Shown one piece after another: positions 1 to 64,000 of a stretch of DNA of 64,000 nucleotides; positions within the stretch are counted from its first letter, which is position 1; each line of letters starts with the position of its first letter. Source of the stretch: a virus; IMG/VR virus record IMGVR_UViG_3300017987_000009, positions 27,589-91,588 of that record; one strand, given 5' to 3'. A program made the position numbers and the translations under genes. The notes under the pieces are model-generated. The model was not told the DNA's origin. It did not search any database and saw only the letters and a program-made list of their open reading frames with translations.

Positions 1-4
1 CGAC

Positions 5-1933
5 GTGGTGCTCAAACTGCGGGCCGCGCTCGCGGCCGCGACCACTGTCGTGTTCGAGCGGTCGCAGGTGTCGACCAGGCGGACGGCGGACGAGGCCGCG
101 GTCGTGTTCGAGGTGCTGGAGGAGCTGGCCGCGACGCGCAGCGACCTCGGGCACATCACGAAAGTGCTGGCGCTGTACAACGTGACGTCGGCTTTCACCG
201 ACTACACGGCGGAGGCGAACAGCGCGCCGGGAGACGACTTCGCCCCCTGGCCGGCCCCGCCGGACGGCGGCGACATGCTGTACATCGGGCACGCCGACGT
301 GATGTTCGACCAGATCGGCGTGGAGCTGGACACGAACGGCGACGACTACGACGGGCGCTGGGAGTACTACAACGGCGAGGTCCTAGACGGGAAGCCCGAC
401 TCTGTCGAGCGGGTCGGCTCGACGCTTCGCTTCGTCGTGAACGGGGTGGTCGGGGTGTCGGAGGCGCTGGGGCTGGTCGTGCGCGTGCAGCTCGACAAGA
501 CCGGCGCGTACGAGGACTGCGTCTCGCAGTGGGGCGATCTCGGATCCGGCGACGTGAACTACATTGTCACCTCCACCCTGCTCGGGCAGACGATCGGCGA
601 GGCCGACCTGACGAGCGTCGCGGACTACACGGTCGGCAGCGAGTGGAACGAGGTGCCCGACCTCGACGACGGGACCGACGCCGGGACCGGCGGGATGCAG
701 ACGCCCCTAAGCCAGCCGGGCGACGTCAAGTTCTCGCTGCCCGAGTCGCTGGTCGACAAGTGGCAGAAGACCACGATTGAGGAGGTCGAGGCGTACTGGG
801 TCAGGATGCGCGTCGTCGCGAACGGAACACCGACCACCCCGGTCATCGACAGGCTGCGGATCGACCAGGGCGGACAGTACGTCAAGACGACCGCGGTGCA
901 GGGTCAGACGCAGAACGACCCGAACCTCGGGACGGCGGACGGAGTCACGCCGAACCAGTCGTTCGAGACCACGCGCGACGGCTTCATCGACGGCAGCGAG
1001 ACGGTCACGGTCGGCGGCACCGTGTGGACGCGCGTGTCGAACTTCCTGCAGAGCAAGCCGACAGACCGGCACTACAAGGTCGCCCTCGGCGAGCGCGACC
1101 GCGCGTCCTACAAGTTCGGCAACGGCGTGAACGGCGCGATCCCGTCCGGCCAAGTCGCGTCGGTCTATCGGTACGGCGTCGAGACCGACGGCAACGTGGG
1201 CGCGGGAACAATCACGCAGGACAAGTCGGGGCTGGCGAGCGTAGCCTCGCTCTGGAACCCGCGGCCGGCGGTCGGCTGGCAGCAGGCGGAGAGCGCGACG
1301 GAGGCGACGCGCGAGCGCGCCAAGGTTGCGGGGCCGGCGTCCCTGCGGTCGGGCGAGGTCGCGCTGGGGCCGGAGGACGTCGAGGACTTCACGGTCAACA
1401 GGTACACCGACCCCGACACTGGCGCCAAGCCGTTCACCCGCTCGACCGTGATCGAGGGGTCCTTCGGCCCGAAGACGATGGAGAACGTGGTGGTCGGCGC
1501 GGGCGGGAACCCTGCGACTGCGGCGCAGCTGGCCGCCCTCGACCTGTGGCTCAACGGCGACAAGTACGCATCGCCGCCAGTGCGCAGCCGGGTGGTCGCC
1601 AACCAGGAAGTGACGTCGACGAACTTCGCGCCGCGGACGATCGGCGTGCGGGCCGACGTCTACGGCGCGAGCAGCACGAGCGCGATCGAAGACGCGCTCG
1701 AGGCGCTGCTCCAGCCAGAGACCAGGCAGGAGGACGGCGTCAGCTTCGAGTGGGAGTTCGGCGGCGACATATTCCTGAGTCGCATAACGCACGAGATATT
1801 CGCGGCCGACCCCGGCGTGACGCGAGTCGAGAACCTCGAGCTCCACGACGGCACGAGCTGGGTAGCGGCCAACGTACCGCTTGGCAGCCGCGAGCTCCCG
1901 GTGGCCGGGACTGTCACCATCACGGCGGCGTAG
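5..1933 (+). CDS. Baseplate J-like (wedge) assembly protein, probably 5'-truncated by the window edge
   Basis: Contains GTADGVTPNQSF, W(T)RVSNFLQSKPTDRHY, FGNGVNGAIP, YRYG..GNVGAGTI and a C-terminal WEFGGDIFLSRI, all typical of putative baseplate assembly proteins; lies upstream of tail genes. Confidence 0.85.
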   Translation: MVLKLRAALAAATTVVFERSQVSTRRTADEAAVVFEVLEELAATRSDLGHITKVLALYNVTSAFTDYTAEANSAPGDDFAPWPAPPDGGDMLYIGHADVMFDQIGVELDTNGDDYDGRWEYYNGEVLDGKPDSVERVGSTLRFVVNGVVGVSEALGLVVRVQLDKTGAYEDCVSQWGDLGSGDVNYIVTSTLLGQTIGEADLTSVADYTVGSEWNEVPDLDDGTDAGTGGMQTPLSQPGDVKFSLPESLVDKWQKTTIEEVEAYWVRMRVVANGTPTTPVIDRLRIDQGGQYVKTTAVQGQTQNDPNLGTADGVTPNQSFETTRDGFIDGSETVTVGGTVWTRVSNFLQSKPTDRHYKVALGERDRASYKFGNGVNGAIPSGQVASVYRYGVETDGNVGAGTITQDKSGLASVASLWNPRPAVGWQQAESATEATRERAKVAGPASLRSGEVALGPEDVEDFTVNRYTDPDTGAKPFTRSTVIEGSFGPKTMENVVVGAGGNPATAAQLAALDLWLNGDKYASPPVRSRVVANQEVTSTNFAPRTIGVRADVYGASSTSAIEDALEALLQPETRQEDGVSFEWEFGGDIFLSRITHEIFAADPGVTRVENLELHDGTSWVAANVPLGSRELPVAGTVTITAA

Positions 1934-1936
1934 GCG

Positions 1937-3103
1937 ATGACCGTACCCCGAGACATCTACGACTTCTTCATCGAGCCGATCCGGCGCGAGGACCAGCGCA
2001 AGGGGCACCAGTTCCTGCAGCGTTACCTGCGCGGGCACCAGCACGTGTGGGAGACGCTGCACGAGAAGATCCACTCGGTCACGGACCTCTGGTCGGTCGA
2101 GGACTGCCCGGACGAGCAGCTGAAGTACTTGAAGTGGATCGTCGGCTGGACGAGCGCGCTCGACTACGTCACGCGGGAGCTAGGCTTCGACGAGCTGCGC
2201 CGGCTGATCTCGATCTCCGGCCGGCTGTGGAAGGAGCGCGGCGCGGAGAGCGCGATCGTGGACGTGATGTTCTTCGCCACCGGGGCGCGCAACCGGACGT
2301 GGAACTGGTTCGACTTCCGCTGGATCGTCGGCGAGACGTCGCTCGCGGAGGACCACCAGGGGTGGGACCCTTGGATCGTCGGCACGGACGAGGAGACGGA
2401 GTCCAACCTTCGCATCGTCGACGATGGCGCGCTGAACCGCGCCCTTGTGGCCAACCTCCTCAAGCTCATGCGGGCGGCTAACGAGAAGTGGGAGATCACG
2501 TACCTGCACTTCCTCGACCAGTTCCTGCAGGACGGCGACATTACCCAGTGGCGTGTCGACGCGACCGACTGCCCGACGCTCGCCGTAGAGGGCGGCGTCA
2601 TGTCTATGACCGACAGCTCCCAGGTCGAGCGGACACGCGCCGCCGCCGGGACGTTCGGCAACGAGTTCTCCGCGTTCTTCCGACTACGCGGCGTCGGCAA
2701 CACGACCAAAGGCTTCGGCTTCGAGTGGAATGTGGACCCGACGTCCGGGGTCGGGCGGTACTTCGCGCGCTGCGCGCCGGGGTCGAAGAAGATCAGCTTC
2801 TACTACATGAGCGGGGCGACGCCGGTCTGGTTCGGCGAGGCGAACCTGGCCGGGGAGGCGTACTACGGCCGCGTCTGGTACGGCTACCGCGTCACCTCCA
2901 CGATCGAGGAGACGACGAAGCGGCGCTTCCGGGTCTACCTGGACGGGTCGCTCGTGTTCTCGTTCCTCTGGACTACCGCGCCTCACTCGGGCGGCACAAT
3001 CGGTGTCTTCCACGAGGACGCTACCAACCGTTACGTGGAGTGCAGCGAGGCGGAGGTGGCGAGGCTGCCCGCCGACTACGACTACATCGGCATCAACCCG
3101 TAG
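1937..3103 (+). CDS. Baseplate/tail protein (P2 gpI-like N-terminus, lectin-like C-terminus)
   Basis: FLQRYL...LWSVEDCPDEQLKYLKWIVGW...RRLISISGRLWKERG resembles the gpI-like tail protein that follows gpJ; beta-rich C-terminus. Confidence 0.7.
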   Translation: MTVPRDIYDFFIEPIRREDQRKGHQFLQRYLRGHQHVWETLHEKIHSVTDLWSVEDCPDEQLKYLKWIVGWTSALDYVTRELGFDELRRLISISGRLWKERGAESAIVDVMFFATGARNRTWNWFDFRWIVGETSLAEDHQGWDPWIVGTDEETESNLRIVDDGALNRALVANLLKLMRAANEKWEITYLHFLDQFLQDGDITQWRVDATDCPTLAVEGGVMSMTDSSQVERTRAAAGTFGNEFSAFFRLRGVGNTTKGFGFEWNVDPTSGVGRYFARCAPGSKKISFYYMSGATPVWFGEANLAGEAYYGRVWYGYRVTSTIEETTKRRFRVYLDGSLVFSFLWTTAPHSGGTIGVFHEDATNRYVECSEAEVARLPADYDYIGINP

Positions 3104-3112
3104 GAGACGACG

Positions 3113-4987
3113 ATGGCGACAAAGAATGAGTACACCAATATAATCCTCAAGCGGCTGCTCGATTGGGACCACCTCGGGGCCTACCTCTTCGACTACATGA
3201 TGGACGAGCTGCGCGCCGCCTTCGCTCGCGTCTACGACAAGGACGGCACGTTCGGCAGCACGAAAGTCACGATCGCGGCGAGCGGCAACGATGAGTTCGA
3301 TCTGTCGTCGCAGCAAGGGACCGACGGGCGAGGCTGGTTCCTGGAGAGCGGGCTGCTGTACAGCTCGGTCGACTACGAGCAGAACGTGCCGTTCGAGAAT
3401 ACCAACACCGTCATCTATGACATCGGCCTTCGGCGCGCCCTTGTGCCCATCGGCGTTCACAACGGCTCGCGCTCTGGCGTGCCGGAGTACAAGCGGTGGC
3501 AGGAGCGCATCGGGAAAGTCGGAACCCCCGACAGCATTGGCACCGGTCTCTCGTCCAACGTGTACCTCAACCTCCCCGCCTCCATCTGCGACAACGACCG
3601 CACGCACGCTGGCCGGAAGGTCTTGGCGTGGAAGGTCGACCCGCTGTCGAGCGAGGAGGCCGTCGCGATCCAGTTGCTCACCGTCGAGTTCACGGGCAGC
3701 GTGAACCGCGTTCTTTCCAACGACTTCTTCGGAGGCGACTCGAAGGACTCCACGGCCGCGAACTACCGCGTCTGCCTTCTCGGCCCGCGCGTGACGCGGC
3801 AGAGCGAGACGCCGCTCCAGAGCGAAAGCAACACGTGGTATGTGGGGCAGATCGTCGGCGCCGGGGCTGGCAACCCGCCGACAAGCCCTTCGGTGGCAAA
3901 CCAGCGGTTGATCGAGTACTCGCTCTCCGACTGGATCGCGCAAGTGGACACGAACAAAGCGCTGTCCGAGGGGAACTTCGGCGTGCGGCAAGCGGCGTCG
4001 ATCGGCAACTGGTTCCTCGGCGCCGAGGCCGCGTCCGGCGGCGACTACAGCGCGAACGACGCGGCGGGTGGTCGCACCGGTAGCGCCACGACCGCTGGCG
4101 GGACTTACTGGGTCGTCGTCGGCGACGACGACGGGTCGGACGCTTTGTTGTTTTACTCGAACCGCGGACGCGAGTGGACGGAGAAGGCGAACCCGAAGGC
4201 GTACGACCTCAACGGCGTCGTCTACGATCCCTCCAACGACATCTGGATTTCCGTTGGCGACGCAGACGGCGCCGACGCTTACATCATCACATGTCCGTCG
4301 TCGCCGAACCAGACGTGGACCGAGCGCGCGAACGCCAAGAACGTGTCCCTGAACAAGATCGCCACGGACGGTTCGGGCACCTCGATCGCGGTCGGCGCGA
4401 ACGACGGTTCGGACGTCTACGCGTTGAAGACGACGAACGGCACCTCGTTCAGCGAGCTGTCCCTCGGCGGCTCTGGAGACGTCGGCAACGACATTGCCTA
4501 CGGCGAGCCGGGCGGCGTGCCGACCTGGGTGGTCTGCGGGCGGAACGGTTCGACGCCGAAAGTTTGGTACAGCATTGACGGCGGTTCGTCCTGGAGCTCG
4601 GCTACCGTGCCGGGGTCCTTCGCCGACCCGTGCAAGACCATTGCCTGGAACGGGCGCAAGTTCGTGGTCGGCGGCGACAGCGGCGACATGATGAATAGCG
4701 CCGACGGGCAGACTTGGGCGTTCATCCACGACCAGTGGGGCGACCTCAACAACGTCGAGGGCGACACGCTGAACCATGTATTCCTCGGATCGACCGGTGC
4801 GCAGTTCTTCGCCTCGCTTGACGACGGCGACACCTGGCAACGCTTGCCGCACTATCCGCATCGGGCGGGCGACGAGACGAATGCCCCGGCGCGCGTGGCG
4901 CATGACGGCTACGCGTGGCTCGGCTACGAGGTGGACTTTACCGACGACAAGCTCTGGACGGCGTTCTCGGGCAACACGAACTTCTAA
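3113..4987 (+). CDS. Tail fibre / receptor-binding protein with BNR/Asp-box beta-propeller
   Basis: Repeated S-x-D-x-G-x-T/S-W-like motifs (YSNRGREW, TTNGTSF, YSIDGGSSW, SADGQTW, SLDDGDTW); position after baseplate genes. Confidence 0.7.
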   Translation: MATKNEYTNIILKRLLDWDHLGAYLFDYMMDELRAAFARVYDKDGTFGSTKVTIAASGNDEFDLSSQQGTDGRGWFLESGLLYSSVDYEQNVPFENTNTVIYDIGLRRALVPIGVHNGSRSGVPEYKRWQERIGKVGTPDSIGTGLSSNVYLNLPASICDNDRTHAGRKVLAWKVDPLSSEEAVAIQLLTVEFTGSVNRVLSNDFFGGDSKDSTAANYRVCLLGPRVTRQSETPLQSESNTWYVGQIVGAGAGNPPTSPSVANQRLIEYSLSDWIAQVDTNKALSEGNFGVRQAASIGNWFLGAEAASGGDYSANDAAGGRTGSATTAGGTYWVVVGDDDGSDALLFYSNRGREWTEKANPKAYDLNGVVYDPSNDIWISVGDADGADAYIITCPSSPNQTWTERANAKNVSLNKIATDGSGTSIAVGANDGSDVYALKTTNGTSFSELSLGGSGDVGNDIAYGEPGGVPTWVVCGRNGSTPKVWYSIDGGSSWSSATVPGSFADPCKTIAWNGRKFVVGGDSGDMMNSADGQTWAFIHDQWGDLNNVEGDTLNHVFLGSTGAQFFASLDDGDTWQRLPHYPHRAGDETNAPARVAHDGYAWLGYEVDFTDDKLWTAFSGNTNF

Positions 4988-5004
4988 CTCGGCAAGGAGG
5001 CTTC

Positions 5005-5670
5005 ATGAGCAACGCGATCATAGTCAACGGGAAGTGCTATCCGGTGAACGTGCCGGTGAAGCTGTGGGACGAGACGGGGCTGGAGGTCGTACCGTGGCGC
5101 GGCGCCCGCAAACGCCGTCGCTCGATCACCGTCGGCGTATGGCATTGGACCGGCGGGGAAGGAGGAGCGGCCGGACTGTTCCGCGTCCTTCGCAACAAGG
5201 GGTACGGCGTCGAGTTCTACATCGACCAAGCGGGAACCATCTGGCAGTTCTGCGATCCCGCGCTCGTCGACACCTTCGATGCTGGGTGGATGAACTCACG
5301 CTCGTTCGGCGTGGAGATCGCCAACTACGGCTTCCGACGTCGCGGCGTGCTGCCGCCGAAGAGGGGACGAGGGCGCCCGACCTACCTCTGCAAGCTCAAC
5401 GGACGGCGCCGGGAGTTCGCCCACTTCTGGCCTGCGCAGTTCGCCGCCGCGATGGCGCTGGCCGACGCGATGTCCAACGCGTGTCCGGTGCCGCGCAGCG
5501 TGCCGACGATCGGCGGGCAGGTGGTCAACCCGAACACCCTCGAACCGGAGGAGGCGCAGCACTTCGCCGGACACCTCGGCCACTTCCACATCACCAAGCG
5601 CAAGAGCGATCCGGGCCTTGACCTGCTCTCGATGTTCGCCGCGCAGTTCGCCCAGACCATTAGGAGCTGA
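5005..5670 (+). CDS. Endolysin, N-acetylmuramoyl-L-alanine amidase (Amidase_2-like)
   Basis: VWHWTGG, FYIDQAGTIWQ, NSRSFGVEIAN, GHFHITKRKSDPG zinc-amidase motifs; AAGGAGG before ATG 5005. Confidence 0.85.
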   Translation: MSNAIIVNGKCYPVNVPVKLWDETGLEVVPWRGARKRRRSITVGVWHWTGGEGGAAGLFRVLRNKGYGVEFYIDQAGTIWQFCDPALVDTFDAGWMNSRSFGVEIANYGFRRRGVLPPKRGRGRPTYLCKLNGRRREFAHFWPAQFAAAMALADAMSNACPVPRSVPTIGGQVVNPNTLEPEEAQHFAGHLGHFHITKRKSDPGLDLLSMFAAQFAQTIRS

Positions 5671-5701
5671 CGCTCCTGTGTGGTAGCCTGACGAGGAGAG
5701 G

Positions 5702-5980
5702 TTGCACGTGAAACGACCTGACTTCAGCGCGCTGCGTGGCCTGCTCGACCGCGTCCTCGAGAGGTGGGACAAGGCGAAGGCGGAGCGCCGCAAGAAGGAG
5801 GAGCTGAGGCGTCGCGCGGACGAGATCCTCGCCAAGCACGAGGCGGCGCTGAGAGCCGGGGTCCTGGGCGCGCGCGACCGGCTGGAGCTGGCGGACATCA
5901 TGCGGGTCAAGGACGTCGACGAGCGGCGGCGCAGGCTGGTCGAGTTCGACGAGCGCGGGCGCCGCCCCCGTCCGAGGTGA
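5702..5980 (+). CDS. Hypothetical protein in lysis cassette
   Basis: Fits between lysis genes; coiled-coil-like; upstream GAGGAG. Confidence 0.5.
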   Translation: MHVKRPDFSALRGLLDRVLERWDKAKAERRKKEELRRRADEILAKHEAALRAGVLGARDRLELADIMRVKDVDERRRRLVEFDERGRRPRPR

Positions 5981-5999
5981 CAAGTCGGGAGGTGTAGTT

Positions 6000-6512
6000 A
6001 TGTTGGGCACTATGTCGCACGCGAAGAGGGCGGCCCTCGTTCTCCTGCTGTACGTGGTTGTGACAACGCTCGCCAGCTGGTCGATCCTGGCCATGTCGGC
6101 CCGGGCCCAGCCCGCCGCCGGCGGGGAGCCCGCGGCGGGAGTCGAGGCGGACGGCGGTTCTGCCGCGACGGAGGCGCCAGGCGGGCCCAGGACGCCCGCC
6201 GCCGGCGGAGGCGACGGACCGCTCGTCGTCGTCGCCCGCGGCGACACGGCGCCGTTTGGCGGCCTCCTGCTGCGCGACGAGAGGTACGCCGAGCTGAAGG
6301 ACGCCGAGCTGCTGGTGAACGACGCCGAGTTCCGGGCGCGGCAAGCGGCCAGGGCGCAGGCGGACCTCGAGAAGGTCCTGAGCGCGTGCCTCCAGGTGGA
6401 GGAGGAGTCGTTCTTCGGACCGAGCTTCTGGATCGGGACCGCGGTCGGGGTCGTGGCCGCGGTCGCCGTCGGCTGGCTCGGCTTCAAGATCCTCGACGAC
6501 GAAGGAGGCTAA
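6000..6512 (+). CDS. Membrane protein, possible spanin-like lysis accessory
   Basis: N-terminal hydrophobic helix, coiled coil and C-terminal TM helix; next to endolysin. Confidence 0.5.
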   Translation: MLGTMSHAKRAALVLLLYVVVTTLASWSILAMSARAQPAAGGEPAAGVEADGGSAATEAPGGPRTPAAGGGDGPLVVVARGDTAPFGGLLLRDERYAELKDAELLVNDAEFRARQAARAQADLEKVLSACLQVEEESFFGPSFWIGTAVGVVAAVAVGWLGFKILDDEGG

Positions 6513-6515
6513 CCG

Positions 6516-7007
6516 ATGCCCGCGCACGACTCGCAGTACCCGGACGAGCACAAGCCGCGGTCGTTCCGCGTGGACCCGTCCGGCATCTCCATGAACTGGC
6601 GGTACACGTCGGTGGCCGTCGGGGCGATCTTCGCCGCGTTCGCCGGGACCGGCGGCTACGCCTCCTTCCGGCTGGTGACCGAGGCGCAAGTGAACCAGAA
6701 GATCGTCGCCAGCGAGAGCAGGACCACCAGGGAGGTCAAGGCGGTGGACGACAAGGTCGAGGTGCTCAAGACCGAGATCAGCGGGCCCGCCGGGCTGAAG
6801 GCGACGATCGGCGACCTGCAGCACGTCCAGCACAGCGACATCGCGATCCGCGAGGCAAGGCGCGTGGTCGACGAGGAGGTCGCGTGCCGGCGCAACGACG
6901 ACGAGTGCCAGGAGCGGAAGGACTACCAGCGGGAGCGGCTGCGCCGGACGAACATGGAGCGGCTGAAGAACAAGCGGGAGCCGTGCGCCTCGCTCGTATG
7001 CGACTGA
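6516..7007 (+). CDS. Membrane-anchored coiled-coil protein (holin/spanin candidate)
   Basis: One hydrophobic segment (VAVGAIFAAFAG) then coiled coil with four Cys; AAGGAGG RBS. Confidence 0.5.
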   Translation: MPAHDSQYPDEHKPRSFRVDPSGISMNWRYTSVAVGAIFAAFAGTGGYASFRLVTEAQVNQKIVASESRTTREVKAVDDKVEVLKTEISGPAGLKATIGDLQHVQHSDIAIREARRVVDEEVACRRNDDECQERKDYQRERLRRTNMERLKNKREPCASLVCD

Positions 7008-7060
7008 GCGCGGGGAACCGGGTGTCCTGACGCCGGAGTTCCGGGTACAATACCCGGACG

Positions 7061-9526
7061 ATGGCGACGCTGACAGTAGACAACAGGCACGCGTACGTGG
7101 AGGGCGCCCCGCTCCACGCGCAGCGCGCGATCGCGCGCGAGACCAGCTACCTGCAGGCCGGGTACAAGCACACCGCCGGGTTCAAGACGAAGCGGTGGGA
7201 CGGCAAGCGGAAGCTGGCGTCGATGCTGAAGGACGGGCGAATCAAGGTCCCGGCCGGGCTGGCGCAGGCGGTGGCCGACACGCTGTGCGACGAGGGCGTG
7301 CCCGTGCGGACGGTCGACGAGCGCCGCCGCCAGGAGCGCAGCGTGGCCTACGGCTGGGACCCGGGGTGCTCGCTGCGCCCGTACCAGGAGCGGGCGGTCG
7401 CGCTCGCGACGACGCCGCGCGGCACGCTCGGCCTGGTCGGCCGCGGGATCCTGAAGCTGCCGCCGCGCAGTGGCAAGACGCTGGTCACCGCCGCCATCGT
7501 CCGCGAGCTGGGCGCCCGCGCGCTGTTCATCGTCCCGTCAAAGTACCTGCTGCACCAGGCGAGGGCCGCCATCGGCGACGCGCTCCAGGCCGAGGTGGGG
7601 CAGGCGGGCGACGGCGAGTGGGAGCCGCGCGACGTGACGGTCGCGACGGTACAGACGCTGTGCAGCCGGCGCGGGAAGAACACCAAGAGGGAGCCGGCCG
7701 CGCCGGAGTACACCGAGCTGCTCGCTCGCTCCGACCTGGTCGTGTTCGACGAGTGCTTCCCGGCGGGGACCATAGTCGGCGACAAGCGAATCGAAAAGAT
7801 CCGAATCGGGGACGAAGTCCCGTCCTTCGACGAAGGTAGCCGACGAGCAGTGAGCGGGCGGGTCGTACGCCTGTTCAAGAAGCGGTGCGTCGAGTTGGTC
7901 AGGGTTCGTTTTATCTGCGGGAGGTCGCTGGTCTGCACTCCTAACCACCCCTTGTACTCGTCGCGCGGGTGGGTCCGCGCCGACAGCTTGACTGAAGGAT
8001 CGGAGGTGCTGCGTGTCGATGACAACGATGGCGTGCACCGGCTGCGGACAGCCGGTGATCAAGACCAGAAAGAGACCGACCGCCTATTGCGAAGCGTGCC
8101 AGGCGGCGCGGCGATTGGCCCGGCGAAAGAAGGTCCAAACCGAGTGCGCCTGGTGCGGGGCGCAGATCCAGTTGAGCGGGCGCCTCGGTCTGCAAGCGGC
8201 GAATCGGGGACGGGGGTACTGCTCGAAACAGTGCAAAAAGAAGTGGATGAAGCGGCGCTGGTCGGAAACGATGGCGGCGACGAACCGGAAGCACGCGTCA
8301 GCTCGGATGAAGAAGAACAACCCGTCAAGGAGACCGGATGTGCGAGCGAAGATATCGCGAACGCTGCGACTCATCGGACACCGTCCGCCGTGGACCGGCG
8401 GCAAGGGGCGAGGGACGACACGACCGCAGCGAGCGCTTCTAGCGGCGCTAACGAGAATCCAAGACGGGTGGACGGCCGAGCTGCCGATCGGCGTCAGAGG
8501 AGTCTCGGGGCTACCGAGGTGCGTCTACGTGGACCTGGCGCACGAGGCGAGCAAGACGGCGGTGGAGGTGGACGGCGGAAGCCACTGCACGCTCAAAGCT
8601 CAAGCGTCGGACCGGAAAAAGGAGCGGTTCTTAGCTGGTCGCGGGTGGACCGTGTTGAGGTTCTCGAACCGGGAAGTGACGGAAGGTTTGGAGGCGTGTG
8701 TCCGGACGGTCACGTCTACAACCTCGAAGTCGACCGGTTCCACACGTACACGGCCGACGGCTTCGTAGTCCACAACTGCCACCACCTCTCGTCCGACGAG
8801 TGGCGCAAGGTCGTGCGCGAGAGCGACGCGCCGTACAAGATCGGGCTGAGCGCGACCGCGTTCGTCGACCGCGAGGAGGAGGCGGAGCTTGGCGTGATCT
8901 GGCTGCGCGCCTGCACGGGCGAGGTCCTGGTCGACCTGTCGTGCAGCGACCTGATCAGGCAGGGCTACCTCGTCCGCCCGGAGATCCGCGTCCACGCGAT
9001 CCGCGAGCCCGACCTCCGGCGGCGCGGCTGGAGCACGAAGCTGCACCGCGACGCGATCTACAGGAACGAGCACCGCAACCGGAAGATCGCCGAGCTCGCG
9101 TGCGGGCACGCGGCCGCCGGCCGGCGGACCGTCGTCGTCACCAGCAGGCTCGAGCAGGTCGGCGCCATCACGCGCTTGCTTGGACAGACGCGTGTCCGCT
9201 TTGCGCGCGTGGTCGGGCAGACGCCTCAGTCGACACGCGACCGACAGGTCTCGCGCCTGCGGCGCGGCGAGCTCGACGCGCTCGTCGGCACTGTGCTGGA
9301 CGAGGGCGTCGACATCCCCGAGGTCGACGCGGTGGTCAACGCCGAGGGCGGCGCCGACGACAAGACCACGTACCAGCGCCTGCGCTGCCTGACGCCGCAC
9401 CCAGGCAAGGCGCGCGCGTACGTCGACGACTTCGTCGACCTGACGCACCCGTACTTCGCGGCGCACTCGCTCAAGCGGCTGGCCGTGTACCGGTCCGAGC
9501 CCGAGTTCCGCGTCGCGGTCCGCTGA
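7061..9526 (+). CDS. Superfamily II DExH helicase precursor containing an intein
   Basis: LRPYQ (Q motif), PPRSGKT (Walker A), VFDE|...|CHH giving DECH after splicing, GLSAT (motif III), VLDEGVDIP, YQRLR. Confidence 0.93.
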   Translation: MATLTVDNRHAYVEGAPLHAQRAIARETSYLQAGYKHTAGFKTKRWDGKRKLASMLKDGRIKVPAGLAQAVADTLCDEGVPVRTVDERRRQERSVAYGWDPGCSLRPYQERAVALATTPRGTLGLVGRGILKLPPRSGKTLVTAAIVRELGARALFIVPSKYLLHQARAAIGDALQAEVGQAGDGEWEPRDVTVATVQTLCSRRGKNTKREPAAPEYTELLARSDLVVFDECFPAGTIVGDKRIEKIRIGDEVPSFDEGSRRAVSGRVVRLFKKRCVELVRVRFICGRSLVCTPNHPLYSSRGWVRADSLTEGSEVLRVDDNDGVHRLRTAGDQDQKETDRLLRSVPGGAAIGPAKEGPNRVRLVRGADPVERAPRSASGESGTGVLLETVQKEVDEAALVGNDGGDEPEARVSSDEEEQPVKETGCASEDIANAATHRTPSAVDRRQGARDDTTAASASSGANENPRRVDGRAADRRQRSLGATEVRLRGPGARGEQDGGGGGRRKPLHAQSSSVGPEKGAVLSWSRVDRVEVLEPGSDGRFGGVCPDGHVYNLEVDRFHTYTADGFVVHNCHHLSSDEWRKVVRESDAPYKIGLSATAFVDREEEAELGVIWLRACTGEVLVDLSCSDLIRQGYLVRPEIRVHAIREPDLRRRGWSTKLHRDAIYRNEHRNRKIAELACGHAAAGRRTVVVTSRLEQVGAITRLLGQTRVRFARVVGQTPQSTRDRQVSRLRRGELDALVGTVLDEGVDIPEVDAVVNAEGGADDKTTYQRLRCLTPHPGKARAYVDDFVDLTHPYFAAHSLKRLAVYRSEPEFRVAVR
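7754..8776 (+). mobile_element. Intein (341 aa) inserted in the helicase Walker B/DExH motif
   Basis: Starts CFPAGT (block A), has CTPNHPL (block B TxxH), VYNLEV..FHTY (block F), ends VVHN followed by Cys+1; less GC-biased codon usage than the flanks. Confidence 0.95.
8013..8768 (+). CDS. Zinc-finger + DUF559/Vsr-like endonuclease overprinted in the +1 frame inside the intein
   Basis: CTGC/CEAC/CAWC/YCSKQC Cys motifs, basic DNA-binding stretch, then YVDLA...AVEVDGGSH...DRKKERFL..RGWTVLRFSNREV; GGAGGT at 8002-8007 before GTG 8013/ATG 8019. Confidence 0.88.
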   Translation: MSMTTMACTGCGQPVIKTRKRPTAYCEACQAARRLARRKKVQTECAWCGAQIQLSGRLGLQAANRGRGYCSKQCKKKWMKRRWSETMAATNRKHASARMKKNNPSRRPDVRAKISRTLRLIGHRPPWTGGKGRGTTRPQRALLAALTRIQDGWTAELPIGVRGVSGLPRCVYVDLAHEASKTAVEVDGGSHCTLKAQASDRKKERFLAGRGWTVLRFSNREVTEGLEACVRTVTSTTSKSTGSTRTRPTAS

Positions 9527-9535
9527 GCTTTCCTG

Positions 9536-9565
9536 TTTACTCCGGCCGGCCGGCGGCGGTATTAT
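9536..9565 (+). promoter_or_regulatory. Putative sigma70-type promoter (TTTACT-18-TATTAT)
   Basis: AT-rich hexamers in the intergenic gap before the initiator genes; -10 sits in the palindrome CGGTA-TTA-TACCG. Confidence 0.5.
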
Positions 9566-9724
9566 ACCGGCTCGCGCGCTGTTTGGAGAAGAACGGGAAC
9601 GTGCCTACAATCAAACTACCCCCGCCCCTCGCGGCAGTTAGACCGGTTCCGGTTGGTCCCGGGTCCCGTTCTTCGGCTGCGCGCGAAGCGAGGGGCGGGC
9701 GGCTCCAACTCGAGGAGGTGGGAC

Positions 9725-10033
9725 GTGGCTAAGCGCAAGCGGCCGGACGAGTGGGTCCGGCTGGACGAGGCGTACGACGCGCTGACGCGAGAGGCGTACG
9801 CGGTGTGGGTCAGGATGATGCTGGTGCCGTCGTCGTCGCTGGAGGGCGCCGGCCTGGCTGGGCTCGCGCGGGTGTTCCGGTACAAGGAGCGCGGGTTCCG
9901 CGAGGTCCTGCGCGAGCTGCGCAACAAGGGGTACCTGCGAGTGGTCACCCCGCCGCGGCCGGGGCAGAAGGCGGCGATCGAGATCGTCAAGAAGCCGGTG
10001 CTGGTCGGCGCTGACAGGTTCGTCAGGTTCTAG
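9725..10033 (+). CDS. Small winged-helix DNA-binding protein
   Basis: GGAGGTG RBS before GTG 9725; LAGLARVF...REVLRELRNKGYLRV wHTH-like pattern. Confidence 0.6.
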   Translation: MAKRKRPDEWVRLDEAYDALTREAYAVWVRMMLVPSSSLEGAGLAGLARVFRYKERGFREVLRELRNKGYLRVVTPPRPGQKAAIEIVKKPVLVGADRFVRF

Positions 10034-10042
10034 GAGGGCGGC

Positions 10043-11344
10043 GTGCGCGAGAGGCAGTCGAGGAAGTACCGGAAAGTCAGCGCGCGGCTGTGGAACGACC
10101 CGAGGTTCAGGTCGCTATCGCTGCCCGGACCGAGCGGGCAGTTCCTCTACTGGTTCCTGCGGACGGGGCCGCAGGCGAGCATCGTGCCGGGCCTGTTCGA
10201 GGCGCGGGCGCCGGGCTTGGCGGATCGGCTCGGCTGGAGCGTCGACGACTTCAAGCGGGAGTTCAAGTCGCTGTCGTCGACGTCGCCGCCGCTGGCGCTC
10301 GCCGACTGGGACGCGGGGCTCGTGTGGATCCCCGACGCCGTCGACGACGACCGGCCGCAGTCTGTCAACACAGTCAAGTCGTGGCAGAACTCGTGGGACG
10401 AGCTGCCCGACTGCGAGCTGAAACTTGAAGCGTATCAAGCACTTAGAAATTGCATGTCACATGCCATGTCACATGCTTTTGCAGAAGCATGTCGCCGACC
10501 ATGTAACACTCAGACACAGACACAGACACAGACGCAGACACAGACGCAGACACACCGCGCTATGCGCGGTGACGCGCGTACGCGCGAGGCGCAGGCGCAA
10601 GCGCGTGAGGAGAAACCTCGGCAGGCCGGCGTCGACCACTCCCGCCTGCGAGAGGCGCTCGTCGCCGCGAAGGGGAAGAAGTCGACCGGCCGGCCGGCGC
10701 CCGTCGACGATAGCCCGTCAAACCCCGAGCTGTTCGGCCTGCGGTTCAAGGATCGATCCAAGCTGATCCGGTTCCTGGAGTCCGAATACGCGAAGGGCGC
10801 GGACCTGCGGCGGCAGAGAACGCTGCTCGCGAAGATCGAGGACGAAGTCGTCCGCGTGTACCGCGCCGCGAGGTGGCGCGCGACGGGCAACGACTACGTG
10901 AAGCTCGGCGAGGCCGGGCGGAAGGCGGCGCGCGCGATCGGAGTAGCGTGCGTCGGGCACGGCCTGGCGCCCGAGCAGGTGGTCGCGTACTGGCAGGACC
11001 CGGAGAACAACTTCACCAACATGGCGTTCCCGTCGCTCTCGTTCATGGGCGGCGAGAAGAACATCGAGCGGGCGGCGGCGGCGCTCAAGCCGGCGAGGGC
11101 CGGGCGGTCGACGGCGGCGAGGCGCGGGCACAGCTACGACGACGGCGGCGAGCTGCACCCGCGGCTGCGCGAGGCGCTGGTCGAGGCCGGCCTGCTCGAG
11201 GTCGCGCGGTCGACGACGAACCGCGAGCTGATGACGGTGCAGAACGCGGCGCTCGCGGTCCTCGAGGGCCGCGACCCGGGGATGAGCCACTTCCTGCGCA
11301 GGCAGGCGGAGGCGGTCGTCCACCTGTTCAAGGAGGGAGGCTGA
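10043..11344 (+). CDS. Phage replication initiator (replisome organiser-like)
   Basis: N-terminal YRKVSARLWNDPRFRSLS...FLYWFLRTGP typical of phage initiators; internal repeat linker; lies upstream of DnaC/DnaB. Confidence 0.75.
   Translation: MRERQSRKYRKVSARLWNDPRFRSLSLPGPSGQFLYWFLRTGPQASIVPGLFEARAPGLADRLGWSVDDFKREFKSLSSTSPPLALADWDAGLVWIPDAVDDDRPQSVNTVKSWQNSWDELPDCELKLEAYQALRNCMSHAMSHAFAEACRRPCNTQTQTQTQTQTQTQTHRAMRGDARTREAQAQAREEKPRQAGVDHSRLREALVAAKGKKSTGRPAPVDDSPSNPELFGLRFKDRSKLIRFLESEYAKGADLRRQRTLLAKIEDEVVRVYRAARWRATGNDYVKLGEAGRKAARAIGVACVGHGLAPEQVVAYWQDPENNFTNMAFPSLSFMGGEKNIERAAAALKPARAGRSTAARRGHSYDDGGELHPRLREALVEAGLLEVARSTTNRELMTVQNAALAVLEGRDPGMSHFLRRQAEAVVHLFKEGG
10421..10510. promoter_or_regulatory. 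Putative replication origin: AT-rich tract, IHF consensus site, CATGT iteron-like repeats
   Basis: TATCAAGCACTTA (10433-10445) matches WATCAANNNNTTR exactly; CATGTCACATGC x2 (10453-10476) plus CATGTCGCCGAC and CATGTAACACT. Confidence 0.55.
10511..10554 (+). repeat. Hexamer microsatellite (CAGACR)n encoding a TQ repeat
   Basis: cagaca/cagacg tandem copies translate as TQTQTQTQTQTQTQT. Confidence 0.9.
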
Positions 11345-11345
11345 C

Positions 11346-11570
11346 GTGACGAGAGGCAACTACGACTGGCAGAGGCGAGCGACGGTGCGCGAGTTCCCGT
11401 CGTACGGGTCGCACGGCGACGTGGAGTGCTTCAACTGCGGCGAGGCGACGGGAGGAGAGCCGCTCGACACCGAGTACCCGGACGGCGTCGGCAGGTTCCG
11501 GCAGACGTGCCCGGCGTGCGGCTACCACACGTACTACGACTTGAGGGACGGTCGGAAGGAGGAGGGCTGA
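11346..11570 (+). CDS. Small zinc-ribbon protein
   Basis: CFNC and CPAC pairs; RBS GGAGG. Confidence 0.6.
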   Translation: MTRGNYDWQRRATVREFPSYGSHGDVECFNCGEATGGEPLDTEYPDGVGRFRQTCPACGYHTYYDLRDGRKEEG

Positions 11571-11646
11571 CGCGGCGAAGCGACGAGAGCGGCGGCAAGC
11601 CGAATAGGCAGGACCGGGTAACGAAGAACAAGGAAAGGAGTGAGCA

Positions 11647-11853
11647 ATGACCTACGAGGAAGCGAAGGCGGCGTGTGACGATCGTTGCGGCATCTACCGC
11701 ACGGCGACGAAGGTGATGTACTGGAAGCGGGCCGACACCGACCTGGACGGCCGCGTGTCGTCGGGCGACAAGGCCGAGACGGACTGGTGCGTCTACGACC
11801 CGCGGTCCGACGAGAACACGGACATCGGGTTGACGCCCGAAGAGGAGAGCTAG
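11647..11853 (+). CDS. Hypothetical protein
   Basis: AAGGAG RBS, phage-like codon usage. Confidence 0.55.
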   Translation: MTYEEAKAACDDRCGIYRTATKVMYWKRADTDLDGRVSSGDKAETDWCVYDPRSDENTDIGLTPEEES

Positions 11854-11964
11854 TGGCGAACAGGTACATCACGACGGAGAAGGAACTCAGGGATGACCTC
11901 ACCAACCTCCGCGCCTCGCACGAGGCGGCGGCGCGGCGGGCCGTGCTGCCCGGAGGATAGATCG

Positions 11965-12222
11965 ATGAAAGAGAAGACCAGACGATTTTACCTGGACAAC
12001 AGCGAGTTGCTGAGCGCAGCCGAGTGCCTGGAGAGCTACGCCCAGGCGCTCGACGACGATGGAGAGCCGGACGCCGCCGGGGTCGAACGCGACACAGCCG
12101 AGACCATGCGGCACATCGCCTTCCAGGCGCAGGGAGGCAAGCCCGTTCGAAACGCGGCCGGGCTATTGTTGCCCACGATCGAGATCATGGTGCGCGCCAC
12201 GGTGGAAGTGGAGGATGTGTAA
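11965..12222 (+). CDS. Hypothetical protein
   Basis: GGAGG RBS before ATG 11965; coupled to next gene (TAATG). Confidence 0.55.
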   Translation: MKEKTRRFYLDNSELLSAAECLESYAQALDDDGEPDAAGVERDTAETMRHIAFQAQGGKPVRNAAGLLLPTIEIMVRATVEVEDV

Positions 12223-12629
12223 TGCGTGGGAGCTATTTGAACGACCCGTGCCGCGAGCTGCGTACCGGCGAACCAGACGACGGACCAACCAGGCCGGCAC
12301 CTGGAACGCGACTATTGAGGCGGCGCGGTGACACCACCTGGTCGTCGTTGGTTATCGAGATCTGCACGGTGCAGCATCGAGGCGGTCTCGAGGTCGAGGA
12401 GGTCTATGCCTTGCACGAGTCGGGCTTGACGTTCAGCTGGTCCCCACTGTCGGGCTGGCCCGGGCGCTGGACGGTGCGGGTGATGGAGCCCGCCGAGCCG
12501 GTTGTCGGTAACGGGCCGATGTCGGGCAAGACGCCGGTAGAGGCTCTGCGCGCCGCTGTCGAGAGGTACAGGTCTCCGGCCTGGTCGGCCGAGGTGAAGT
12601 TGTTGGAGAGGTTGGAACAAGGAGGATAG
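12222..12629 (+). CDS. Hypothetical protein
   Basis: ATG overlaps the previous stop; GGAGG upstream. Confidence 0.5.
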   Translation: MRGSYLNDPCRELRTGEPDDGPTRPAPGTRLLRRRGDTTWSSLVIEICTVQHRGGLEVEEVYALHESGLTFSWSPLSGWPGRWTVRVMEPAEPVVGNGPMSGKTPVEALRAAVERYRSPAWSAEVKLLERLEQGG

Positions 12630-12633
12630 ACAG

Positions 12634-13065
12634 ATGAAAGAGAAACTATTGTTTGCTGTGCACCTGGGCTTGGTGGGCGACCGCCCTGCCGGGATAATCA
12701 TGCAGAACCATTGCCTGCCGATCGCGTTTTCGCACGCGTCGTGGGAAGGAGATGACGGCCGGGTGCACGCCGAGGCGGGTTTCGCCGCGTGTTGGGAAGC
12801 CACGGCCGACGTGGAGGAGTTCTTCGCGTACCTGGGCCTGTCGAGCATCGAGAACGGGCTGCTACGCCCGGGCTCCAAGGATGTGAGGCCGAACGGGATG
12901 CACGTCTACGAGGTGGAGTACGATGAGGAGGGCGTATCCGACGATGAGGACGACGAGGAGTTCTGGTGGGTTCACCTCTCAGGCGGTACCCTTCGTAGAC
13001 CGACGGCGGAAGAACTGGAGCCGCTCACGCGCGGACAGGCCCCGTGGGGAGGGATGGTGCTGTGA
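12634..13065 (+). CDS. Hypothetical acidic protein
   Basis: AAGGAGG RBS; coherent ORF. Confidence 0.55.
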   Translation: MKEKLLFAVHLGLVGDRPAGIIMQNHCLPIAFSHASWEGDDGRVHAEAGFAACWEATADVEEFFAYLGLSSIENGLLRPGSKDVRPNGMHVYEVEYDEEGVSDDEDDEEFWWVHLSGGTLRRPTAEELEPLTRGQAPWGGMVL

Positions 13066-13207
13066 AACCAAGTGTTAGCGTATTGTTGGAGCCGGTCATG
13101 GGTACGACGAGCGCGATGAATGAGTTGCGGAGTTTGCTGGAGGATTACGGTTACCTCGCCTCCGAACTCGCCGCCCCCGGTGAGGCGGTCGGCACCGAGG
13201 AGAAGAG

Positions 13208-13879
13208 GTGAGGACCCACGACGAGGTCGAGGACTTCAAGGTCCGGACGAAGAAGGATGGCGACACCTTCACCCGGGCGAAGCACGTCTCGCTGTACCGC
13301 GCCTGCGTGCCGCGCGACTTCTGGGACGTGCGGCCCGACGACGTCGCCCACAACGTCGAGGCGTTCCGGTCGTACGTCGTGCCGTACTGCACGCGGCTGG
13401 ACCGCGCGCGGGCCAGCGGCTACGGCCTGTTCTTCGAGGGCGACAACGGGGTCGGCAAGACGATGTTCCTGTCGTACGTCCTGGGCTACGCGGTCGAGCG
13501 CGGGTACCTCGCGTACTACACGACGGTCCTCGACCTGGACTTCGACCTTAAGCGCGGGTTCGGCGACCGCGAGATCATGGGCCGGATGGACCAGCTGCTC
13601 GACTCCGACTTCCTCGCGCTGGACGAGCTGAGCAAGGAGCAGTTCAGGTCGGGCGACTCGTGGATCCGGACGCAGGTCGAGCGCGTGCTGAAGCGGAGGC
13701 ACGACAACAACATGCCGACGCTGGTGGCGTCGAACGCCAGCGCGAAGAAGGTCGGGCAGGCCTACGGCGCGACCGTCGCGTCGGTCCTGGCCGGGAAGTA
13801 CCAGCACGTCGTGTTCGACGCCGGCGACTACCGGGACCGGCTGAGGTCGCGGATGCGGGAGGACATGGGCTATGAGTGA
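13208..13879 (+). CDS. DnaC/IstB-like AAA+ helicase loader
   Basis: GLFFEGDNGVGKT Walker A, FLALDEL Walker B, R..NNMPTLVASN, GDYR end. Confidence 0.88.
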   Translation: MRTHDEVEDFKVRTKKDGDTFTRAKHVSLYRACVPRDFWDVRPDDVAHNVEAFRSYVVPYCTRLDRARASGYGLFFEGDNGVGKTMFLSYVLGYAVERGYLAYYTTVLDLDFDLKRGFGDREIMGRMDQLLDSDFLALDELSKEQFRSGDSWIRTQVERVLKRRHDNNMPTLVASNASAKKVGQAYGATVASVLAGKYQHVVFDAGDYRDRLRSRMREDMGYE

Positions 13880-14051
13880 GGGGCGGCGCAGGTTCGCGGT
13901 CGACTACTACGCCGGCGCGTACAGCGGGACGCGCGTCGTGCTGGCGCGCGACGCTGCGGAGGCGGTCGAGATCGTCCGCGCGTGGGTACGCCGGCAGATG
14001 TCGTCGCCGATGTACGCGGACGGCTACGAGGCGCGGGAGTGCGATGGCTGA
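13872..14051 (+). CDS. Small hypothetical protein (59 aa, not in ORF track)
   Basis: MSEGRRRFAVDYYAGAYSGTRVVLARDAAEAVEIVRAW...; overlaps both neighbours in translational-coupling fashion. Confidence 0.5.
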   Translation: MSEGRRRFAVDYYAGAYSGTRVVLARDAAEAVEIVRAWVRRQMSSPMYADGYEARECDG

Positions 14052-15402
14052 CTACGACCGCGACTTCGAGCTCGAGGTCCTGGCGCAGTGCCTCAAGGAC
14101 CCGAAGTACCTGCGCGAGGCGTCGCGGGTGCTGGACCGCCGGCACTTCGTCGTGCCGGAGCACGCGTGGGTGTGGCGGCTGATCAAGGAGACCTGGGCGG
14201 CCGCGAGCGAGGTGCCGAAGCCCGCGCTGTTCAAGGCGCGCGCCGACGCGGACTTCCGAGACACCGACGAGCGGCGCGGGTACTTCGACGTGGTGGTCGC
14301 GATGTTCCGCCACGACACGCCGGCGCCGCGCACCGCGCTGGAGGAGCTGCGGCGGTTCGTCCGCACCGCCGACCTGCAGATCGCCATCGAGGAGTCGGTC
14401 AAGCTGCAGGAGCGCGGCGAGTGGGACGAGGCGTGGGACCCGATACGGAGCCTGGTCCGGACGGACGTGCGCCGCACGGGCTACCGCGTGTCGCGCTGGA
14501 TCGAGGAGTTCGACGAGCGGCAGCGGCAGCGGCGCCACCGGCGCGAGCACCCGGAGATGTACCGCTCCATCCCGACCGGGTTCCGCGCGCTGGACCGCGT
14601 CATCACCGGCGCGCAGGAGGGCGAGCTGTGCGGCGTGATGGCCACGACCAACCGCGGCAAGTCCGCGATGGCGGTCAACCTCGGGTTCAACGCGATCTCC
14701 CGCGGGTACAACGTCGTGCACTTCTCGACGGAGATGGGGCACCTGAAGGTGGCGCAGCGGTACGACAGCCGGTTCACGCAGTACGAGTACCGCAAGTTCA
14801 AGCGGTTCGACTTCACCGACGAGGACCTGGCCAAGATCGACGAGATGGTCGCGCGCAGCACGCGGAAGTACCGCGGCCGGCTGCGGATCATCTCGACGCC
14901 GCTGCGCTCCTGCGACATCGACCTGATACGCGGGGTGGTCGAGGACATGCGCGTCGAGATGCCGAGCGTCGACATGGTCGTCGTCGACAGCGGCGACCAC
15001 CTGCAGGCGCGCGGCCGGTTCGAGAAGAAGTACGAGGCGGAGGGCTCGAACTTCTGGGACCTGAAGGACTTGGCGGAGGACCTGGAGATCCCGGTCTGGG
15101 TGACGCTGCAGGCGAAGCAGGAGTTCGAGACCAAGCTCGCGACGACGCGCGCGTCCGGCGGCGCGTACGCCAAGTCGCAGATCGTGGACTTGCTCATCTC
15201 TATCAACGAGCCCGGCGAGCGGTCGCGTGTCGCCGCCGTGACGTCGGACAGCGCGGACGTGCCGGCGCCCACGCACCGCGCGGACCTCGAGCTGTTCGTC
15301 GCGAAGTACCGGGACGACGAGAGCAAGTTCTTCATCCCGATCGAGACCGACCTCAAGCGGATGCTGATCAAGGAGTTCGACGCGATGGGTGGCGCGGAGT
15401 GA
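14044..15402 (+). CDS. dnaB: DnaB-like replicative helicase
   Basis: IPTGFRALDRVITG..EGEL, ATTNRGKS Walker A, HFSTEM, VVVDSGDHL, VAKYRD; true start ATG 14044. Confidence 0.9.
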   Translation: MADYDRDFELEVLAQCLKDPKYLREASRVLDRRHFVVPEHAWVWRLIKETWAAASEVPKPALFKARADADFRDTDERRGYFDVVVAMFRHDTPAPRTALEELRRFVRTADLQIAIEESVKLQERGEWDEAWDPIRSLVRTDVRRTGYRVSRWIEEFDERQRQRRHRREHPEMYRSIPTGFRALDRVITGAQEGELCGVMATTNRGKSAMAVNLGFNAISRGYNVVHFSTEMGHLKVAQRYDSRFTQYEYRKFKRFDFTDEDLAKIDEMVARSTRKYRGRLRIISTPLRSCDIDLIRGVVEDMRVEMPSVDMVVVDSGDHLQARGRFEKKYEAEGSNFWDLKDLAEDLEIPVWVTLQAKQEFETKLATTRASGGAYAKSQIVDLLISINEPGERSRVAAVTSDSADVPAPTHRADLELFVAKYRDDESKFFIPIETDLKRMLIKEFDAMGGAE

Positions 15403-15638
15403 CGGGCAGGGTGTTCGACTTCGGCCGGCTGTCGTCGGTCGCCGAGATACAGGGCAGCGCGCGCGACTACCTGAGGCTGTGCCGAGCGGCGCCGACCAGG
15501 ATGGCGAAGTCGCTGATCGGGTCGATCGCCCTGGTGCCGAACCCTCGCCTGCCGCCGGGGACCGTCGTGATGCGCGACGCGCAGGTCCGGCTCGTCGAGA
15601 TCGTCAACCTCGACGACGAGGGCGTGGATGCCGATTGA
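15399..15638 (+). CDS. Hypothetical protein
   Basis: GTG overlapping the dnaB stop; fills the gap to primase. Confidence 0.45.
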   Translation: MTGRVFDFGRLSSVAEIQGSARDYLRLCRAAPTRMAKSLIGSIALVPNPRLPPGTVVMRDAQVRLVEIVNLDDEGVDAD

Positions 15639-16749
15639 CCCCTCGTCGTGGGTGGAGGAGAACCTCGACGGCGCGCGCAGGCGCGGCGGCTCGTACGAGG
15701 CGACGTGCCCGTTCTGCGGGAAGGCCGGCCACCTGTACGTCAACGGCGAGGAGGGCTACTTCACCTGCTTCAAGTGCGGCGAGAGCGGGCGCGACCTGGT
15801 CAAGCTGATCGCGGAGGTCGAGGGGATCACCGCGAGGGAGGCGCGGCGACGGATGTTCCGCGACGCCGTCAAGTTCAAGCGGCGCCCCGAGTCGGCGGCC
15901 GAGGTGGGCGGGCGGCTGGCCGCGTTGCGCGGCCGCGAGCCCGAGGGGAGCGTCGACATCCCGCCGCCGGCGACGCTCAACCTCGTGTGGGACGGGGCGC
16001 GCTGGCGGATGCCGCGCTACCTGTCGGACCGCGGCGTGTCGCGCAGGCTGGCGCGCCGGCTCGGCCTCGGCTGGTGCGGAGCCGGCCTGTGCGCGGAGGC
16101 GCCGTCCGCGTGCGAGTTCCCGGAGGGGACGCGAGACTGCGTTGAGCAGGACCGCTGCCGGTACGCGCACCGGATCGTGCTGCCGTTCTCTTGCCCTAAC
16201 GGGCGCAGCTTCACGACCAGGTCGACGGCACCCGACGTCGAGCCTAAGTACCTCAACCCGCCCGGGCCGAAGGGGCGGCTGCTCTACGGCTGGCCGCTCG
16301 TCGAGCCCGGCGCGGACGTCGTGCTGGTCGAGGGGCCGTTCGACACGATCCGCCTCGCGTCGCACGGGCTGGCGTCGCTCGCGGTGATGGGCCTGTCGCT
16401 GAGCGGCGCGCAGCGGTCCTTGTTGGCACAGCTGCGTCCGTCGTCAGTGACGCTGATGCTTGACGCGGGTGTCGAGACAGAGGCGCAGGGGATGGCGGCC
16501 GCGCTCGTCGGTGTCGCCGGCGAGGTGCTCGTCGCGCGGCTGCCGGACGGCGTCGACCCCGGCGAAAGCACGCGGGAACAGGCGTGGTCCGCGTTCCGCG
16601 GCGCCGAGCGGTACAGGGCGTCGCTGGCGGGGCGCGCCGCCTCGATCGGCAGGAAGCTTCGGGCTGTCGCTTCGGAGTTTACTCGCCGACGCGGCGGTGG
16701 TAGATTAGACGATCCGGGCTACGGTCCGGGGACAAGGAGGCAGGCGTGA
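15628..16749 (+). CDS. DnaG-type DNA primase (Zn-binding + TOPRIM)
   Basis: CPFC...H...CFKC zinc finger, PKYLNP, VLVEGPFD and LMLDAG TOPRIM acidic motifs, DPGE. Confidence 0.9.
   Translation: MPIDPSSWVEENLDGARRRGGSYEATCPFCGKAGHLYVNGEEGYFTCFKCGESGRDLVKLIAEVEGITAREARRRMFRDAVKFKRRPESAAEVGGRLAALRGREPEGSVDIPPPATLNLVWDGARWRMPRYLSDRGVSRRLARRLGLGWCGAGLCAEAPSACEFPEGTRDCVEQDRCRYAHRIVLPFSCPNGRSFTTRSTAPDVEPKYLNPPGPKGRLLYGWPLVEPGADVVLVEGPFDTIRLASHGLASLAVMGLSLSGAQRSLLAQLRPSSVTLMLDAGVETEAQGMAAALVGVAGEVLVARLPDGVDPGESTREQAWSAFRGAERYRASLAGRAASIGRKLRAVASEFTRRRGGGRLDDPGYGPGTRRQA
16678..16706 (+). promoter_or_regulatory. Putative sigma70-type promoter (TTTACT-17-TAGATT, extended -10 TGn)
   Basis: Same TTTACTC -35 as at 9536, 17-bp spacer, 40 nt before the next start. 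Confidence 0.5.
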
Positions 16750-17480
16750 AGGTTCCGAGCTGCGCCGGGACGTACGAGCCCGGCAACGTGGACTGCGACG
16801 GCGGCGGGCGCAAGAGGGAGAAGCCGTGCGCCTGGCGCGACGGCTGCCGGGACTTCAAGGACTGGTGCGCGGACCAGGACGTCGACCGCGAGGAGGCGGT
16901 CGCGGGGTGCGAGTCGATCGAGGCGCTCGAGGCGCGGATGCGCGGCGTCGACCTCGACGAGGAGACGGGGCAGGCGAAGGGCACGCTCGCTCAGGTGTTC
17001 GCGCGCGAGGAGGCGCGCGCCGTCGAGATCCCCGTCGAGTGCTGGCAGCTGCACCTGCACTGGGAGAACCTACTCCGCGACCGGTTCGGAGACGCTCGCG
17101 TGTACTCGCACCTCCACCGGCAGGGGATCCCCAAGGTCGTCGTGACGCCGGGCTCGTTCTACCCGGTCGACCGCGCCGCCCGCTCGCGGTACGTGGTCTG
17201 GTATTGCAAGGCCGAGCGCGGGCTCGACGTCGGGCTGGCGGTCGTGCACCTGGTCGCCACGTTCCGCGACGTCGCGATCCAGCTGCCGTTCGACGAGGAG
17301 CTGCTGCGCAAGAGGCTCAGCGCCGCGACGCTGTCGAAGCTCCGGCCGGAGGGGAAGCCGGACGGGCAGTTCAAGACGATCTGCCGGAGGCTCGGCCACG
17401 AGGGCGTCGGGCTGGCGGTCGGCGTCGTCCAGAAGCTAGTCGAGCGCGGCGACTACGAGCTGCCGAAGTACGAGGGGTAG
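16746..17480 (+). CDS. Hypothetical protein with N-terminal Cys cluster
   Basis: PSCAGTYE...C...C...C; GACAAGGAGG RBS. Confidence 0.6.
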   Translation: MKVPSCAGTYEPGNVDCDGGGRKREKPCAWRDGCRDFKDWCADQDVDREEAVAGCESIEALEARMRGVDLDEETGQAKGTLAQVFAREEARAVEIPVECWQLHLHWENLLRDRFGDARVYSHLHRQGIPKVVVTPGSFYPVDRAARSRYVVWYCKAERGLDVGLAVVHLVATFRDVAIQLPFDEELLRKRLSAATLSKLRPEGKPDGQFKTICRRLGHEGVGLAVGVVQKLVERGDYELPKYEG

Positions 17481-17482
17481 GA

Positions 17483-18187
17483 ATGAAGCCAGTGGATCAA
17501 GACAGGTTCGGCGACGGCCACGGCAACTGTTTCGCGGCGTGCGTCGCGTCGGTGCTCGAGTTGCCGATCGATGAGGTGCCGAACTTCTGCGAGGGGTGGA
17601 ACGAGGAGTGGTTCGACGAGTTCCTCGGCTGGCTAGCCGAGCGCGGCCTGTCGGCGGTCGAGCTGTGGGTGACGTCGGAGTGGAGGCCGAACCCGGGGCA
17701 GGTCTGCATCCTGTCTGGCAAGTCGCCGCGCGGCGACTTCGACCACGCCGTCGTCGGCGAGTGGACCGGCGAGGAGTTCCGCGTCACGCACGACCCGCAC
17801 CCGTCGCGCGACGGTCTCAAGGGGGCGTTCCTGCAGGCCGCGTACTTCATACCGCTGGACCCCCGGCCGTTCTTCGCGAGCAGCTGGAGGCCCACTGGCT
17901 GCGGCCGATCGCAGGTTGCCGTTGTTTCTTGTGCGCGAGATACGAGGCGAGCGATGAAGCAAGGTGACTGGACAACGATCTACCCGACCAGCAGGCAGGA
18001 CCCGAAGAACCACCTCGCCACGATCGTCACCATGCTGGAACAAAGCACGGTCGTCTACAGCGTGACGACGCGGTGCGGGAGACAGTTCTACTACCCTGGC
18101 AAGCTGAAGAAGGACGGCCGGGGACGGCGTCTGTTCGCCGACTGCAAGGTCTGCCGCATGGCCGCTGAGAGCGACGGGAGGCGCTAG
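17483..18187 (+). CDS. Hypothetical protein, papain/C39-like Cys-His-Asp pattern in its N-terminal half
   Basis: GNCFAACVASVLEL...HAVV...HDP; a second in-frame start near 17954 may define a separate small gene. Confidence 0.55.
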   Translation: MKPVDQDRFGDGHGNCFAACVASVLELPIDEVPNFCEGWNEEWFDEFLGWLAERGLSAVELWVTSEWRPNPGQVCILSGKSPRGDFDHAVVGEWTGEEFRVTHDPHPSRDGLKGAFLQAAYFIPLDPRPFFASSWRPTGCGRSQVAVVSCARDTRRAMKQGDWTTIYPTSRQDPKNHLATIVTMLEQSTVVYSVTTRCGRQFYYPGKLKKDGRGRRLFADCKVCRMAAESDGRR

Positions 18188-18957
18188 TGATGTTCTCTCG
18201 TAAAACGTCCGGGGTGTATCGAATCCTTTGCACGATAACCGGTAAAGAGTACGTCGGCAGTTCCGAAAGCGTCGGTAGGCGGTGGAGCCAGCATCGGACA
18301 GACTTGCGCGGCGGATACCACGCGAATCCGCACTTACAACGAGCATGGGACAAGTATGGGGAGCGAGGTTTTAGGTTGGAGGTTTTGGAGAAGTGCGCGC
18401 CAGCGGATCTTCAGAACCGCGAGCAGGCGTGGATTGACGAGCGTAGTCCGGAGTTGAACATCTCGCCCAACGCCGGACCGCCGTTACGCGGGCGGAAGAT
18501 GTCGAAGGCGCAGCGCGAGAAGCTGCGGCCGTACTGGGACTCGCAGAAAGGGAAGCCGGTAAATCCGCCAGGCGAGCCGTTGTCTCCGCAGCACCGGGCG
18601 AGCATAAGCGAATCGATGAAGGGTAACACCTATCGGCGCGGGAAGGAGTCGAGCGCAGAGGCGAAAGTTAAGTTGAGTGCGTCGCTGAAGAAACATAATC
18701 AGGAAGTTCCTCGGAGCGAGGAGTGGAGAGGCCGTCTTAGTCGATCGCTGAATGGACACATTGTGTCGGAAGAAACGAAGCGTAAGTTGTCGCTGACGCA
18801 GAAAGCGCACCAGGCGAAGCACGGCAACCCGATGGAAGGCAAGGCGCGACCTGATCTTGCAGAGCGTAATCGTCAACGAGTGTGGGATAAGGAGGCTAGA
18901 GAGGCGGCGAGGAGGCGAACTGCGGCAAGAGAACGAATCGACGGGAGGTTAGCGTGA
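18187..18957 (+). CDS. Free-standing GIY-YIG homing endonuclease with NUMOD3-like repeats
   Basis: SGVYRILCTITGKEYVGSS, R.SQH, N.HLQRAWDKYG, REQ.WID, then SEETKRKLS-type repeats; lower GC than flanks. Confidence 0.9.
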   Translation: MMFSRKTSGVYRILCTITGKEYVGSSESVGRRWSQHRTDLRGGYHANPHLQRAWDKYGERGFRLEVLEKCAPADLQNREQAWIDERSPELNISPNAGPPLRGRKMSKAQREKLRPYWDSQKGKPVNPPGEPLSPQHRASISESMKGNTYRRGKESSAEAKVKLSASLKKHNQEVPRSEEWRGRLSRSLNGHIVSEETKRKLSLTQKAHQAKHGNPMEGKARPDLAERNRQRVWDKEAREAARRRTAARERIDGRLA

Positions 18958-21900
18958 CCACGAAGCGATCGCCCGAAGGTTTTGTGCACCTCCATACGCA
19001 TTCGGATTACAGCACTTTGGACGGCTGCGCGAAGGTGGACGACTACGTCAAGGCGGCGGCGGAGCGCGGCAACCCGGCGGTGGCGCTGACCGACCACGGC
19101 ACGATGCGCGGCGCGTTCGCCCTGACCGAGTCGTGCAAGAAGCGCGGCGTCAAGCCGGTCTACGGGGTCGAGCTCTACGTCTGCGACGACATGGCGCGTA
19201 GGGGCCTTACTGACGCGGAGAAGAACGCGGTCGCCGGCGGCGAGCAGAACAAGGCGCGGCGTCGCGAGCTGATCAAGGCGGAGGAGGAGCGGGCCGGCGT
19301 GCGTCGCACCGCGCACCTGACCGCGTGGGCGCTGACCAACGAGGGGCTGCGCAACCTGTACCGGCTGACGAGCAAGGCGTGGGACGGCGGCTACTACTAC
19401 CGGCCGCGCGTCGACGTCGACGCGATCTGCGCGCACGCCGACGGCGTCGCGGTCGGCACGGGCTGCGTCGGCTCGGCGATCTACGGGGCCGTGTTCGAGA
19501 AGAGGCCGCGCAAGGCCGACGCGATCTTCGGCAAGCTTGACGACGCTTTCGGCGACAGGCTGTACCTCGAGGTGATGCCGCACAGCCTCCGCGACTACCG
19601 CCAGCACAAGGCGAACCGGCACGCGCTGTTCCTCCGGCAGTTCGCGAAGCACCGGCTGCTCGCCACCCAGGACGCGCACTACATTGCGCAGAAGGACGCG
19701 CGCCACCACGACGTCCTGCTGGCGATCGGCACGCACGACGTGCTCGGCGACCCGGAGCGGTTCCGGTTCGACGGCTCGCAGTTCTGGTTCAAGACGCGCG
19801 AGGAGATGGCGCAGTCGTTCGCGCGCGACCACCCGTACATCGAGCCCTCGGAGCTGGAGGAGGCGCTCGAGTCGACGGTCGAGCTGGCCGGGCGGTGCGA
19901 CGCGCTGATCGGGATCAACCCGCTGAAGTGCCTGCTCCCGCCGGTCGAGCTGCCCGACGGGTTCGCCGACGAGTACAAGTACCTCGAGCACCTGGTCGTG
20001 CTCGGGAAGTCGGAGCGCGGCATGTCGGAGCGGGTGAAGCGGCTGGCTGAGAGGGAGGGCGTGTCGTACCGGCACGCGCACCGCCGGTACGTGGAGCGCG
20101 CCGGCCACGAGCTGAACGTCCTGCGCAAGTCCGGCTTCGTCGCGTACTTCCTGATCCTGCGCGACCTCTACCAGTGGGTGCGCAAGGAGGGGATCGCGCG
20201 CGGGCCGGGGCGCGGTAGCGCGGCCGGCTCGCTCGTCGCCTTCCTGCTCGGCATAACCGACGTCGACCCGATCGAGCACCGCCTGCTGTTCGAGCGGTTC
20301 ATCGCGCCGGGCCGGATCAACATGCCCGACATCGACTGCGACTTCGCGGACGACCGGCGCGCCGAGATCGTCGAGTACCTCCGCGAGAAGTACGGCGAGG
20401 ACAAGGTCGCCGGCATCTCGACGATGGGCGAGATGAAGGGGAGGCAGGCGCTGAGAGACGTGGCGCGCGTGTACGAGATCCCGTTCCAGCGGGCGGCGGT
20501 CGCGGCCGGCGCGATACCCGATGAGCCCGGTGGCGATAGCGCGATCGAGGAGGCGGTGCAGCGGTCCGAGCACTTCCGCAAGTTCCGCGAGGAGTACCCG
20601 ACCGTGGTGCGCCACGCGGCCGCGCTAGAGGGGATAACCAAGACGATCGCGCAGCACGCCGCCGGCGTCGTCACCTCGCCGGTCCCGCTCGTCGACGTGG
20701 TGCCGGTGGAGGTGCGCCGCCCGCCCGGCGGCGAGGTCCGCGTCACGGCGTTCGACATGAGGGGCGTCGAGGGGATCGGCCTGCTGAAGATCGACGTGCT
20801 CGGGCTCAAGACGGTCACGCTCCTCGAGGACGCGCGGCGGATGGTCGAGTCGCGGACCGGCCGCGAGTGGGACCTGCTCGACCTGCCGCTCGACGACCGC
20901 GAGACCCTCGACGCCTTCACCGCGCGGGACTTCGTCGGCGTGTTCCAGTTCGACACGCCCTCGTCCCACTCCGTCTGCGACGGAATGAAGTTCGAGGTGT
21001 TCGACGACATCGCGGCGGTGAACGCCATCAACCGGCCGGGGGCGCTCGCCTTCGCGGACGAGTTCAAGAAGCGGCGGAAGGACGCGGCCCTGGCCAGGCG
21101 CGACGTGTTCCACCCGAAGGTCAGCGAGATCACGAGGGACAGCCTCGGCCTGATGATCTACCAGGAGCACGTCATCCGGGTCCTGACCGACGTGGCCGGG
21201 TACTCGCCGGCCGACGCGGACAAGCTGCGCAAGAAGATCGGCAAGAGCGAGGGCGAGGCCGCGCTCGAGGTCGAGCGCGGGGTGTTCACGCAGGGGTGCC
21301 GCGAGACGACGAAGGACATGGACCGCGACACGGCGGAGCGGCTGTTCGACGCGATCGTCAAGTTCGGGCGGTACGGCTTCAACCGCGCGCACGCCGTCTG
21401 CTACTCGATGCTCGCGTACTGGACGATGTACCTGAAGCGGCACCACCCAATCGAGTTCTACTGCGCGCTGATGCGGAGGGAGAGCGACGCGCAGAAGATC
21501 CAGCGGTACGCGAAGGACGCGAAGGGGCACGGCGTTGACACGCTCCTGCCGGACGTCAACGTGTCCGGCGCGGGGTTCTCGGTCGACTACGGGGCGAGCG
21601 CCGTGCGCGGGTCGCTGATAGAGATCAAGGGCCTGGGCGAGGCGGCGGTCGGCGCGATCGTGGAGGAGCGCGAGAGGGGCGGGCCGTTCAAGGACGCGGT
21701 CGACTTCGTCGCGCGGTGCCGCAGCAAGAAGGTCACCAAGCGGACCGTCGACGCGCTCGCCAGGTCGGGCGCGCTCGACTCGCTCGTGCCGAACCCGCGG
21801 TGGTTCGCGCAGCGGCTCGGCGAGCAGTGGAAGCACTTCGAGCGCGGCCGGTCCGAGCAGGTCCGCATGGCGATGGAGCGGTCGGCGAGCGCGCACCAGT

Positions 21901-22775
21901 GGACGGAGAAGCAGCGGCTGATCGAGGCGGCGGAGGTGAACCCGCTCGCGACGCCGCCGCACCCGCTAATAGACTGGGAGCCGTGGCTGCGGAGGAACGT
22001 GAAGGTTCCGCTCTCCGAGCTGAGCGCGGAGCTGCTCGCCGAGCAGCGTTCCGTGTTCGTCGCCGGCGCGGTGACGGAGCTGGAGGAGCGCGAGGTCGGC
22101 GACACCAAGTCCCTCGACGAGTTCCCCGACGAGGAGGTCCGCGAGGCGATCGGGTGGGGCAAGCCGTGGCTGCGGCTGACGCTGGCCGGCCTGAACTTCT
22201 CGTGCTGGGTGAAGCTCGACTGGCAGCTCGTCGACGAGTTCCGCGACGCGGTCGACCGGCCGGGGCGCGAGGCGCCGGTCGTGCTCGTGAGCGCGCGCAC
22301 GCGGCCGGACTGGCAGAACCTCGACGCGCACTTCGTCGCCGGCCTCGACCGGCTGGCGGACGGCGACGGCGTGGCCGCGCTCGACGGACTGACGCTGTGG
22401 GAGCGGATGTTCGTCAGCCACCCCGCCGAGACGTACCCGTTCGACAGCAAGGCGGACCGGCGCCTCGCGCAGAAGAACTTGGTCGGGGCGGCGAGGCGGG
22501 CGACCGGCTGGTTCTCGGTCATCGGCGTGGTGTCCCGCCTGTTCGAGCGGCGGGACAAGCGGCGGCGGCTGATGGCTTGGCTGGGGATCTCCGGGCCGCG
22601 CGACTACATCGACGTGGTCTGCTTCGGCTCGGCCTGGCCGGAGTACCGCGCGCACATCAAGCGCGGCGCGCTCGTCAAGCTGCGGCTGAAGAAGCTGGAC
22701 GACGGGACGGTCGTCCTCGAGGACAGGCCGGGATCGGTGAGGCTTTACGAGAAGGAGGCGACATGCCGGGAGTGA
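18954..22775 (+). CDS. dnaE: DNA polymerase III alpha subunit (family C)
   Basis: FVHLHTHSDYSTLDG PHP domain, GPGRGSAAGS, MPDIDCDF, HAAGVV, KIDVLGL, YGFNRAHA, HhH IKGLG. Confidence 0.97.
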   Translation: MTTKRSPEGFVHLHTHSDYSTLDGCAKVDDYVKAAAERGNPAVALTDHGTMRGAFALTESCKKRGVKPVYGVELYVCDDMARRGLTDAEKNAVAGGEQNKARRRELIKAEEERAGVRRTAHLTAWALTNEGLRNLYRLTSKAWDGGYYYRPRVDVDAICAHADGVAVGTGCVGSAIYGAVFEKRPRKADAIFGKLDDAFGDRLYLEVMPHSLRDYRQHKANRHALFLRQFAKHRLLATQDAHYIAQKDARHHDVLLAIGTHDVLGDPERFRFDGSQFWFKTREEMAQSFARDHPYIEPSELEEALESTVELAGRCDALIGINPLKCLLPPVELPDGFADEYKYLEHLVVLGKSERGMSERVKRLAEREGVSYRHAHRRYVERAGHELNVLRKSGFVAYFLILRDLYQWVRKEGIARGPGRGSAAGSLVAFLLGITDVDPIEHRLLFERFIAPGRINMPDIDCDFADDRRAEIVEYLREKYGEDKVAGISTMGEMKGRQALRDVARVYEIPFQRAAVAAGAIPDEPGGDSAIEEAVQRSEHFRKFREEYPTVVRHAAALEGITKTIAQHAAGVVTSPVPLVDVVPVEVRRPPGGEVRVTAFDMRGVEGIGLLKIDVLGLKTVTLLEDARRMVESRTGREWDLLDLPLDDRETLDAFTARDFVGVFQFDTPSSHSVCDGMKFEVFDDIAAVNAINRPGALAFADEFKKRRKDAALARRDVFHPKVSEITRDSLGLMIYQEHVIRVLTDVAGYSPADADKLRKKIGKSEGEAALEVERGVFTQGCRETTKDMDRDTAERLFDAIVKFGRYGFNRAHAVCYSMLAYWTMYLKRHHPIEFYCALMRRESDAQKIQRYAKDAKGHGVDTLLPDVNVSGAGFSVDYGASAVRGSLIEIKGLGEAAVGAIVEERERGGPFKDAVDFVARCRSKKVTKRTVDALARSGALDSLVPNPRWFAQRLGEQWKHFERGRSEQVRMAMERSASAHQWTEKQRLIEAAEVNPLATPPHPLIDWEPWLRRNVKVPLSELSAELLAEQRSVFVAGAVTELEEREVGDTKSLDEFPDEEVREAIGWGKPWLRLTLAGLNFSCWVKLDWQLVDEFRDAVDRPGREAPVVLVSARTRPDWQNLDAHFVAGLDRLADGDGVAALDGLTLWERMFVSHPAETYPFDSKADRRLAQKNLVGAARRATGWFSVIGVVSRLFERRDKRRRLMAWLGISGPRDYIDVVCFGSAWPEYRAHIKRGALVKLRLKKLDDGTVVLEDRPGSVRLYEKEATCRE

Positions 22776-23080
22776 GACAGATGTGCCAGGACGTGCGGGC
22801 CCGGTGCCCGTACTGCGCGAGGTCGCTGGACCTGAGCGACTTCGGCGTCGAGCTGTTCCGCCGAATGCTCCGGGCCCTGGGCCGCGGCGAGCGTGTAGAG
22901 GTCGAGGGGTTCGGCGCGTTCCGCGCGCCGGTCGTGAAGGGCCGCAAGGTGCGGGGGTTGAAGGGCAACGTCCGGCTGACCGCGGACAAGCGGATCATCC
23001 GGTTTAGGGCGTCGGCGCGGGCGAAGGCGCTCGTCAACCAGGCGCAGGCAGAGGACAAGGACAAGGAGGCGACGAAATGA
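22763..23080 (+). CDS. HU/IHF-family DNA-bending protein
   Basis: ALGRGERVEVEGFGAF...R...IRFRAS..K..VN is the HU/IHF signature; AAGGAGG before ATG 22763. Confidence 0.8.
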   Translation: MPGVRQMCQDVRARCPYCARSLDLSDFGVELFRRMLRALGRGERVEVEGFGAFRAPVVKGRKVRGLKGNVRLTADKRIIRFRASARAKALVNQAQAEDKDKEATK

Positions 23081-23586
23081 AGACTGGCAAGAAGGGGATG
23101 CCGTCGGTCGAGAAGCTGACCATCGGCGAGGAGACGTTCGAGATTGATGTGGTGGCGGAGTGTAGGATCACCGATCTCGACAAGGACATGGCGGAGGTCG
23201 CGGCGCGGATCGCCTACTGGGGCGCGGTGCTCGGCGCCGCTATCGAGGAGCGCGATCTGTGCGAGGCGCGCTACCGGGCGTGGCGCGCGAAGATCAACAC
23301 GGCCGCGCTAGAGGAGGACCCGAAGATCGCGGAGTGGAAAGTCAAGGCCACCATCGAGGCGGACAAGACTTTCATGCAGTACAAGGAGGCGTCGGCGCGC
23401 GCCGAGCACAACGTCGCCACTCTGAACTACCTGATCCGGGCGCTGATGGAGAAGTCGCCAAACCTTCGGAGCAAGGGGGCGCGCGAGCGCGCCGAGCTCG
23501 ACGCTACCGACATGAGCACCCCGTCCGATAGGACGGCTGCCGGCCACAAGCGACAGCTGCGGTCGCAGAAAGATGGGGGCCGCTAG
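23077..23586 (+). CDS. Helical protein, possible recombination mediator
   Basis: Coiled-coil, located just before SSB-like and recA genes; function inferred from position only. Confidence 0.45.
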   Translation: MKTGKKGMPSVEKLTIGEETFEIDVVAECRITDLDKDMAEVAARIAYWGAVLGAAIEERDLCEARYRAWRAKINTAALEEDPKIAEWKVKATIEADKTFMQYKEASARAEHNVATLNYLIRALMEKSPNLRSKGARERAELDATDMSTPSDRTAAGHKRQLRSQKDGGR

Positions 23587-23628
23587 GCCCCGCAACCAAG
23601 CAACCAAGTCCCGATAGGAGGGAACGAC

Positions 23629-24933
23629 ATGCCAATGGACACCAAGAGAATGAACCAGAAGCGGGAGCAGGTTCGGCGCACGTCCGGACGCGGCGCCGGC
23701 GGCGACCTGTGGACCATCAAGGAGGGCGAGTGGCTCGTGTTCGTACACGGGCAGACGTACCCCGACGACGACAACGAGCTGACGCGCGGGTACAACTTCA
23801 TCGAGGTGGTGCAGCACTACGGCGTCGGCGGCAAGCGCGGCGGGCGCATGTGCCTGGACCCGACGGTGAACCCGGCGATCTTGCACCCGATTGTGCAGGA
23901 GTTCCTCGCCAAGCGGAAGAACTCCTTCAAGGTCACGGAGGACACGCGCTGCCCCGTCGACGACGGCATCAGCGCCGGCGAGATCTCCGGGGCCGACGCA
24001 GAGCGGCAGACCGGTCAGACCAAGTGGCTGTTCGGCGTGACGCCGATGTTCTTCCGCGCCGACAGCAACGACGACTGGGCGAAAGTGAAGTTCGAGCCTC
24101 GCGTCCTGATCGCCGGCATCCAGATCTTCAACCAGCTGACGGGGAAGATCATCGACATGGCGCCGGCCGACCCGACCGACCCTAACGCGGCGACGCTGTT
24201 CAAGGTCGTGCGGACGGGCAGCGGCTTCGGCGACACCGAGTACGAGATCGACGTGCACACGCCGACGGTGCGCGAGCCGCTCCGCTTGGACAAGGCGCAG
24301 CGCAAGGCGGTCGAGGAGGCCACGAAGCCGGGCGGGTCGTGCGACCTGTTCCGCGTCCTGGCCAACCTGATGTCGTCGCCCACCGCGCTCAAGGCGCAGA
24401 TGGCGGGCGTGGCCGTCGACGAGAGCGACGCGTCCGAGGACGCCGACGACGGCAAGCGCGACTGCTTCGGGCAGGACTGGGCGGACGACGACGAGTGCCG
24501 CGCCTGCCCGGACAGCGACGAGTGCAGGGAGGCGTGCGGCGGTGCCGGCAAGGGCGCCGGCGGCGCCGAGCCTGCCAACGACCGGGAGCCGGCCGACGAC
24601 GAGTCGGCGGACGACGACGCGGGCGGGGACGACGGCGACCGCGAGCGCCCGCCCTGTTACGGCGACTACGAGGCCGACGATACCGGCTGCCGGAGGTGCG
24701 AGATCGCCGGCGACTGCGAGGTCGCGACCCAGAACGCGGACGCGGAGCAGGCCGACATGGCCGGGGCCGCGGACGGCGACGAGCCCGAGCCCGAGCCGAC
24801 CGGCGGAGAAGGCGAGGATCCGGCGCTGGCCCGCATGGAGGAGGAGGCCGCGCGCCTCGCCTCCGAGAAGCGTGGCGGCAGAGGCAAGGCGGGAACTCGC
24901 GGTAAGACTGGCAAGTCCGGCAAGGGGAAGTAA
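23629..24933 (+). CDS. Putative single-stranded DNA-binding protein with acidic, Cys-rich tail
   Basis: DPTDP...FKVVRTGSGFGDTEY resembles gp32-like phage SSBs; very acidic C-terminus; adjacent to recA. Confidence 0.6.
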   Translation: MPMDTKRMNQKREQVRRTSGRGAGGDLWTIKEGEWLVFVHGQTYPDDDNELTRGYNFIEVVQHYGVGGKRGGRMCLDPTVNPAILHPIVQEFLAKRKNSFKVTEDTRCPVDDGISAGEISGADAERQTGQTKWLFGVTPMFFRADSNDDWAKVKFEPRVLIAGIQIFNQLTGKIIDMAPADPTDPNAATLFKVVRTGSGFGDTEYEIDVHTPTVREPLRLDKAQRKAVEEATKPGGSCDLFRVLANLMSSPTALKAQMAGVAVDESDASEDADDGKRDCFGQDWADDDECRACPDSDECREACGGAGKGAGGAEPANDREPADDESADDDAGGDDGDRERPPCYGDYEADDTGCRRCEIAGDCEVATQNADAEQADMAGAADGDEPEPEPTGGEGEDPALARMEEEAARLASEKRGGRGKAGTRGKTGKSGKGK

Positions 24934-24935
24934 CC

Positions 24936-25973
24936 GTGGCGAAGTCCGGAAGCACGCCCGCGAAGAAGCGGGCCGCTGCGGCCGGGCGCGAGAGGGAGCT
25001 GCTCGAGGAGCTGAACAAGGGCGAGGACAACGCGCCCGCGCAGTTCCTCGGCAGCGACCTCCAGGCGCTCAAGATCCGCGGCGTCATCTCCACGCAGTGC
25101 GTCACGCTCGACCGCGCGATAGGGCGCGGCGGCGTGCCGCTCGGCCGCCTCACCCTGCTGCACGGCAAGGAGGGCAGCGGCAAGACGACTATCGCGCTGC
25201 ACCTGATCGCGGAGGCCCAGAAGCGCGGCGGCCTCTGCGTCTACATCGACGCCGAGCACAAGCTCGACCCCGACTACGCCGAGCGCATCGGCGTCGACAT
25301 CGCGCGGCTGCTGCTGGTGCAGCCAGACTACGTCGAGAAGATGTTCCCGATGGTGGAGAAGGCCGTCGCTATCGCGAAGAAGTACCGCGAGCAGGGCGAG
25401 CCGTTCCCGATCCTGTTCGTGCTCGACTCTATCAACGCGCTGCCGACGAAGGAGGAGTTCGAGGCTGGTTGGGAGGACCACCACGTCGCGCCCGACGCGA
25501 GGGCGTACAGCTCCAAGCTGAAGAAGCTGATGCCGATACTGAAGCGGGAGGACGTCGCGCTGGTGTTCGTGTCGCAGGTCCGCGAGAAGGTCGGGGTGAT
25601 GTTCGGGTCGAAGGAGCGGACGGGCGGCGGCAACGCGCCGAAGTTCTACTCGTCGCTGATCCTCGAGACCACGCGGACCGGCGCCGTCAAGGACGGAGAC
25701 AGGGAGATCGGCAACCTGACGAACGTGCGGTGCAGCAAGAACCAGATCGCCCCGCCCTTCAAGCACGCCGAGTTCAAGCTCGTGTGGGGCAGGGGCATCG
25801 ACTACGAGGACTCGCTCCTGCAGGAGGCGCTGCGCGCCGGCGTCGTTGAGAAGGCCGGCGCGTGGTTCAGCCACAAGGGCGAGCGGCTCGGGCAGGGCGC
25901 GGCGAACGCGGCGAGCACGCTGCGCGGCAACCCGGAGTGGGCCGCGCGGATACTGGAGGAGGTGTCGCCGTGA
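24936..25973 (+). CDS. recA: RecA recombinase
   Basis: LDRAIGRGGVPLGR, GKEGSGKTT, YIDAEHKLDP.YA, QVREKVGVMFG, GGNAPKFYSS, KNQIAPPFK, GAWFS..GERLGQG. Confidence 0.97.
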   Translation: MAKSGSTPAKKRAAAAGRERELLEELNKGEDNAPAQFLGSDLQALKIRGVISTQCVTLDRAIGRGGVPLGRLTLLHGKEGSGKTTIALHLIAEAQKRGGLCVYIDAEHKLDPDYAERIGVDIARLLLVQPDYVEKMFPMVEKAVAIAKKYREQGEPFPILFVLDSINALPTKEEFEAGWEDHHVAPDARAYSSKLKKLMPILKREDVALVFVSQVREKVGVMFGSKERTGGGNAPKFYSSLILETTRTGAVKDGDREIGNLTNVRCSKNQIAPPFKHAEFKLVWGRGIDYEDSLLQEALRAGVVEKAGAWFSHKGERLGQGAANAASTLRGNPEWAARILEEVSP

Positions 25974-28900
25974 CGGCTCGGAAGAAGAAGGCTGGCGCGC
26001 ACACGTACCGCGCGCTGTTCACCGCGGACTGGCAGCTGTGCAACTCGCTGCCGCACTCTAAGCCCAGGTCGCTCGACGCGGAGCTCTCGGCGAAGCCCGG
26101 ACTGACGGACAGGTTCTGCGACCAGCTCGACGTTGTCGCGCAGATCGAGGTGCTCGCGCAGAAGGAGAAGGTCGACGCGGTGTTCTTCCTCGGGGACCTA
26201 TTCGAGAAGTCGCTGCTCGACGCGGTCACGCTGACCCACGGGGTCGGCGCCGTCGTCAACCTGTCGAAGGTCTGCCCGGTCTACGTCCTGCCCGGGAACC
26301 ACGACGCGCACGGCTCGGCCGGCGTGCGGTTCACGCCGGAGGTGTTCGACGAGATCGGCGCGGACATTAAGTTCCTCGGAGGCAAGGAGGTGCTGCGCCC
26401 GAGCGGGCAGGTCAAGGTCGCGTTCCACCCGCTGCCGTGGCGCCCGCCTGGCGAGGTGATGCCGAGGGTCGAGGACTTGCGCGCGGCGGCGAAGAAGGGC
26501 GAGACGAACGTCCTGCTCCTGCACAACAGCGTCGTCGGCTGCCGGCACCAGGGCTGGGTGTGCGACGACGGCGTCGACGCGGAGCGGCTGTGCGTCGGGT
26601 GGGAGCTGGTCCTGGCCGGGCACTTCCACGACCCGCAGCGGTTCGGCGAGTCGGTTCCCGGCCGGTACGTCGGCGCCCCGATGCAGCACGACTTCCGCGA
26701 TGCGGACTCGCCGGATCGCGGGGTGTGGATCTACGAGTTCGAGAAGGGCGGTCAGTTCAACGGCAAGTTCCACGAGCTGGAGTCGCCGAAGTTCCACATC
26801 GCGAAGTGGGAGCTGCCGCACCTGGTCGAGTGCGCCGAGCAGGCGGATGAAGGCGACTACATCCGAGTGGTCGCGGAGATGACGCACTCCGAGTGGACCG
26901 CGATGTCGAAGGAGATCGAGGTCCGGTGCAAGGAGCTGGCGGACGAGCGGAACGTCCGCGTCCTGCCGCTGCACAAGCCGGTCTACCACCACGAGGTCCG
27001 GCTTGACACGGACGGCGGGGTAATCTTGCCGGAGGAGGCCGTGTCGAAGTACCTGGCGATCGCGAATACCGACGGGCTGAGCGACGACAAGCTGAAGGAG
27101 ATCGCGCTCGGCGCGCTGCGGGAGGTCGGCCGCAACGAGCCGGGCGCGGCGATGGGCGCGGCTGCGAACGTCGTCCACCTGAAGGCCACCGACTTCTGTT
27201 GCCTCAAGGAGGTGTCGCTCGGCTTGTACCGGATCGGCTTGGTCCTCGTCATCGGCGAGAACCGCGACACTGACGCGGCCGATAACAACGGCGCTGGCAA
27301 GTCCACGATCTTCAAGGCCGTGACGTGGTGCCTGTTCGGCGAGACGATCGACGGCGACCGGTACGACGAGGTGATCCGGTGGGGCGCCAAGCGGGCGGAG
27401 GTCGCCGTGCTGCTGGCCGCGGGCGACGAGACGTGGATCGTCCGGCGCTGGAGGACGAAGGGCAAGCCCGGCCTGTCGCTCCACATCATGCGGTCGAAGA
27501 AGGACGGCGAGCGCCGCGTGTCCACGGTCGAGGAGCCGTGGCCCGGCGACACCAAGGCGGTGCAGGCCAAGGTCGTTGAGCTCGTCGGTCTGGATTTTCG
27601 CGGCTTCTGCAACACGGTGCTCTACGGCCAGGGCGACGTCGACAGGTTCTTCTCGTCGACGGACACGGCGCAGAAGGAGACGCTGCACCGCGCGCTCCGC
27701 ACCGACGTCTACCGCAAGGCCGAGCTCTGGCTGCGCGACGTCCTGAACAAGTCGCTTAGGCCGAAGGTCGAGGGCGCCCAGCGCGACCTCGACAAGGCCG
27801 ACGCAAGGTACGAGGAGCACGACGTCGAGGAGATCGAGCGCGCGTTCGACGAGTGGGAGGCGGAGCACGACCGCGAGGTCAAGGAGAGGGCCGACGAGGT
27901 CATCGACCTGACGAGGCGCGCGCGCGCCGTCGACGACGCCGCAGCGGCGAGGCGGGAGGAGCTGGAGGCCGAGCGGGCCGAGCTCGAGGCGGCGCTCGCC
28001 GCCGCCGCCGAGAAGGACGCCGAGCTCGACAAGGTGGTCGGCCTGCGGGAGGAGGCGCAGGAGAAGCTGACCGCCGCCGGCCGCGCGCGCAACGCGAAGG
28101 ACGAGGAGCTTAAGTCCGCGCAGCGCCAGCTCGCCCTCCTAGACGGCGACAGATGCCCGACCTGCACGGCGCCGCTCGCGCGCGGCGCGCCGGCCAAGTT
28201 CGCCAAGCAGCTCAAGACGCGGAGCGGGCAGCTGGCCGGCGAGCTCGAGGCCGCGAGCATCGAGGTCGAGCGGCTGGACGGCGAGGTCGAGCGGCTGACG
28301 AGGGAGCGCGACGGTATCCGCGACTGGCTCTACGAGAACGCCGTGCCCGACGGCAAGCTAGCCGACGTGAAGGCGGACATCGCCGCCCTGGGCGCGGAGG
28401 CCAAGACGGAGAAAGCCTCGCTGAAGCGGCAGGCCGCCGAGGCGCTCGCCGCGGCGGGGGCCCTCGCGAAGAAGGAGAACCCGCACAGGCGGTCGCTCGA
28501 CCAGGCGCACGAGCGCGCGAAGGAGCTGTCGCGCCTGCTCCACGAGGCGACGTCCAAGCGCGACGCGGCGCAGCTCGACGTGGCGCACCACGAGTTCTGG
28601 GTGCGCGGCTTCGGCGTGCAGGGCCTGCCGTCGATCCTGCTGGACGGCACGATGCCGTACCTGACGGAGCGCGCGAACCACTACCTCGAGACGCTGTCGG
28701 ACGGCGACATCGCGGTCTGCTTCGACACGCAGCGCGAGCTGAAGTCGAAGAAGGGCGAGAAGCGCGACGAGCTGGAGATCGCGTGGACGATCGAGGGCGT
28801 GCCCGGCGCGACGCCGAGCAACGGGCAGAAGCGGAAGCTCGAGGTCGCAACCGACCTCGCGCTGATGGACCTGGTCTCGTCGCGCGAGGGCGAGCTCGAC

Positions 28901-29098
28901 CTGCTGCTGATGGACGAGGTCCTCGACGGCCTCGACCGCGAGGGGGTGGCGCGCGTGCTCCAGCTCCTGCAGCAGCTCCGGGCCAAGCGCGGGAGCGTGC
29001 TCGTCGTCACGCACGAGCCGGGGCTCGCGGAGTCGTTCGAGCGCGTGGTACACGTCGTCAAGTCGGGCGGAGCCTCGACGCTGAAGGAGGTTAGCTGA
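25970..29098 (+). CDS. Fused SbcD(Mre11)-SbcC(Rad50) nuclease/ATPase
   Basis: Phosphoesterase motifs ADWQ, GDLF, GNHD, LLH, GHFH, then NGAGKS Walker A, Q-loop, CPTC zinc hook, SNGQ signature, LLLMDE Walker B, VVTH, all in one ORF. Confidence 0.9.
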   Translation: MTARKKKAGAHTYRALFTADWQLCNSLPHSKPRSLDAELSAKPGLTDRFCDQLDVVAQIEVLAQKEKVDAVFFLGDLFEKSLLDAVTLTHGVGAVVNLSKVCPVYVLPGNHDAHGSAGVRFTPEVFDEIGADIKFLGGKEVLRPSGQVKVAFHPLPWRPPGEVMPRVEDLRAAAKKGETNVLLLHNSVVGCRHQGWVCDDGVDAERLCVGWELVLAGHFHDPQRFGESVPGRYVGAPMQHDFRDADSPDRGVWIYEFEKGGQFNGKFHELESPKFHIAKWELPHLVECAEQADEGDYIRVVAEMTHSEWTAMSKEIEVRCKELADERNVRVLPLHKPVYHHEVRLDTDGGVILPEEAVSKYLAIANTDGLSDDKLKEIALGALREVGRNEPGAAMGAAANVVHLKATDFCCLKEVSLGLYRIGLVLVIGENRDTDAADNNGAGKSTIFKAVTWCLFGETIDGDRYDEVIRWGAKRAEVAVLLAAGDETWIVRRWRTKGKPGLSLHIMRSKKDGERRVSTVEEPWPGDTKAVQAKVVELVGLDFRGFCNTVLYGQGDVDRFFSSTDTAQKETLHRALRTDVYRKAELWLRDVLNKSLRPKVEGAQRDLDKADARYEEHDVEEIERAFDEWEAEHDREVKERADEVIDLTRRARAVDDAAAARREELEAERAELEAALAAAAEKDAELDKVVGLREEAQEKLTAAGRARNAKDEELKSAQRQLALLDGDRCPTCTAPLARGAPAKFAKQLKTRSGQLAGELEAASIEVERLDGEVERLTRERDGIRDWLYENAVPDGKLADVKADIAALGAEAKTEKASLKRQAAEALAAAGALAKKENPHRRSLDQAHERAKELSRLLHEATSKRDAAQLDVAHHEFWVRGFGVQGLPSILLDGTMPYLTERANHYLETLSDGDIAVCFDTQRELKSKKGEKRDELEIAWTIEGVPGATPSNGQKRKLEVATDLALMDLVSSREGELDLLLMDEVLDGLDREGVARVLQLLQQLRAKRGSVLVVTHEPGLAESFERVVHVVKSGGASTLKEVS

Positions 29099-29199
29099 TG
29101 ACGGAGATTCTCGTGGGGATAGTCGCGATCGGGACTACGCTGGTCGGAGTCGCGGTCTTGACGGTCGTCGCCGTCGGTTGGGCGATTCGGAGGCTCTGA
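29098..29199 (+). CDS. Small single-pass membrane protein (33 aa, not in ORF track)
   Basis: MTEILVGIVAIGTTLVGVAVLTVVAVGWAIRRL; start and stop overlap both neighbours (TGATG). Confidence 0.5.
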   Translation: MTEILVGIVAIGTTLVGVAVLTVVAVGWAIRRL

Positions 29200-29687
29200 T
29201 GCCGAGGTCAATCTTGTTAGAGCCGCTGCCGGCCGATGGCATGTACGCGCTGCACCTGCCGGTGTCGTTCCAGGTCGGCGACCGGCTGTACCACATACCC
29301 AAGGGGTTCAAGACCGACGGCGCGTCGATCCCGCGGTTCGCGTGGTTCACGACCGGCACGCCGTTCGACCCGCGCCACATCCGGGCGGCGGTCATCCACG
29401 ACTTCATGTACCAGCACGGGGCGATCTCGCGGCAGCTCGCCGACGCGCTGTTCCGCGAGATGCTGCTCGAGGACGGCGTGCCGGAGTACCTGGCCGGGAA
29501 GATGTACTGGTCGCTCCGCCTGTTCGGGTGGGCGGCCTGGCGCGCGTACCGCAGGAACAAGCGGCGACGCTACACGGAGTTCTGCCCGGACTGCGACGTG
29601 CCGATGACCAAGGTGCCGGGCCCGCTCGGCGAGAACCAGCGGGTGATGTGCGAGCAGTGCGGCCGGACGCACAAGGTGTTCGAGTGA
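29199..29687 (+). CDS. DUF1353-family protein with C-terminal zinc ribbon
   Basis: IPKGFKTDGASIPR...AAVIHDFMY...ADALFREML; CPDC/CEQC tail. Confidence 0.8.
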   Translation: MPRSILLEPLPADGMYALHLPVSFQVGDRLYHIPKGFKTDGASIPRFAWFTTGTPFDPRHIRAAVIHDFMYQHGAISRQLADALFREMLLEDGVPEYLAGKMYWSLRLFGWAAWRAYRRNKRRRYTEFCPDCDVPMTKVPGPLGENQRVMCEQCGRTHKVFE

Positions 29688-30388
29688 TGGCGCGCGTCGG
29701 CAACAGGGTGCTCGGCGTCGACATCTCGCCGAACCACGCGGGGTTCGTCCTACTGAGCGACGGCGAGCCGACCCACTACCGGTACGTGGCCGAGCGGCAG
29801 GCTGTCGCGAAGAAGTCGAAGGCGCTCGGCGCCTATGTCGACTTCTCGAAGGTCAAGGACCTCCACGAGCGCGGGTGTCGGCGTGTCGCGTTCTGGTGGG
29901 ACTATCTCCAGCGGGTGCTCGTCGACTGCGAGCCGGAGTACGTCGGGATCGAGGACTACGCCTACGGCGCGGGGCGGAACGCGCACCAGATCGGCGAGGT
30001 CGGCGGGCTGCTGCGGCTCCTCGCCTGGCGGCGCGGCGTCAGACTACGGCTGCACGACCCGTCCAGCCTCAAGATGTTCGTCGCGCACGACGGCACGGCG
30101 GACAAGCGCGAAGTCGCGCACTTCGCGAAGGAGCGGTGGCACGACTGCCGTACGTTCGAGCGGTTCTCGTACGACACGCCGAAAGGCAGGCACACCACGA
30201 CGGAGGAGGACCTGTGCGAGGCGTTCGCGCTGGCCGAGCTCGTCTGGCTGGAGGTGCGCCTGCGCGACGGTCGCGCCAGGCTGGGCGACCTCCACCCGAA
30301 GGAGGTGCAGGTGTTCAACCGCGTGACCCACCGGTGGCAGTCCAACCTGCTCGACCGCGACTGGCTGCAGAGGAGGGACGCGCTGTGA
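29687..30388 (+). CDS. RuvC-like Holliday junction resolvase
   Basis: VLGVDIS, VGIEDY, LKMFV..GTADK, EDLCEAFALA RNase H-fold pattern. Confidence 0.85.
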   Translation: MARVGNRVLGVDISPNHAGFVLLSDGEPTHYRYVAERQAVAKKSKALGAYVDFSKVKDLHERGCRRVAFWWDYLQRVLVDCEPEYVGIEDYAYGAGRNAHQIGEVGGLLRLLAWRRGVRLRLHDPSSLKMFVAHDGTADKREVAHFAKERWHDCRTFERFSYDTPKGRHTTTEEDLCEAFALAELVWLEVRLRDGRARLGDLHPKEVQVFNRVTHRWQSNLLDRDWLQRRDAL

Positions 30389-30993
30389 GCGACGCGGCTT
30401 CCAAGCTGGACAGAGTCGTCCGCCGCTGGCGGAACTGCGAGGCGTGCCGGCTGTGCAAGGAGCGGACACGCGTCGTGTTCTGGCGCGGCAACCACATCGG
30501 CAAGCTGGCCGTGGTCGGCGAGGCGCCGGGCGCGGTCGAGGACGAGAGGGGCGAGCCGTTCCTCGGCGACGCCGGCGCGCTGTTCGACGAGCTCTGCGAG
30601 AGCGTGCTCGGGCCGGAGCCGTGGGACATGTTCGTCTGCAACACGGTCGGCTGCCGGCCGCCAGGCAACCGCAAGCCAAGGCCGGACGAGTTTCGGGCCT
30701 GCCGCGCCAGACTGTACGCGATGCTCGCGGCGGTCCGGCCAAACGCTGCGCTCCTGCTCGGCGCGTCGCCGCTCGAGTTCCTGACGCCGCACCGCAGGAT
30801 CACAGAGTGGCGTGGGCGGCAGGTGCGCGTGTCGTTCCCGTGGAAGGGGGGTAAGATTGAGATCCCCGCGGTGCCGACGCTGCACCCGGGGTTCCTGCTG
30901 AGGACGCGCGACGCGCGGCTGAACAGGGCGGTGGCTGCGGACATCAGAGAGGCTTGGTCGCTGGCCGCGGACAGCTACTTGAAAGGAGACTGA
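30385..30993 (+). CDS. Uracil-DNA glycosylase family 4 (Fe-S)
   Basis: CEACRLC, VGEAPG..E...GEPFLG.AG, NTVGCRPPGNRKP, PTLHPG. Confidence 0.92.
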   Translation: MSDAASKLDRVVRRWRNCEACRLCKERTRVVFWRGNHIGKLAVVGEAPGAVEDERGEPFLGDAGALFDELCESVLGPEPWDMFVCNTVGCRPPGNRKPRPDEFRACRARLYAMLAAVRPNAALLLGASPLEFLTPHRRITEWRGRQVRVSFPWKGGKIEIPAVPTLHPGFLLRTRDARLNRAVAADIREAWSLAADSYLKGD

Positions 30994-30994
30994 C

Positions 30995-31252
30995 ATGGGA
31001 GACTACATCGAGAACTTGGTCGAGCAGTTGCTCGGCAGCACGTGCAGGCTGGAGACGACGGACGGGTCTACCCGGATCGAGACCGTCTACTCGGTCGGCT
31101 GGAAGGAGATCGAGTTCAACGGCGAGACGGTCAGGTTCCCCGTCACGCTGTTCTTCGACCAGGGCGAGGTCGACGGCGTCGAGCTCCACCTGCTCAAGAG
31201 CGCGGAGGTCCTGGACCGAGACGCCGCGGACGACGGGGCGGAGGTGGCGTGA
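30995..31252 (+). CDS. Hypothetical protein
   Basis: AAGGAG RBS; compact acidic beta-rich ORF. Confidence 0.55.
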   Translation: MGDYIENLVEQLLGSTCRLETTDGSTRIETVYSVGWKEIEFNGETVRFPVTLFFDQGEVDGVELHLLKSAEVLDRDAADDGAEVA

Positions 31253-31929
31253 CAGAGAGGTCGTACCTGGCGTGGGTCGGCGTCGAGTACGCGCCGACGA
31301 TCGCGGACTTCGTGCGCGAGGCCGGGGAGGTCGGAGCGGCCAAGCGGCTGCCGAACCTCGGCGTCGCGCGCGGGCTCGCCAAGGACGGCGCGGTTATGTA
31401 CCTCGCGCATTCGCAGGGCGTCGGGCGCGTGTGCCTGGCCTGCGCCGAGCAGGTCCCGTGCCCGTTCTGCAAGGGCGACGGAGGCGAGGACTGTCGCCGG
31501 TGCCGCGGGCTCGGCGCGGTCGAGGTCGGCACCGGCGGGTACGCGGTCGTCGACGGCGAGCGGTGGTTCTACGTACGGTACATCAAGCTGAAGCGGCACA
31601 CGTCGCACCCGTTCTGGGACGACGAGCACGAGATCGGAGAGGTGTCGTACTGCCGCGAGTGCGGCGGGCGCGGGTCGATCCCGCAGGGCCTGGTGTTCGC
31701 GAGGTTCAGGCCGGAGGTCCTGGCCGTCGGAATCCCGGGCGACGAGCCCGGCGTCCGGTACGTCGCGCTGGCGGAGTCGGCGTCGATGCCGCGTCTGGGC
31801 GGCGAGCTGAGGGCCGGGTACTACGCCGACGTGACGGAGCTCGAGCTTCTCGAGGAGCCGGTCCCGTACCTCGGCAAGCACTTCCGCGGCGTGAAGCGGT
31901 GGTCGCCGGACTTGGAGGGCGAGAGCTGA
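31249..31929 (+). CDS. Hypothetical protein with DnaJ-type CxxCxGxG zinc repeats
   Basis: CPFCKGDG, CRRCRGLG, CRECGGRG. Confidence 0.65.
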   Translation: MTERSYLAWVGVEYAPTIADFVREAGEVGAAKRLPNLGVARGLAKDGAVMYLAHSQGVGRVCLACAEQVPCPFCKGDGGEDCRRCRGLGAVEVGTGGYAVVDGERWFYVRYIKLKRHTSHPFWDDEHEIGEVSYCRECGGRGSIPQGLVFARFRPEVLAVGIPGDEPGVRYVALAESASMPRLGGELRAGYYADVTELELLEEPVPYLGKHFRGVKRWSPDLEGES

Positions 31930-32064
31930 TGCTGTATATTGCAGGACGGGCGCCGAGCCTTCTCGCCTTCTTGTCCAAGGGGCGTCGCCACGTCCCTCTA
32001 GCCGGGCAACCCCACCGCCCGTCGAAAAGAGAGGCGCGGCGCCCCCTTACTTCGGGAGACGGCG

Positions 32065-32472
32065 ATGCGCGAGCACGGCAAGCACATCAAGATCCAGGTG
32101 TACGGCGTCGAGTTCGGGAAGCTGAAGGACGTCGCGCTGATGGAGCGGCTGCTCGTCGACCTGGTCCGCGCGACCGGGATGCGCGAGCTCGACGAGCCGT
32201 GGGTGTACGACATCAGGGAACAGCTGGAAACGCGGGGCGAGGAGCCGGACCCGGACGAGCCGGAGGGTGTGACCGGAATCGTCGTCCTGTCGACGTCGCA
32301 CGTCGCGGTTCACACGTGGCCGCACCGCGGGTACGCCGTGTTCGACGTATACTCCTGCAGGGACTTCGACTCGGCACCGGCGACGCAGGAGATCGCGCGG
32401 ACGCTTGTGCCGAGGCACGACAAGGTCGACGACCTGAGCTACTCGCTCGAGATGCCGGAGGCGCCGACCTGA
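32065..32472 (+). CDS. speD: S-adenosylmethionine decarboxylase-family proenzyme
   Basis: HGKH, GVTGIVVLSTSHVAVHTWP..GYAVFDVYSC, the class 1B pyruvoyl decarboxylase signature. Confidence 0.85.
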   Translation: MREHGKHIKIQVYGVEFGKLKDVALMERLLVDLVRATGMRELDEPWVYDIREQLETRGEEPDPDEPEGVTGIVVLSTSHVAVHTWPHRGYAVFDVYSCRDFDSAPATQEIARTLVPRHDKVDDLSYSLEMPEAPT

Positions 32473-32485
32473 AAGGGGCCTGGCT

Positions 32486-33145
32486 GTGAGGTGCTTAGCT
32501 TTGTTGATACTGGCCGCGCTCGTCGCGTCGACCGCGGCCGCGCGGCCGACGCCGCTGCCGCTCGACCAGTGGACGCCGAGGGCGCACGTGTGGCTCGCGC
32601 GGGGGATGGTTGCCGAGGCCGGCTGGCTGGCGGAGCGGGACCACGTGGCTATCGCGTACGTGCTGGCGCGGCGGTGGAACGCTCGCGTGAGGAGGTACCC
32701 GCGCATAAGGTTCGTCGACATCATCCGGGCGTACTGCGCGGGGCTGGAGCCGGGGCTGCACTCGCCGACGCGACGTCAGCGGTGGCTGCGCTCGCTGTCG
32801 TTCGACTTCGCGCAGCCTGAGGCGTGGCCGAAGAAGGCGTCTTGGAGGCGCCACAAGCCGCTCTGGAGGGCCGCGCTTCAGCGGTCGCACGACTGGTCGC
32901 GCGGCAAGTTCCGCGACCCGTGCCGCGGCTTGGCGTGGCACTGGGGCGGGTACATCGACCCCGCCCGCGGCAAGATGGTTCCCGTGGCGTGCGGCGACAC
33001 GCGCAACACGTTCTACGGGCTGGACAACGGACAAGGAGGTGGAGACCATGAAGACGGGAAAGAAGACGGGGAAGACGACGGCGGCGGGCGAGACGAGCGT
33101 GACCAGGTCGCTGAAGCGCAGTGGGCGGAACGCCGGAGCGGATAG
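32486..33145 (+). CDS. Secreted cell-wall hydrolase-like protein (SleB/Hydrolase_2-like)
   Basis: Signal-peptide-like N-terminus; WLARGMVAEAG...VAIAYVLARR resembles the LAR..xxEA...AVA.V..NR core. Confidence 0.5.
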   Translation: MRCLALLILAALVASTAAARPTPLPLDQWTPRAHVWLARGMVAEAGWLAERDHVAIAYVLARRWNARVRRYPRIRFVDIIRAYCAGLEPGLHSPTRRQRWLRSLSFDFAQPEAWPKKASWRRHKPLWRAALQRSHDWSRGKFRDPCRGLAWHWGGYIDPARGKMVPVACGDTRNTFYGLDNGQGGGDHEDGKEDGEDDGGGRDERDQVAEAQWAERRSG

Positions 33146-36100
33146 CGGCTCGCAGTCGACGACGCCCGAGGAGATCGAAGGGGCGGTCGCGGAGGCGAGC
33201 TGCAGCGTAGGCCGGACCGTGCAGCCCGCGCAGTTCGAGGCGCTGAAGGTCGAGGTCGGCGTGAGGCTGCCGTGCTCGGTCGAGGACGCGACCAGCGGCG
33301 AGGCGCACCGCAGGGCGTTCGAGCTGTGCCGGCGCGAGCTGCGAGACCAGCTCGAGCGCGGCACCGAGGGACTGGAGTGATGGCCCGCCGCAAGCGGATA
33401 TCCAAGAGCGTCGCGAAGCTGTCGACGCTCGCGGAGCTCGAGGAGTCGAAGCTGAGAGCGTGCCTCGGGCGGGTGGTCGCTGGCGCGACCGAGGCGTTGG
33501 CCGGCGAGGGCCGGGTCTCGCTCGCGAACATGAACGCGATGCACGAGGCGACGCGCTCGGCGACTCATTGCGCGGGGCGCTTGCACGGGTTCCGCGTCGC
33601 GATCGCCGCGCTGTCCGAGCTCGACGAGCCGGTCGTCGCCGGCGTCACGATCTCGGCCAAGGACGCCGCGTCCGGCGTGTCCGGGCGGGCCGGCGACGAC
33701 GACGACCTGGGCGAGGTGCGCTGATGGCCTTCGAGATCGAGGGCGCGCGGTGCATCCACGAGAAGGGCGACGCGATCCTAGTCGAGGCGCCAGACTTTGA
33801 CGAGCCCGAGTGGATCCCGCAGTCGCAGATCGACGACGACAGCGAGGTCTACAAGCGCGGGACGGAGGGCACGCTTATCGTGACCGACTGGCTCGCGGAG
33901 AAGCGGGGCTGGCTGTGAGCGTCGACGCCGAGATGAACACGCGCTGGCTGAAGGCCGTGAGCTGCATGTCGCTCGCGGTCGCGGTCGGCTACCTCCTTGA
34001 CTACGCGCTGCACGGCGAGGTGACAAGCGACGGCGTCGTGGTGTTCCTGCTGATGTTGCTGGTCGCGTTCGAGTTCGACAAGCTGCTGCGCGAGCGCGAC
34101 CGCCGGAGGCGCGAGGAGATGGAGAGGCGCGGGGTGTCGGAGTGAGCCGCGAGCGAATGGAGTCTAGCGTCAGGCGCGCGATCGGCAGCAAGCCGGAGCT
34201 GCACGGCTGTTGCGTCGCCGCGAGGCGGTACCTGCGGACCTCGTGCGACTCGCTCCAGTGGACGTGGCACTTCGTCGATCCGTTCGTCCGCGTGCGGTCG
34301 GGCGCGCAGGACCCGATCGTCGTCTACTGCCCGTGGTGCGGCGAGAAGCTGCCGGAGCGCGGGCGCCTGCGGGTGACGGAGGTGGGAGATGAACGCCAAG
34401 ACGGCTAAGCTGCTGAGGGAGTACGCGGCCGCCGCGCTGCCGCAGCCGGTACGGCGGAAGTACCCGGCGATGGTCGGCCAGCTGCAGCGCGCGCTGAAGG
34501 TATGGTGGAACGCTTACCTGAGCGCGAAGGAGCGCGAGGAGTTCCGCAGGCTCGCGGAGAGGCTGGGGCCGCTGCCGGACCGGCTCAAGCGGTTCGCCCG
34601 CGACCGCGGGATCATCGTCGAGTGGCCGCGGCTGATGGAGAGGGGCGAGCCAAAGAAACCGCGCCGCCGCGACTGGGGCAAGCCGAAGTCGTGGCGGCAC
34701 AGGCAGTACGGGCCGAGGAGGGCGCGATGAAGGAGCGAGGCGACGTCGAGGTGTTGGAGTCGGACCTCACCGATGGTCGTTGGACTCTGAAGATTCGAGT
34801 CCACGACGACCGGTTGTGGAAGATAATCAAGGGAGAGTACCGACCGTGGTGGCTACGAGTGGTCAACTTTTTCCGGTGGCTGTTTCGCTTGCCGCCTATC
34901 CACGGACGTCGCGTGGGGGCGTTCTCGATCGGCGGCAAGGTGGAAGGAAGGGCGCGATGAAGGAAGGCGGGAAGCTGACGGAGGAGCAGGCGGACCGGTT
35001 CATCGAGCTGGCTTGCGACGAGTCGAAGGTGCTGCGGGACATCAAGGCCGTGTGGACGTGCCCGCACTGGCAGATTCCGATACGCGCGACGATCGGGCGC
35101 CTCGCCTTCGAGCTGAAGTTCCACGCGAGGCGCTGGGAGTACCTGGACGCGGGCGAGGAGCCGAGGCACGCGGAGCTGGTGCGGTCGCTCGCCGACAAGC
35201 TGGAGCGGCTGGAGCGGTTCCTGTGTGGAGGTCTGCGATGAGCGAAGAGAAGAGCGAAGAGAAGGTCGACGACCTGCTCGACCGCCTCGGCCGGTTCGAG
35301 GTGATCAGCGTGTTCATGGAGGAGAATACCCGCGACGTGCTCCGCGTCATGGCGCGCTGCGTCGTGCTGCGGTGCGAGTACTCGTACCACGAGCGCGTGT
35401 TCAAGTACGTCGCGTACTCGCCGGACTTCGACCCGATCCCGGAGGGCGCGCGGGCGCCGGAGTACGCGTGGCAGTTCGACACCGTGGCGGGGACGCTGCG
35501 CGCGATCCGCCTGTCGGCGGGAGGCTCCGGTGGACCTTGAGCGCGTGAGGCGGTACCGCGACGGCCTGCCGCGCCGGCACGTGAAGCTCGCGCGGATACG
35601 GGCGCACGACGCGTTCGACGTGCTGTGGCGGCGCGGGTACATGAGCCGGCCGGCGGCGTACGCCTGGCTGTCGCGCGAGATGGGCGTCGACGAGGCGCAC
35701 ATGAAGACGATGGGCTGCGAGGAGTGCGAGCGCGTGGTCGAGCTCGTCGAGGAGCTGCTCCGAGACCTGGCTGTGGAGACGATGCCGCCAGAGTCGTTCG
35801 AGGGCTTGGAGGGACAATAGATGGCGAAGCGGATACAGGCGGCTAACAGCTTCACGAAGGACCAGGTGCAGATTCTCGCGTTCGTCGTAGACACGCTGCT
35901 GCGCGGCGGCGACGCGCGCATGGCGGTCAGGCACAAGGCGTTCGCTGGCCTGGCGGCGAAGGTCCACAAGATGAGGGACACGGTCCGCTCGCTCGAGCGG
36001 AAGAGACAAGGAGGCAAGGATGGGACAGTCAAAAATGGCGAAGGCGACGGCTAGGCGTGCGGTCTTGGCGGTTGTCGGCTGGATCAGCGAGAACGGGCCG

Positions 36101-36906
36101 CTCGCCGGCCGGTGGGACCGGATGGGCGCGAGCGACCGAGCAGCGGTGGTCGACGACCTGGTCGACGTCGTCGCGCCGCTGTGCGAGTCGCTAGTCGACA
36201 GGGCTGGCGAGCTGGCCGACGACGAGGTCGCCACGCTGCTGTCGGCACTGGCCGGCGCGCGCGGCCACCGGAACCTGGCCGAGACGCTGGCGGAGCTGCA
36301 TCGCGGCATGCTCGGTGAGGCGACGCGCGGCGGGTTCGAGATCGTCGGAGCGCGCGAACTCGCGGAGCTGAAGGCCGTGTGGGCGGATAGGGTTGAAGTG
36401 GGCGAGGCGCCGGCGGAGGCGAGGTTGAAGTCGGAGGACGACGACGCGCCGCCGTTCGCCCCGTCGTTCCTGGACCTGACGCAGACGGTCTACTACCTGC
36501 ACGACCGCGGCGCGCGCAATGTGGACGTCGCGGCCGACCGGATCAGGGCCGACTTCGGCGGCGAGCGGCGCGACGCCCCGCCGCATGACGCCGTCGACCA
36601 GATGCTCGACCCGTCGCCGCAGACGTGCGACTGCGGCAAGCGGATGAGGTACGAGAGCGTGGAGGACGGGAACGACGTCTGGCGCTGCGAGTGCGGGGCC
36701 GTGCGCGCGGTTCTCAAGGAGAAGAGGCTGTGAGCGGCGCGCCAAGGTGCCGGAGGTGCGGGGCGGCGATGCGCTGGCTTTCGGCATACGGGTTGCCGGG
36801 CAAGGACTTCTGGTGCTGCCCGTCCTGCGGGGGCGAGGCGCCGCTGCGCTCCTGGTGGCGCCGCGTCGTCGACAAGGCGCGGAGGCTCCTGGCGTGTACG
36901 CCCTGA
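33048..36906 (+). other. Run of about 13 short, translationally coupled hypothetical genes (33048-33380, 33380-33724, 33724-33918, 33915-34145, 34142-34408, 34389-34730, 34727-34960, 34957-35241, 35238-35540, 35530-35820, 35821-36054, 36020-36733, ~36730-36906)
   Basis: Successive ATGA/GTGA/TGATG overlaps and GGAG RBSs; several have CxxC ribbons or TM helices. Confidence 0.65.
35530..35820 (+). CDS. DUF3268-like protein
   Basis: ARIRAHDAFDVLWR...SRPAAYAWLSREMG...H...M...C pattern. Confidence 0.65.
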   Translation: MDLERVRRYRDGLPRRHVKLARIRAHDAFDVLWRRGYMSRPAAYAWLSREMGVDEAHMKTMGCEECERVVELVEELLRDLAVETMPPESFEGLEGQ

Positions 36907-37496
36907 CGGTCAGGCAGCCGTGGGCGCACGCGATCGCGCACCTCGGCAAGGACGTCGAGAACCGGACGCGCGCCCCGAACCGCGACGCTGTCGGCCAGCG
37001 CGTCGCGATCCACGCGGGCTACTACTACGAGGCCGACGAGGACATGCTCGCGCTGGCGCGGATCGTCGGCGTCGGGAGCCTGCCATATCGCTCGTCGTTC
37101 CGGCGCGGAGGCCTCGTCGCGGTGGCCACGATCGCCGGCTGGTTCAAGCTCAAGGGCGGGCGCGTGACGAGAAGCGCCGGAGGCGCTACACTGATCGCCG
37201 AAGCCAGGGAGAGTCGCTGGGCGGCGGGCCCGTGCTGCTGGGTCCTGCGGGACACCGTCGCGCTGCGGGAACCGGTGCTGGCGAGCGGGAGGCAGGGGCT
37301 GTGGAGACTGGACGGGCGGCAGGAGGAGGCGCTGCGGGCGGCGCTGGAGGAGCAAGGTGAGCGAGCACCTCGCGGAGTCGATGTGGGCGCGGCTGCAGGG
37401 GGTCCTGCCGTCGTGCTACCGGGTCCTACCGTGGCGGGACCTGCCGGCGTCGGCGCGCGAGCGGATGGCGAGGGAGGCCGCCGGGCTGGCGGCTGA
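36894..37496 (+). CDS. ASCH/PUA-domain protein
   Basis: ALTVRQPWAHAI...GKDVENR...IHAG...GPCCWVL...GRQGLW. Confidence 0.85.
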   Translation: MYALTVRQPWAHAIAHLGKDVENRTRAPNRDAVGQRVAIHAGYYYEADEDMLALARIVGVGSLPYRSSFRRGGLVAVATIAGWFKLKGGRVTRSAGGATLIAEARESRWAAGPCCWVLRDTVALREPVLASGRQGLWRLDGRQEEALRAALEEQGERAPRGVDVGAAAGGPAVVLPGPTVAGPAGVGARADGEGGRRAGG

Positions 37497-39101
37497 GTTC
37501 GGGCGAGGAGGAGAGGACATGGTAGGCAGGCAGCTGGCGGACGAGCGGCTCACGCGCGACAGGGTCGCAGCGGCGGCCGCGAGGATCGTCTCGATACGCG
37601 GCCGCGCGGAGGCCGGCGAGGAGCTCCCGGTCGCCGACGTGTCGTGGATGGCGGACTACGCGCTGAGGCTGGCCGGCGCGTCGCACGAGATGCTGAAGGC
37701 GGTGCGGCGCTGGAGCGACCCGACATTCAAGAAGCGGGTCGACCTCGAGAGGGCGCTGAGGGACGAGGACGCCGAGTGACGGCGCGCAATGCGGGAGACG
37801 CGAGGTTCGCGCTGCCGGTCGAGAGCTACGCGCTCGACGGGCCGTGGCTGTGGCTGCGCGCCGGCCCCGGCCTGGCCGTCGCGTGCCGCCGGTGCTGCGA
37901 GCTCGGCGAGCGGCCGGCGCCGATCCGGGCGCACATCGACACGCGCGCCTGGAGGCACGCGCTGGTCTGCGCGACATGCGGCGCATGGGTTTGGAGCGGC
38001 TCGCGCCTCGTGGTGTTCCGCGAGGGGCGGCTGGCGAACTGAGGACGACGGACGACGAAAGGACGGTGTCTACGATGAGCAGAGAGGGCGAGAGGGAGCT
38101 CAGGACGCTGACGGTGAAGCTGTCGGCGAAGGAGCGGGCCAAGCGGGCGGACGAGTTCGCGGAGGCGGACGAGGAGATCGACCGGCTAGCCGGCGAGAAG
38201 AAGGAGGAGGGCGCGCGGTACAACGAGCTGATCGCGGACGCGGTCGAGAAGAAGAACCGGCTGCGCAAGGAGGTCCGCGCCGGCGAGGAGGAGAAGGAGG
38301 TCGAGTGCGAGTGGCGGCCGGACTGGACGGCGAAGGAGTGGCTGCTGAAGCGGCTGGACAGCGGCGCGGTCGCCGACCGCGAGACGATGTCGCGCGCGGA
38401 CCTGTCGCCGGAGCTGGACCTCGAGGACGGCGGCGGAGACGGCGGCGGAGACGGCGGGGACGCGGCGTGACGGTCGACGAGCGGGAGCTGAGGGTCGAGA
38501 TCGAGTGGGAGATCGCGGAGTCCCTGCGCCGGTACGTCGGCCGCGTCGTCACCCCGCGGCTGAAGTCGGAGGTGCGCGCCGACGCCGTGCGCGCCGCGAT
38601 CGGCGTGCTGCGCCGGCGCGGCCTCCGGCACTCGGACGGCCTCGAGGAGAGGGCGGGAGCCGCCGCCGACCGCGCGATCCGCGAGGTGTGGCCGTGACGG
38701 CGGGCGCCACGCGGGAAACCGCCGCCAAGGAGGGGCGCGCGACGGCCGCGAGGCGCGGCCCGCTCCGGGGCCGCGAGCTGCTGGCGGCGGAGCTGCGCGC
38801 GAACCTGCCGGGCGCCGCCGGCGAGGAGCTGGCGCGGCAGGCCCGGGCGGGCGGCTTCCACTGCCAGGACGGGCGCGCGACGGCCGCGCTGCTCGACGCG
38901 GCGGCCGGCTGCCGCCAGCAGGGCCGCGGCCGCGCGCGGGGCCGCGCGACCGCCGGCGCCTACGACGAGCCGCCCGACCGCCGGGCCGCAGTGCGACGCC
39001 TGCGAGGCACCGCCACGCCCGCGACCGACACGAACACGCCGACGTCGGCCCCGGGCGAGCGACGCCCGCCCACGCCGCCGCCGGGCGCCGGCGCCCGCTA
39101 G
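37357..39101 (+). other. Five coupled hypothetical genes (37357-37779, ~37776-38042, 38075-38470, ~38467-38697, ~38694-39101)
   Basis: GTGA overlaps and RBSs; the last ORF degenerates into low-complexity sequence. Confidence 0.55.
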
Positions 39102-40700
39102 ACACGCCGCCCGGCAACAGGGCGCCCCTGAGGCCAACCTCGCCGCGCCAGCGAGAAGCCGAGAGCGACCGCGACGAAGGAGCGCGGCACGCCGCGCGCA
39201 CAGCGACGAACGCGACACCGGGCACGGCACACGGCGGCACTCGAACCCCCGCCTGCCGGCCAGCCTCGCGCCGGCCGCCACACGCCCGACAACGCGCGAC
39301 TCCTACCCGCACCACGCGCCGACACCACGTACGCCGCGACTCCCACGACACACACGCCGCCTGGACGCGACGGCAGCCGCGGGGGGCGAATATCGACCGG
39401 GACAGGACCGGCTCCGGCCCGGAGCCAGGCCAGGGGCCAGGCCTCCGGCGCGTCGTCGACGCCGACGTCGCCAGCCGCGACGCGTCGGGCGCTCGGAGCC
39501 GCCGCCCGCCTCCGGCTCGGAGGGCGCGGCGCAAGCCCTCGTAACCGTTGCGCTTTCCCGTCCAGCCGCGACGGCGGCGCGACGGGCGCGGTTCTGTGAC
39601 GCCGCGAGCGCGCGGTCACGCGTCGCCGACGAAGTTCGTGGTCCTCGTGGCGCTACCTGCAGCAACACGCGCCAGCACGCCCCCCCCCCCAGTGCCCAGG
39701 GAAGCGCGGCGCGACCTCGGATTGATGCCGTGCCTGCCCCGCGCGGCGAGCAGGACTGGTCGCGCGGAGATTGGGTCGCGGGACGGAGAGAGCGAGAGGT
39801 TGCGCGCACTTGCGGCGGCGAGCGGCGCGGGGCGGCGGGTCCGTGGCGGGCCGGCGGCGGCTCGCGCGACGTCCCGGTGGCGCGCCCCGGGCGCGCCCCA
39901 GGGGGGGGGGCGTCCCCAGGCGGGGCCGCTGGCCGGGCGCGCGGCGGGCGGGCCTGTGGCGACGCAAGTGCTTGTTTTCGTGGGCGAAAGGCGTGCGCGT
40001 GGCGTTGGCGGGCCGGTGCGCCGGCGGGGCGCCGGCGGGGCGCCGTCTGGCCGCGAGGCCAGAGGTGCTGCGAGTGCTGCGAGCGCCGGCCTGGAGGGGC
40101 GGGGCGCAAGTGCCTGGAATCGCTGGCTCCGTCCGTGGCGCGGGCCCCGCGGCGTCGGCCGCCGGTCCCGGCGCGCGGCGCCGGCCTCCAGCCTCGAGGC
40201 GGCGGCGCGTCGGCGGCGCGAGGGCGGCCGCGGCGGTGCGTGGCGGTGCGTGGCGGTGCCAAGGGCGGCGGGGTGCGGCAGGTGCGGCATAGCGCGCGGC
40301 CGGTCCCGGGGCGGCGCGCCGGCCGGCCGGCGGGAAGGGCGGTTCGGCGCCGGCGGGGCGGCGACGTCGGCCCGTGCCGCCTCCGGCCCGGGCGGGCGTA
40401 CGTTCCGCCGCCGGGTCGCCCGCGGCGGACACGGGCGCTCGTGGCCACCCGTCGCGCGGCAGCGCGGAAACCGCTTGTTTTCGCGGCCCGGTTGGCGGTG
40501 GCGCGCGACGAGCGCGACGTGCGCGCGCGGGAGTGGCAAGTTTTCGCTAGTTATTACAATAGCTTGCCGAAAGTAGCGGTTTTCGCTTCTAGATTGGCTC
40601 TCGCTGGCGCTCGCGACGCGGACGAGAAAGCTAGTGGTTACGATAGTTTGTAAATCTCTTGACAAGTCGCTGTGTACACACGCGCTTGTCTGGTCATAAT
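39102..40700. other. Long, extremely GC-rich, apparently non-coding region
   Basis: Only R/P/A/G-rich shadow ORFs; C/A-skewed first part, G-skewed second part; C11 and G10 runs; ends in an AT-rich block. Confidence 0.7.
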
Positions 40701-40710
40701 AATACTTATG
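40540..40710 (+). promoter_or_regulatory. AT-rich control region upstream of the probable early operon
   Basis: TTGACA (40659), CATAAT (40695), imperfect 30-bp palindrome 40661-40690, 21-bp direct repeats at 40546 and 40630. Confidence 0.65.
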
Positions 40711-40737
40711 GCGCAGTCAACGACAAGGAGCGAGACG

Positions 40738-41637
40738 GTGACGGGAATGAAAGAGATCAAGTTCGGAATCGAGATCGAGACGGTGGGCGCGGGTCGCGAG
40801 CGCGTCGCCCGCGGGATCGCCGGCGCGATGGGCTGGACCGCGCGCGTCGACTACCACTGCACGGTGCGCGACGACCGCGGCCGCGACTGGAAAGTCGTGA
40901 CAGACGCGTCGCTGTCCTACAACGGCGCGGAGGTCGTCAGCCCGGTCCTCGAGTACTCCGACATGGACACGCTGCAGGCCGTCGTCCGGGCCGTCCGCCG
41001 GGCCGGCGCGCGCGTCGACTCGACGTGCGGCATCCACATCCACGTCGACGCGGCCGCGTTCGACACCAAGGCGATCGTGAGGCTCGCGAAGCTCTTCTAC
41101 CGGAAGGAGCGGATGCTGAAGCACGCGCTCGAGGTCATCCGCTCCCGCGGCGACCGGTACGCGTGGGACATGAACGCGCGCGGCTTCATGGACCGCCTCC
41201 TCTCGCGGTCGCGGCCGCCCAAGACCCTCGACGAGCTCAACCGCGTGTGGTACGGCCAGCGCGCCGTCTACGACCCGGCCCGCTGCAGCGACCACTACAA
41301 CTCGTCGCGCTACCACGCGCTCAACCTGCACAACGTGTGGTACCGCGGCACCGTCGAGTTCCGGCTCTTCAACTCGGTGCTCCACGCCGGCAAGGTCAAG
41401 TCGTACGTCCAGTTCTGCCTCGCCATCGCGGCCAAGGCGATCAACGCGCGGTCGGCGAGCGCGAAGCGCGGCTACGAGTTCGACCCCGAGAACGCGCGCT
41501 ACGAGCTCTGGTGGTTCCTGCACGAGCTCGGCCTGGTCGGCGACGAGTTCAAGGTCTGCCGCCACCACCTCACCTCGCACCTCAAGGGGACGAGCAAGAA
41601 GCGGACGCAGAACGGGAGCGCGGCCGCGGCCGCGTAG
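40738..41637 (+). CDS. Putative amidoligase (Amidoligase_2, COOH-NH2 ligase fold)
   Basis: FGIEIET, WKVVTDASL, EVVSPVL, STCGIHIHV, RYHALNL, GTVEFR; AAGGAG 7 nt before GTG 40738. Confidence 0.9.
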   Translation: MTGMKEIKFGIEIETVGAGRERVARGIAGAMGWTARVDYHCTVRDDRGRDWKVVTDASLSYNGAEVVSPVLEYSDMDTLQAVVRAVRRAGARVDSTCGIHIHVDAAAFDTKAIVRLAKLFYRKERMLKHALEVIRSRGDRYAWDMNARGFMDRLLSRSRPPKTLDELNRVWYGQRAVYDPARCSDHYNSSRYHALNLHNVWYRGTVEFRLFNSVLHAGKVKSYVQFCLAIAAKAINARSASAKRGYEFDPENARYELWWFLHELGLVGDEFKVCRHHLTSHLKGTSKKRTQNGSAAAAA

Positions 41638-41649
41638 GGGCGCGGCGCC

Positions 41650-41697
41650 CCCGCGGCACGGTGCGGGACGGCGGTTCGACTCCGCCGCGCGGGGCCA
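41650..41697 (+). ncRNA. tRNA-like minihelix (T-arm + acceptor stem + CCA)
   Basis: GGCGG-TTCGACT-CCGCC T-arm directly followed by GCGCGGG-G-CCA, pairing 6/7 with CCCGCGG; no D or anticodon arm. Confidence 0.5.
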
Positions 41698-41723
41698 ACG
41701 AAGCACGGACAAGGAGGAGCGAG

Positions 41724-41951
41724 ATGCTGCTATTCGGAAAGTGGGAGATCAGAGGACGGGAGACGACGGTGGTGGCGGACCGCGGCCGGATTGAGCTGGC
41801 GATCCGCAGCCTGCTCGGCACGGCGACGATGCCGGGGCAGTTCGCGCGCACGTCGTTCACGCCGCGCGACGCGCGCAAGCTGGCGCGCCAGCTCGTCGAC
41901 GCGGCCGACGCGACCGAGGGGCGGATCGGCGTGTCGCGGAGGGCGGTCTGA
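41724..41951 (+). CDS. Hypothetical protein
   Basis: GACAAGGAGG RBS; coupled to next gene. Confidence 0.6.
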   Translation: MLLFGKWEIRGRETTVVADRGRIELAIRSLLGTATMPGQFARTSFTPRDARKLARQLVDAADATEGRIGVSRRAV

Positions 41952-42340
41952 TGCCGTCGAGGAACGAGACGGTCCGCCGGAAGTTCAAGAGGGACGAGGT
42001 CGCGTGGGTCGCCCGGCAACTCGGCGTCGACCGCGCGACCGCTTTCCGCGTCATGCGGCGCGCGTGGCTCGGCGCGGCGGAGGCCTTCGGCTGGGAGCGC
42101 GCCAACGGGCTCGGCTTCCGGGTCGAGACGACGGAGCGGCGGCACCGCACCTCCGTCGTGGTCAGCGTGACGAGCGCGGTCCGCGGCTGGTCGGGCCGGG
42201 ACCACAACCACAACCGGGTGTCGCGCCGCGTGTACCGCGCCGGCGACACGCACGCGCCGACCTTCGATGGGCAGCGCAACATCAACGCCGTGGGCAACGG
42301 CGTCGAGTACCGCCGCGGGCCGGCTCGGGTGGCGCGGTGA
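41951..42340 (+). CDS. Hypothetical HTH-like protein (paralog of 43775-44062)
   Basis: RRKFKRDEVAWVARQLGVDRATAFRVM. Confidence 0.6.
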   Translation: MPSRNETVRRKFKRDEVAWVARQLGVDRATAFRVMRRAWLGAAEAFGWERANGLGFRVETTERRHRTSVVVSVTSAVRGWSGRDHNHNRVSRRVYRAGDTHAPTFDGQRNINAVGNGVEYRRGPARVAR

Positions 42341-42649
42341 CCCGTAGGTTCCTCACGACGGTCTTCGTGCTCGTCCGCTTCGCGGTGGCGAGCGCGACGC
42401 CGGCCGCCGACTGGTCGGCGAGCGTCAACAACAACGGCGGCGGCTTCGTCGCGGTAGAGGAGAAGAGGTAGTGCAGACGTCTCGACGCGCGCGACCGGTC
42501 GGCGGAGCGGATCTCGCTGACTGCGCCATCATTCAGCCCGTCCCGGCTGCCGGCCGGTCGGGCGCGTCGAGACCGACTGCGTCGCACCTTGGTGCGGCGC
42601 GGGCCAAAGCCCGGGCACGGCGCCCGGCACGGACAAGGAGGCGAGAGCA

Positions 42650-43045
42650 ATGACACGCAAGGAGATCGTATGGATTGCGCGGGAGATCGTGGGCCAGATG
42701 AGCGACGACGACCGAGCGGGGTACACGCGGTGCGGGTGGCGAGACGGCGTGGCGATGATGCTACGCGACGATTGGGCCGGCGCGGACCTGGATGACGTGC
42801 TCGACTCGATCGACGACGAGATCGAGGCCGGCCGACCTCGATACACGACGAGCGGCCCCGTCAGAGGATCGTGCGGCCACTACCACCGCACCATCGAGGC
42901 GGCGGTGCGGTGCCTCGAGCGGGATCGCGCGGGGTGTCGGCGGCAAGGCGGGTACTCCGACCGCGAGGTCCGGTACGCTGACGGCTCTCGGCTGACAGAG
43001 GCCGACTACCAGTCGGCGCTTGGAGCCGAGAGAGGCGCGCGATGA
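42650..43045 (+). CDS. Hypothetical protein
   Basis: GACAAGGAGG RBS; GSCGHYHRTIEAA..C..GGYSDR motif. Confidence 0.6.
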   Translation: MTRKEIVWIAREIVGQMSDDDRAGYTRCGWRDGVAMMLRDDWAGADLDDVLDSIDDEIEAGRPRYTTSGPVRGSCGHYHRTIEAAVRCLERDRAGCRRQGGYSDREVRYADGSRLTEADYQSALGAERGAR

Positions 43046-43338
43046 TGACCGAGAAGAAGATGGAGTCCTTCCTGTACGGCGTGTTCGAGGCGCTCGCGTT
43101 CGGCGAGAGCGACGAGCTGCCGGAGATCCTCGCCGGCGCGCTGTACGCCGACGGCGAGAGCGGCGGCGACTCCGCGGTCGAGGCGTCGGCTGTGCTGCGC
43201 GACTTCCGGTGGGACACGTTCGAGGAGAAGGGCGTGCTGACGAGGGACCGCGGGCTGGTCGTGAGCTTCGGCGACGGCCGCGAGTTCCAGCTGACGGTGG
43301 TGAGGTCGCGGTCGCGGCCGGCGCGCCGGCGGCGATGA
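43042..43338 (+). CDS. Hypothetical acidic protein
   Basis: TFEEKGVLTRDRGLVV...DGREFQLTVV; coupled start. Confidence 0.6.
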   Translation: MMTEKKMESFLYGVFEALAFGESDELPEILAGALYADGESGGDSAVEASAVLRDFRWDTFEEKGVLTRDRGLVVSFGDGREFQLTVVRSRSRPARRRR

Positions 43339-43396
43339 CCTCAAGCCGGCGCGGCCGTGGGCGTGACAAGCCCGCTGAACGGACAAGGAGACAGCG

Positions 43397-43687
43397 ATGA
43401 CGAACAGGAACGACAACATCCAGGTAGGTGACATGGTGCGCAGTTTTGATTTTCCGACGCTCAACCGGAGCGAGGTTGGCGAGGACGCGTGCTACGTCGA
43501 GGGAGAGGTCGTGGAGTTTAGGCGGATTGAGGGTCGCACGCGGTACGTGATCCGGGCGACCCGGCGCGTGTTCGGCGGCAAGGAGGTCGAAGCGGAGCAG
43601 CGCAATTTTTACCCGCCTGTCAACGGCACGCCGTGCGCCTTCGGACGGAGCGTGACGGACGGCGTGGAGAAGATCGAGGCTAACTGA
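43397..43687 (+). CDS. Hypothetical SH3-like protein
   Basis: IQVGDMVRSFDF...CYVEGEV; GACAAGGAG RBS. Confidence 0.6.
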   Translation: MTNRNDNIQVGDMVRSFDFPTLNRSEVGEDACYVEGEVVEFRRIEGRTRYVIRATRRVFGGKEVEAEQRNFYPPVNGTPCAFGRSVTDGVEKIEAN

Positions 43688-43688
43688 A

Positions 43689-43748
43689 GTCGAAACGCGG
43701 CAGAGTGTCGCCGCGTCGGGCACGTTGGCAACGTGCCCCTGACGAGAC
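43689..43748 (+). ncRNA. Type II hammerhead ribozyme
   Basis: GTC-GAAA-CGCGGC(loop)GCCGCG-TC^-GGGCACGTTG(G)CAACGTGCCC-CTGACGA-GAC: complete core, stems I/II/III paired, GUC cleavage after 43717. Confidence 0.9.
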
Positions 43749-43774
43749 AGCCAACAGGACAAGGAGGAACGGAG

Positions 43775-44062
43775 ATGTCGAGGCAACAGAGACAGCAGAC
43801 GGTAGAGCGGCGGAAGTTCCGCCGCCTCGAGGTCGCGTGGGTCGCGCGGCTGCTCGGCGTCCGCCGGGGCAAGGCGCTGCGGATCATGGACAAGGTGTAC
43901 CGGGAGGCCGAGCGCGCCAACGCGAAGACGTGGTGCGTGCGGTCGGTGGCGAAGGCCGGGCAGGTCGGCGTGCGGCTCGGCCTGGAGATGGCGAAGGACG
44001 ACGCGCGCGTCCCCGCCGGCGGCGGCCTGACGCTGGGCCGCGCGTACTTCAGGGAGGCGTAG
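43775..44062 (+). CDS. Hypothetical HTH-like protein (paralog of 41951-42340)
   Basis: RRKFRRLEVAWVARLLGVRRGKALRIM; GACAAGGAGG RBS. Confidence 0.6.
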   Translation: MSRQQRQQTVERRKFRRLEVAWVARLLGVRRGKALRIMDKVYREAERANAKTWCVRSVAKAGQVGVRLGLEMAKDDARVPAGGGLTLGRAYFREA

Positions 44063-44063
44063 G

Positions 44064-44960
44064 ATGGGACGGAGGAACGGCAAGAAGCCGCTCGAGGGCC
44101 GGCAGCTGTACTTCGCCTTCGGGTCGAACCTCGTCGCGCGGCAGATGCGCGAGAGGTGCCCGTCGTCGCGCCCGGTGTCGCGGGCGCGCCTCGACGGGTG
44201 GCGGATCGCGTTCGGCGGCCACTCCGGGTCGTGGGACGGCGCGGTCGCCGACGTCGTCCGCGAGGCCGGGGCGTGGGTCGACGGCGTGCTGTACGAGCTG
44301 TCGGCCGCCGACGTCTACGCGCTCGACGCCTTCGAGGGCCACCCCTACGCGTACCTGCGGCGCCAGCTCGCCGTGGCGACGCCGCGCGGCCGGCGCGTCA
44401 AGGCGTTCGTCTACGCGCAGACGGGGCTCGCGATGTTCACGTCGCGCGTGTCGCGCGTGTACTACAAGCGGATGTACGACGCCTACCGGCGGCTCGGCTT
44501 CAACGTGTCGCCGCTGGCGCGCGCCCGCCTCGAGCACGACCGCGAGGTCGACGATCTGATCGCGGAGGACACCCACCGGGTGTTCGTCTACGGCTCGCTC
44601 CTCCGGGGCGAGGGCAACGACGGGTTCCTCCGCGGCTCGTACCTGGTCGGGAAGGCGCGGACCGCGCCGGGGTTCGAGCTGTTCGACCTCGGCGCGTACC
44701 CGGGCATGGTCGCGCGGGGGACGACCGGGCAGGTCGCCGGCGAGGTGTACGAGGTCGACACGCTGACGCTGGCTAGCCTCGACCGCCTCGAGGGCCACCC
44801 GCGGTTCTACCGCCGGACGACGATCCGGCTGGAGGACGGCGACGTGGTCGAGACCTACCTGTTGCAGGACCACCACGTCGCGGACCGCGAGCGGGTCGCG
44901 ACGGGAAACTGGCGCCGCAGGGAGCGGCGCGGAGGAGAGGAGGTGCGGCTTGTTCATTAG
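44064..44960 (+). CDS. Tandem gamma-glutamylcyclotransferase (two AIG2/GGCT domains)
   Basis: LYFAFGSNL...LDAFEGHP..Y and VFVYGSLLRG...LDRLEGHP.FYRR. Confidence 0.9.
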   Translation: MGRRNGKKPLEGRQLYFAFGSNLVARQMRERCPSSRPVSRARLDGWRIAFGGHSGSWDGAVADVVREAGAWVDGVLYELSAADVYALDAFEGHPYAYLRRQLAVATPRGRRVKAFVYAQTGLAMFTSRVSRVYYKRMYDAYRRLGFNVSPLARARLEHDREVDDLIAEDTHRVFVYGSLLRGEGNDGFLRGSYLVGKARTAPGFELFDLGAYPGMVARGTTGQVAGEVYEVDTLTLASLDRLEGHPRFYRRTTIRLEDGDVVETYLLQDHHVADRERVATGNWRRRERRGGEEVRLVH

Positions 44961-45195
44961 AAGCACGGAGGACGGCCGCGTGTTCGGCGGCACCGCTGTC
45001 GAGATCGTCGAGTCGATGCGCGGAGAGGCGTTCACGACCTCGCGCACTGTCGGCGAGTACGTCGACGAGCTCGTGGCGAGCGTCAAGCGCCTGCGCGGCG
45101 TCGACCTGGAGGTCGGCGACGGCTGCGACGCCGACAAGGCCGAGAGGTTCGTCGACGCGATGGTGGACGCCGGGCTGTTCGAGCACGCGGACTGA
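44950..45195 (+). CDS. Hypothetical protein
   Basis: GGAGG RBS; overlaps the GGCT end. Confidence 0.55.
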   Translation: MFIRSTEDGRVFGGTAVEIVESMRGEAFTTSRTVGEYVDELVASVKRLRGVDLEVGDGCDADKAERFVDAMVDAGLFEHAD

Positions 45196-45196
45196 C

Positions 45197-45251
45197 GCAG
45201 AAACCGCCCCGCCACGGGGCGGTCGCCGGGTGGCTCCCGGCCTGACGACGC
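45197..45251 (+). ncRNA. Second type II hammerhead ribozyme
   Basis: GCA-GAAA-CCGCCCCG(CCA)CGGGGCGG-TC^-GCCGGG(TGGCT)CCCGGC-CTGACGA-CGC; core intact, C.A mismatch at the first stem II pair; cleavage after 45224. Confidence 0.8.
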
Positions 45252-45284
45252 ACGCCGGCTAGCCGCGGCGGAAAGGACAAGAAG

Positions 45285-46475
45285 ATGGATCTGATGAAGG
45301 CAAGCAACCAGTGGTCGAGCCGGCCGGCCGACGAGACCTTTTGGGGCCTCGACGACGCGCAGGTGGCGGCGCTGGCTATGAAGAACGCGGCGCGCGAGGC
45401 GAAGGACGTGCCGTACGACGCGCTTCACGTCGAGGCGATCGACGGGGAGCTCGCGCTGGTCGGGCAGTCGGGGAAGCCGGCGTTCCCGACCTTCAGCGCG
45501 ACGGGGCAGCTGTGCGCCCGGGCGAGGTTCCCCCACTCGGTCGCGGCGCGCCAGCCCGCTCAGCTCGCGGCCGACAACATCAACTGGGGCCTCGGGGAGC
45601 GGCTCAAGGCCAGGAGCGGCGACGAGAACGGCGACAGCTGCGTGCTCCTCCTCCACAAGGGGGACGAGCGCCTCGGGCTGCGCGCCATGACCAGCGAGAA
45701 GTACGAGCGGCTGTGGCACTCCGACCTGCTCGCGCGCACCAGGTCGATGCTCGGCTCCGGCTGGCGCGTGCCGCCCGCTCGCCCTTCGCCCTCGCGGTGC
45801 GCCGACCCGCGGATCCGGCCGGCCACCGAGGACGACATCCGCGGGATTGAGGGGCTGACCTCCATCGGGGTCGGCGACACGATCGGGCCCGCCGGCGCGT
45901 ACGTGTCCGACAAGGACATGTTCGTGTTCGTCGTGAACAAGAACGCCATCGACGGGCCGAGCGGCGGCCTGTCGCGGTTCGCCTTCCTGTTCAACAACGA
46001 GATCGGCACCGGGTCGTGGGGCTTCACCTTCGGGTACTTCGACCACGTCTGCGGGAACCACATCGTGTGGGGCGCGCAGGGCGTCAAGGAGATCCGGGTG
46101 CGCCACGTCGGCGAGGGCTCGTTCGAGGACGGCGTCGGCAAGGTCGTGTGCGAGCTGCGCGAGTACGCCGACAGCGCGGCGTCGCTCGACGAGGCAGGGC
46201 TGAAGCGGGCCGCGACCCTCGAGCTCGGCGCGACGCGGGACGAGGTCGTCGAGGCCGTGTTCGAGTTCGCCCGCAAGAAGCGCGTGGGCGAGCTGAGCGA
46301 GAAGCGGATCAAGGCGGCGTACGACCGGGCCGTCGAGGCCGACCGGTACGGCGCCCCGAACACGCCGTGGGCCATCTCATCCGGGCTGACCGAGCTGAGC
46401 CAGGAGACGGCGTTCGCCAACGAGCGGCTCGGCCTCGACCGCGCCGCCGGCCGCGTGCTCGAGATGGCGTTCTAG
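45285..46475 (+). CDS. DUF932-like protein
   Basis: W..RP.DE.F, LRAMTSEKYERLW, YVSDKDMFVF, N.EIG, VCGNHIVWG, RH pattern. Confidence 0.6.
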   Translation: MDLMKASNQWSSRPADETFWGLDDAQVAALAMKNAAREAKDVPYDALHVEAIDGELALVGQSGKPAFPTFSATGQLCARARFPHSVAARQPAQLAADNINWGLGERLKARSGDENGDSCVLLLHKGDERLGLRAMTSEKYERLWHSDLLARTRSMLGSGWRVPPARPSPSRCADPRIRPATEDDIRGIEGLTSIGVGDTIGPAGAYVSDKDMFVFVVNKNAIDGPSGGLSRFAFLFNNEIGTGSWGFTFGYFDHVCGNHIVWGAQGVKEIRVRHVGEGSFEDGVGKVVCELREYADSAASLDEAGLKRAATLELGATRDEVVEAVFEFARKKRVGELSEKRIKAAYDRAVEADRYGAPNTPWAISSGLTELSQETAFANERLGLDRAAGRVLEMAF

Positions 46476-46569
46476 CAGCGCGAGTCGCGCGAGCGACCGT
46501 TGCCCCGCCGCGACCTTGGCCGGCGCGGCGGGGGCCAAGCGGCACGGTGCCGCGGACAAGGAGGACGAC

Positions 46570-46761
46570 GTGACGAACGAGGAGCGGAGGAACAGGGTTA
46601 GGCGCCGGCAGCGGGCGCGGGAGCGCGAGGACGCGCGGCAGCTGTCGACGACTGAGGTCGAGCGCATGGTGAGCGACGCCGCGATCGCGGCCGAGCTGTT
46701 CGGCGAGGACGGCCTCGAGGGGTTCGCCGCGGCGCTGCGGCGGGAGAGGAGGCGGGCGTGA
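46570..46761 (+). CDS. Hypothetical protein
   Basis: GACAAGGAGG RBS before GTG 46570. Confidence 0.55.
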   Translation: MTNEERRNRVRRRQRAREREDARQLSTTEVERMVSDAAIAAELFGEDGLEGFAAALRRERRRA

Positions 46762-47453
46762 GGGCGGTCGGCTACATCCGAGTGAGCACCGACGAGCAGG
46801 CCGAGCACGGCGTCGGCGTGGAGGCGCAGCGAGACAGGATCGCCGCGTACGCGCGCCTGTACGACCTCGAGCTCGTCAACGTGCTCGTCGACGAGGGCGT
46901 CAGCGGGTCGGCGGCCGAGAGGCCGGGGCTCCGCATGGCGACCAACGCGCTAGAGGACGGGCACGCGGAGGCGCTGGTCGTGGCGAAGCTAGACCGCCTC
47001 ACCAGGTCGCTCCCCCACCTGCTGTCGCTGATCGACGAGTACTTCGGGGAGCGGTTCACGCTGCTGAGCGTCGCCGAGCAGCTCGACCCGCGCACGGCGA
47101 GCGGCCGCCTGGTGATGAACATCCTGGGCGCGGTGGCGCAGTGGGAGCGCGAGACGATCAGCGAGCGGACCAAGGCCGCGCTCGCGTTCAAGCGGTCGCA
47201 GGGCGAGTACACGGGCGGCGGCGTGCCGTTCGGGTTCCGCCTCGACCACGCAGGGCGGCTGCGCCGCAACATGTGGGAGGCGCGCGCGATCGACGAGGCG
47301 CGGGCGCACGCCGGCCGCGGCCTGTCGCTGCGGCAGATTGGGCGCGCCCTCGAGGCCGACGGGTTCTTCCCCCGCGCGAGCGGGAGGTGGAGGGCGAAGC
47401 AGGTGTCGCGCCTGCTTCGCGAGGACAACCACGAGACAAGGAGGCTAGGATGA
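46758..47453 (+). CDS. Serine recombinase (resolvase family, short recombinase C-domain)
   Basis: GYIRVSTDEQ catalytic Ser, DEGVSG..RPGL, KLDRLTRS, AQWERETISERTK, PFGF. Confidence 0.93.
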   Translation: MRAVGYIRVSTDEQAEHGVGVEAQRDRIAAYARLYDLELVNVLVDEGVSGSAAERPGLRMATNALEDGHAEALVVAKLDRLTRSLPHLLSLIDEYFGERFTLLSVAEQLDPRTASGRLVMNILGAVAQWERETISERTKAALAFKRSQGEYTGGGVPFGFRLDHAGRLRRNMWEARAIDEARAHAGRGLSLRQIGRALEADGFFPRASGRWRAKQVSRLLREDNHETRRLG

Positions 47454-48975
47454 ACAGAGACAAGGAACTGGCGCGCGCGCTGATCGCGGCGCGCAACCTG
47501 CTGGACCGGGCGCTGGTGATGGCGCACCACGGCAGCGACTGCGAGTGCGACGGGTGCTTCGGCCTGCGTGACGAGCTGAGCGCGCTGCTCGGCGACGAGC
47601 CCGACGGGTACTGCGCGCCCGACCGCTCGCTGTCGCGAAGCTTCGTCGAGGGCCTGGCGCGCCTCGACGAGAGGCGCACTGGCGCGCCGGCGTTCGAGCG
47701 AGAGGACGCGCGGCCGTCCGAGAACTTCGACCTGCTGCACGGGTACCAGGTCGTCAGGTCTCGGGACCTGTCGCTAAGGGAGCGCGTGCGAAGAAGCCGG
47801 ATCGTGCTGGTCGACCGCGGCGACCGCGAACGGCCGGCGGGCCTGCCGCGGTTCCAGCGGTACGTGACCGCGCTGCACTACTACGGCGACGCGGAGTGGA
47901 CGTGGGGCCACTACTACTCCGACTTCGAGCGGGCGAGCGACGAGTTCGACCGTCGTGTCGAGAGGGGGTTCTGATGTGGGTGTTCACGACGCAGGGCTTC
48001 TACTCGATCAACCGCACGCCCGACGGCGAGCGGCTCCAGCTCCGCGCGCGAGTGCGCGAGGACATCGACAAGTTCCGCGAGAAGTACTGCCCGTCGCTGG
48101 GCGAGACGATCGAGCTCGGCGGGACGGACTACCGGTACCGTGCGGAGGCGAGCGAGCGCGCTCTTGCCGCCGCGATGGTGCTGGTGGTCACGGACGTCAA
48201 CTACCAGGACTTCAAGAACGCGGTCGAGGACAGGCGCCTCGGCCGCCACAACGCGTACCTCGGGGTGTGGAAGATTCTCCGCCAGTACCTCGAGCTCGTG
48301 GAGGAGGCCGACCGTGACGATTAGGTTCACCGACGGGATGGAGTTCGACACGAGCGGCGAGCTCCGCAAGGTCAAGCGGTCCGACGGCTGGTACGTGGTC
48401 GGCGACGGGATGCTGGTCCCGGTCGGCGGCCCGGAGGAGGCCGACGCGTTCATCGACAACTTCACCAAAGCCAGCGAGGAGGGACGGGCGAGATGACGAG
48501 ACGACGAGTCAGGGTCGACGAGGACGAGCAGCGCGTGTGCCCGGTCTGCGGGCGCGTCGTGCCCGCGAGCCGCGGCGACGACAAGTACTGCTGCGGCGAC
48601 GCGCACGAGCTGGAGTACCTGCGGGAGCGCGTCAAGGAGCAGGACGAGCGGATCGCGCGGATGTCCCGCAAGAAGGGGCCGATCCAGTGCCTCGGCCAGG
48701 TGCGCTGGTCGACCTGTGTGCAGGAGTGGTACCTCAAGGACTCGTACGACGCGAAGCGCCGCGCGGTCGAGCTGCGCAAGCTCGGCTACGTGGTGGCCGC
48801 GTCCACGATCGGGAGGATGCCGTTCGCCTGCGAGGGCGACGGCGGGACGGCGGCTTGGGTGAAGGTGACGATCTTGACGGCCGTGAAGGATGACGGCTCG
48901 GGCGAGGCGCCGCCTCCGCCGGGCGTGTTCGTCGACGGCATCAGGACCAACGGCAACGAGAGGAGGACGCGATGA
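47450..48975 (+). other. Four coupled hypothetical genes (47450-47974, 47974-48324, 48314-48496, 48493-48975)
   Basis: Overlapping start/stop codons with RBSs. Confidence 0.6.
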
Positions 48976-49862
48976 AGCAGGCGTTCGTTTGCTGGAACCC
49001 GACGCGCGAGACGGCCGACCGCGTCGCGCAGTGCGACGCGATCGTCAACGAGTACATGGAGCAGGGCTACAAGCTGACGCTTCGGCAGCTGTACTACCAG
49101 TTCGTCGCTCGCGGCCTGGTCCCCAACACGGAGAGGTCCTACAAGAACCTCGGCTCCATCGTGTCCAAGGCGCGGCTGGCCGGGATGCTAGACTGGGACG
49201 CGATCGAGGACCGCGGCCGCCAGCCCAACACGCCGAGCGAGTGGGACAGCGTCGCCGACCTGGTCGAGGCGGCGCTGTCTCAGTTCCGCCTCCCGCGGTG
49301 GGGCGGCCAGCCGAACTACGCGGAACTGTGGGTCGAGAAGGAGGCCTTGGCCGGCGTGCTCGAACCGATCGCGGAGCGTTACCATGCGACGTTGATGGTC
49401 AACAAGGGGTACTCGTCGTCCAGTGCCATGTACGAGAGCGCGAAGCGCCTGCGGAAGCGGGGCCGCCGCGCGCGGCGCGTCTTCGTCTTCTACCTGGGCG
49501 ACCTCGACCCGTCGGGCGAGGACATGGTGCGCGACATCGAGGAGCGGCTCGAGCTGTTTACGTGCGGCGTGCTTGATCTCGAGGTGCGAAAGGTCGCGCT
49601 GACGATCGAGCAGGTCCAAGAGTACGACCCGCCGCCAAACCCGACGAAGCTGACGGACAGCCGCGCCGGCGGGTTCGTCGAGAGGTACGGCCACGAGTGC
49701 TGGGAGGTCGACGCCCTCGAGCCAGCGGTGCTTCACGAGGTTATCGAGGCGGCGTTCGACGAGGTAGTCGACCGCAAGGCGATGGACATGGTGATCGAGC
49801 GCGAGGAGAGCGACAAGATGCATCTTCGTCGCTTGGTCGATGAAATGGAGGTGGCGAGATGA
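48972..49862 (+). CDS. Topo VI-A/Spo11/JetD-like TOPRIM protein
   Basis: LTLRQLYY winged-helix Tyr motif, WVEKEAL, KGYSS, LGDLDPSG, WEVDAL. Confidence 0.8.
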   Translation: MKQAFVCWNPTRETADRVAQCDAIVNEYMEQGYKLTLRQLYYQFVARGLVPNTERSYKNLGSIVSKARLAGMLDWDAIEDRGRQPNTPSEWDSVADLVEAALSQFRLPRWGGQPNYAELWVEKEALAGVLEPIAERYHATLMVNKGYSSSSAMYESAKRLRKRGRRARRVFVFYLGDLDPSGEDMVRDIEERLELFTCGVLDLEVRKVALTIEQVQEYDPPPNPTKLTDSRAGGFVERYGHECWEVDALEPAVLHEVIEAAFDEVVDRKAMDMVIEREESDKMHLRRLVDEMEVAR

Positions 49863-50349
49863 GGACAACGACACTGCTGCTCGGCGCGGAGGGCTTCGCC
49901 GAGCTCAACCAGGATGGCGTCTCGTGGATGCGCGAGGCGACTGACGAGGAGGTCGACGCGTTCCGGGCCGAGCTCGGCCGCGGCGACTTCGACGAGTCGT
50001 GCGTCGACGGCACCGGCAGGCCGTACTTCGTGGTGGTCGTGACCGACGAGGCGCCGGCCGGCGTGTGGGCGTTCGCCCGCGCGATGAAGCGCGCGGTGCG
50101 GCTCGAGGAGTTGGACATCTCGGAGGCGACGTGATGAGAGGCGCGAAGCCGACGCACACGCTGGTGGTCAGGAGGAAGACCGTCGCCGACGGCGCCCCGT
50201 CCGCGGTCGGGCCGTCGTTCAGGGTCGGCGCCGCTTGGGAGAGGGACGGCTTCATCAGCATCGTCCTGGACCCGTGCGTCACCCTGGCGGACCGGAGCGA
50301 CTTGTTCATCAGCTTGGTCCCGGTCGAGGAGGTGAAGCATGTGGGGTAG
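49859..50349 (+). other. Two small hypothetical genes (49859-50134, 50134-50349)
   Basis: Coupled starts; the second has RVGAAW...ISIVLD. Confidence 0.55.
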
Positions 50350-51037
50350 CAACTTCAGGAGCGCGGCCAAGCCGCCGGGCAGCCGGATACGCGAGGCGCT
50401 CAAGCCGCTGGTCGCGCACAACGCGGTCGTCGACAGGTGGGTCGAGACGATACCCGAGGACCTGCGCGCGTCGTCGCCGTGCCTCAGGGAGGGCGCCGGC
50501 TGCGCGCACTGCTGCCGGCAGATGGTGATGACGTCGATCCCGGAGGCGCTGCTCGTCGTCTCCGACCTGGTCCAGCTCCCGGACGGGATCGGGTGGCTGC
50601 GGGACGTCGGGCTCGCGGAGATCCAGCGGCAGAGGAACATGTCGGCCGAGCCCGGCATGTCCAACGTCGGGTGGTTCAAGCGCGGGATCCGGTGCGCGTT
50701 CCTCGACAAGGACGACCGCTGCGTCGTGTACCGGCTCCGCCCCGTCGTCTGCCGCACCTACCTCGTCGTCGACGGCGGCCCGGACCAGTGCACGGTCCCG
50801 GAGAGGCGCGTCAAGTGCCTCGACACCCGCGACGTCGACGAGCTGACGGCGCGTGCCGTGGAGCGGGTCGCTTCCGAGCTGCGGGTCGACCCGCGCCCGC
50901 TGCCGCTGCCGGTCGCGGTGGACTGGGCGCTGACCGGGTACTTCCAGGGGCTCGGCGAGCTGCGCCGCCGGCTCAAGGGCGCGTCGCGCGTCGAGGCCTG
51001 CGTCGGAGAGGACGGGACCATTGTCGTCCGGGACTGA
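50339..51037 (+). CDS. YkgJ-family Cys-cluster (CxxCxxCC) protein
   Basis: C...GCAHCC, CAFLD...CVVYRLRPVVCRTY. Confidence 0.85.
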   Translation: MWGSNFRSAAKPPGSRIREALKPLVAHNAVVDRWVETIPEDLRASSPCLREGAGCAHCCRQMVMTSIPEALLVVSDLVQLPDGIGWLRDVGLAEIQRQRNMSAEPGMSNVGWFKRGIRCAFLDKDDRCVVYRLRPVVCRTYLVVDGGPDQCTVPERRVKCLDTRDVDELTARAVERVASELRVDPRPLPLPVAVDWALTGYFQGLGELRRRLKGASRVEACVGEDGTIVVRD

Positions 51038-51605
51038 GTTCGGCACGATCATCATCGACCCGCCGTGGCCGGAGCGCGGCGCCGGGAAGGTCAAGCGCGG
51101 CGCGGACCGCCACTACTCGCTGCTGTCCACGCACGACATCCCGCGGGTGATCGGGTCGAGCCCGGCGTTCCGGCCGGCGGACGACTCGCACCTGTGGGTG
51201 TGGACGACGAACAACTACCTGCCGCACGCGGTCGCGCTGTTCCCGCTTCTCGGGTTCCGGTACGTGACGAACCTGGCGTGGGTGAAGATGGCCGAGCTCG
51301 AGCTGAGCGTCGTACCGGTCCCGACCTACCTGATCGGACTGGCGAGCGGCATGCTGCAGATCGGGCTCGGCCAGTACTTCCGCGGCGCGCACGAACTGCT
51401 CCTGTTCGGCGTGCGCGGCAGGGCGATGGTGCCGCCGCCGGCGAACCGCCTACCAAGCGTCGTCGTCGCGCCGCGCGGCAGGCACAGCGCGAAGCCCGCG
51501 GAGTTCTACGAGCGGGTCGAGCTGGTCAGCCCGCCGCCTCGCCTGGAGATGTTCGCGCGGTCCCTCCGCGACGGTTGGACATCGTGGGGGAACGAGGTAC
51601 AGTAG
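51021..51605 (+). CDS. MT-A70-family adenine methyltransferase
   Basis: IIIDPPW, HLWVWTTN, GLGQYFRGAHELLLFG, HSAKP, LEMFAR...GW..WGNE. Confidence 0.92.
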   Translation: MSSGTEFGTIIIDPPWPERGAGKVKRGADRHYSLLSTHDIPRVIGSSPAFRPADDSHLWVWTTNNYLPHAVALFPLLGFRYVTNLAWVKMAELELSVVPVPTYLIGLASGMLQIGLGQYFRGAHELLLFGVRGRAMVPPPANRLPSVVVAPRGRHSAKPAEFYERVELVSPPPRLEMFARSLRDGWTSWGNEVQ

Positions 51606-51633
51606 CGGCCCGCTAGGGAGAAGCGGACCACCG

Positions 51634-51672
51634 ACCGCCCTGGGCCTACGGCTCGGGGCGGTTTTCTTTTCT
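51634..51672 (+). terminator. Rho-independent terminator closing the early operon
   Basis: ACCGCCCTGGGC-CTACG-GCTCGGGGCGGT stem-loop followed by TTTCTTTTCT. Confidence 0.8.
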
Positions 51673-51674
51673 GC

Positions 51675-51710
51675 GCACTTCAACCCCCTGGCGGCCTGGC
51701 ACTTCAACCC
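51675..51710 (+). repeat. 12-bp perfect direct repeat GCACTTCAACCC x2 upstream of the packaging genes
   Basis: Copies at 51675-51686 and 51699-51710. Confidence 0.75.
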
Positions 51711-51757
51711 AGGGTGCCGGGTGGACAACGCCTGCCGGCGCGGTTAGTCTCGAAGGC

Positions 51758-52387
51758 ATGGCCGCCAAGCTGACGGGGAAGGACCTGCGCATGGCGCTCG
51801 CGCGCCTGCGCGGCGCGATGGTCGAGGGCCTCAACGACGACGAGATCGCCGAGCGCGTCGGCATCGCGTGGGAGGAGGTCGCCGAGCTGAAGCGCAAGCT
51901 GCTCGACGCGGAGGCCGAGGCGGCGCGCGCCGAGCCGACCGAGCACACCTACGCTAGGTACGTCCTCGACCAGCGCCAGTGCATCAAGGAGCTCGACACC
52001 ATCATCGACGACTACGAGAAGGAGAAGAACGTCTCGGCGATCGTCGGCGCCGTCCGCGCCAAGTCCGACATCCTGGACCGGGTCCTCAAGAGCGGGCAGG
52101 AGCTCGGGCTGGTCAGGAAGCGCGCGGCCGCTGGCGGGCTCGCCGCCGGCGAGGCAGTCAAGAAGCTGAACAGCTCGCAGTTCCGCCAGTACATCGTCAA
52201 CGAGATGAAAGTGTTCCAGACGCTAGTCGTCCGGCACGGCGACGGCTCGCTGCTCGACCTGGACCCGGGCCCGCTCCACGTGCCGGAGAAGGTGGCGAAG
52301 CAGCCTGTCGCACGCGCCCGCCCGCACGCGAGGACCAAGGTCTACGGCGGCCGGCGCGTCCTGCGGGACGGCGAGGGGGATCAGTGA
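51758..52387 (+). CDS. Putative terminase small subunit
   Basis: N-terminal HTH (GLNDDEIAERVGI), helical core; heads the packaging module. Confidence 0.55.
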   Translation: MAAKLTGKDLRMALARLRGAMVEGLNDDEIAERVGIAWEEVAELKRKLLDAEAEAARAEPTEHTYARYVLDQRQCIKELDTIIDDYEKEKNVSAIVGAVRAKSDILDRVLKSGQELGLVRKRAAAGGLAAGEAVKKLNSSQFRQYIVNEMKVFQTLVVRHGDGSLLDLDPGPLHVPEKVAKQPVARARPHARTKVYGGRRVLRDGEGDQ

Positions 52388-52478
52388 CTTCCGCGCTCCA
52401 GCGCCATGTCGGAGCAGGCTGCCGGGTTTCTGACGTCTCGGCAGCTGTCAAGAGCGCACTCAACCAGGGAGGTGAGCA

Positions 52479-52784
52479 ATGTCAGACCGTATCGTAGCGA
52501 CAGGGTCGTTCCTCGGGACGGGGAGCGCGCTGAACATCACGAAGCTCGGCTTCAGGCCTCGGGTCGTGAAGCTGATGAACGTGGCGTCAGGCGGGCTGTG
52601 CACGTTCTACTGGAACAAGGAGATGCCGGACGCGTCGGCGTGGAAGGAAGCGAACCACGACACCGCCCAGCGGTCCTTCATCACCAGCAACGGGATTACC
52701 CCGCTGGCCAACGGCTTCACGGTTGGGGCTGACGCTGACATGAACGTGTCGGGCGAGCAGGTCTACTACGAGGCCCACGACTAG
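52479..52784 (+). CDS. Small beta-rich protein, probably virion-associated
   Basis: TGSFLGTG...LGFRPRVVK...NGFTVG..MNVSG..YYEA, a pattern seen in phage structural proteins; GGAGGTG RBS. Confidence 0.55.
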   Translation: MSDRIVATGSFLGTGSALNITKLGFRPRVVKLMNVASGGLCTFYWNKEMPDASAWKEANHDTAQRSFITSNGITPLANGFTVGADADMNVSGEQVYYEAHD

Positions 52785-52876
52785 GCAGCAAGCTCGTCGG
52801 CCCCGGCGCGGCTCGGCACGGACGGTACGACGCCTGAGCCTCTCGCCGCGCCGGGGGTCGGCACCAGGAGGAGAGC

Positions 52877-53323
52877 ATGCCATTCTCACCGTACACACCG
52901 TTGTCGAACATCCGGATGTTCGACACTGTCCAGCAGGGCGGCTCGCCGCACCAGGCCCCGAAGTTCACGGTGCACCGCAAGCAGCTCGCCGCTGTCGACG
53001 GCGCCGGCGCGATCGCCGACCGCAGGCTCGGGATGAACATGGCCGGGTTCGAGTACGCGGTCGTGCGCGTCGTCCCGTCTTGGACGGGCGGCAGCCCGTC
53101 GCCGAACATCGAGGTGCTGTTCTGGTCAGAGGAGGCCGGCGCGTTCATCCAGGAGGCGACGACCATCTCGCAGGCGGCGCCGGCGGCCAAGACGCCGTAC
53201 GACCTGCGCGTCCCAGTCCGCGGCCGGATTATTTTCGTCAAGGTGACGGGCACTATCGTCGGGGCGTCCGGCGACCGGGTCGACGTGCTCGTGGCGGGCG
53301 ACCAGCTCGACCGCGGCAGGTAG
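52877..53323 (+). CDS. Hypothetical beta-sandwich protein, probably structural
   Basis: AGGAGG RBS; beta-rich composition. Confidence 0.5.
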   Translation: MPFSPYTPLSNIRMFDTVQQGGSPHQAPKFTVHRKQLAAVDGAGAIADRRLGMNMAGFEYAVVRVVPSWTGGSPSPNIEVLFWSEEAGAFIQEATTISQAAPAAKTPYDLRVPVRGRIIFVKVTGTIVGASGDRVDVLVAGDQLDRGR

Positions 53324-53330
53324 ACCGGGT

Positions 53331-54842
53331 GTGCGCGGCGCGGAGGTCATACCCCTCGTGCGGGGGGCGGCGAAGAAGCTCGACAAGCTGGAGCGGTCGC
53401 AGCTCGAGACCGTCTACGAGCAGTACCGCACCGCCTCCAACGAGTGGCTGCGCCGCCAGATCGTAGAGAACAACCGGATCGACATCCTCGCGAGCGTGGT
53501 CCTGGGCTACGACGTCGAGCCCTTCCACCTCGCGATGATGCAGTGGCAGTTCCTCCACCCCGAGTCGCTGCAGCTCTCGTTCCGCGGCGGCGGCAAGACG
53601 ACGGTCTGCACCGTCGCCAAGGCGATCCACTACCTGTGCAAGAACCGCGACCTCCACATCCTGCTCGCGTCGGAGAGCAAGGGCACGGCGTCCGGGTTTC
53701 TTCGGGAGATCAAGGGCCACCTCGAGGGGAACGAGCGGCTGATCGAGGTGTTCGGCCCGTTCTACGACCCGAAGGTCGTGGCGAAGTGGGACACCTACGA
53801 GATCGACGTCGTCGGCAAGGCGACCGGCTCGAAGGAGGCGAGCGTCACCTGCATCGGCGTCGACGCGTCCATCACGTCCAAGCACTTCGAGGTCGCGCTG
53901 ACGGACGACCTGGTCGTGGAGAAGAACAGCCGCACCGAGGCGACGCGCGAGCAGGTAAAGAACTGGTTCTACCACACGTACACGCCGCTAATCATGCCGC
54001 CGCGCCCGGGCGTCGAGCACTGCGGCGAGCACCACATCCTCGGCACGCGCCAGTGCCCGGAGGACCTGTACGAGCACCTCCAGGAGAACGAGCTCAAGGA
54101 GCACGCCCAGACGATCCCCGCGCTGGACGAGCGCGAGAACTCGCCGTACCCGAAGCTGTACCCGCCGGCGTTCTTCAAGAAGCAGCGGCGGAAGATGGGC
54201 GTGCTGCGGTTCGGCGCGCAGTACCAGCAGGACGTCGAGGCGATGCGCGGCGAGGTGTTCCAGCACAACGACTGCATCCAGCTCGACGCCGAGGAGTACC
54301 CCGCGCTCACGCGGCTCAAGGTCTACATGGGCGTGGACATGGCGGTCGGCGACAAGGAGAAGAACGACTTCTTCGCGATCTCCGTCGTCGGCATCCTGGG
54401 CTCGATCCGCAAGGACGACTTCTTCTCGTACCTGCTGGACTACTACCTCGAGCACCTTCGCGCGTCGCGGCAGGAGGCGAAGGTGCTCGAGTTCTACGAC
54501 AAGTGGAAGCCGCTGCGGACCGGGGTCGAGATCAACCAGTACCAGGACATCCTGCGGCAGACGCTGAAGGAGAAGCGGCCGGGTATGGTGGTCTATCCGA
54601 TTCATACGCAGCTCGACAAGACTACGCGCGCCTGGAAGCTGGCGCCGCTCGTCGAGGGCCACCGCATGTTCTTCCTCGGAGACGGCGTCCACGCGCGGCC
54701 GATCGACCACCTCGTGAGGTTCCCCAACGGCAGGGGGACGAAGGACTACTTCGACTCGCTGGACAACGCGATCCGCGCGGCGCGGCGGAAGGCCGGCCGC
54801 AAGCGGCCGGAGCGGAAGAAGTTCGGACTGATAGGAGGCTAG
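53331..54842 (+). CDS. terL: Terminase large subunit
   Basis: FRGGGKTT Walker A, ALTDD Walker B, GTR coupling motif, F..QYQQ, MGVDMA and DYFDS nuclease aspartates; precedes portal. Confidence 0.92.
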   Translation: MRGAEVIPLVRGAAKKLDKLERSQLETVYEQYRTASNEWLRRQIVENNRIDILASVVLGYDVEPFHLAMMQWQFLHPESLQLSFRGGGKTTVCTVAKAIHYLCKNRDLHILLASESKGTASGFLREIKGHLEGNERLIEVFGPFYDPKVVAKWDTYEIDVVGKATGSKEASVTCIGVDASITSKHFEVALTDDLVVEKNSRTEATREQVKNWFYHTYTPLIMPPRPGVEHCGEHHILGTRQCPEDLYEHLQENELKEHAQTIPALDERENSPYPKLYPPAFFKKQRRKMGVLRFGAQYQQDVEAMRGEVFQHNDCIQLDAEEYPALTRLKVYMGVDMAVGDKEKNDFFAISVVGILGSIRKDDFFSYLLDYYLEHLRASRQEAKVLEFYDKWKPLRTGVEINQYQDILRQTLKEKRPGMVVYPIHTQLDKTTRAWKLAPLVEGHRMFFLGDGVHARPIDHLVRFPNGRGTKDYFDSLDNAIRAARRKAGRKRPERKKFGLIGG

Positions 54843-54846
54843 GGAC

Positions 54847-56592
54847 ATGGGAGAAGAGTCACAGGCCAAGACGATCGTGGCGCCGTCGCCGCGCCTGCCG
54901 AAGCTGCGCGCGCTCGTGATCCAGGCGCCGGTCGAGAAGCAGGCCGGCGAGGAGTACGGCGAGTCGAAGCAGGTCCCGGACGAGGACCCCTGGTCCGACC
55001 TGATCTCAAAGGGCCGGGTCATCAGCCCGCCGTTCGACCTGTTCGTCCTCACGACGATGACCGAGACGAACAGCGAGCTAGGCCCTTGCGTCGACGCGAT
55101 GGAGAAGAACATCGACGGCTTCGGCCACCGCCTCGTCGCCCGCGTCGAGGCCAAGAAGGCGCCGGCCGGCGTGGTGGAGCGGGTCGCCGCCGAGAAGGTC
55201 CGGCTGAAGAACTTCTTCCTGTACGCGGGCATGAAGGACTCGTTCCGCGCGCTGCGCCGCAAGACGCGCCGCGACATCGAGGCGACGGGCAACGGGTACT
55301 GGGAGGTGGTGCGCGGCGCCGACGGCAAGGTCCAGTACTTCAAGCACATGCGGTCCTACCAGGTCAGGCTCACGCCGCTGGAGGAGCGGTCGGTCCTGGT
55401 CGAGATGCCGATCCTCGAGATTCGCGAGGGCGGCGGGCTGGCCATCGAGAGGATCAAGGTGCGCGAGCGGTTCCGCAAGTTCGTGCAGGTGAGCTCGGTG
55501 ATCCGCACGAGGTCGACCCAGACTGCCGGCTTCAAGAAGCGGTGGTTCAAGGAGTTCGGCGACCCGCGCGTCTACGACTGCGAGACCGGCGAGCTCGTGC
55601 CGAAGAAGGACCTCGCCGACTTCCCGGAGGCGAAGCGGGCCAACGAGGTCGTCCACTGGAAGATCTACTCGACGCGCTCGCCGTACGGCCTGCCGCGCTA
55701 CATCGGCGCGCTGCTAGACATGTTCGGCGACCGCAAGGCCAGCGAGGTCAACTACGTCACGTTCTGCAACAACAACATCCCGAGCATGGTCATCGCCGTC
55801 GCCAACGGCCAGCTGACGCAGGACACCGTCGACCGGGTCACCGAGTTCATCGAGAAGCTGCAGGGCGACGACAACCGCAGCAAGGTCCTGGTCATCGAGG
55901 CGGAGTCGACGGGCGAGGAGGGGGAGGACAGCGGCCACATCAAGATCGACATCAAGCCGATGACGTCGGAGCAGATCAAGGACGCGCTGTTCCAGAACTA
56001 CTCGAGGAGCGCGCGCGAGAAGGTGCGAGTGTCGTACCGGCTGCCGCCGATCTTCGTCGGCAGGTCGGAGGACTACACGCGCGCGACGGCCGACACGTCG
56101 AGGCGCCTCGCCGACGAGCAGGTGTTCGCGCCGGAGCGGGACGACTTCGACGACTGGATCAACCGGATCCTGTTCCCCGAGATGGGCGTGCTGTACCACG
56201 ACTACAAGTCGAACAGCCCCAACACGACGGACAACTCCGAGCTGGTGAGGATCCTGGCCGGCGCGGAGAAGACGGGCGGCATGACGCCGCGGCGCGCCGA
56301 TCTGATCCTCGCAGACATCCTCGGCCAGGACCTGCCGGACTTCGCGGAGGACGAGCGGTTCAACCTCGACCTGCCGTTCAGCCTGTCGATGGCGGAGGCC
56401 GTCAAGAACCAGGGCGACGCGGCGGAGGTCGGGCAGTCGGTGACCGCGCTCAAGCGGCTGGCCGGGCTGATGGGCCCGGACACCGCGCCGGCGGACGTCG
56501 TCAAGACGCTGCTCGAGATCCGCGGGCGGTTCGCGGCCGCCCTCGAGGAGGAGGCCGCGCTGGAGCACGACGAGGGACGCGAGGAGGAGTAG
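54847..56592 (+). CDS. Portal protein (PBSX-like)
   Basis: DIEATGNGYWEV.R, ANEVVHWK...YGLPRYI, F.NN.IP, YRLPPIFVG..DYTRATA. Confidence 0.9.
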   Translation: MGEESQAKTIVAPSPRLPKLRALVIQAPVEKQAGEEYGESKQVPDEDPWSDLISKGRVISPPFDLFVLTTMTETNSELGPCVDAMEKNIDGFGHRLVARVEAKKAPAGVVERVAAEKVRLKNFFLYAGMKDSFRALRRKTRRDIEATGNGYWEVVRGADGKVQYFKHMRSYQVRLTPLEERSVLVEMPILEIREGGGLAIERIKVRERFRKFVQVSSVIRTRSTQTAGFKKRWFKEFGDPRVYDCETGELVPKKDLADFPEAKRANEVVHWKIYSTRSPYGLPRYIGALLDMFGDRKASEVNYVTFCNNNIPSMVIAVANGQLTQDTVDRVTEFIEKLQGDDNRSKVLVIEAESTGEEGEDSGHIKIDIKPMTSEQIKDALFQNYSRSAREKVRVSYRLPPIFVGRSEDYTRATADTSRRLADEQVFAPERDDFDDWINRILFPEMGVLYHDYKSNSPNTTDNSELVRILAGAEKTGGMTPRRADLILADILGQDLPDFAEDERFNLDLPFSLSMAEAVKNQGDAAEVGQSVTALKRLAGLMGPDTAPADVVKTLLEIRGRFAAALEEEAALEHDEGREEE

Positions 56593-56595
56593 CGG

Positions 56596-59500
56596 GTGTT
56601 CCGGGCGCAGCACATCGACCTGCTGTACGACGGCCTGCACGCGGCGGACGACATCGTGTTCAAGGCGCTGAGGGTCGACGAGCAGGCGCAGACCGCCGCG
56701 ATCGAGACGAGGCTGCGGCGGTTCGTCGCCGCGCAGTGGGCCGACCTCGCGCGGCAGGCGGCGCGACAGGCGTCCGAGATGCTGGCGCGCGGGCCCGGCG
56801 ACACGGTCCGCGCCGGCGACGTCGGCCGCGCGCTGGCCGTGGTCGACCGGACGATGGAGCAGTGGCCAGGGCGCGTGACCGACAGGTTCCTTGCCGACAT
56901 GCGCGAGGCCTACCGCCTCGCCCGCCAGTCGGGCTTCGACAGGGCGATGCGCACGGTGGAAGCCGAGCTGCGGTACGACACGCCCAAGCTCCCCGACCAG
57001 ACAGTCGAGAAGTACGTGCCGAAGAAGCCGATGCAGGCGACGGTCAAGGTCTCGTTCGACCTTGTCGACGAGGCGGCGCTCGACGCGTTCGACGACCACC
57101 AGGTGTTCTGGATCGGCCAGCACTACAAGGGCAACGTCTCGCCGACGATCGCGGCCGCGGCGAAGGAACAGGTCAAGGCGGGGATGGGCCGCGTCGCCGC
57201 CGGCAAGGAGATGCGGAAGCTGGTCGAGGCGGGCCTCGCCAACGTCTCGGTGCCTGGCGGGTTCCGCGGCACGGCGACCTCGTACTTCGAGGGGCTTGTC
57301 GCCAACGCCACGACGGTCGCGCGCGCGACCGGCCACCTGCGATCGTTCGAGAAGGTCGGGCACAACAAGTACACCGTCGTCAACCCCGGCGACCACCGGA
57401 CCTGCGAGACGTGCAACCTCCTGGACGGCAAGGAGTTCTACACCAAGGACGGCGCCGCGCTGGTGGGCAAGGTCGTCGGCGCGAAGTCCCCGCTGGGCGT
57501 CAAGAAGGTCCAGCCGTTCCTGGCGCCGGCCAAGGCCCGCGCGCTGACCGGCGGCAAGGTCGGGCCCGCCGGCCCTGAGAAGACCGGCGCGCTGGTCAAG
57601 TCGGGCAACGCGCTGCCGCCGTTCCACCTCAAGTGCCGGTGCGACGTCGACATCACGAAGGACGAGATGCTGCTGCCGTTCGAGACGGACATCGGCGGCG
57701 GGCCGAAGGTGCAGACGCCGGTGTTCAGCCCCGCGCTCCTCGAGTCCAAGGCGAAGCAGCTCGCGAAGCCCAAGAAGGTGCCGAAGCCGACGCCGAAGCC
57801 GAAGGCCGCGCCCGTCATGGAGAAGCCGCCACCGCCGACCGCGCCGGTCAGCCCCGAGGACAGCGTCGCCGTCGTCGGCAAGTCGGAGTTCCCCTGGGAG
57901 GCGAGACAGCTGAAGCGGACGAGCAGGGTCTTCGAGGGCGCGCACCGCAAGTGGTCGTACAAGGCGCCCGACGGGAGCGAGTGGCTGTTCAAGCCGGTCA
58001 GCGAGGAGTTCCGCGCGTACGGCGACGAGGTCGCGTACCGGCTCGGCAGGGAGCTGCAGGTGCCGCAAGCCAGGCTGCACGTCGTCACGATCGACGGGCA
58101 GACGGGCTCGATCCAGCGGCTGTTCAAGAACGTGACCGGCGACCTCAAGGCCGGCGGCGGCGTCCCGATCGAGTCGCTGACCAAGCGGCAGGCCGCGATA
58201 GTCCAGCGGGAGCACGCGTTCGACTGGCTGATCGGCAACCACGACGGCCACGGCAAGAACCTCCTCCTGATGAAGGACGGCGAGATCCGCGGCATCGACA
58301 AGGGCCAGCTGTTCAAGTTCTACGACAAGGACAAGATCGCCTTCACGTACAACCCGAACAAGGCCGGCTTCGGCGAGGTCTCGTACTACAACCAGCAGTT
58401 CGAGCGGTACGCGAAGGGCGAGATCCGCCCTTCCTGGGGACTCGACTTCAACGTGGGCGAACTGCAGGGGTTCCTGAAGCGGGTTGAGGACATGCCGGAG
58501 GAGGACTTCCTCGCGATGCTCCGGCCGTACAGCTCGCGCGCGGCGAAGTCGAAGGTCGGGCCGTTCGCCAAGTGGAGCGAGAAGCGGTTCCTCGACGCGG
58601 CGCTAAGGCGGAAGCGCGGCCTGCGCAAGACGCTCGAGAAGTTCTACGACGACCTCGAGAAGGCCAGGCGCGAGGCGGCGCCCGCCGTGCGCGAGGTCGC
58701 CGAGGCGGCGCCGGGCAAGGCGGTCACGCCGGTCAACGCGGAGCTAGTGCGCGACGTGCGCAAGGCGGGCTGGGCCGGCAAGGCGGTGCACGTCGCCGGC
58801 GAGGACTACGAGGGGATGCAGTTCCTGACGTACGGCACGAACCGGCGGACGATCCTCGAGACGAAGCTGCGGCCGGTCGGCGACGAGAAGCTCCTCGCCT
58901 TCGCGCGCCGCGCGCTGGGCTCGGAGGTGCAGTCGTCCGCCGACGAGGCGTGGGCCGGCATAGAGCGCACGATGAAGTCTATCAACTTCCACCTCGGGCC
59001 CGGGGGCGACGGGAAGCTGCCGAAGGACACGAAGAAGTGGATCAAGTACCTGTCGGAGAGCTACGTCAAGATGCCGGAGGGCCAGGTCTCCGCCGGCAGC
59101 CTTGAGCAGTTCAGGTACTACAAGAAGGAGCTGTCGCGAGTCATCGGCTCCAACAACAACGTGAAGAAGGCTGGCGTCGGGTACCGTATCCAGAAGTGGA
59201 AGGCGCGGCCGCAGAAGATCGCGAACCTGCCGGCTGGCGCGCCGAAGGTGACGCGCGTGTCGACGTTCGACGAGGGCGCGAAGGCGCTGCGCGCCGGCGA
59301 GATATTCGAGGAGGCCGGCGTCGGCAACCAGTTCAGCGGCGAGGTGTACGAGATCGACTTCGGCAAGGGGGTCAAGGCCGTGTACGTCCGGCACGGCGAC
59401 GGCAACAAGTTCAGCAAGCAGGGCAAGCTGCGGCTCGTCGTCGAGAAGGGCGTGGACAAGGTCGCGGCGAGGGACATCCAGAACGCCGTCGACCAGCTGG

Positions 59501-60342
59501 AGAGGCTGGGACTCGGGTCGAAGCTGGCCGACAAGGACGACCTCGAGCTGCTGTACCTGGTCAAGGTCGCGCGCGCCGCCGGGCACGAGAAGGCCGGCAA
59601 GGCGGCGTTCTTGTTCAACCCGGCCGAGTCCACGCAGAAGAACATCAAGCGGATGAAGGCCGCGTGGGAGAAGAGCCTGAAGAAGAAATTGACCAAGGCG
59701 GCCGGCTACGAGCCGATCCCGACGTCGGAGTTCCTCGACGGCACCGGCTGGAACCGCTGGTACCGGTTCGACGTCGACGTCGACAAGCTGATCAAGGACG
59801 ACGTCGGCCTGTACCACAGCCTGTACGGAGGCGGAACCGACGGGCTCGAGGCGATCCTGAAGGGCAAGACCGGCGCCCTCATCTCCACGGAGGAGAAGTA
59901 CCGGATCGGCATAGTGCCGAAGGGCCTGTCGCCCGGGCGGGACCAGAGCACCGGCGGCGCAAGCTTCACGTTCACCCGGCTGCGCACGTCGGAGAACGCG
60001 GAGGGCGCGCTGCGTTTTCACCCGGGGATCCTGCGCGACCCGGACGCGATCGTCTACCGCTCTGACGAGTTCGGCAACGTGAAGGAGTCCGTCATCAACT
60101 ACAAGCGCCAGTTCGGCCAGGCCAAGATAGCGGACATCGCGAAGCGCGGCCGCGCTAACAACGAGACCATATTCAAGAACTCGATCAGTCTCGAGCGGTG
60201 GCTAGACGAGGTGAAGGTGACGAACGAGTGGGAGCGCAGGCGCGTCGTCGGCTGGTTCAAGGACGCCGGCATCACGCGGGTAGGGCCGAACCGCAAGCCG
60301 ATCGAGGACGCTGTCGTGACTACGCGCACGAGGCTGAAGTGA
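56596..60342 (+). CDS. MuF/SPP1-gp7-like head protein with long C-terminal extension (kinase-like + unknown effector domain)
   Basis: After portal; DHRTCETC...LDGKEF and PPFHLKCRC MuF motifs; Pro/Lys linker; WLFKP...EVAYRL...GSIQ...FDWLIGNHDGHGKN...GIDKG kinase-like motifs. Confidence 0.85.
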   Translation: MFRAQHIDLLYDGLHAADDIVFKALRVDEQAQTAAIETRLRRFVAAQWADLARQAARQASEMLARGPGDTVRAGDVGRALAVVDRTMEQWPGRVTDRFLADMREAYRLARQSGFDRAMRTVEAELRYDTPKLPDQTVEKYVPKKPMQATVKVSFDLVDEAALDAFDDHQVFWIGQHYKGNVSPTIAAAAKEQVKAGMGRVAAGKEMRKLVEAGLANVSVPGGFRGTATSYFEGLVANATTVARATGHLRSFEKVGHNKYTVVNPGDHRTCETCNLLDGKEFYTKDGAALVGKVVGAKSPLGVKKVQPFLAPAKARALTGGKVGPAGPEKTGALVKSGNALPPFHLKCRCDVDITKDEMLLPFETDIGGGPKVQTPVFSPALLESKAKQLAKPKKVPKPTPKPKAAPVMEKPPPPTAPVSPEDSVAVVGKSEFPWEARQLKRTSRVFEGAHRKWSYKAPDGSEWLFKPVSEEFRAYGDEVAYRLGRELQVPQARLHVVTIDGQTGSIQRLFKNVTGDLKAGGGVPIESLTKRQAAIVQREHAFDWLIGNHDGHGKNLLLMKDGEIRGIDKGQLFKFYDKDKIAFTYNPNKAGFGEVSYYNQQFERYAKGEIRPSWGLDFNVGELQGFLKRVEDMPEEDFLAMLRPYSSRAAKSKVGPFAKWSEKRFLDAALRRKRGLRKTLEKFYDDLEKARREAAPAVREVAEAAPGKAVTPVNAELVRDVRKAGWAGKAVHVAGEDYEGMQFLTYGTNRRTILETKLRPVGDEKLLAFARRALGSEVQSSADEAWAGIERTMKSINFHLGPGGDGKLPKDTKKWIKYLSESYVKMPEGQVSAGSLEQFRYYKKELSRVIGSNNNVKKAGVGYRIQKWKARPQKIANLPAGAPKVTRVSTFDEGAKALRAGEIFEEAGVGNQFSGEVYEIDFGKGVKAVYVRHGDGNKFSKQGKLRLVVEKGVDKVAARDIQNAVDQLERLGLGSKLADKDDLELLYLVKVARAAGHEKAGKAAFLFNPAESTQKNIKRMKAAWEKSLKKKLTKAAGYEPIPTSEFLDGTGWNRWYRFDVDVDKLIKDDVGLYHSLYGGGTDGLEAILKGKTGALISTEEKYRIGIVPKGLSPGRDQSTGGASFTFTRLRTSENAEGALRFHPGILRDPDAIVYRSDEFGNVKESVINYKRQFGQAKIADIAKRGRANNETIFKNSISLERWLDEVKVTNEWERRRVVGWFKDAGITRVGPNRKPIEDAVVTTRTRLK

Positions 60343-60352
60343 GGAGGGACCG

Positions 60353-61102
60353 GTGCCAGACCTGACTAGCTTGAGGGACTTCATTGCCGACCTCGGCGTT
60401 GTCGCCGTGTCGGAGGAGTGGTACGACAGACACGGACTGCGCCGCGACCCGCCCGGGTCGATCTCCTGGGTGCCGGTTGTCAACTACATATCGCAGGGCG
60501 ACGTGTTCGCCTACGTCGGCACCAGCGACGGCCTGCCGCATGCGGTGTGGGTGGAGCGCGTCGACCGCGACGGCGACGAGTGGGTGCTGCGTGTCGCGCC
60601 CGACGAGGACGCCGGCGAGCGGCTCGTCGTGCGGGTGTCGCCGCCGGAGCCGGGCCACCGCGACGAGGCGAAGGCCTGGATCGAGCTGCGCGACGAGGGC
60701 GGAGTCGGGACCGAGCTGAAGGCGTTGCACGAGGACTTGACAGCCAACCCGCCGCGCAAGCCGAGGCTCGGCCCGGAGCGCAAGTACCGGGCGGTCCTGG
60801 TCCACGCGATGCGCAACGACACCGGCGAGCTGTTCACGGCCGGCGCGATCGCGTACGGGCACGGCGAGATCGTCGCCGAGGCGTACCCTGGCGTCGAGTC
60901 CGTCGCCGACATGTGGAACAGGAGGATCGGGCTCGCTACCGTGCGGCCCGAGGAGTTCGTAGGGAACTGGCTCGAGCGCGTCAACGGGATCACCGAGGAG
61001 CTGTCGCCGGTGTTCGAGACGGCCGGCGTCGACGCGAGGGACGCGGCGCGGGCTGCGCTCGCCGGGGCGAACGCGAGGCGCGACATGGTAATCAGCGTGT
61101 GA
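60353..61102 (+). CDS. Hypothetical acidic protein, candidate immunity partner of the MuF effector
   Basis: Directly downstream of MuF with GAGGAGG RBS; role inferred from position only. Confidence 0.5.
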   Translation: MPDLTSLRDFIADLGVVAVSEEWYDRHGLRRDPPGSISWVPVVNYISQGDVFAYVGTSDGLPHAVWVERVDRDGDEWVLRVAPDEDAGERLVVRVSPPEPGHRDEAKAWIELRDEGGVGTELKALHEDLTANPPRKPRLGPERKYRAVLVHAMRNDTGELFTAGAIAYGHGEIVAEAYPGVESVADMWNRRIGLATVRPEEFVGNWLERVNGITEELSPVFETAGVDARDAARAALAGANARRDMVISV

Positions 61103-61113
61103 GGAGGACCGAC

Positions 61114-62691
61114 ATGGCCGACACCAACGCACAGAAGGCGATAACCTCCGGGGCCGGCGGGAAGCTCGAGCCGGCGCAGGGCCTGCCCGGCCGACGACGC
61201 CGCCGGCCGCGGCCGCGCGTCGCCGCCCCGTCGCCGAAGCCGATCGAGGCCAAGACCGAGGAGATCCCGGCCGACGGGCTGGTCGTGACGCCGCCCAAGC
61301 TCGCCAAGGCCATCGTCGCCGGCGAGGCGACGATGCTAGTCAAGTCTCGCCCGCTCGACGTGCCGGCCGGCGAGTACGTGCTGCTCAGCCTGCGGCGGGC
61401 GGTCGGCGTCGTGAAGGTCGGCGAGCGCGTCGAGCTGACCGACGAGCAGTTCGCCCAGCGCGAGGCGGAGCACGGCATCTCTGCGGCGGACCGCGAGGAG
61501 TGGGCGGAGGCGCAGCCGTCGTGGAGCGAGGGCCCGCTGTGGGCGTGGCCCGTCAAGCTGGTCGAGAAGTTCGACGAGCCCAGGGCGACCGACGCGGAGC
61601 CCGGCGCCCATACCGTGGTGCGCGGCGTCGAGGTCGAGCAGGTCGAGAAGATCCAGGACGTCGAGACATACGACCCGAAGGACGCGAGCGACGCCGTCCT
61701 GCGAGACGACTTCCGGATCCTGCTCGCGTGGTACGCGTCGTGGAAGAAGGACCCCGAGGGGTTCGAGCATGGCCTCGAGACGATCGAGACGCTGCTCCGC
61801 AAGGTGCTGAAGGAGCTCGTGCGCCGCGGCAAGGACGTGATCCAGTTCAACCCCCGTGGGATGAAGTCGAGCGTGCGGCAGTTCTTCCTGCAGGTCGCGC
61901 GCGACGTGAAGGTCCCGGAGGAGATGTTCAAGGCGCTCGGCCTCGAGACCGGCACCGACCCCGAGGGGCTGACCGATGCCGAGCTGGTCGCCGCGCACTG
62001 GGACCTGCACCAGATGTACGACAGGGAGCGGTGGACGCAGACGGGCGTGAAGGGCTGGAGCACGGAGGACATCGTCAACCTCCACGCGCGCGTCGTCGAC
62101 GAGCTGCTTGAGCGGAGCAAGGTCGAGCACCCGCCGCCGCCGGACAACGGGCTCGACGAGCTCAGCGCCGACTTTGAGCGGAACGCCGAGAAGCAGCCGG
62201 CTTACCACAAGCGGCCGACCGAGAAGGCGGAGCGGGAGTACGCGACGATCCACCGGTCGGGCGTGAAGCGAGGCGAGAAGATAACGCTGGCCGACGTGCT
62301 GCCGCACCTCAAGACCTTCAAGGCCCGCAAGCCGTACGTCTACCTGGTTGGCGGGCTTGCGAACCACGGCGAGACTGAGGGCGACGTCGACATCCTGGTC
62401 AACGACATGGAGGACGCGCCCGACTGGCTGAAGGACGTGATTCACTTCCGGCTCGGCCGCTCGCTGCCCGGCGAGATCGCTGAGCGGCTGGACATCCACT
62501 TCGACCGCGACCGCGGGCCGTTCACCAACTTCGTCGAGCTGTACGACCTGGTGCTGGAGAGGGTGAACCTCGAGGACGAGGTCAAGCTGATGGCCGTCGG
62601 CGAGAAGCGGAGCGAGAAGGACCCGCCTAACCTGCTGCGGTCGATCGAGGAGCTCGGCGCCTTCGTTCGACGAGGGACAGCCGGTGCCTGA
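61114..62691 (+). CDS. Multidomain protein: ASCH/PUA-like N-terminus, helical middle, C-terminal pol-beta-type nucleotidyltransferase
   Basis: AIVAGEATMLVKSR...LWAWPV; VYLVGGLANHGETEGDVDILV (hG[G/S]..DxD); start ATG 61114 after GAGGAGG. Confidence 0.65.
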   Translation: MADTNAQKAITSGAGGKLEPAQGLPGRRRRRPRPRVAAPSPKPIEAKTEEIPADGLVVTPPKLAKAIVAGEATMLVKSRPLDVPAGEYVLLSLRRAVGVVKVGERVELTDEQFAQREAEHGISAADREEWAEAQPSWSEGPLWAWPVKLVEKFDEPRATDAEPGAHTVVRGVEVEQVEKIQDVETYDPKDASDAVLRDDFRILLAWYASWKKDPEGFEHGLETIETLLRKVLKELVRRGKDVIQFNPRGMKSSVRQFFLQVARDVKVPEEMFKALGLETGTDPEGLTDAELVAAHWDLHQMYDRERWTQTGVKGWSTEDIVNLHARVVDELLERSKVEHPPPPDNGLDELSADFERNAEKQPAYHKRPTEKAEREYATIHRSGVKRGEKITLADVLPHLKTFKARKPYVYLVGGLANHGETEGDVDILVNDMEDAPDWLKDVIHFRLGRSLPGEIAERLDIHFDRDRGPFTNFVELYDLVLERVNLEDEVKLMAVGEKRSEKDPPNLLRSIEELGAFVRRGTAGA

Positions 62692-63064
62692 GAAGCTGCC
62701 GCAGCTCGCGCTTGTCGCGCTTTGTGTCGTGCTCCCACAGGACGACGACGGACCAGCCCGCCTGCCGGAGCTGGCGCGTGACGCGGCGGTCGCGCCTGCG
62801 GTTGTTCGCCAACTTGAGGGTCCAGAAGTCGCGGTTCGACTTCGGGAGGCGGTAGTGCCGCGGGCACCCGCGCCAGAAGCAGCCGTGGACGAAGACGGCG
62901 ACACGGCGCCTCGGAAGCGCGAAGTCTGGCCGCCCGGGCAGGTCCGGCGAGTTCCGGGTCGGCCGGAAGCCAAGCGAGCGCAGGGCGGCGTCCACGGCCA
63001 GCTCCGGGGCGAGCCGGTCGCCGCGGATCCGGGCCATCAGCCGGGACCGCTCCTCGCGGGTCAC
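62627..63064 (-). CDS. vsr: Very-short-patch repair endonuclease Vsr (start uncertain)
   Basis: ERSRLMARIR...PE...LPGRPDF...AVFVHGCFWRGC...PKSN..FW..KL..N..RD...L...GW....WE; the only clear minus-strand gene. Confidence 0.88.
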   Translation of the reverse strand: MTREERSRLMARIRGDRLAPELAVDAALRSLGFRPTRNSPDLPGRPDFALPRRRVAVFVHGCFWRGCPRHYRLPKSNRDFWTLKLANNRRRDRRVTRQLRQAGWSVVVLWEHDTKRDKRELRQLLRHRLSLVERRRRAPRSTAAG

Positions 63065-63296
63065 GGTGCGCCTCCGGGGCGCCCGGAAGGCGCCGGCGCG
63101 GAAACCGGCCCGGCCGGACGGCCGATTTGGCGCCTCGGGCGCCCATATCGCGCCCGTGTCCGCCGGGAGGCGCCGGGCCCGCCGGTTTGGCTTGCCCCGG
63201 AAACCGGGGGCGACACGGGCGGTTCTGGGACGAAACTCGACACGGGCCACGATTATGCCCGTACTGTGACTTGAAGTACACGCGACGGAGGACGAG

Positions 63297-64000
63297 ATGG
63301 GACGGAAGACGATTGACGTGTTCTGCGGGATCGGCGGCCTGACGCTGGGCTTCGAGCGTGGCGCCGGGACCGAGACAGTCGTGGCGATGGAGGCCGAGAT
63401 CCACGCGGCGCGGACCTTCGCCTTGAACCACTCGAAGACGGCCCTCCTGTTCGGGGACTGCCGGAGGTACGCGCCAGCCTCGATCAAGGAGAACGTCGGC
63501 GACGTCGAGGGCGTGGTCGGCGAGGTGCCGTGCGAGCCGTTCTCCCGGGCTCGCCGCCTGGACTACTCGCGCACCGACCCGCGGCGGAACCTGATCAACT
63601 ACGCGCTGAAGCTGGTTTCGACTTTCCAGCCGAAGTTCTTCTGCTTCGAGAACGTGTGGGGCGCGCCGGACAGCCCGTCGTGGAAGAAAGCGCGCTCGCG
63701 GATCTCGAAGGCCGGCTACGGCGTGAACGTGTGGAAGCTGAACGCCGCGGAGCACGGGTCGCCGCAGGCCCGCAAGCGCGCGTTTCTAGTCGGCGTGAAG
63801 GGGTACACCGGCGAGCTCGCGCCGCCGGCCGCCGTCGACGGCGCGCAGAAGTCCGTGACCGACGCGTGGAAGGGTCTCGGCGAGCCGAAGGAGGGCGGCG
63901 ACCCGATGCACCCGCCGATGAAGGACTTGCCGACCAACGTCAAGAACGCGATCAAGAAGGGGAAGCCCGGCGACGGGCTGGCGAACCACGTGCCCGCTGC
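63297..64000 (+). CDS. DNA (cytosine-5) methyltransferase, runs off the window end (not in ORF track)
   Basis: Translation from ATG 63297 gives IDVFCGIGG (motif I), VPCEPFS (IV), FENV (VI), PQARKRAF (VIII); GGAGG RBS. Confidence 0.92.
   Translation, partial: MGRKTIDVFCGIGGLTLGFERGAGTETVVAMEAEIHAARTFALNHSKTALLFGDCRRYAPASIKENVGDVEGVVGEVPCEPFSRARRLDYSRTDPRRNLINYALKLVSTFQPKFFCFENVWGAPDSPSWKKARSRISKAGYGVNVWKLNAAEHGSPQARKRAFLVGVKGYTGELAPPAAVDGAQKSVTDAWKGLGEPKEGGDPMHPPMKDLPTNVKNAIKKGKPGDGLANHVPA

Follow-up and report, generated by a model that had tools for sequence, protein, structure and literature searches.

The helicase gene and its intein

The window (the whole 64,000-nt stretch of viral DNA that was analysed) contains a phage DNA helicase gene interrupted by an intein, and a nuclease gene lies within the intein in a second reading frame. 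The features, all on the + strand, are the following:

7061..9526, +, SF2 (ResIII/DExH) phage DNA helicase precursor, 821 aa counting the intein
7061..7753, +, N-extein; its last residues are the D-E of helicase motif II
7754..8776, +, intein, 341 aa, frame 0, with Cys1, TPNH (block B), VYNLEV (block F) and terminal HN
7754..8029, +, Hint N-lobe (intein residues 1-92), AF2 pLDDT 95-98
8002..8007, +, GGAGGT, Shine-Dalgarno-like motif, 5 nt upstream of GTG 8013
8013..8768, +, nuclease gene in the +1 frame, 251 aa; GTG start, TAG at 8766-8768
8013..8312, +, nuclease N-terminal module: two zinc-ribbon-like units (four Cys pairs), then a long basic helix
8030..8623, +, frame-0 linker (intein residues 93-290), predicted disordered, pLDDT 43-57
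8412..8738, +, nuclease catalytic domain (residues ~134-242), predicted Vsr/DUF559 fold
8624..8733, +, doubly coded stretch, both frames confidently folded in the models: the nuclease contributes its WTVLRF strand and last helices, the intein its block F strands
8624..8776, +, Hint C-lobe (intein residues 291-341, blocks F and G), pLDDT 91-98, conserved in 55 inteins
8777..9526, +, C-extein and stop codon, beginning with Cys+1 (CHH of motif II)

Frame 0 is unbroken from 7061 to 9526, and the helicase gene is thus a single ORF. Its precursor matches ResIII (E 6.4e-15) and Helicase_C (E 7e-10) in Pfam and the DNA helicase family PHROG 16 (E 4.8e-53). Intein-less homologues (~480 aa) carry an uninterrupted DE[C/A/V..]H motif, and the C-extein shares 67% identity with intein-less helicases of 482-485 aa. 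In viral contigs, relatives of this extein were recovered with an alignment query, a single-sequence query having given none.

A complete intein splitting the helicase DECH motif had been proposed from the sequence, and all of its parts are present. Cys1 (TGC, 7754) directly follows ...TTCGACGAG (F-D-E), block B reads TPNH, and the terminal His-Asn (8771-8776) is followed by Cys+1 (TGC, 8777), so that removal of the intein restores DECH and the insertion site is DE↓CH (the arrow marks the junction). Across 55 aligned inteins of the family there is no variation at C1, T62, H65, V321, Y322 or N341 and hardly any at H340. The Hint N-lobe is recognized by Pfam PT-HINT (E 6e-11, 43 bits for a cut-off of 27.7), and the Hint lobes match the mini-inteins Ssp DnaB, Mtu RecA and gp41-1 in Foldseek at E ~1e-5; the Pfam Intein_splicing profile gives 27-31 bits, under its cut-off of 35.8. 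By its splicing residues, its fold and its in-frame site with intein-less alleles, the insertion is predicted to be a class 1 Hint-fold intein. For the intein in frame 0, Pfam gives matches to Hint families alone, and the central ~200 residues are as featureless and disorder-like as originally described, with no family match and a model pLDDT of ~47.

A nuclease gene in the +1 frame

The +1 ORF ends 8 nt short of the intein end; besides the GTG, ATG codons at 8019 and 8028 are alternative starts. The two features first noticed in its 251-aa product, four cysteine motifs and a DUF559 nuclease domain, are both borne out. The motifs are C8/C11, C26/C29, C45/C48 and C70/C74, and the Pfam match to DUF559 (PF04480) spans residues 173-234 (E 4.5e-10, 39.8 bits, cut-off 20.6). 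Relatives fall into 107 protein clusters, with E-values down to 1e-65, and the AF2 model has a mean pLDDT of 90.4.

The N-terminal module (residues 4-101) is modelled as strands and helices and is presumed to be the DNA-binding part. It matches positions 175-248 of PHROG 1271, 'HNH endonuclease' (E 6.3e-9), and C45, C48 and C70 are nearly invariant among homologues. In the catalytic domain D174, E185, D187 and D200 are invariant and H191 is nearly so, the window copy having every invariant residue. VIA-align places the model closest to DUF559 3hrl (Z 14.4), followed by I-Bth0305I 3r3p (Z 12.6) and Vsr 1cw0 (Z 11.0); Foldseek by itself reaches a best E of 3e-3. Profile, predicted fold and the acidic/His core assign the protein to the DUF559/Vsr-like PD-(D/E)xK nucleases, with catalysis as a prediction.

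Conservation of the two frames

Pseudomonas phage MR14 and Corynebacterium phage phi673 show this arrangement too, as do 69 non-identical viral loci and some 30 MAG contigs, and the element is present in at least 312 confirmed viral contigs and in MAGs of many phyla. In a first survey (80 viral contigs and two isolate phages, 82 loci) 81 loci had the nuclease gene within the intein, at +1 relative to a host frame that was open, the third frame being always closed. With nuclease identities of 35-52%, this agrees with the expectation that homologous inteins would keep both frames. Likewise, 69 of 69 loci have a host frame that is open over the nuclease gene and a third frame that is not.

This openness is not fortuitous. 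T is found at 0 of 4012 stop-prone codon junctions (before AA/AG/GA codons), against 23.1% elsewhere, and by synonymous resampling the host frame is open at P<0.05 in 66 of the 69 loci; those of 29-36% GC would otherwise be expected to contain 10-21 host-frame stops. The window, being GC-rich, is not significant by itself, because its host frame stays open in 10% of the resamplings. Two free-standing relatives of the nuclease served as negative controls and have 29 (L057) and 21 (L170) stops in the equivalent host frame.

What, then, is selected in each frame? Selection was judged by codon-position entropy and pairwise identities. Nucleotide variation is highest at nuclease codon position 3 over the whole gene, which is host-frame codon position 1, indicating that the in-frame linker is kept merely stop-free; mean pairwise identity in the linker region is 0.21 in the host frame vs 0.43 in the nuclease frame. 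Over 8624..8733 the values rise to 0.40 and 0.52, respectively, and the conserved nuclease tail, STTSK...AS and stop, is the +1 reading of VYNLEV...FVVHN. Frame 0 thus shows stop avoidance alone for ~590 nt, and real conservation is seen only in its last ~110-150 nt. The original prediction of dual coding stands in that both frames are held open; the coding is however asymmetric, with amino-acid selection clear throughout the nuclease frame and, over most of the overlap, apparent only there.

Translation of the nuclease

An internal ribosome-binding site had also been proposed. GGAGGT is indeed present in the window, but it is not family-wide: a Shine-Dalgarno match of 5 nt or longer is found in only 13 of the 69 loci. 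For this reason a conserved internal site was dropped as a family feature, and independent initiation of the nuclease is put forward here as probable rather than as established. A consensus scan limited to sigma-70 promoters found none 5' of the nuclease gene in the window.

Distribution and mobility

Phages phi673, which has the intein, and phi674, which has none, are 99% identical in the flanks and differ by an insertion of precisely 906 nt; their other differences cluster at +1, +2, +3, +9, +24, +75 and +78 past the junction. Among the 62 closest helicases, the intein is present in only 5, every one in a separate sub-clade, and the other 57 are ~480 aa long with an uninterrupted DExH (FastTree tree, without support values). 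The intein-bearing helicases P0115, P0122, P0129 and P0140 are known here from the protein alone. All surveyed inteins are inserted at DE↓C...HN↓C(H/Q/K), and the nuclease and Hint unit is also found at SNF2-like DExH(x)↓C.KN sites.

Nuclease identity follows that of the Hint lobes (rho 0.37) and not that of the exteins (rho 0.10), with pairs of nuclease vs extein identity such as 95% vs 63% and 69% vs 30%. The nearest relative of the window nuclease is just 52% identical, and there is therefore no sign of very recent transfer into the window phage. The free-standing relatives (L057, L170) lie immediately 5' of SF2 helicase genes that are of the same type and have no intein. The phage pair, the scattered presence and the incongruent nuclease and extein identities support, from comparative sequence evidence, mobility of the element. 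A nuclease that sits inside a splicing element, is co-inherited with it and spreads sporadically and horizontally has the profile of a homing endonuclease, here one with putative cleavage activity.

Alternative explanations

Could the second frame be an artefact? The virus record that supplied the window is metagenome-derived, and in it a one-base sequencing or assembly error might have displaced a nuclease truly in frame with the intein. With both Hint lobes in frame 0, however, it would take two compensating errors; the +1 offset recurs in the genomes of two isolate phages and at 69 non-identical viral loci, and frame-0 stop avoidance is itself selected. Since the isolates MR14 and phi673 share the arrangement, the read-level frameshift that the original prediction had held out against itself is excluded, and an error of this kind deserves hardly any credence. 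The search of longer proteins gave no ~800-aa in-frame helicase-Hint-nuclease-Hint protein, which is weak evidence of absence; as candidates for a canonical in-frame version it yielded no more than two N-terminal fusion ORFs, both frameshifted by their appearance (P0170, P0171). Nor is a chance open frame with a spurious domain match a credible account, its probability being smaller still: the region is 60-70% GC with many long spurious ORFs nearby, but the DUF559 score exceeds the curated cut-off, the homologues form over a hundred clusters and include phages of 29-36% GC, the fold is confident and codon-position variation marks the +1 frame as coding. The overprinting of intein and nuclease is real, neither error nor chance.

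Other alternatives accept the overprinting and differ on what the parts do. That the intein no longer splices, leaving a dead helicase gene or an insert tolerated as a loop, would fit the low Intein_splicing score and the block F Asn, which replaces the Asp of many inteins. This is very improbable, as 55 divergent copies keep C1, TxxH, HN and C+1 with little or no variation, a 341-aa insert within the Walker B/DExH motif would eliminate the ATPase activity, and frame-0 stop avoidance makes sense only if the C-extein must be translated. The nuclease could instead arise from a programmed +1 ribosome shift, as an N-extein-HintN-nuclease fusion, or be made only in fused forms; most family members lack a Shine-Dalgarno motif, and natural fused ORFs are known (L059, 387 aa; P0170; P0171). 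Against this, nearly all of the 107 homologues have a gene-called Met that precedes the first CxxC by a few residues, fused forms are few (3 cases) and join the nuclease frame within the zinc-ribbon module, as indel damage would, and the +1 frame of the window opens just 21 nt ahead of GTG 8013, which makes a shift an unlikely source. It is likewise unlikely, if by a shade less, that the nuclease is real yet no homing driver, being a repair- or defence-related protein in a tolerant spot or a non-cutting relic in the window phage. DUF559/Vsr proteins are mostly cellular and of other or unknown function (compare the short matches L199-L239), and the window copy has no very close relative. Yet nuclease and Hint lobes co-travel among unrelated helicases, phi673 and phi674 differ exactly by the element, and the free-standing relatives sit 5' of intein-less SF2 helicase genes as free-standing homing genes do. 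Moreover, the second-closest structure is that of a proven homing endonuclease, and the window copy keeps all invariant residues.

Proposed mechanism and implications

The reading that we favour, with a probability of roughly 0.8, is that of a mobile intein of the free-standing-nuclease type: a mini-intein-like Hint domain at motif II (DE↓CH) with a complete +1 nuclease gene between its lobes. The selfish, dual-coded intein and nuclease originally proposed is thereby supported, by the DUF559 match, by the frames kept in homologues and by the isolate genomes. Ribosomes translating the helicase would traverse the nuclease gene in frame 0 and make of it a ~200-residue tether of predicted disorder, a read-through possible only because selection removes every stop there. 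The Hint lobes would then associate and, to judge from the conserved residues and the fold, class-1 splicing (Cys1, TxxH, HN, Cys+1) would restore DECH. The nuclease would be translated separately from GTG 8013 behind GGAGGT. In co-infecting phages it may cut helicase alleles that lack the intein, close to the DE↓CH codons, and repair by recombination would copy intein and nuclease jointly; this last step is suggested by the distribution, by the presence and absence of the element in the phage pair and by the structural kinship to a proven homing endonuclease.

Inteins are usually defined and annotated as single in-frame polypeptides, and one without an in-frame nuclease is consequently filed as a decaying mini-intein. 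A large and phylogenetically broad family contradicts this reading: the nuclease appears to be alive and is written in the other frame. All six frames of intein 'linkers' are thus worth scanning in intein surveys and phage annotation pipelines. The host frame also bears a clean signature, open to quantification, of selection that acts against stop codons alone, and it illustrates in nature the extent to which a second reading frame can constrain a coding sequence.

Comparison with known systems

The novelty of the arrangement is partial. Out-of-frame and antisense intein nucleases were published in 2025-26; those systems have other nucleases, frames and host genes, and a family of helicase inteins with a +1 Vsr/DUF559 nuclease was not found in the searchable literature. 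The closest precedent is a set of actinobacteriophage inteins that have no in-frame endonuclease and no recognizable predicted structure in frame in their central region, which a separate ORF overlaps (Gosselin, Arsenault and Gogarten, bioRxiv 10.1101/2025.01.02.630785). It is argued there that inteins were invaded by free-standing homing genes and that such nucleases escape annotation, and the present family supports the view that inteins gain nucleases by capture of free-standing homing genes. The nucleases of that study are antisense LAGLIDADG, antisense VSR-like and frame-3 endonuclease VII-like, and the hosts are DNA polymerase, minor capsid, terminase and thymidylate synthase genes of PhagesDB phages (10.1101/2025.01.02.630785). 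The window VSR/DUF559 nuclease differs in being on the sense strand in frame +1, with SF2 helicase motif II as its host site. In addition, its family reaches beyond actinophages (MR14, low-GC viral contigs, MAGs of many phyla), and the folded C-terminus of its nuclease overlaps the Hint C-lobe too.

In fractured genes, a Vsr-like nuclease gene lies between intein halves in phage DNA-metabolism genes, and at its 3' end shares 6-69 bp with the downstream intein part (Dassa 2009, PMC2677866). The nucleases of the present family similarly run over the Hint C-lobe, ending 8-50 nt before the intein end. However, the fractured host is split in two ORFs and spliced in trans, whereas here frame 0 is open and the intein contiguous, with splicing presumed to be in cis; the unbroken frame rules out a fractured gene or split intein in the window, whose intein would instead correspond to the contiguous precursor presumed for that class. 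The fused ORFs L059, P0170 and P0171 look like broken derivatives. The sequence collections contain a series from free-standing nuclease (L057, L170) through nuclease overprinted in a presumably cis-splicing intein (hundreds of loci) to frameshifted or fractured forms (L059, P0170, P0171), in which the family would join the 2009 fractured-gene split inteins and the 2025-26 out-of-frame nucleases. We suggest only tentatively, and at less than even odds, that the family represents the contiguous stage, long sought, that would connect free-standing homing genes with canonical as well as split inteins. Were this so, the purging of host-frame stops would be the adaptation that lets a free-standing gene inhabit an intein with the host gene unbroken, and translation of the helicase across the nuclease start could throttle nuclease synthesis as a built-in dosage control.

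Among homing endonucleases, the nearest structural counterpart is the Vsr-like I-Bth0305I (PDB 3R3P; rmsd 2.5 A over 95 residues), which is encoded in a phage recA group I intron and not, as here, in an intein. Both proteins are modular, with an N-terminal DNA-binding part (presumed in the window protein) and a C-terminal nuclease. The profile of the window nuclease matches I-Bth0305I marginally (E 0.094) vs E 1e-9 for DUF559, and its local motif, to be compared with the EDxHD family (I-Bth0305I-type), is E-V-D-G-G-S-H.

Nuclease ORFs hidden in another frame of an insertion that is open in the host frame are also known from the ShiLan domain of phage methylases, which carries an HNH endonuclease out of frame (Arsenault et al. 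2025, PMC11855218) and, unlike the window intein, has no splicing domain. A cyanobacterial dnaX intein is described with an out-of-frame homing endonuclease (bioRxiv 10.64898/2026.09.14.751524) and resembles the window in the same respect; the terms Vsr, DUF559, HNH and GIY-YIG do not occur in that text. Lastly, the helicase gp43 of phi673 is described, in the passages concerned, as having a 'putative intein' that phi674 lacks (Yomantas et al. 2018, PMC6132909); the overlapping nuclease ORF is unmentioned in the intein, helicase and endonuclease passages of that paper, and none is annotated in the phi673 GenBank record. With the same insertion site and the same +1 nuclease (212 aa), gp43 is a member of the window family, and the phi673/phi674 pair on Corynebacterium glutamicum ATCC 13032 offers tractable isolates for direct homing experiments.

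The intein and the nuclease within it

The record containing the window is a complete virus of 91,588 bp with direct terminal repeats, in which a helicase gene is interrupted by an intein and the intein is overprinted with a nuclease gene in the +1 frame:

7061..9526, + strand: SF2 helicase, 821 aa (Pfam ResIII and Helicase_C; PHROG 16, DNA helicase)
7754 (Cys) to 8771-8776 (H-N), + strand: intein insert, 341 residues, preceded by F-D-E
7992 to 8768, + strand: +1 frame, open from 7992, with GTG at 8013 and TAG at 8766-8768; 251-aa product

Every element of the overprinted nuclease described in the original prediction lies where it had been placed, as do the intein residues said to split DECH. 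The intein has the motifs T-P-N-H, V-Y-N-L-E-V and a terminal H-N, its splicing residues are intact, and Cys-His-His (8777...) follows directly, so that excision would join F-D-E to these residues and restore the DECH Walker B/motif II. In frame 0 (the helicase and intein reading) Hint families are the sole matches (PT-HINT, 43 bits; Pfam). A structure model built with 55 family members gives the Hint lobes (intein residues 1-92 and 291-341) pLDDT 91-98, and structure comparison matches this ordered part to mini-inteins, among them Ssp DnaB, Mtu RecA and gp41-1 (E ~1e-5). Because residues 93-290 have pLDDT 43-57, the in-frame “endonuclease region” is predicted to be a disordered tether, in keeping with the featureless linker first proposed. 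Downstream of the helicase, ORF 10043..11344 (433 aa) contains Thr-Gln repeats (TQTQTQ...) at about 10535-10595, a short-period DNA repeat and possible slippage-prone tract.

The +1 product passes the Pfam DUF559 cut-off (E 4.5e-10; 39.8 vs 20.6 bits), bearing out its assignment as a DUF559-type nuclease. GGAGGT (8002-8007) lies 5 nt upstream of the GTG, and the TAG falls 8 nt short of the intein end. The AlphaFold model (29 homologues; mean pLDDT 90.4) shows two zinc-ribbon-like units, to which four pairs of Cys contribute, followed by a long basic helix and an alpha/beta domain (residues ~134-242). This domain resembles the DUF559 protein NGO0050 (3hrl; Z 14.4, rmsd 1.3 A, 91 residues), the homing endonuclease I-Bth0305I in its catalytic domain (3r3p; Z 12.6) and E. 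coli Vsr (1cw0; Z 11.0). The nuclease core is intact in the window copy; the 29 homologues all keep D174, E185, D187 and D200, while S190 and H191 show almost no variation. For the N-terminal module the match is to a PHROG of phage HNH endonucleases (E 6.3e-9); this module probably binds DNA and is common to homing-type nucleases with differing catalytic domains. In four loci (L011, L016, L027, L052) the nuclease match starts ahead of an in-frame stop and the first zinc-ribbon unit is absent or the N-terminus truncated. Shorter forms with one ribbon are likewise frequent in the 107 protein clusters of relatives, and the length of the module therefore varies.

Two conserved coding frames

Is the double coding selected or accidental? 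When synonymous nuclease codons were redrawn with the helicase's own codon usage, frame 0 stayed open in 10% of trials. Judged from the GC-rich window alone the answer is uncertain; comparative data settle the matter. An IMG/VR pattern search returned at least 599 candidate stretches, at least 312 of them confirmed as encoding nuclease relatives. Frame 0 is open over the entire nuclease match in 81 of the 82 loci examined, and the third frame is closed in every one. Host ORFs measure 680-1500 aa (shorter only at contig ends), and essentially all loci have DE before the intein, C(F/M)...(H/S)N at its ends and C(H/Q/K) after it. Two isolate genomes, Pseudomonas phage MR14 and Corynebacterium phage phi673, carry an intein at the same DE/CH site as the window, with a homologous nuclease ORF in the +1 frame (241 and 212 aa, respectively) and an unremarkable frame-0 middle.

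A frame-0 stop can arise only from a T-ending nuclease codon before a codon starting AA, AG or GA. Across 69 non-identical loci, T-ending codons occupy 0 of 4012 such junctions and 23.1% of the remaining 10,691. Loci of 29-36% GC would otherwise be expected to hold about 10-21 frame-0 stops, and the probability of an open frame is below 0.05 in 66 of the 69. Free-standing relatives at L057 and L170 serve as natural negative controls: the frame kept clear in intein-embedded copies contains 29 stops in L057 and 21 in L170. Across the family, frame 0 is purged of stops and the two overlapping coding frames are conserved.

With the DNA threaded on the nuclease alignment, nucleotide entropy in every block of the gene peaks at the third position of the nuclease codons, which is the first position in frame 0. 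Mean pairwise amino-acid identity in the gene body is 0.43 for the nuclease vs 0.21 for frame 0, and 0.52 vs 0.40 towards the end, where the Hint C-lobe starts. The sequence is therefore set by the nuclease gene, with frame 0 kept stop-purged up to the C-lobe, from which point the DNA appears constrained by both proteins. Their folded parts share about 110 nt (8624-8733, confident regions of the predicted models), and intein blocks F and G (V-Y-N-L-E-V...F-V-V-H-N), when read in +1, give the conserved end of the nuclease, S-T-T-S-K...A-S-stop.

Evidence of mobility, and related genes

The helicase genes of phi673 and the intein-less phi674 are 99% identical either side of a precise 906-nt insertion (GATGAG/intein/TGTCATCAT in phi673, GATGAG/GTGCATCAC in phi674). 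Seven of the 13 downstream differences lie within 78 nt of the junction, a clustering compatible with a tract of co-conversion or with an altered target. Of the 62 helicases nearest to the window protein, 57 are intein-less (~480 aa), and the five intein-bearing ones fall into five different sub-clades (FastTree, no support values). Across pairs of loci, the identity of the nucleases bears no relation to that of the exteins (Spearman 0.10) and tracks that of the Hint lobes (0.37); the L050/L053 nucleases are 95% identical and their helicases 63%, and for L032/L049 the values are 69% vs 30%. The distribution is patchy and incongruent. The unit also recurs in MAG contigs from many phyla. Some copies interrupt SNF2-like helicases; their insertion site, DExH(x)/C.KN, lies in a neighbouring register of motif II, which suggests jumps between helicase families via the shared nucleotide-binding motif. 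The SNF2-like carriers L181, L182, L184, L186 and L188 (MAG contigs) encode proteins of 1360 to over 2100 aa.

In the helicase tree (P0108-P0169), three of the five lineages with an intein have intein-free sisters in which DE[I/L/Y/V]H replaces DECH (P0141/P0139 beside P0140, P0119 beside P0115, P0123 beside P0122), and phi674 (L164) has DEVH. Such sites may be cleavage-resistant or non-spliceable targets.

The L057 and L170 nucleases (3358-3999 and 3402-4013) lie directly 5' of an intein-less SF2 helicase gene and overlap its start; in L057 DEAH is intact. Both resemble free-standing homing genes that have settled beside their target gene. Among viral contigs, the nearest relative of this phage is L084 (91,710 bp), which has an intein-less helicase with DEIH, 60% identical in the C-extein region. 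About 650 nt upstream, at 967-1647, is a 226-aa HNH endonuclease gene with a zinc-ribbon motif, CxxC...YCSxxC, reminiscent of the window nuclease's N-terminal module (30 residues, BLASTP E 0.002).

In locus L059 and proteins P0170 and P0171, the N-extein and Hint-N run on as a fusion into the nuclease frame; the Hint-C lobe and C-extein of L059 (ORFs 3344-4507 and 3925-5577) occupy a separate overlapping ORF. The simplest reading is that they are indel-damaged or “fractured” derivatives: the cause would be indel damage or assembly error, or else they represent a natural fractured-gene intermediate towards a split intein. A search among longer proteins turned up no complete in-frame helicase-Hint-nuclease-Hint protein, which is weak evidence. 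Together, the free-standing, embedded and fused variants suggest an evolutionary series.

Proposed mechanism

The precursor would splice in cis, with the ~200-residue tether looping out. The nuclease would initiate separately at GTG 8013, or at ATG 8019 or 8028, and cut intein-less alleles near the DE/CH codons in co-infecting genomes, whereupon recombinational repair would copy the element. Translation is the weak point. The internal ribosome-binding site does not hold up as a conserved feature, a Shine-Dalgarno match of at least 5 nt preceding a candidate start in just 13 of 69 loci, and a consensus scan of the window shows no promoter-like site upstream of the nuclease ORF. Production of the nuclease through a frameshift fusion is improbable.

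Relation to published systems

Any novelty lies in the particulars; out-of-frame and antisense intein nucleases are already published. Searchable texts contain no account of a Vsr/DUF559 nuclease on the sense strand and in the +1 frame of a contiguous intein at helicase motif II, of the stop-purging signature or of the overlap of folded domains. A cyanobacterial dnaX intein with an out-of-frame homing endonuclease is the subject of a September 2026 preprint (bioRxiv 10.64898/2026.09.14.751524). The 2018 report credits phi673 gp43 with a “putative intein” that phi674 lacks, and its passages on the intein mention no nuclease (PMC6132909). An out-of-frame HNH is known from a methylase insertion without splicing domain (Arsenault et al., 2025; PMC11855218).

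Gosselin, Arsenault and Gogarten (bioRxiv 10.1101/2025.01.02.630785) described 63 actinophage inteins with non-canonical endonucleases (antisense LAGLIDADG and VSR-like, frame 3 endonuclease VII-like, in-frame HNH) in DNA polymerase, minor capsid, terminase and thymidylate synthase, and proposed that inteins captured free-standing homing genes. Their VSR-like nucleases are antisense, whereas those of the present family are sense-strand and +1. Vsr-like homing endonucleases also lie between split-intein halves, with overlaps of 6-69 bp (Dassa et al., 2009; PMC2677866), in contrast to the contiguous intein here. Since the concept is published and the particulars are absent from searchable texts, the +1 Vsr/DUF559 inteins are best regarded as a well-supported family of wide distribution, and not as a mechanism new in kind.

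Follow-up and report, generated by a model that had tools for sequence, protein, structure and literature searches.

The question raised by this locus is what occupies the intergenic gaps of a phage operon at 41.6-46.6 kb of the 64,000-nucleotide stretch of viral DNA analysed here (the window). It had been proposed in a first-pass annotation that all six gaps hold compact structures, that one transcript is cut into cistron blocks by interchangeable processing modules, and that the structures other than two hammerheads are candidates for unrecognised ribozymes. The phage is uncultured; its genome is complete at 91.6 kb, carries terminal repeats, and is not that of a prophage. Gene calling based on frame-specific GC3 found exactly six gaps in this region (41638-41723, 42472-42649, 43339-43396, 43688-43774, 45196-45284, and 46476-46569), which are real, and every remaining junction consisted of overlapping or abutting genes. 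The second gap is partly filled by a small hydrophobic ORF of 44 aa (42337..42471, + strand), which overlaps the preceding stop codon and has G or C at nearly all third codon positions.

Genes of the operon, all on the + strand, include an Amidoligase_2 gene as the first cistron (40738..41637; Pfam PF12224, E 4.8e-53), a double GGACT/AIG2-like gene (44064..44960; PF06094, E 4.8e-41, in two stretches), a DUF932 gene that served as the anchor for comparisons (45285..46475; PF06067, 447 homologues), and a resolvase-type serine recombinase gene as the next operon gene (46758..47453; PF00239, E 8.5e-37). With amidoligase, GGACT, DUF932, resolvase, and MT-A70 methylase as its products, the block at 40.7-51.6 kb may be regarded as an accessory operon, probably early and of the anti-defence type. 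A scan of 38-48 kb detected four sigma-70-like sites (0.2 expected), all of them in an AT-rich island upstream of the operon (40533..40703, + strand), where GC falls to 0.47-0.6. A separate promoter for each gene, the competing account given along with the single-transcript proposal, was looked for in the same scan, and neither sigma-70-like nor terminator-like sites were present in any spacer. A single transcript from the promoter proposed at 40.6 kb is therefore plausible, and one long RNA starting in the island (approximately 40.53-40.70 kb) would read the whole 40.7-51.6 kb block.

Among the occupants of the spacers, the hammerhead noticed at 43689 in the fourth gap (hammerhead 1, 43688..43756, + strand) is confirmed by its match and its core as a genuine type II hammerhead. 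It matched the Rfam model Hammerhead_II (RF02276) end to end (model positions 1-66) with 45.8 bits and an E value of 4.3e-07, the curated cut-off being 37 bits, and was recovered again in the scan of the whole window. The core is complete (CUGACGA, GAAA, and GUC), with stems I and III closed and stem II open: stem II is formed by GUC/GAC (3 bp), followed by GAA at 43692-43694, stem III at 43695-43716 (7 bp), C17 at 43717, the predicted cut at 43717|43718, stem I at 43718-43738 (9 bp), and CUGACGA at 43739-43745. In addition, the loop UUGGC (43725-43729) pairs with the tail GCCAA (43750-43754) over 5 bp.

The second hammerhead, which had been placed at 45197 in the fifth gap (hammerhead 2, 45196..45264, + strand), is probably also of type II. 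Its core is intact, with GAAA, GUC, and CUGACGA in order, and stems III (8-9 bp) and I (6 bp) are closed, so that both hammerheads share the CUGANGA/GAAA/GUC core and the two closed stems of RF02276. Its parts are GAA at 45200-45202, stem III at 45203-45223, C17 at 45224 (cut 45224|45225), stem I at 45225-45241, and CUGACGA at 45242-45248. Unlike hammerhead 1, it gave only a local match to RF02276 (model positions 5-56, 45200-45248) at 29.3 bits (E 0.0093), which is below the cut-off. Stem II is weak, consisting of a core-proximal C.A at 10.1-11.1, G-C, and C-G, and then a mismatch. A possible pairing between loop GGCU (45232-45235) and AGCC (45261-45264), 12 nt downstream, would imply a 12-nt insert relative to the model. 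Because of the sub-cut-off score, the C.A in stem II, and a competing fold that is 1.7 kcal/mol more stable than the hammerhead fold, hammerhead 2 may be slow or inactive. Relatives carry hammerheads in the same slot before DUF932.

According to the established hammerhead mechanism, internal transesterification in the two elements would cut the operon RNA after 43717 and, probably, after 45224. A 2',3'-cyclic phosphate and the stem III hairpin are predicted at the end of each upstream fragment, and each downstream fragment would carry a 5'-OH and begin with the stem I hairpin, 20-50 nt 5' of the Shine-Dalgarno sequence.

Searches with Infernal against Rfam, as suggested for the spacers earlier, thus placed hammerhead 1 above and hammerhead 2 below the cut-off; the non-hammerhead spacers gave no match even at E <= 10 in a scan of 40-48 kb, which also contained no match to twister, twister-sister, pistol, hatchet, HDV-like, or hairpin ribozymes at this threshold. 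RNA families other than hammerhead were absent from the whole window at E <= 0.05. In relatives, the slots flanking DUF932 contain hammerheads of type I or type II, twister-P5, or a hairpin with twin loops that shows covariation, and the proposed swapping of modules between slots is indeed seen in these homologous positions. Hammerhead_II elements were found beside the DUF932 homologues of loci L020 (39.4 bits), L029 (37.4 bits), L034 (36.7 bits), and L041 (33.2 bits), and twister-P5 (RF02684) beside that of L023 (54.9 and 53.0 bits). In L023 and others, twister-P5 lies directly 3' of the DUF932 stop codon, whereas module M of the present phage, described below, shares only a CCAAG-containing loop/tail flavour with it. 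The twin-loop CACNGUNG hairpin of DUF932 leaders has no Rfam family, and a model built for it in this analysis (R1, true members 25-41 bits) reached in the window, with filters off, at best 11.6 bits (E 0.7), for a minus-strand match, and 8.6 bits at a site in gap 2.

In the second gap, the long hairpin described previously is a 108-nt near-perfect hairpin (42473..42580, + strand) and ranked first among the inverted repeats of the window, with 25-nt arms that are 92% complementary. The gap as a whole folds at -111 kcal/mol (z = -4.96), and none of 200 shuffled sequences was as stable. The hairpin may be a barrier to exonucleases or a site for RNase III: its predicted duplex comprises about 31 pairs with single-nucleotide interruptions, the length looked for being at least about 20 bp. 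Cleavage by RNase III would fit this anatomy. In phage T7, RNase III processing sites lie between the early genes. The candidate at 42473-42580 resembles them as a long imperfect intercistronic duplex in what would be an early polycistronic RNA, but the present phage has a single such site and there is no sequence relationship.

The 3' part of the same gap and the sixth gap contain two copies of a module, M, whose plan is an 11-12 bp hairpin, G-CCA-A, and a small GGCACGG hairpin. Copy 1 (42577..42625, + strand) comprises an 11-bp hairpin with a CUUG loop (42577-42602), G 42603, CCA 42604-42606, and the small hairpin GGGC-ACGGC-GCCC (42613-42625). Copy 2 (46503..46553, + strand) comprises a 10(+2)-bp hairpin with loop ACCUUGGCCGG (46503-46533), G 46534, CCA 46535-46537, and a 3' hairpin containing GGCACGGUG (46539-46553); a 5-bp hairpin with a GCGA tetraloop (46484..46497, + strand) is also present in this gap. 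The copies are paralogous (z = 3.96), and their folding z scores are -0.34 for the 3' part of gap 2, which is at shuffle level, and -2.32 for copy 2. Pseudoknots had been suggested at both places. The complementarity does exist (UUGG/CCAA in gap 2 and CUUGGC/GCCAAG in gap 6), but an H-type pseudoknot is sterically doubtful and unlikely, since the tail begins 1 nt after a stem of 10-11 bp and the loop in gap 2 is a tetraloop. Three of the four occurrences of TTGG...GCCAA within 40 nt in the 91.6-kb genome fall in these spacers. Nor do the non-hammerhead spacers look random: GCCAA was counted four times in 591 nt (0.6 expected, P = 0.003) and GGCACGG also four times, compared with 21 occurrences of the latter in 91.6 kb. 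The enrichment of the two words, the duplication of M, and the conservation of single-stranded words speak against passive hairpins alone.

In the first gap (41638..41723, + strand), a tRNA-like minihelix had been noted at 41650. A GC hairpin (41637-41651) is followed by a canonical T-arm (GGCGG-TTCGACT-CCGCC, 41670-41686), a 7-nt acceptor-like strand (41687-41693), G 41694, CCA 41695-41697, and the leader at 41708-41716. The combination of T-arm, acceptor, and NCCA arose in two of 100 shuffled genomes. The gap folds no more stably than shuffled sequence (z = +0.40), and in its minimum-energy fold the GCC of GCCA is paired with an upstream GGG. A tRNA or tmRNA was rejected: ARAGORN at default settings called no gene, nothing matched the tRNA model of Rfam at E <= 10, and the tRNA-like match obtained at a relaxed ARAGORN threshold, at which about one match per shuffled genome marks the false-positive level, is a degenerate cloverleaf with a 6-nt anticodon loop. 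Similarly, the GGGC-GTGACAA-GCCC hairpin reported near 43359 is present in the third gap as a 6-bp hairpin with a GUGACAA loop (43357..43375, + strand), but it is at chance level (z = -0.30) and has no demonstrable role.

The reading that we consider reasonably probable is a cluster of phage ribozymes combined with non-catalytic hairpin punctuation in one accessory operon. The four spacers other than those of the hammerheads are most likely punctuation of a non-catalytic kind; they would act as GC-rich hairpins that block exonucleases and/or offer sites to host nucleases, with the 108-nt hairpin as an RNase III-type duplex and the duplicated module and T-arm element as helices followed by GCCA. 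The operon is a further example of clustered phage ribozymes, a layout known since 2011 (PMC3088659). Perreault et al. described clustered hammerheads flanking prophage genes, with cleavage in vitro and in vivo (PMC3088659), and in vivo cleavage by type II hammerheads near phage-like genes has also been reported (PMC8782182). In both, more than one hammerhead occupies the intergenic gaps of an accessory region of the phage and points in the direction of the genes; the topology is type II, loop I pairs with the 3' tail, and the neighbour genes are of the anti-restriction or accessory kind. In contrast to the 2011 cases, only two of the six gaps contain hammerheads here, the others holding non-catalytic-looking hairpin modules, and the genome is that of a complete phage with terminal repeats instead of a prophage.

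An unlikely but conceivable alternative is that the gap 1 element and both copies of M mimic the stacked acceptor and T-arm of tRNA, with a helix of about 12 bp and R-CCA, so that host RNase P would cut where the helix begins on its 5' side, a position equivalent to the type II hammerhead site, and both kinds of module would be interchangeable. The bacterial enzyme recognises the length of a 12-bp stack as well as the 3' RCCA, to which it pairs, and it cleaves hairpins that lack a T-loop, such as the 4.5S precursor, C4 RNA of phages P1/P7, phi80 M3 RNA, and the hisCD mRNA hairpin (PMC10731613). At the level of sequence, the three spacers resemble these substrates, which include phage and polycistronic RNAs, in having helices of 11 bp (copy 1), 10(+2) bp (copy 2), and 7+5 bp (gap 1, with a 5-bp T-stem, a canonical T-loop, and a 6-7 bp acceptor-like stem), each followed by G and CCA. 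The + strand of the genome has 62 compact hairpins with stems of 10 bp or more, and GCCA follows just the two that belong to M (P = 0.02); the leaders of these two do not pair with RCCA in the predicted folds, and another hairpin precedes each module and could shield the new 3' end. On the other hand, the two copies are paralogues and count as one event, the GCC-GGG pairing in gap 1 is a known RNase P anti-determinant (PMC10731613), and +1 would be C and -1 G or A, whereas U(-1)/G(+1) is preferred. Moreover, NCCA after hairpins is not enriched in relatives (27 observed, 30.8 expected), and the type II hammerhead consensus likewise ends in a GCCAA tail, so that the word may be inherited and not a mimic of tRNA. 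It is rather unlikely that the operon combines two kinds of RNA punctuation, hammerheads and acceptor-stem mimics recruiting host RNase P at the equivalent position; if true, a bacterial virus would have its own equivalent of mitochondrial tRNA punctuation, with mimics having taken the place of hammerheads slot by slot.

It is improbable that M and the element in gap 1 descend as relics from type II hammerheads that kept stem I and the GCCAA tail and lost the core, or from a phage tRNA gene, with no processing role. Loop UUGG(C) and downstream GCCAA make the tertiary contact in hammerhead 1 and in the type II consensus of Rfam, this word pair recurs in both copies of M but is nearly absent from the rest of the genome, neither CUGANGA nor GAAA occurs in gap 1 or the M gaps, and the degenerate cloverleaf would suit a decayed tRNA gene. 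However, the similarity between hammerhead 1 and M is insignificant (z = 0.0 to 0.7), the cloverleaf match is of a kind expected about once per shuffled genome, and two copies with intact helices in spacers that persist in a tightly packed genome point to selection.

Elements acting in DNA or binding proteins are very unlikely, the words (GGCACGG, CCTTGG...GGCCAA) and the palindrome then being operators, recombination or cassette-junction sites, or a non-sigma-70 promoter for each block. The spacers are enriched for these words, a resolvase gene lies within the operon, and the closest relative compared (L390) has a repeated promoter-like box, not ribozymes, next to its DUF932 gene; against this, no spacer has a sigma-70-like promoter, the elements are always on the coding strand directly 5' of the ribosome-binding site, and the variable spacing of the complementary words (11, 15, and 22 nt) is more in keeping with pairing in RNA than with an operator of fixed geometry.

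That one or more of the non-hammerhead spacers represent an undescribed class of self-cleaving ribozyme, as the first-pass annotation had supposed, is most improbable. In favour of it, their slots are ones where relatives have hammerheads or twisters, new classes were reportedly found in such neighbourhoods by Weinberg et al. in 2015, a setting also reflected in PMC8782182, and unpaired words are kept between the two copies of M. Against it, they lack Rfam matches, searches of about 3 Mb of related loci and of IMG/VR yielded no homologues and hence no covariation, folding is at chance level in gap 1, gap 3, and the 3' part of gap 2, M consists of two simple hairpins and neither a complex junction nor a conserved internal loop can be seen, and the base rate of new classes is very low.

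Finally, the leader GACAAGGAG, which had been linked to the structured spacers, is real and present at the end of all six gaps, 5-8 nt 5' of the start codon. GACAAG(G/A)AG occurs 14 times in the window (0.94 expected) and also precedes genes without spacers (16731, 23060, 33030, 36005, and 47435); it is therefore the general Shine-Dalgarno context of this phage and no mark of structured spacers, and GACAAGGAGG is just the ribosome-binding context that the phage favours.

The window spans bases 27589-91588 of the record, a complete virus genome of 91,588 bp with direct terminal repeats, a GC content of ~0.69 and all genes on the plus strand. Its accessory block includes genes for an Amidoligase_2 protein (40738-41637, +), a double GGACT protein (44064-44960, +) and a DUF932 protein (45285-46475, +), the last of which is followed by a resolvase-type recombinase, a CxxCxxCC protein, an MT-A70 methylase and then the terminase. 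Gene calling on third-position GC left exactly six intergenic gaps between 41.6 and 46.6 kb, as the first-pass annotation had claimed, all on the plus strand: 41638-41723 (gap 1), 42472-42649 (gap 2), 43339-43396 (gap 3), 43688-43774 (gap 4), 45196-45284 (gap 5) and 46476-46569 (gap 6). Sigma-70-like promoter sites in the 38-48 kb region were found only in an AT-rich island at 40533-40703 (4 versus 0.2 expected), and a promoter/terminator scan of the same region detected no such site in any of the six spacers. One long transcript across the operon, starting from the 40.6-kb promoter as previously proposed, is therefore a plausible inference. Directly 5' of this island, a stretch of ~1.9 kb (38500-40400, GC 0.77-0.85) lacks codon-position GC periodicity in every frame and appears to be non-coding; relaxed ARAGORN reported two spurious-looking tRNA-like matches in it. 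In addition, two small proteins of the operon, encoded at 41951-42340 (after the gene of gap 1) and 43775-44062 (directly after the gap 4 hammerhead), have a common N-terminal motif, RRKF[KR]R.EVAWVAR.LGV, with 58% identity over 38 residues (E 7e-11) and no Pfam family.

Every gap ends in the leader word GACAAG(G/A)AG (6/6), which has 14 copies in the window versus 0.94 expected. Because five further copies precede genes whose upstream DNA is coding, this word is the ribosome-binding context of the phage; thus, its reported association with the gaps stands, but it is not specific to structured spacers. Judged by their words, the spacers are not random: they contain 4 copies of GCCAA in 591 nt versus 0.6 expected (P = 0.003), GGCACGG has 4 copies in spacers and 21 in the whole genome, and three of the four TTGG...GCCAA pairs within 40 nt in 91.6 kb fall in spacers. 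A sigma-54 reading of GGCACGG was rejected by eye, the GG-N10-GC spacing and the TTGC element being missing. The gaps hold one solid hammerhead, one probable hammerhead, one outstanding duplex and one chance-level hairpin; the remaining elements, one duplicated helix-GCCA module and one T-arm element, are candidate processing sites.

Both hammerheads proposed earlier, at 43689 and 45197, were recovered with different strength. An E-value scan of 40-48 kb with Rfam 15 (Hammerhead_II cut-off 37 bits) matched Hammerhead_II at 43688-43756 (+, 45.8 bits, E 4.3e-07; hammerhead 1, gap 4) and at 45200-45248 (+, 29.3 bits, E 0.0093, below the cut-off; hammerhead 2, gap 5), with no other credible match in this region, and a whole-window Rfam scan reported hammerhead 1 only. 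Run in gathering mode on the entire 64-kb window, the Rfam scan gave no match despite the 45.8 bits of hammerhead 1, and a search of the window's own genome returned the weaker hammerhead 2 and missed hammerhead 1; the GC-rich hammerhead 1 was lost by the speed filters of both searches. All defining features are present in hammerhead 1 (predicted cut 43717|43718), among them the contact of loop I with the 3' tail (UUGGC/GCCAA). Perreault et al. demonstrated that fast cleavage depends on this contact (PMC3088659). Hammerhead 2 (predicted cut 45224|45225) has a complete core and strong stems I and III, and its weak stem II consists of a C.A mismatch and two pairs. The 3' flank (45249-45275) can instead capture stem I, and the hammerhead fold is less stable than this rival structure by 1.7 kcal/mol; the rival may represent a timing or off switch, and hammerhead 2 may act only co-transcriptionally, or slowly. 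Within 45190-45284, the flank is also able to pair with loop I and part of the core. Among related loci carrying DUF932 homologues (L numbers), hammerheads occupy the same slot directly before DUF932 in L021, L034/L035, L036, L041, L065, L402, L453 and L462, which argues that hammerhead 2 is functional now or was so until recently.

Among the other gaps, gap 2 contains the claimed long hairpin in its 5' part, a 108-nt structure that outranks every other inverted repeat in the 64-kb window; the whole gap folds with z = -4.96 and no shuffle was as stable. In its anatomy, this hairpin resembles an RNase III site or a strong barrier to exonucleases. The GGGC-GTGACAA-GCCC hairpin of gap 3 is present, but its stability is at chance level (z = -0.30); a boxB/nut-like reading of the GUGACAA loop was discarded for register mismatch. 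The 3' part of gap 2 and gap 6 proved to be collinear paralogues (local alignment z = 3.96), designated here as copies 1 and 2 of module M, which comprises an 11-12 bp GC helix with CCUUGG in its loop, G-CCA-A(G), a small GGCACGG hairpin and the leader. These elements had been described as pseudoknots. Their loop-tail complementarity is real and involves the same pair of words as the tertiary contact of hammerhead 1, but the tail starts one nucleotide past a 10-11 bp helix with no linker to cross it, so the geometry favors hairpins over H-type pseudoknots; in copy 1, the helix is capped by a CUUG tetraloop. HDV-like, pistol and twister readings of gaps 6 and 2 were rejected, since the required helices and conserved nucleotides are missing and cmscan was silent. 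Gap 1 has the words GGGGCCAA and GGCACGGUG in common with module M. It contains a canonical T-loop hairpin (GGCGG-UUCGACU-CCGCC) and, 3' of it, a 7-nt acceptor-like strand, G and CCA, a combination seen in 2 of 100 shuffled genomes. The proposed tRNA-like minihelix thus retains its T-arm and G-CCA, but a tRNA is ruled out: neither default ARAGORN nor the Rfam tRNA model found one in this gap, the relaxed-threshold ARAGORN cloverleaf is at the false-positive rate, and shuffled sequences fold just as stably (z = +0.40).

The best explanation for the non-hammerhead gaps is passive or host-nuclease punctuation, because they carry no ribozyme signature and all gaps are parallel in anatomy, with one hairpin at what would be the 3' end of the upstream RNA, another at the prospective 5' end of the downstream RNA, and the ribosome-binding site after them. 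A less likely reading is that gap 1 and the two M copies are RNase P mimics, in which case the enzyme would cut close to 41650, 42576 and 46502, at the 5' edges of the helices. Bacterial RNase P gauges a 12-bp acceptor/T stack, pairs with the 3' RCCA and also cleaves hairpins, among them the 4.5S precursor, phage C4 RNA, phi80 M3 RNA and a hisCD mRNA hairpin (PMC10731613). In each of the three elements, G-CCA follows the helix, which measures 11, 12 or 7+5 bp. The genome has 62 compact hairpins with 10 bp or more, and GCCA follows just two of them, the M copies; however, these copies represent one evolutionary event, the GCC of gap 1 is able to pair with the leader, the -1/+1 nucleotides are suboptimal, NCCA is not enriched after hairpins in relatives, and GCCAA is also a tail in the type II hammerhead consensus. 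If the helix-GCCA modules are RNase P sites, host processing and self-cleavage would be shown to be interchangeable; if not, the operon would be one more ordinary case of a known layout. The layout of module M, with unrelated sequence, was also observed in four Acidobacteriota loci (L132, L145, L170 and L171; e.g., L145:4542-4575), where a conserved 11-bp hairpin is followed by GCCA, a ribosome-binding site and a start codon. A further, less likely reading takes the non-hammerhead modules as relics of hammerheads or of a tRNA gene. Least likely is the earlier suggestion that they belong to a new self-cleaving class, as module M consists of two plain hairpins and had no homologue in any search made (80 loci and IMG/VR pattern scans).

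With regard to relatives, blastn against phage records matched none, and alignment-based searches provided 80 loci each from metagenomes, genomes and IMG/VR, all carrying a DUF932 homologue. The identical DUF932 protein is encoded on three other contigs, and its relatives P0002-P0009 are 53-59% identical to it. The nearest relative reached was L390 (59% identity on DUF932, GC 0.51); the best genomic matches were Planctomycetota MAGs (37-40% identity), a weak hint of a Planctomycetota host. With the spacers as queries, nhmmer against 80 loci matched only their own genome, IMG/VR pattern scans for GGGCCAA...CGGACAAGGAGG and CCTTGG...GGCCAA...GGCACGG gave chance-level matches in coding DNA without helix or leader, and no T-arm minihelices were found in relatives' spacers. 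The slot adjoining DUF932 in relatives holds type I and II hammerheads, twister-P5 or a covarying hairpin. Rfam confirmed Hammerhead_II in L020, L029, L034 and L041 and Twister-P5 in L023 (twice), L021 and L078, and a descriptor scan detected hammerheads upstream in 6/72 metagenome, 3/78 IMG/VR and 2/73 genome loci and downstream in 2/72 metagenome and 5/79 IMG/VR loci, with downstream twister-like sites in 1/72 and 4/79, respectively. Therefore, for known ribozyme classes, modules do change places between slots, as the first-pass annotation had predicted. The L390 slots contain a plain hairpin and a repeated promoter-like box, with no ribozyme or counterpart of any window module. This box (CTTGACT.GTTGTTACCC, then a -10-like hexamer) lies before gene blocks at L390:4700-4725 and L390:7168-7195, where the window has ribozymes or hairpins. 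Variant-core hammerhead-like elements missed by both the descriptor and Rfam adjoin DUF932 in L022 (CUGAAUGA, ~5560-5640) and L041 (CCGAUGA, ~1975-2040), and ~31 tRNA genes are clustered beside the DUF932 gene at L030:1177-5276 (minus strand).

The arrangement in the window is that described by Perreault et al. (PMC3088659), and in vivo cleavage has been shown for type II hammerheads near phage-like genes (PMC8782182); the operon is thus a further example of a layout known since 2011, clustered phage ribozymes. In this operon, hammerheads and non-catalytic-looking hairpin modules stand in equivalent positions, and, since the window and its relatives fill equivalent slots with different modules, what the slot requires becomes testable, the candidates being a defined 5' end, a protective hairpin and a nuclease site.

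The covarying hairpin of relatives has a twin-loop layout (outer stem, C-ACNGUN-G, inner hairpin, C-ACNGUN-G, outer stem) and ends 12-26 nt 5' of the DUF932 start codon in about a third of phage-derived DUF932 genes (21/72 and 27/78). Examples from its alignments (A2 and A3) and covariance model (R1) include L024:241-284, L038:1276-1316, L041:752-792, L391:747-791 and L414:5944-5987. There is no variation in the eight-nucleotide words or the closing pairs, and the two stems covary: in A2, 83% of cells are paired versus 56% in shuffles, and the covariation score is 0.66 versus 0.18, with none of 500 shuffles as high and slid controls at 0.07-0.20. A sequence-only search gave both stems at 25 of 37 twin sites, all 25 on the coding strand before a ribosome-binding site. 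Model R1, built from metagenomic examples, found 27 independent members in the IMG/VR loci (25-41 bits) that covary likewise, including L391 and L417, relatives of 48-49% identity. The window has no member (best R1 score 11.6 bits), and Rfam 15 contains no family for this hairpin. Its presence alongside an upstream hammerhead, in both L021 and L041, makes it an addition to the ribozyme and not its equivalent. The twin-loop hairpin is a candidate new structured RNA, which might serve as a protein-binding operator, a processing site or a ribozyme.

Follow-up and report, generated by a model that had tools for sequence, protein, structure and literature searches.

The stretch analysed here (the window, 64,000 nucleotides) was taken from an IMG/VR virus record of 91,588 bp, of which it covers bases 27589-91588; the record has direct terminal repeats and a G+C content of 68.5%. 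The source is an uncultured tailed phage that encodes a DnaE-type polymerase, DnaB, a portal protein and a terminase (53331-54842); this terminase shares at most 25% identity with its counterpart in any cultured phage. The replication module is separated from the terminase and portal genes by a gene run that starts with an amidoligase gene (PF12224 match, E 4.6e-53) and continues through small genes without a family to a hammerhead ribozyme, HH1, beyond which follow the genes for a 95-aa protein, a tandem GGACT protein, an 81-aa protein, a DUF932 protein and a resolvase. Homologues of the amidoligase in cultured or named phages all fall below 41% identity and belong mostly to gut Firmicutes phages, and the N-terminus of the 95-aa protein is paralogous to the product of the gene at 41951-42340 (BLASTP E 8e-11). 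The main features of the region are the following.

40533-40703, + strand: promoter-like, AT-rich zone at the head of the gene run
40747-47453, + strand: gene run in which amidoligase (PF12224), tandem GGACT (PF06094), DUF932 and small serine recombinase are combined
41650-41697, in the spacer after the amidoligase gene: look-alike of the top half of a tRNA (mini-tRNA), found with a descriptor of our own
43397-43687, + strand: upstream gene, 96 aa, without a family; GC3 0.81, TGA stop at 43685-87
43688-43756, + strand: HH1, type II hammerhead, full match to RF02276
43757-43777, + strand: leader GGACAAGGAGG (Shine-Dalgarno), a GGACAAGRAG match, with the ATG at 43775 of the downstream gene
43775-44062, + strand: downstream gene, 95 aa; GC3 0.97, ATG at 43775
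44064-44960, + strand: tandem GGACT (gamma-glutamyl cyclotransferase-like) gene; PF06094 E 4.8e-41, phrog_2520
45197-45265, + strand: HH2, type II hammerhead candidate, partial match to RF02276 at 45200-45248
46758-47453, + strand: resolvase (recombinase) gene near the block between HH1 and HH2
16730, 23059, 33029, 41707, 42631, 43381, 43757, 45275 and 46554, + strand: leader GGACAAG(G/A)AG before start codons

The + strand genes have GC3 values of 0.81-0.98 and the long - strand ORFs across HH1 look spurious, so that HH1 is on the coding strand and its spacer is truly intergenic. Within 40000-48500, four sigma-70-like sites were found where 0.2 were expected, all of them inside the zone at 40533-40703, and a consensus scan gave neither promoter-like nor + strand terminator-like sites between 40.75 and 48.5 kb. 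This pattern is consistent with one long transcript across the gene run, and from these consensus scans we infer that the run is expressed as a polycistronic message; early expression of the genes flanking HH1 is plausible. The ATG at 43775 is preceded by AAGGAGG. The sequence GGACAAGRAG has 10 matches in the window as compared with 0.3 expected, mostly directly 5' of start codons, and GGACAAG(G/A)AG may represent an extended Shine-Dalgarno sequence or another conserved signal for translation or processing.

By its sequence and predicted fold, the element at 43688-43756 is a genuine and complete type II hammerhead ribozyme. An earlier note on this DNA had claimed such a ribozyme and named a Rfam Hammerhead_II search as the means of checking it. 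In that search, the model (RF02276, clan CL00010) matches HH1 on the + strand over all of its positions (1-66 of 66) with 45.8 bits, above the gathering score of 37, and the E-value is 1.3e-8 in a 251-nt scan and 3.4e-6 when reckoned for the 64-kb window, both strands and all 4227 families. HH1 was found by Rfam scans with permissive filters; that a default gathering scan of the 64 kb missed it is an artefact of the speed filter. A pattern for the hammerhead core only has two matches in the window against an expectation of 0.19, and a descriptor that requires both hairpins has two in the 91.6-kb genome against 0.14 expected from Markov shuffles. Our own descriptors found no further hammerheads in the genome, those of type I and type III included. 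The permutation of HH1 is that of type II, with stems I and III closed by loops and stem II open, and its parts are arranged as follows.

43689-43691, + strand: stem II 3' strand GUC (C11.1 = 43691), which pairs with GAC at 43746-43748 (G10.1 = 43746)
43692-43694, + strand: core G12 A13 A14, from the sequence and the RF02276 alignment
43695-43716, + strand: stem III hairpin, in which 43695-43701 pair with 43710-43716 (7 bp: A15.1-U16.1 and six G-C pairs) around an 8-nt loop
43717, + strand: C17, aligned to the GUC of the model; predicted scission at 43717/43718
43718-43738, + strand: stem I hairpin, 7 bp, loop UUGGCAA
43725-43729, + strand: loop I UUGGC, pseudoknot partner of the tail GCCAA at 43750-43754
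43739-43745, + strand: core C3 U4 G5 A6 C7 G8 A9 (CUGACGA), from the sequence and the RF02276 alignment
43746-43748, + strand: stem II 5' strand GAC, from the sequence and the RF02276 alignment
43750-43754, + strand: 3' tail GCCAA, which starts 1 nt after stem II and pairs with loop I

All 13 core positions are canonical (C3 U4 G5 A6 N7 G8 A9, G12 A13 A14, A15.1-U16.1, H17), and so are the pairs that adjoin the core, namely G43718-C43738 (1.1-2.1), G43746-C43691 (10.1-11.1) and A43695-U43716. The sequence at 43689-43748, the order of the core and the GUC/GAC stem II are as they had been described, and cleavage after 43717, as predicted in the earlier note, agrees with the alignment of C43717 to the GUC of the RF02276 model. 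Other parts of that description need revision. The element had been taken to end at 43748, but the match runs to 43756, since the 3' tail pairs with the loop of stem I. Stem I, given as 9-10 bp from a plain fold, has 7 bp and a 7-nt loop in the family fold; stem III, given as 6 bp, is parsed here as 7 bp, A15.1-U16.1 included.

The 5-bp pseudoknot between loop I and the 3' tail (UUGGC/GCCAA), which is absent from the first description, corresponds to the RF02276 family consensus, in which at least 4 bp form right after stem II (PMC3088659), and the tail of HH1 is aligned to the AGCCaAAg of the model at high posterior probability. According to Perreault et al., this tertiary contact is characteristic of type II hammerheads and critical to rapid cleavage (PMC3088659). 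In contexts of 69 to 400 nt, stems III and I form with pair probabilities of 0.81-1.0, the lowest value (0.81) being that of A15.1-U16.1 and all others at least 0.97; taken separately, in contexts up to 400 nt, stem III has values of 0.81-0.98, and the first 8 pairs of stem I do not fall below 0.97. For the 3-bp stem II, nearest-neighbour models give probabilities of 0-0.23 in long contexts and so do not predict it, which is to be expected for a junction held by core and pseudoknot contacts that such models ignore.

HH1 is a clean, fresh example of an element type that has been known in phage spacers since 2011, and not a new kind of element. When viral contigs were searched with the 3' half of the type II pattern alone (loop motif, core, stem II and tail), 98 loci were recovered, 54 of which carry a complete type II hammerhead, representing 49 distinct sequences. 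The loop I and tail pairing partners of HH1 recur in these 49, the design of which is near-identical to that of HH1, while their stems I and III are diverse in sequence and 4-13 bp long. Membership was judged by the curated RF02276 model; in our own alignments MAFFT misaligned the variable stems. With 49 distinct viral hammerheads of like design, HH1 is, as had been claimed, a textbook case of its type, and its family is widespread among phages.

The placement of HH1 also follows the family. HH1 fills its spacer: the Rfam match starts 1 nt after the end of the upstream TGA (43685-87), and the ATG at 43775 lies 20 nt after the tail. For the 49 viral hammerheads, these distances were measured with a simple script of our own that works without proper gene calls. 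In 39 of them a Shine-Dalgarno sequence and start codon lie within 60 nt downstream, the median distance from the tail being 24 nt. An upstream frame of at least 60 codons is present in 36, and the median distance from its stop to stem II is 2 nt. In 25 of these 36 the stop is found 0-4 nt before the ribozyme, and for HH1 and HH2 the distance is 1 nt. These stop and start distances indicate that viral type II hammerheads occupy the entire intercistronic spacer, and the placement of HH1 (1 nt and 20 nt) is typical of the type II family. In the main text of Perreault et al. (PMC3088659) we found no figures for this spacer-filling placement.

HH1 has a weaker counterpart 1.5 kb away on the same strand. 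HH2 scores 29.3 bits with RF02276, below the gathering score of 37, and aligns to model positions 5-56 only. Its core is intact, with a stem III of 9 bp, a stem I of 6 bp and predicted cleavage after C45224; at the base of its stem II, a C.A mismatch adjoins the core and is followed by 2 bp. Its loop I, UGGC(U), is able to pair with GCCG at 45254-57 or AGCC at 45261-64. The probability of its stem I drops from 0.99 to 0.04-0.10 once 45253-45270 are included, and a competing fold, with a hairpin between CCCGG 45237-41 and CCGG 45255-58, reaches -45.1 kcal/mol as compared with -30.9 kcal/mol for the active fold, a gap of about 14 kcal/mol. As the competing fold wins after 45253-45270 has been made, HH2 may be active only briefly during transcription, or weakly, or never.

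Together, HH1 and HH2 bracket 43718-45224 (1507 nt), a block of three genes that encode the 95-aa protein, the tandem GGACT protein and the 81-aa protein. A cluster of hammerheads is recognised by two or more copies that share the coding strand, lie a few kb apart at most and surround a gene or a short block of genes; HH1 and HH2 have this arrangement, with HH2 below threshold and mispaired next to its core. Because HH2 is both below the Rfam threshold and thermodynamically outcompeted, the idea of a bracketed block has a doubtful partner.

HH1 belongs to the type II hammerheads by family membership, anatomy and placement. On this basis we consider it quite likely that HH1 self-cleaves a polycistronic phage mRNA, leaving hairpin-capped ends; together with HH2 it would delimit the three-gene block. 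In a long + strand transcript, stems III and I would fold and the 3-bp stem II would close the junction, and pairing of the UUGGC loop with the GCCAA tail would hold stems I and II parallel. The RNA would then cut itself between C43717 and G43718. The upstream product would end about 30 nt past its stop codon with the G-C-rich stem III hairpin plus one base and a 2',3'-cyclic phosphate; the downstream product would open with the stem I hairpin, the first base of which would bear the 5'-OH, and would have a 57-nt leader with an exposed Shine-Dalgarno sequence. The 57 nt that the earlier note counted from the cleavage site to the next start codon thus coincide with this leader, which ends at the ATG at 43775, and the 5'-OH, hairpin-first message that it expected follows from hammerhead chemistry and the anatomy of HH1, as the probable outcome of the predicted cut. 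With the weaker HH2 (45200), HH1 may release or delimit the block, the stability and translation of which would be uncoupled from those of the neighbouring cistrons, likely with a stability of its own.

We infer that cleavage occurs in vivo, on a polycistronic transcript, and that the new ends affect stability. In bacterial mRNA decay, 3' exonucleases and polyadenylation are hindered where a message ends in a hairpin that has no free 3'-OH tail, and a 5'-OH end within a hairpin evades attack by RNase E or RNase J that depends on a 5'-monophosphate. RiboJ is an engineered insulator from a satellite-RNA hammerhead of a different topology; HH1 resembles it by functional analogy only, in that it could give the downstream cistron a defined 5'-OH and a terminal hairpin whatever lies upstream. 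For phage hammerheads, Perreault et al. proposed that long transcripts are processed into operon- or gene-length mRNAs (PMC3088659). Type II hammerheads with the pseudoknot are common in bacteria and prophages, where they are clustered around gene blocks, and three tandem arrangements were cleaved during in vitro transcription, one of them also in E. coli (PMC3088659). The purpose of such hammerheads was still listed as unresolved in a 2019 review (PMC6765202).

The role of HH1 could differ from this in a few ways. First, HH1 could be real but its cleavage conditional, with a terminating ribosome covering stem II, the GAAA core and part of stem III; cutting would then scale with translation of the upstream gene and, for HH2, also with the speed of transcription. 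Such a dependence would accord with the stop that lies 0-4 nt before the ribozyme in most viral examples and at 1 nt in both elements here, and with an active fold of HH2 that exists only in the nascent transcript, and regulated cleavage has been raised for phage hammerheads by Perreault et al. (PMC3088659). However, the tight spacing of the stop may merely reflect genome compaction, we found no alternative hairpin of HH1 with the stop codon that would hide the cut site, and stems III and I keep probabilities of at least 0.97 with 200 nt of upstream context. Moreover, as cleavage is irreversible, transient occupancy by a ribosome would delay rather than prevent cutting. We therefore regard conditional cleavage as unlikely.

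Second, HH1 could be an inactive relic or a chance look-alike, the hairpins of which serve RNA stability, protein binding or termination. The retention of the motif in relatives bears on this reading, and no locus orthologous to HH1 was retrieved from the viral contigs, genome contigs and metagenomes searched, so that no orthologue was seen to retain the motif. The upstream gene has two relatives in viral contigs, L002 (66% identity) and L003 (48%), and a hammerhead is absent after both; by tblastx, the L003 record shares nothing else with the source phage, and it contains no credible hammerhead. For the 95-aa downstream protein, viral contigs hold no relative and a family profile found nothing in viral or genome contigs; its homologues in a large protein collection (P0002-P0004) have 74%, 46% and 44% identity. 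Neither the DUF932 relatives (28% identity) nor the metagenome relatives of the GGACT protein (30-41% identity) have hammerheads nearby, and none of the 98 viral loci with the 3'-half pattern carries a homologue of any gene of the HH1 run.

The spacers of the gene run are, in addition, all G+C-rich and prone to hairpins, which would favour a chance likeness, and those other than that of HH1 match no Rfam family and fold no better than shuffles. In a relic, decay of the core would be expected, but every core base of HH1 is canonical, the family pseudoknot is intact and the window-wide E-value is 3.4e-6. HH1 as an intrinsic (Rho-independent) terminator was considered and rejected: neither hairpin is followed by a T-run (a U-run in the RNA), and no terminator-like site was called within 43688-43774. 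A relic or look-alike is thus very improbable.

Finally, excision of the 1507-nt 43718-45224 by HH1 and HH2, with circularisation by a host RtcB-type ligase or joining of the flanking exons, is the least probable reading by our estimate, for although the two cuts would leave exactly the ends that RtcB can ligate (5'-OH and 2',3'-cyclic phosphate), and Perreault et al. considered that clustered phage hammerheads might yield spliced or circular products, they sought such products and did not detect them (PMC3088659), the phage genome has no RtcB gene, the halves of HH1 and HH2 cannot form a chimeric hammerhead because their stem II strands are not complementary, and HH2 is below threshold and misfolds in the full transcript. 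That a host RtcB-type ligase might close the excised three-gene RNA 43718-45224 into a circular phage mRNA resistant to exonucleases is likewise a highly speculative and improbable extension. A milder and better-supported reading is that the gene run is punctuated by interchangeable RNA-processing marks, namely the mini-tRNA at 41650-41697 and the two hammerheads, with cutting gated by upstream translation or by transcription speed.

The mini-tRNA has an acceptor stem of 7 positions (6 pairs and a G.G mismatch), a 13-nt linker, a T-arm of GGCGG-UUCGACU-CCGCC, G73 and CCA. Its descriptor has this sole match in the genome and none in 300 shuffled genomes, a significance that comes mostly from the CCA, as 84 of the 300 shuffles pass when the CCA is left out. 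ARAGORN called no tRNA at 41650-41697, and none of 185,579 species genomes contains an exact match to the 3' part, which hence gives no clue to the host. It is possible that the mini-tRNA is an RNase P or RNase Z processing signal in the hammerhead gene run.

Two further spacers of the run have features of their own. A non-coding gap of 309 nt lies at 42341-42649, where the ORF 42471-42653 lacks GC3 bias; a long, near-palindromic hairpin at about 42474-42580 gave only weak, microRNA-like Rfam matches on both strands. After the DUF932 gene, 46476-46569 holds a 10-bp G-C hairpin with the loop CUUGGC, which is complementary to GCCAAG directly 3' of the stem; this pairing of loop and tail resembles that of the hammerheads, but the spacer lacks a hammerhead core, matches no Rfam family and folds with a z-score of -1.2.

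Self-cleavage of a polycistronic mRNA at HH1, the reading that we prefer, can be compared with several known systems. With the type II hammerheads with pseudoknot (RF02276, PMC3088659), HH1 shares the core, the permutation and the short stem II, and nothing structural sets it apart from the members of RF02276; what differs is the source, an uncultured phage of 68.5% G+C without a close relative in the collections searched. Clustered prophage hammerheads are known from the ardA locus of Agrobacterium tumefaciens and from Clostridium scindens and Azorhizobium caulinodans (PMC3088659). Like these, HH1 and HH2 bracket a small accessory block on the coding strand, about 1.5 kb in size and with a recombinase gene nearby; unlike in these, the block comprises a tandem GGACT gene within an amidoligase/DUF932 run, and HH2 has a C.A pair in stem II, a strong competing fold and doubtful activity.

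Two other systems have been studied experimentally. In Desulfovibrio vulgaris, three type II hammerheads of the same Rfam family (loc 1-3) lie near phage-like genes, two of them close together, and their minimal 3' fragment of 39 nt has the same length as 43718-43756 of HH1 (PMC8782182). All three cleave in vivo and in vitro (cyPhyRNA-seq, PMC8782182). The D. vulgaris copies are thus experimentally proven elements of chromosomal prophage regions, whereas HH1 is known from its sequence. The HHphage of haloviruses HF1 and HF2 is located 13 nt 5' of the start codon of an early helicase gene (PMC3088659) and, like HH1, lies just 5' of a start codon in a polycistronic unit; in the haloviruses a transcript 5' end maps near the cleavage site. 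High salt is required by HHphage, a structural variant (PMC3088659), whereas the structure of HH1 is canonical throughout.

The present analysis adds a canonical intercistronic self-cleaving RNA from a phage lineage without a cultured or sequenced close relative. With a strong HH1 and a weak, misfolding-prone HH2, the locus would be a convenient test case for the role of phage hammerheads in gene expression. Across the family, stop codon, ribozyme, Shine-Dalgarno sequence and start codon follow each other with almost no spare bases, and this placement rule predicts that the ribozymes would set the ends of two messages, the 3' end of the preceding and the 5' end of the following one.

Follow-up and report, generated by a model that had tools for sequence, protein, structure and literature searches.

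A conserved predicted kinase and DarT-like ADP-ribosyltransferase cassette fused to a MuF head module in an uncultured phage

Head-borne effectors and the layout of the locus

Phage T4 packs the ADP-ribosyltransferase (ART) Alt into its capsid by means of a capsid-targeting peptide, not a MuF domain, and injects it, and phage T7 produces gp0.7, an early protein kinase that rewires host proteins and is not packaged. Unlike the two enzymes of the protein described here, Alt and gp0.7 are separate proteins, and they belong to different families. Effectors and ARTs that are fused to MuF domains and packaged in the head form a published framework; in the portions of these accounts compared here, ARTs are the commonest enzymes among such polyvalent or MuF-fused effectors, and kinases are described too (PMC5512222, PMC9503650). 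The protein studied here resembles these effectors (Iyer 2017, 2022) as far as those portions describe them, since it carries several effector domains on one polypeptide, is tied to MuF, lies beside portal and terminase and is predicted to be packed and injected. The kinases described there, from phages of Verrucomicrobia, Chlamydia and Bacteroidetes, have lost the C-lobe, whereas the kinase found here is a complete PI4KII/HipA/CtkA-like domain. Moreover, the same portions of the two papers show no fixed kinase-middle-ART cassette accompanied by two partner genes.

A second group of related systems comprises the MuF polymorphic toxins (Jamet et al. 2017, PMC5576092) and the Bxa-Bsi-BAH system of a Bacteroides stercoris prophage, in which Bsi is a binding-type immunity protein for the MuF-family ART Bxa (PMC11699363). 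As in our locus, a domain of phage-head type at the N-terminus is joined to an enzyme at the C-terminus, which in those systems is toxic (an ART in Bxa), and small genes lie on the 3' side, which are protective there and putatively so here. In contrast to them, the C-terminal part of our protein is conserved rather than polymorphic and contains two enzymes, and the locus is devoid of hydrolase-type immunity (BAH, macrodomain or NADAR).

The window analysed is a 64,000-nucleotide stretch (positions 27,589 to 91,588 of IMG/VR record IMGVR_UViG_3300017987_000009) from the complete, circularly assembled 91.5-kb genome of an uncultured high-GC phage. Its head module runs from terminase through portal to an open reading frame (ORF) of 1248 aa at 56596-60342, hereafter the big gene, which starts with GTG 3 nt after the portal stop, is preceded by the ribosome-binding site (RBS) GAGGAGGAG and has a GC3 of 0.96. 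The features of the region, all on the + strand, are as follows.

53331-54842, + strand: large terminase, as context (PHROG 38, terminase large subunit, E 2e-64; Pfam Terminase_6C)
54847-56592, + strand: portal protein, as context (Pfam Phage_portal, 45.9 bits, over the cut-off; PHROG 12, E 8e-30)
56596-57690, + strand: minor head module of MuF/SPP1-gp7 type (residues 1-365), whose Pfam core spans 194-351 and contains the motifs CETC and HLKCRC; from Pfam, PHROG and the place after the portal
57691-57900, + strand: Pro/Lys-rich linker, residues ~366-435, from the translation; poorly aligned and of variable length among homologues
57901-58683, + strand: atypical kinase domain of the PI3/4K-HipA-CtkA-Fam20 group, residues 436-696
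58684-59307, + strand: helical connector and middle alpha/beta domain, residues 697-904 (AlphaFold pLDDT mostly 65-95; length of ~200 aa kept in relatives)
59308-59745, + strand: N-terminal subdomain of the C-terminal unit, residues 905-1050, a small beta-sheet with helices
59746-60342, + strand: domain of DarT-like ART fold (residues 1051-1248 and the stop codon), containing H1074, F1124-F1126 and E1190
60353-61102, + strand: partner gene (P0002), 249 aa, GC3 0.92, RBS GAGGAGGG

The big protein is thus composed, from the N- to the C-terminus, of a MuF minor-head module, a PK-rich linker, an atypical kinase, a middle domain and a C-terminal ART fold. Pfam Phage_Mu_F (PF04233) covers HMM positions 12-111 of 112 with E 6e-5 and 24.2 bits, below the cut-off of 29.6, and relatives of the same architecture score above it (50-77 bits). 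In addition, PHROG minor head protein families 595, 115, 2841 and 4728 match with E 5e-7 to 1e-3. The translation contains the MuF motifs CETC and PPFHLKCRC, and the MuF part stops at residue ~351 (nt ~57648), in line with the end near 57640 proposed by the initial annotation. That annotation had read the ORF as a MuF-type head protein with a HipA/PI3-4-kinase-like domain and a second, ART-like domain; the ORF and every motif quoted for it are present, and both assignments agree with the profile matches and structure models given below. Its figure of about 650 residues past the kinase needs correction, as ~550 residues follow the kinase end (~residue 696) and ~680 follow IDKG.

With MuF, kinase and ART joined in one head-module ORF, the protein has at least two effector-type domains in a virion or packaging context, as polyvalent proteins do. 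We consider it probable that the big gene encodes a polyvalent virion protein, whose enzyme cassette enters the host with the DNA and is restrained or chaperoned by a cognate partner.

The kinase and ART domains

The kinase domain contains the motifs WLFKP, GSIQ, DWLIGNHDGHGKN and IDKG, and its loop reads HDGHGKN. It matches Pfam HipA_C (E 3.8e-4, 20.6-24.2 bits against a cut-off of 30.5) and PI3_PI4_kinase (E 0.12, 12.7-14.3 bits against 27.1) over the full length of the profiles. Both scores lie under the cut-offs, so the domain is a relative at the superfamily level only and not a HipA toxin. HipA toxin proper was considered as a candidate and rejected, as the score falls under the family threshold and a HipB-like partner was not detected. 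The two halves of the protein gave confident AlphaFold models (pLDDT 85.7 and 89.0), which match kinases and ART enzymes, respectively; the kinase is modelled with a two-lobe protein-kinase-like fold closest to the HipA/PI3-PI4 kinase-like group. The fold matches listed for the models fall on the kinase and ART domains, and the middle domain and subdomain 905-1050 received no fold assignment. A search of the kinase profile against sequences of solved structures returned low-complexity helical matches and nothing meaningful.

An ATP-binding Lys, a D-x-H-x-x-N catalytic loop and a metal-binding Asp are all found in the domain. Among cluster representatives, K466 is conserved in 159/159 and D550 in 161/167; H552 is kept in 142 and D568 in 162, and position 555 is N in 81 and Q in 65. 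The kinase thus looks intact.

In the mycobacteriophage proteins termed 'minor capsid and ADP-ribosyltransferase fusion' (McProf/prophiFSQJ01-1 gp54; Aikoy gp15), the C-terminal ART is preceded by the same kinase-like domain, at 28-31% identity (E 1e-16 to 1e-27). In McProf-type prophages (gp53/54/56) the fusion is the gene after the portal, and Aikoy gp15 lies two genes 5' of the terminase. Their ART is of the R-S-E type (ADPrib_exo_Tox, C3/VIP2-like) and bears no sequence relationship to the DarT-like domain, and their middle regions and 3' genes are unlike those of our locus. The pairing of the same kinase with two unrelated ART families suggests that the two chemistries cooperate.

The C-terminal domain carries the motifs LYHSL, LIS, GGASFTFTRL and NNETIF and is modelled with an ART fold. 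Its H-Y-E triad is highly conserved among cluster representatives (H1074 in 136/156, Y/F1124 in 144/156, E1190 in 154/154). In the numbering of the model, H1074 ends strand 167-170, Y/F1124 starts strand 220-226 and E1190 starts strand 286-290, and the proposed equivalence to the DarT residues follows from this order and strand position, not from residue-level superposition. R1057, D1059, R1103, D1116 and R1128 are invariant in addition to the triad. The best explanation of the model is a predicted ART of the H-Y-E class with a fold nearest to DarT: the closest solved folds are DarT1/DarT2, which modify DNA bases, and Tpt1, an RNA 2'-phosphotransferase.

At the level of sequence the domain stands apart. 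The DarT model (PF14487) has no match in the source genome at E<=10 and just one among 51 family members (E 0.16), and when the ART profile was compared by hhalign with five DarTs from actinobacterial genomes, the probability was 0.4% and NETIF alone was aligned, to the DarT AEFLV strand. A Pfam search of 51 C-terminal units found no family. The whole big protein has zero matches among solved-structure sequences, for which the ART profile has OT3 (7uek) as a sole, weak match; the Protein Atlas neighbours of the domain are unnamed or at chance level. By tblastn of 50,697 phage records, the ART unit matches Pseudanabaena phage Pan1 gp15 alone. The domain differs from DarT (PF14487; PDB 7omu, 7omv, 7yk3, 8baq; PMC11543638) in lacking both a match to the DarT model in sequence and a DarG/NADAR neighbour, in always being preceded by an extra ~145-residue N-terminal subdomain, and in being fused to a phage head protein instead of forming a chromosomal toxin-antitoxin pair as in DarTG.

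The cassette may target nucleic acid and not host proteins, the DarT-like domain ADP-ribosylating either host DNA, which would stop replication, or, for protection, the incoming DNA of the phage itself or the ends of that DNA. Besides the solved folds, the nearest viral structure models point in this direction, coming from giant viruses, iridoviruses and baculoviruses, whose membership in the ORF28 family is a candidate assignment; as far as the compared portions of Iyer et al. 2022 describe it, the ORF28 family of baculoviruses, ascoviruses and iridoviruses is related to DarT (PMC9503650). The five invariant Arg/Asp residues recall the phosphate-binding R35/R52/D54 of DarT1 (PMC11543638), although these equivalences were drawn without residue-level superposition. 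Moreover, the source phage and locus L009 have adjacent giant ORFs that combine DNA methyltransferase, ATP-dependent ligase and XkdF head protease in a capsid-linked protein encoded two genes 3' of the big gene (in the L006 counterpart, methyltransferase and protease are seen and the ligase has no match), alongside which the transferase could act. However, an enzyme's substrate cannot be read from its fold, the searches above detected no similarity to DarT in sequence, and DNA ADP-ribosylation has no known role for a kinase partner. We regard this reading as doubtful and favour the polyvalent protein with either kind of host target.

The fixed cassette and its partner gene

The kinase-middle-ART block (~800 residues) is a fixed cassette. 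It occurs at 77 loci in IMG/VR, and a search with residues 700-1248 hits 692 protein clusters at E<=1e-3; the latter are 50%-identity clusters from phages of 46-67% GC. Domain order and lengths are conserved among the relatives, the catalytic residues of kinase (K466, D550, D568) and ART (H1074, Y/F1124, E1190) are conserved across >150 cluster representatives, and the kinase is present in 105/155 of the ART-bearing ones. The ART unit is also seen alone (~220-450 aa) and with other N-terminal modules, and the relative L081 has an extra NUDIX domain. A block this widespread is neither an assembly fusion nor the swappable tip of a polymorphic toxin. An assembly chimera, against which a check of the ORF had been advised, is ruled out by the same architecture on dozens of independent contigs.

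This constancy also bears on the polymorphic-toxin framing of the initial annotation, which is not supported for a C-terminal part fixed over hundreds of protein clusters. According to such a reading, the protein would be a classical MuF toxin, released at lysis or borne on the particle, that kills competitors, with 60353-61102 as the immunity gene guarding lysogens. The MuF N-terminus, the toxin-like C-terminal enzymes and the conserved small 3' genes fit the model of Jamet et al. 2017 (PMC5576092) and of Bxa/Bsi (PMC11699363), but the cassette is not swapped among close relatives. In addition, no tyrosine integrase was found in the complete source genome, which contains just a small 265-aa serine recombinase, and relatives fitting the kinase patterns used occur in only 2 of 185,579 species genomes scanned, which suggests that the lineage is rarely a prophage. 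The toxin reading is accordingly judged unlikely.

A third reading takes the enzyme-like domains for structural pseudoenzymes of the head/portal region and the 3' gene for an assembly factor. While MuF proteins are structural and the partner has no toxin-antitoxin signature, it is precisely the catalytic residues of both domains that hardly vary among 150+ divergent sequences, and the ART unit also stands free of the head module. We consider this very improbable and retain the polyvalent protein as the preferred reading.

The ORF at 60353-61102, proposed earlier as a candidate immunity gene, is a real gene by its codon usage and RBS and by its conservation as a partner of the cassette: a small partner gene lies directly 3' of the big gene in 50/53 loci, often with an ATGA stop/start overlap, and a second small partner gene is present in most loci. 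Orthologues of 60353-61102 itself are found directly 3' of the big gene in L006, L014, L007, L008, L011 and L009. The N-terminal half of its product resembles the first small partner gene of related loci and the C-terminal half the separate second one, and the ORF thus appears, from sequence comparison, to be two partner genes fused into one 249-residue frame. Columns 145-222 of the partner alignment (A3) match the second ORF of L007/L008/L011 (E 2.3e-7), and from the C-terminal half only weak chained matches lead to the family of second partners in the remaining 45 loci. The two partner families match each other weakly in hhalign (probability 12.7%, E 0.0023).

Neither a known fold nor a Pfam or PHROG family was recognised for the product, and macrodomain and NADAR hydrolases are absent from it. 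Likewise, no DarG macrodomain or NADAR antitoxin adjoins the big gene, the downstream proteins being without a Pfam family. The Protein Atlas search with P0002 returned unnamed or chance-level neighbours only, and the partner-gene profiles detected nothing adjoining Pan1 gp15 or in the Actinomadura locus. The partner could be an assembly factor instead of an inhibitor.

Proposed role of the cassette

Capsid delivery, as suggested by the initial annotation, is plausible from the position and family of the protein. In the polyvalent reading, the MuF module would bring the big protein into the procapsid beside the portal, with the flexible Pro/Lys linker leading to the fixed ~800-residue cassette of a predicted active PI4KII/HipA/CtkA-like kinase, a middle domain and a predicted active ART. 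The protein would exit the capsid together with the DNA, and at the onset of infection its host targets (protein or nucleic acid) would be phosphorylated and ADP-ribosylated, leading to cell takeover or blunted defences. The product of 60353-61102 would be the cognate partner, which most likely binds the cassette to keep it inactive, or chaperones it, during late synthesis. The analysis itself establishes which domains are present, that their catalytic residues and the cassette as a whole are conserved, and in which order the genes lie; packaging, injection, the targets and the inhibitory role of the partner are inferred.

An unlikely extension is that kinase and DarT-like transferase work as a single nucleic-acid machine at DNA entry, which together with the methyltransferase-ligase-protease protein could, for instance, ADP-ribosylate host DNA or cap or mark the incoming phage DNA, and which the two partner proteins would silence in the producing cell. 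If true, virion-delivered DNA ADP-ribosylation would serve phage attack and so mirror the DarTG system, with which bacteria defend themselves.

The idea of capsid-carried enzymes is already published (Iyer 2017, 2022; Jamet 2017), whereas the pair of a kinase and a DarT-like enzyme is itself uncharacterised at the bench. This cassette, in which neither the enzymes nor the partners belong to a Pfam family, would be among the more widespread head-packed cargoes. Head-packed enzymes act prior to any phage gene expression and therefore decide whether an infection passes the host defences. The targets of the cassette, once known, would define a new route by which phages take over or disarm the cell, and might reveal DNA ADP-ribosylation that phages employ themselves instead of being its target.

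Genome and head module

The source record is 91,588 bp long, and the window represents its final 64 kb. The first 123 bases of the record recur at its end, which marks the genome as complete, with a circular assembly of ~91.5 kb. Its G+C content is 68%, and the + strand carries nearly all genes. No deposited phage has a terminase more than 25% identical to this one, and no close cultured relative was found among them. A serine recombinase of the resolvase family (265 aa, 127.7 bits) is located at window 46656-47453, and a tyrosine integrase, sought across the complete genome, is absent.

Features of the head module and adjoining region (window coordinates)
53331-54842, large terminase, head module
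54847-56592, portal, Pfam Phage_portal above cut-off
56596-60342, big MuF-kinase-ART ORF, 1248 codons, following the portal in the head module
60353-61102, partner gene, GC3 0.92, ribosome-binding site GAGGAGGG
62627-63487, - strand, Vsr very-short-patch repair endonuclease, Pfam 69 bits

The big ORF is confirmed by its GC3 of 0.96 and its ribosome site GAGGAGGAG, and its translation contains all motifs quoted in the initial annotation. The Pfam MuF match (residues 194-351) is full-length yet below threshold (E 6e-5), the PHROGs matches are minor-head-protein families, and HipA_C and PI3_PI4_kinase match weakly at the DWLIGNHDGHGKN...IDKG loop. An assembly fusion, which the initial annotation had wished to see excluded, is ruled out, as the same block recurs in four full-length homologues (42-59% identity) and 77 IMG/VR loci. 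The delimited ORFs in 56 of these loci range from ~960 to 2,700 codons; all contain a stretch matching residues ~440-1242, which forms the C-terminal end in nearly all of them. Contigs bearing the related block have 46 to 67% G+C. An exhaustive search with residues 700-1248 retrieved 692 cluster representatives at E<=1e-3, including 74 at E<=1e-30, and the kinase patterns used matched only two bacterial genomes among 185,579 species. In a 2679-residue relative (L081:2799-10835), the kinase-like domain is preceded by a NUDIX domain, an example of extra effector domains joined to the same protein.

The kinase and ART domains

Structure comparison of residues 436-696 bears out the proposed kinase-like domain, and Foldseek returned the same families.

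Fold relatives of the kinase domain (score)
PI4KIIalpha, 15.8 (rmsd 3.6 A, 221 aligned)
H. pylori CtkA, 14.3
Fam20, 13.0
MavQ, 11.9
HipA/HipT, 10.8-11.2

An alignment of 167 sequences shows an invariant ATP-binding lysine, K466 (159/159), together with a nearly invariant D550 in the catalytic loop (161/167) and metal-binding D568 (162/167). The glycine noted earlier after the catalytic-loop Asp is indeed present, in HDGHGKN, an arrangement shared with E. coli HipA. The domain scores below both the HipA_C and PI3_PI4_kinase thresholds of Pfam and is thus a superfamily-level relative rather than a HipA toxin.

The C-terminal unit (residues 905-1248), modeled from an alignment of 51 sequences (pLDDT 89.0, pTM 0.87), matches DarT first in Foldseek (probability 0.98-1.0). 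In the comparison with solved structures, the hits ranking after DarT, namely Tpt1 (6.9), SopF (6.1), and OspC3, CteC, and CopC (5.2), are all ART-superfamily enzymes. In the viral model library BFVD, the nearest proteins are those of giant viruses, iridovirus 422L, and baculovirus ORF32/ORF30. Iyer et al. 2022 (PMC9503650) connect DarT with an ORF28 family present in baculoviruses, ascoviruses, and iridoviruses.

Conservation of ART residues over 156 representatives
H1074, 136/156
Aromatic at 1124, 144/156 (Y 135)
F1126, 148/156
E1190, 154/154 aligned
R1103, 151/156
D1116, 156/156
R1128, 151/156

In the model, the strand at model residues 167-170 ends with H1074, and strands 220-226 and 286-290 begin at residue 1124 and E1190, placing the three positions in a predicted H-Y-E layout. 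The loose ART guess of the initial annotation was right. DarT membership by sequence fails: neither the ART unit nor the genome matches the Pfam DarT family, and hhalign of the ART profile against five DarTs from actinobacterial genomes gave a probability of 0.4%. The unit therefore represents an unnamed ART family whose fold is DarT-like. Ahead of the ART domain there is always a subdomain of ~145 residues (905-1050). The two together also occur as free-standing proteins (~315-450 residues); representatives of only ~220-280 residues span mainly the ART domain. The kinase is also present in 105 of 155 ART-bearing representatives.

Two mycobacteriophage minor-capsid fusions, prophiFSQJ01-1 gp54 (L003:2651-6163) and Aikoy gp15 (L004:3551-7573), carry the same kinase-like domain with a Pfam ADPrib_exo_Tox (R-S-E) ART unrelated to the DarT-like one, so the kinase-ART pairing recurs across two unrelated ART families. 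Among 50,697 deposited phage records, tblastn located the DarT-like unit only in Pseudanabaena phage Pan1 gp15 (L005:3120-5903), annotated as a head morphogenesis protein and containing MuF. The whole big protein gave no tblastn match to a kinase region there; Pan1 gp15 may serve as a cultured model of this ART unit.

Downstream genes

The partner gene is confirmed by its GC3 and ribosome-binding site. Among 53 loci with enough sequence, 50 have a small gene directly after the big ORF, frequently with an ATGA overlap. This gene belongs to a ~160-residue family in 43 of the 50 and to the 60353-61102 family in seven (eight counting the window); hhalign links the two families weakly, in an H...P...W region (E 0.0023, probability 12.7%). 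A second small gene (~105-120 residues) comes next in 45 loci. In L007, L008, and L011, a separate second ORF matches the C-terminal half of the 249-residue product (E 2.3e-7); the two partners hence appear fused into one gene in this phage as well as in L006 and L014. The partner is co-directional with the big gene except in L048, a 47% G+C contig where a ~160-aa partner lies 8-505 nt downstream on the - strand (E 2e-11). The partner proteins match neither Pfam nor PHROG families, and no macrodomain or NADAR was found in them. Their tight conserved coupling fits a putative cognate inhibitor or chaperone, comparable to Bsi for the MuF-family ART Bxa (PMC11699363).

Further downstream, a 525-aa ORF (window 61114-62691) without a Pfam family shares homology with the N-terminal regions of the giant methyltransferase-protease ORFs in L006 and L009; in this phage it has apparently been separated from that protein. 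A GG...DVD stretch near its end is a candidate nucleotidyltransferase motif by resemblance. An uninterrupted 1341-codon ORF spans the circular junction (window 63297-64000, continuing at 2-3445 of the record) and combines a C5 cytosine DNA methyltransferase, an ATP-dependent DNA ligase, and a C-terminal XkdF-type head protease. It recalls P1 DarB and appears to be another polyvalent protein linked to the capsid. The giant ORFs of L006 and L009 share this design with a Dam-type N6-adenine methyltransferase instead; in L018 and L033 only the Dam-type methyltransferase is found. Vsr, the sole minus-strand gene of the region, lies immediately before the Dcm-type methyltransferase, so a Dcm-Vsr pair seems to have taken the place of the relatives' Dam-type domain.

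Relation to known systems

Among injected ARTs, T4 Alt is the classic case. Published reports already describe head-packed MuF-fused effectors, multi-domain polyvalent proteins, MuF-fused ARTs, and polyvalent-protein kinases (PMC5512222, PMC9503650, PMC5576092). The kinase-like domain and ART fold of the initial annotation stand, whereas its polymorphic-toxin label does not fit, because the ART is conserved in the cassette rather than polymorphic. The locus is well supported as a member of a widespread, so far unstudied form of a phage system whose concept is already known. As far as the literature was searched, no description of the fixed kinase-middle-DarT-like cassette with partner genes was found.
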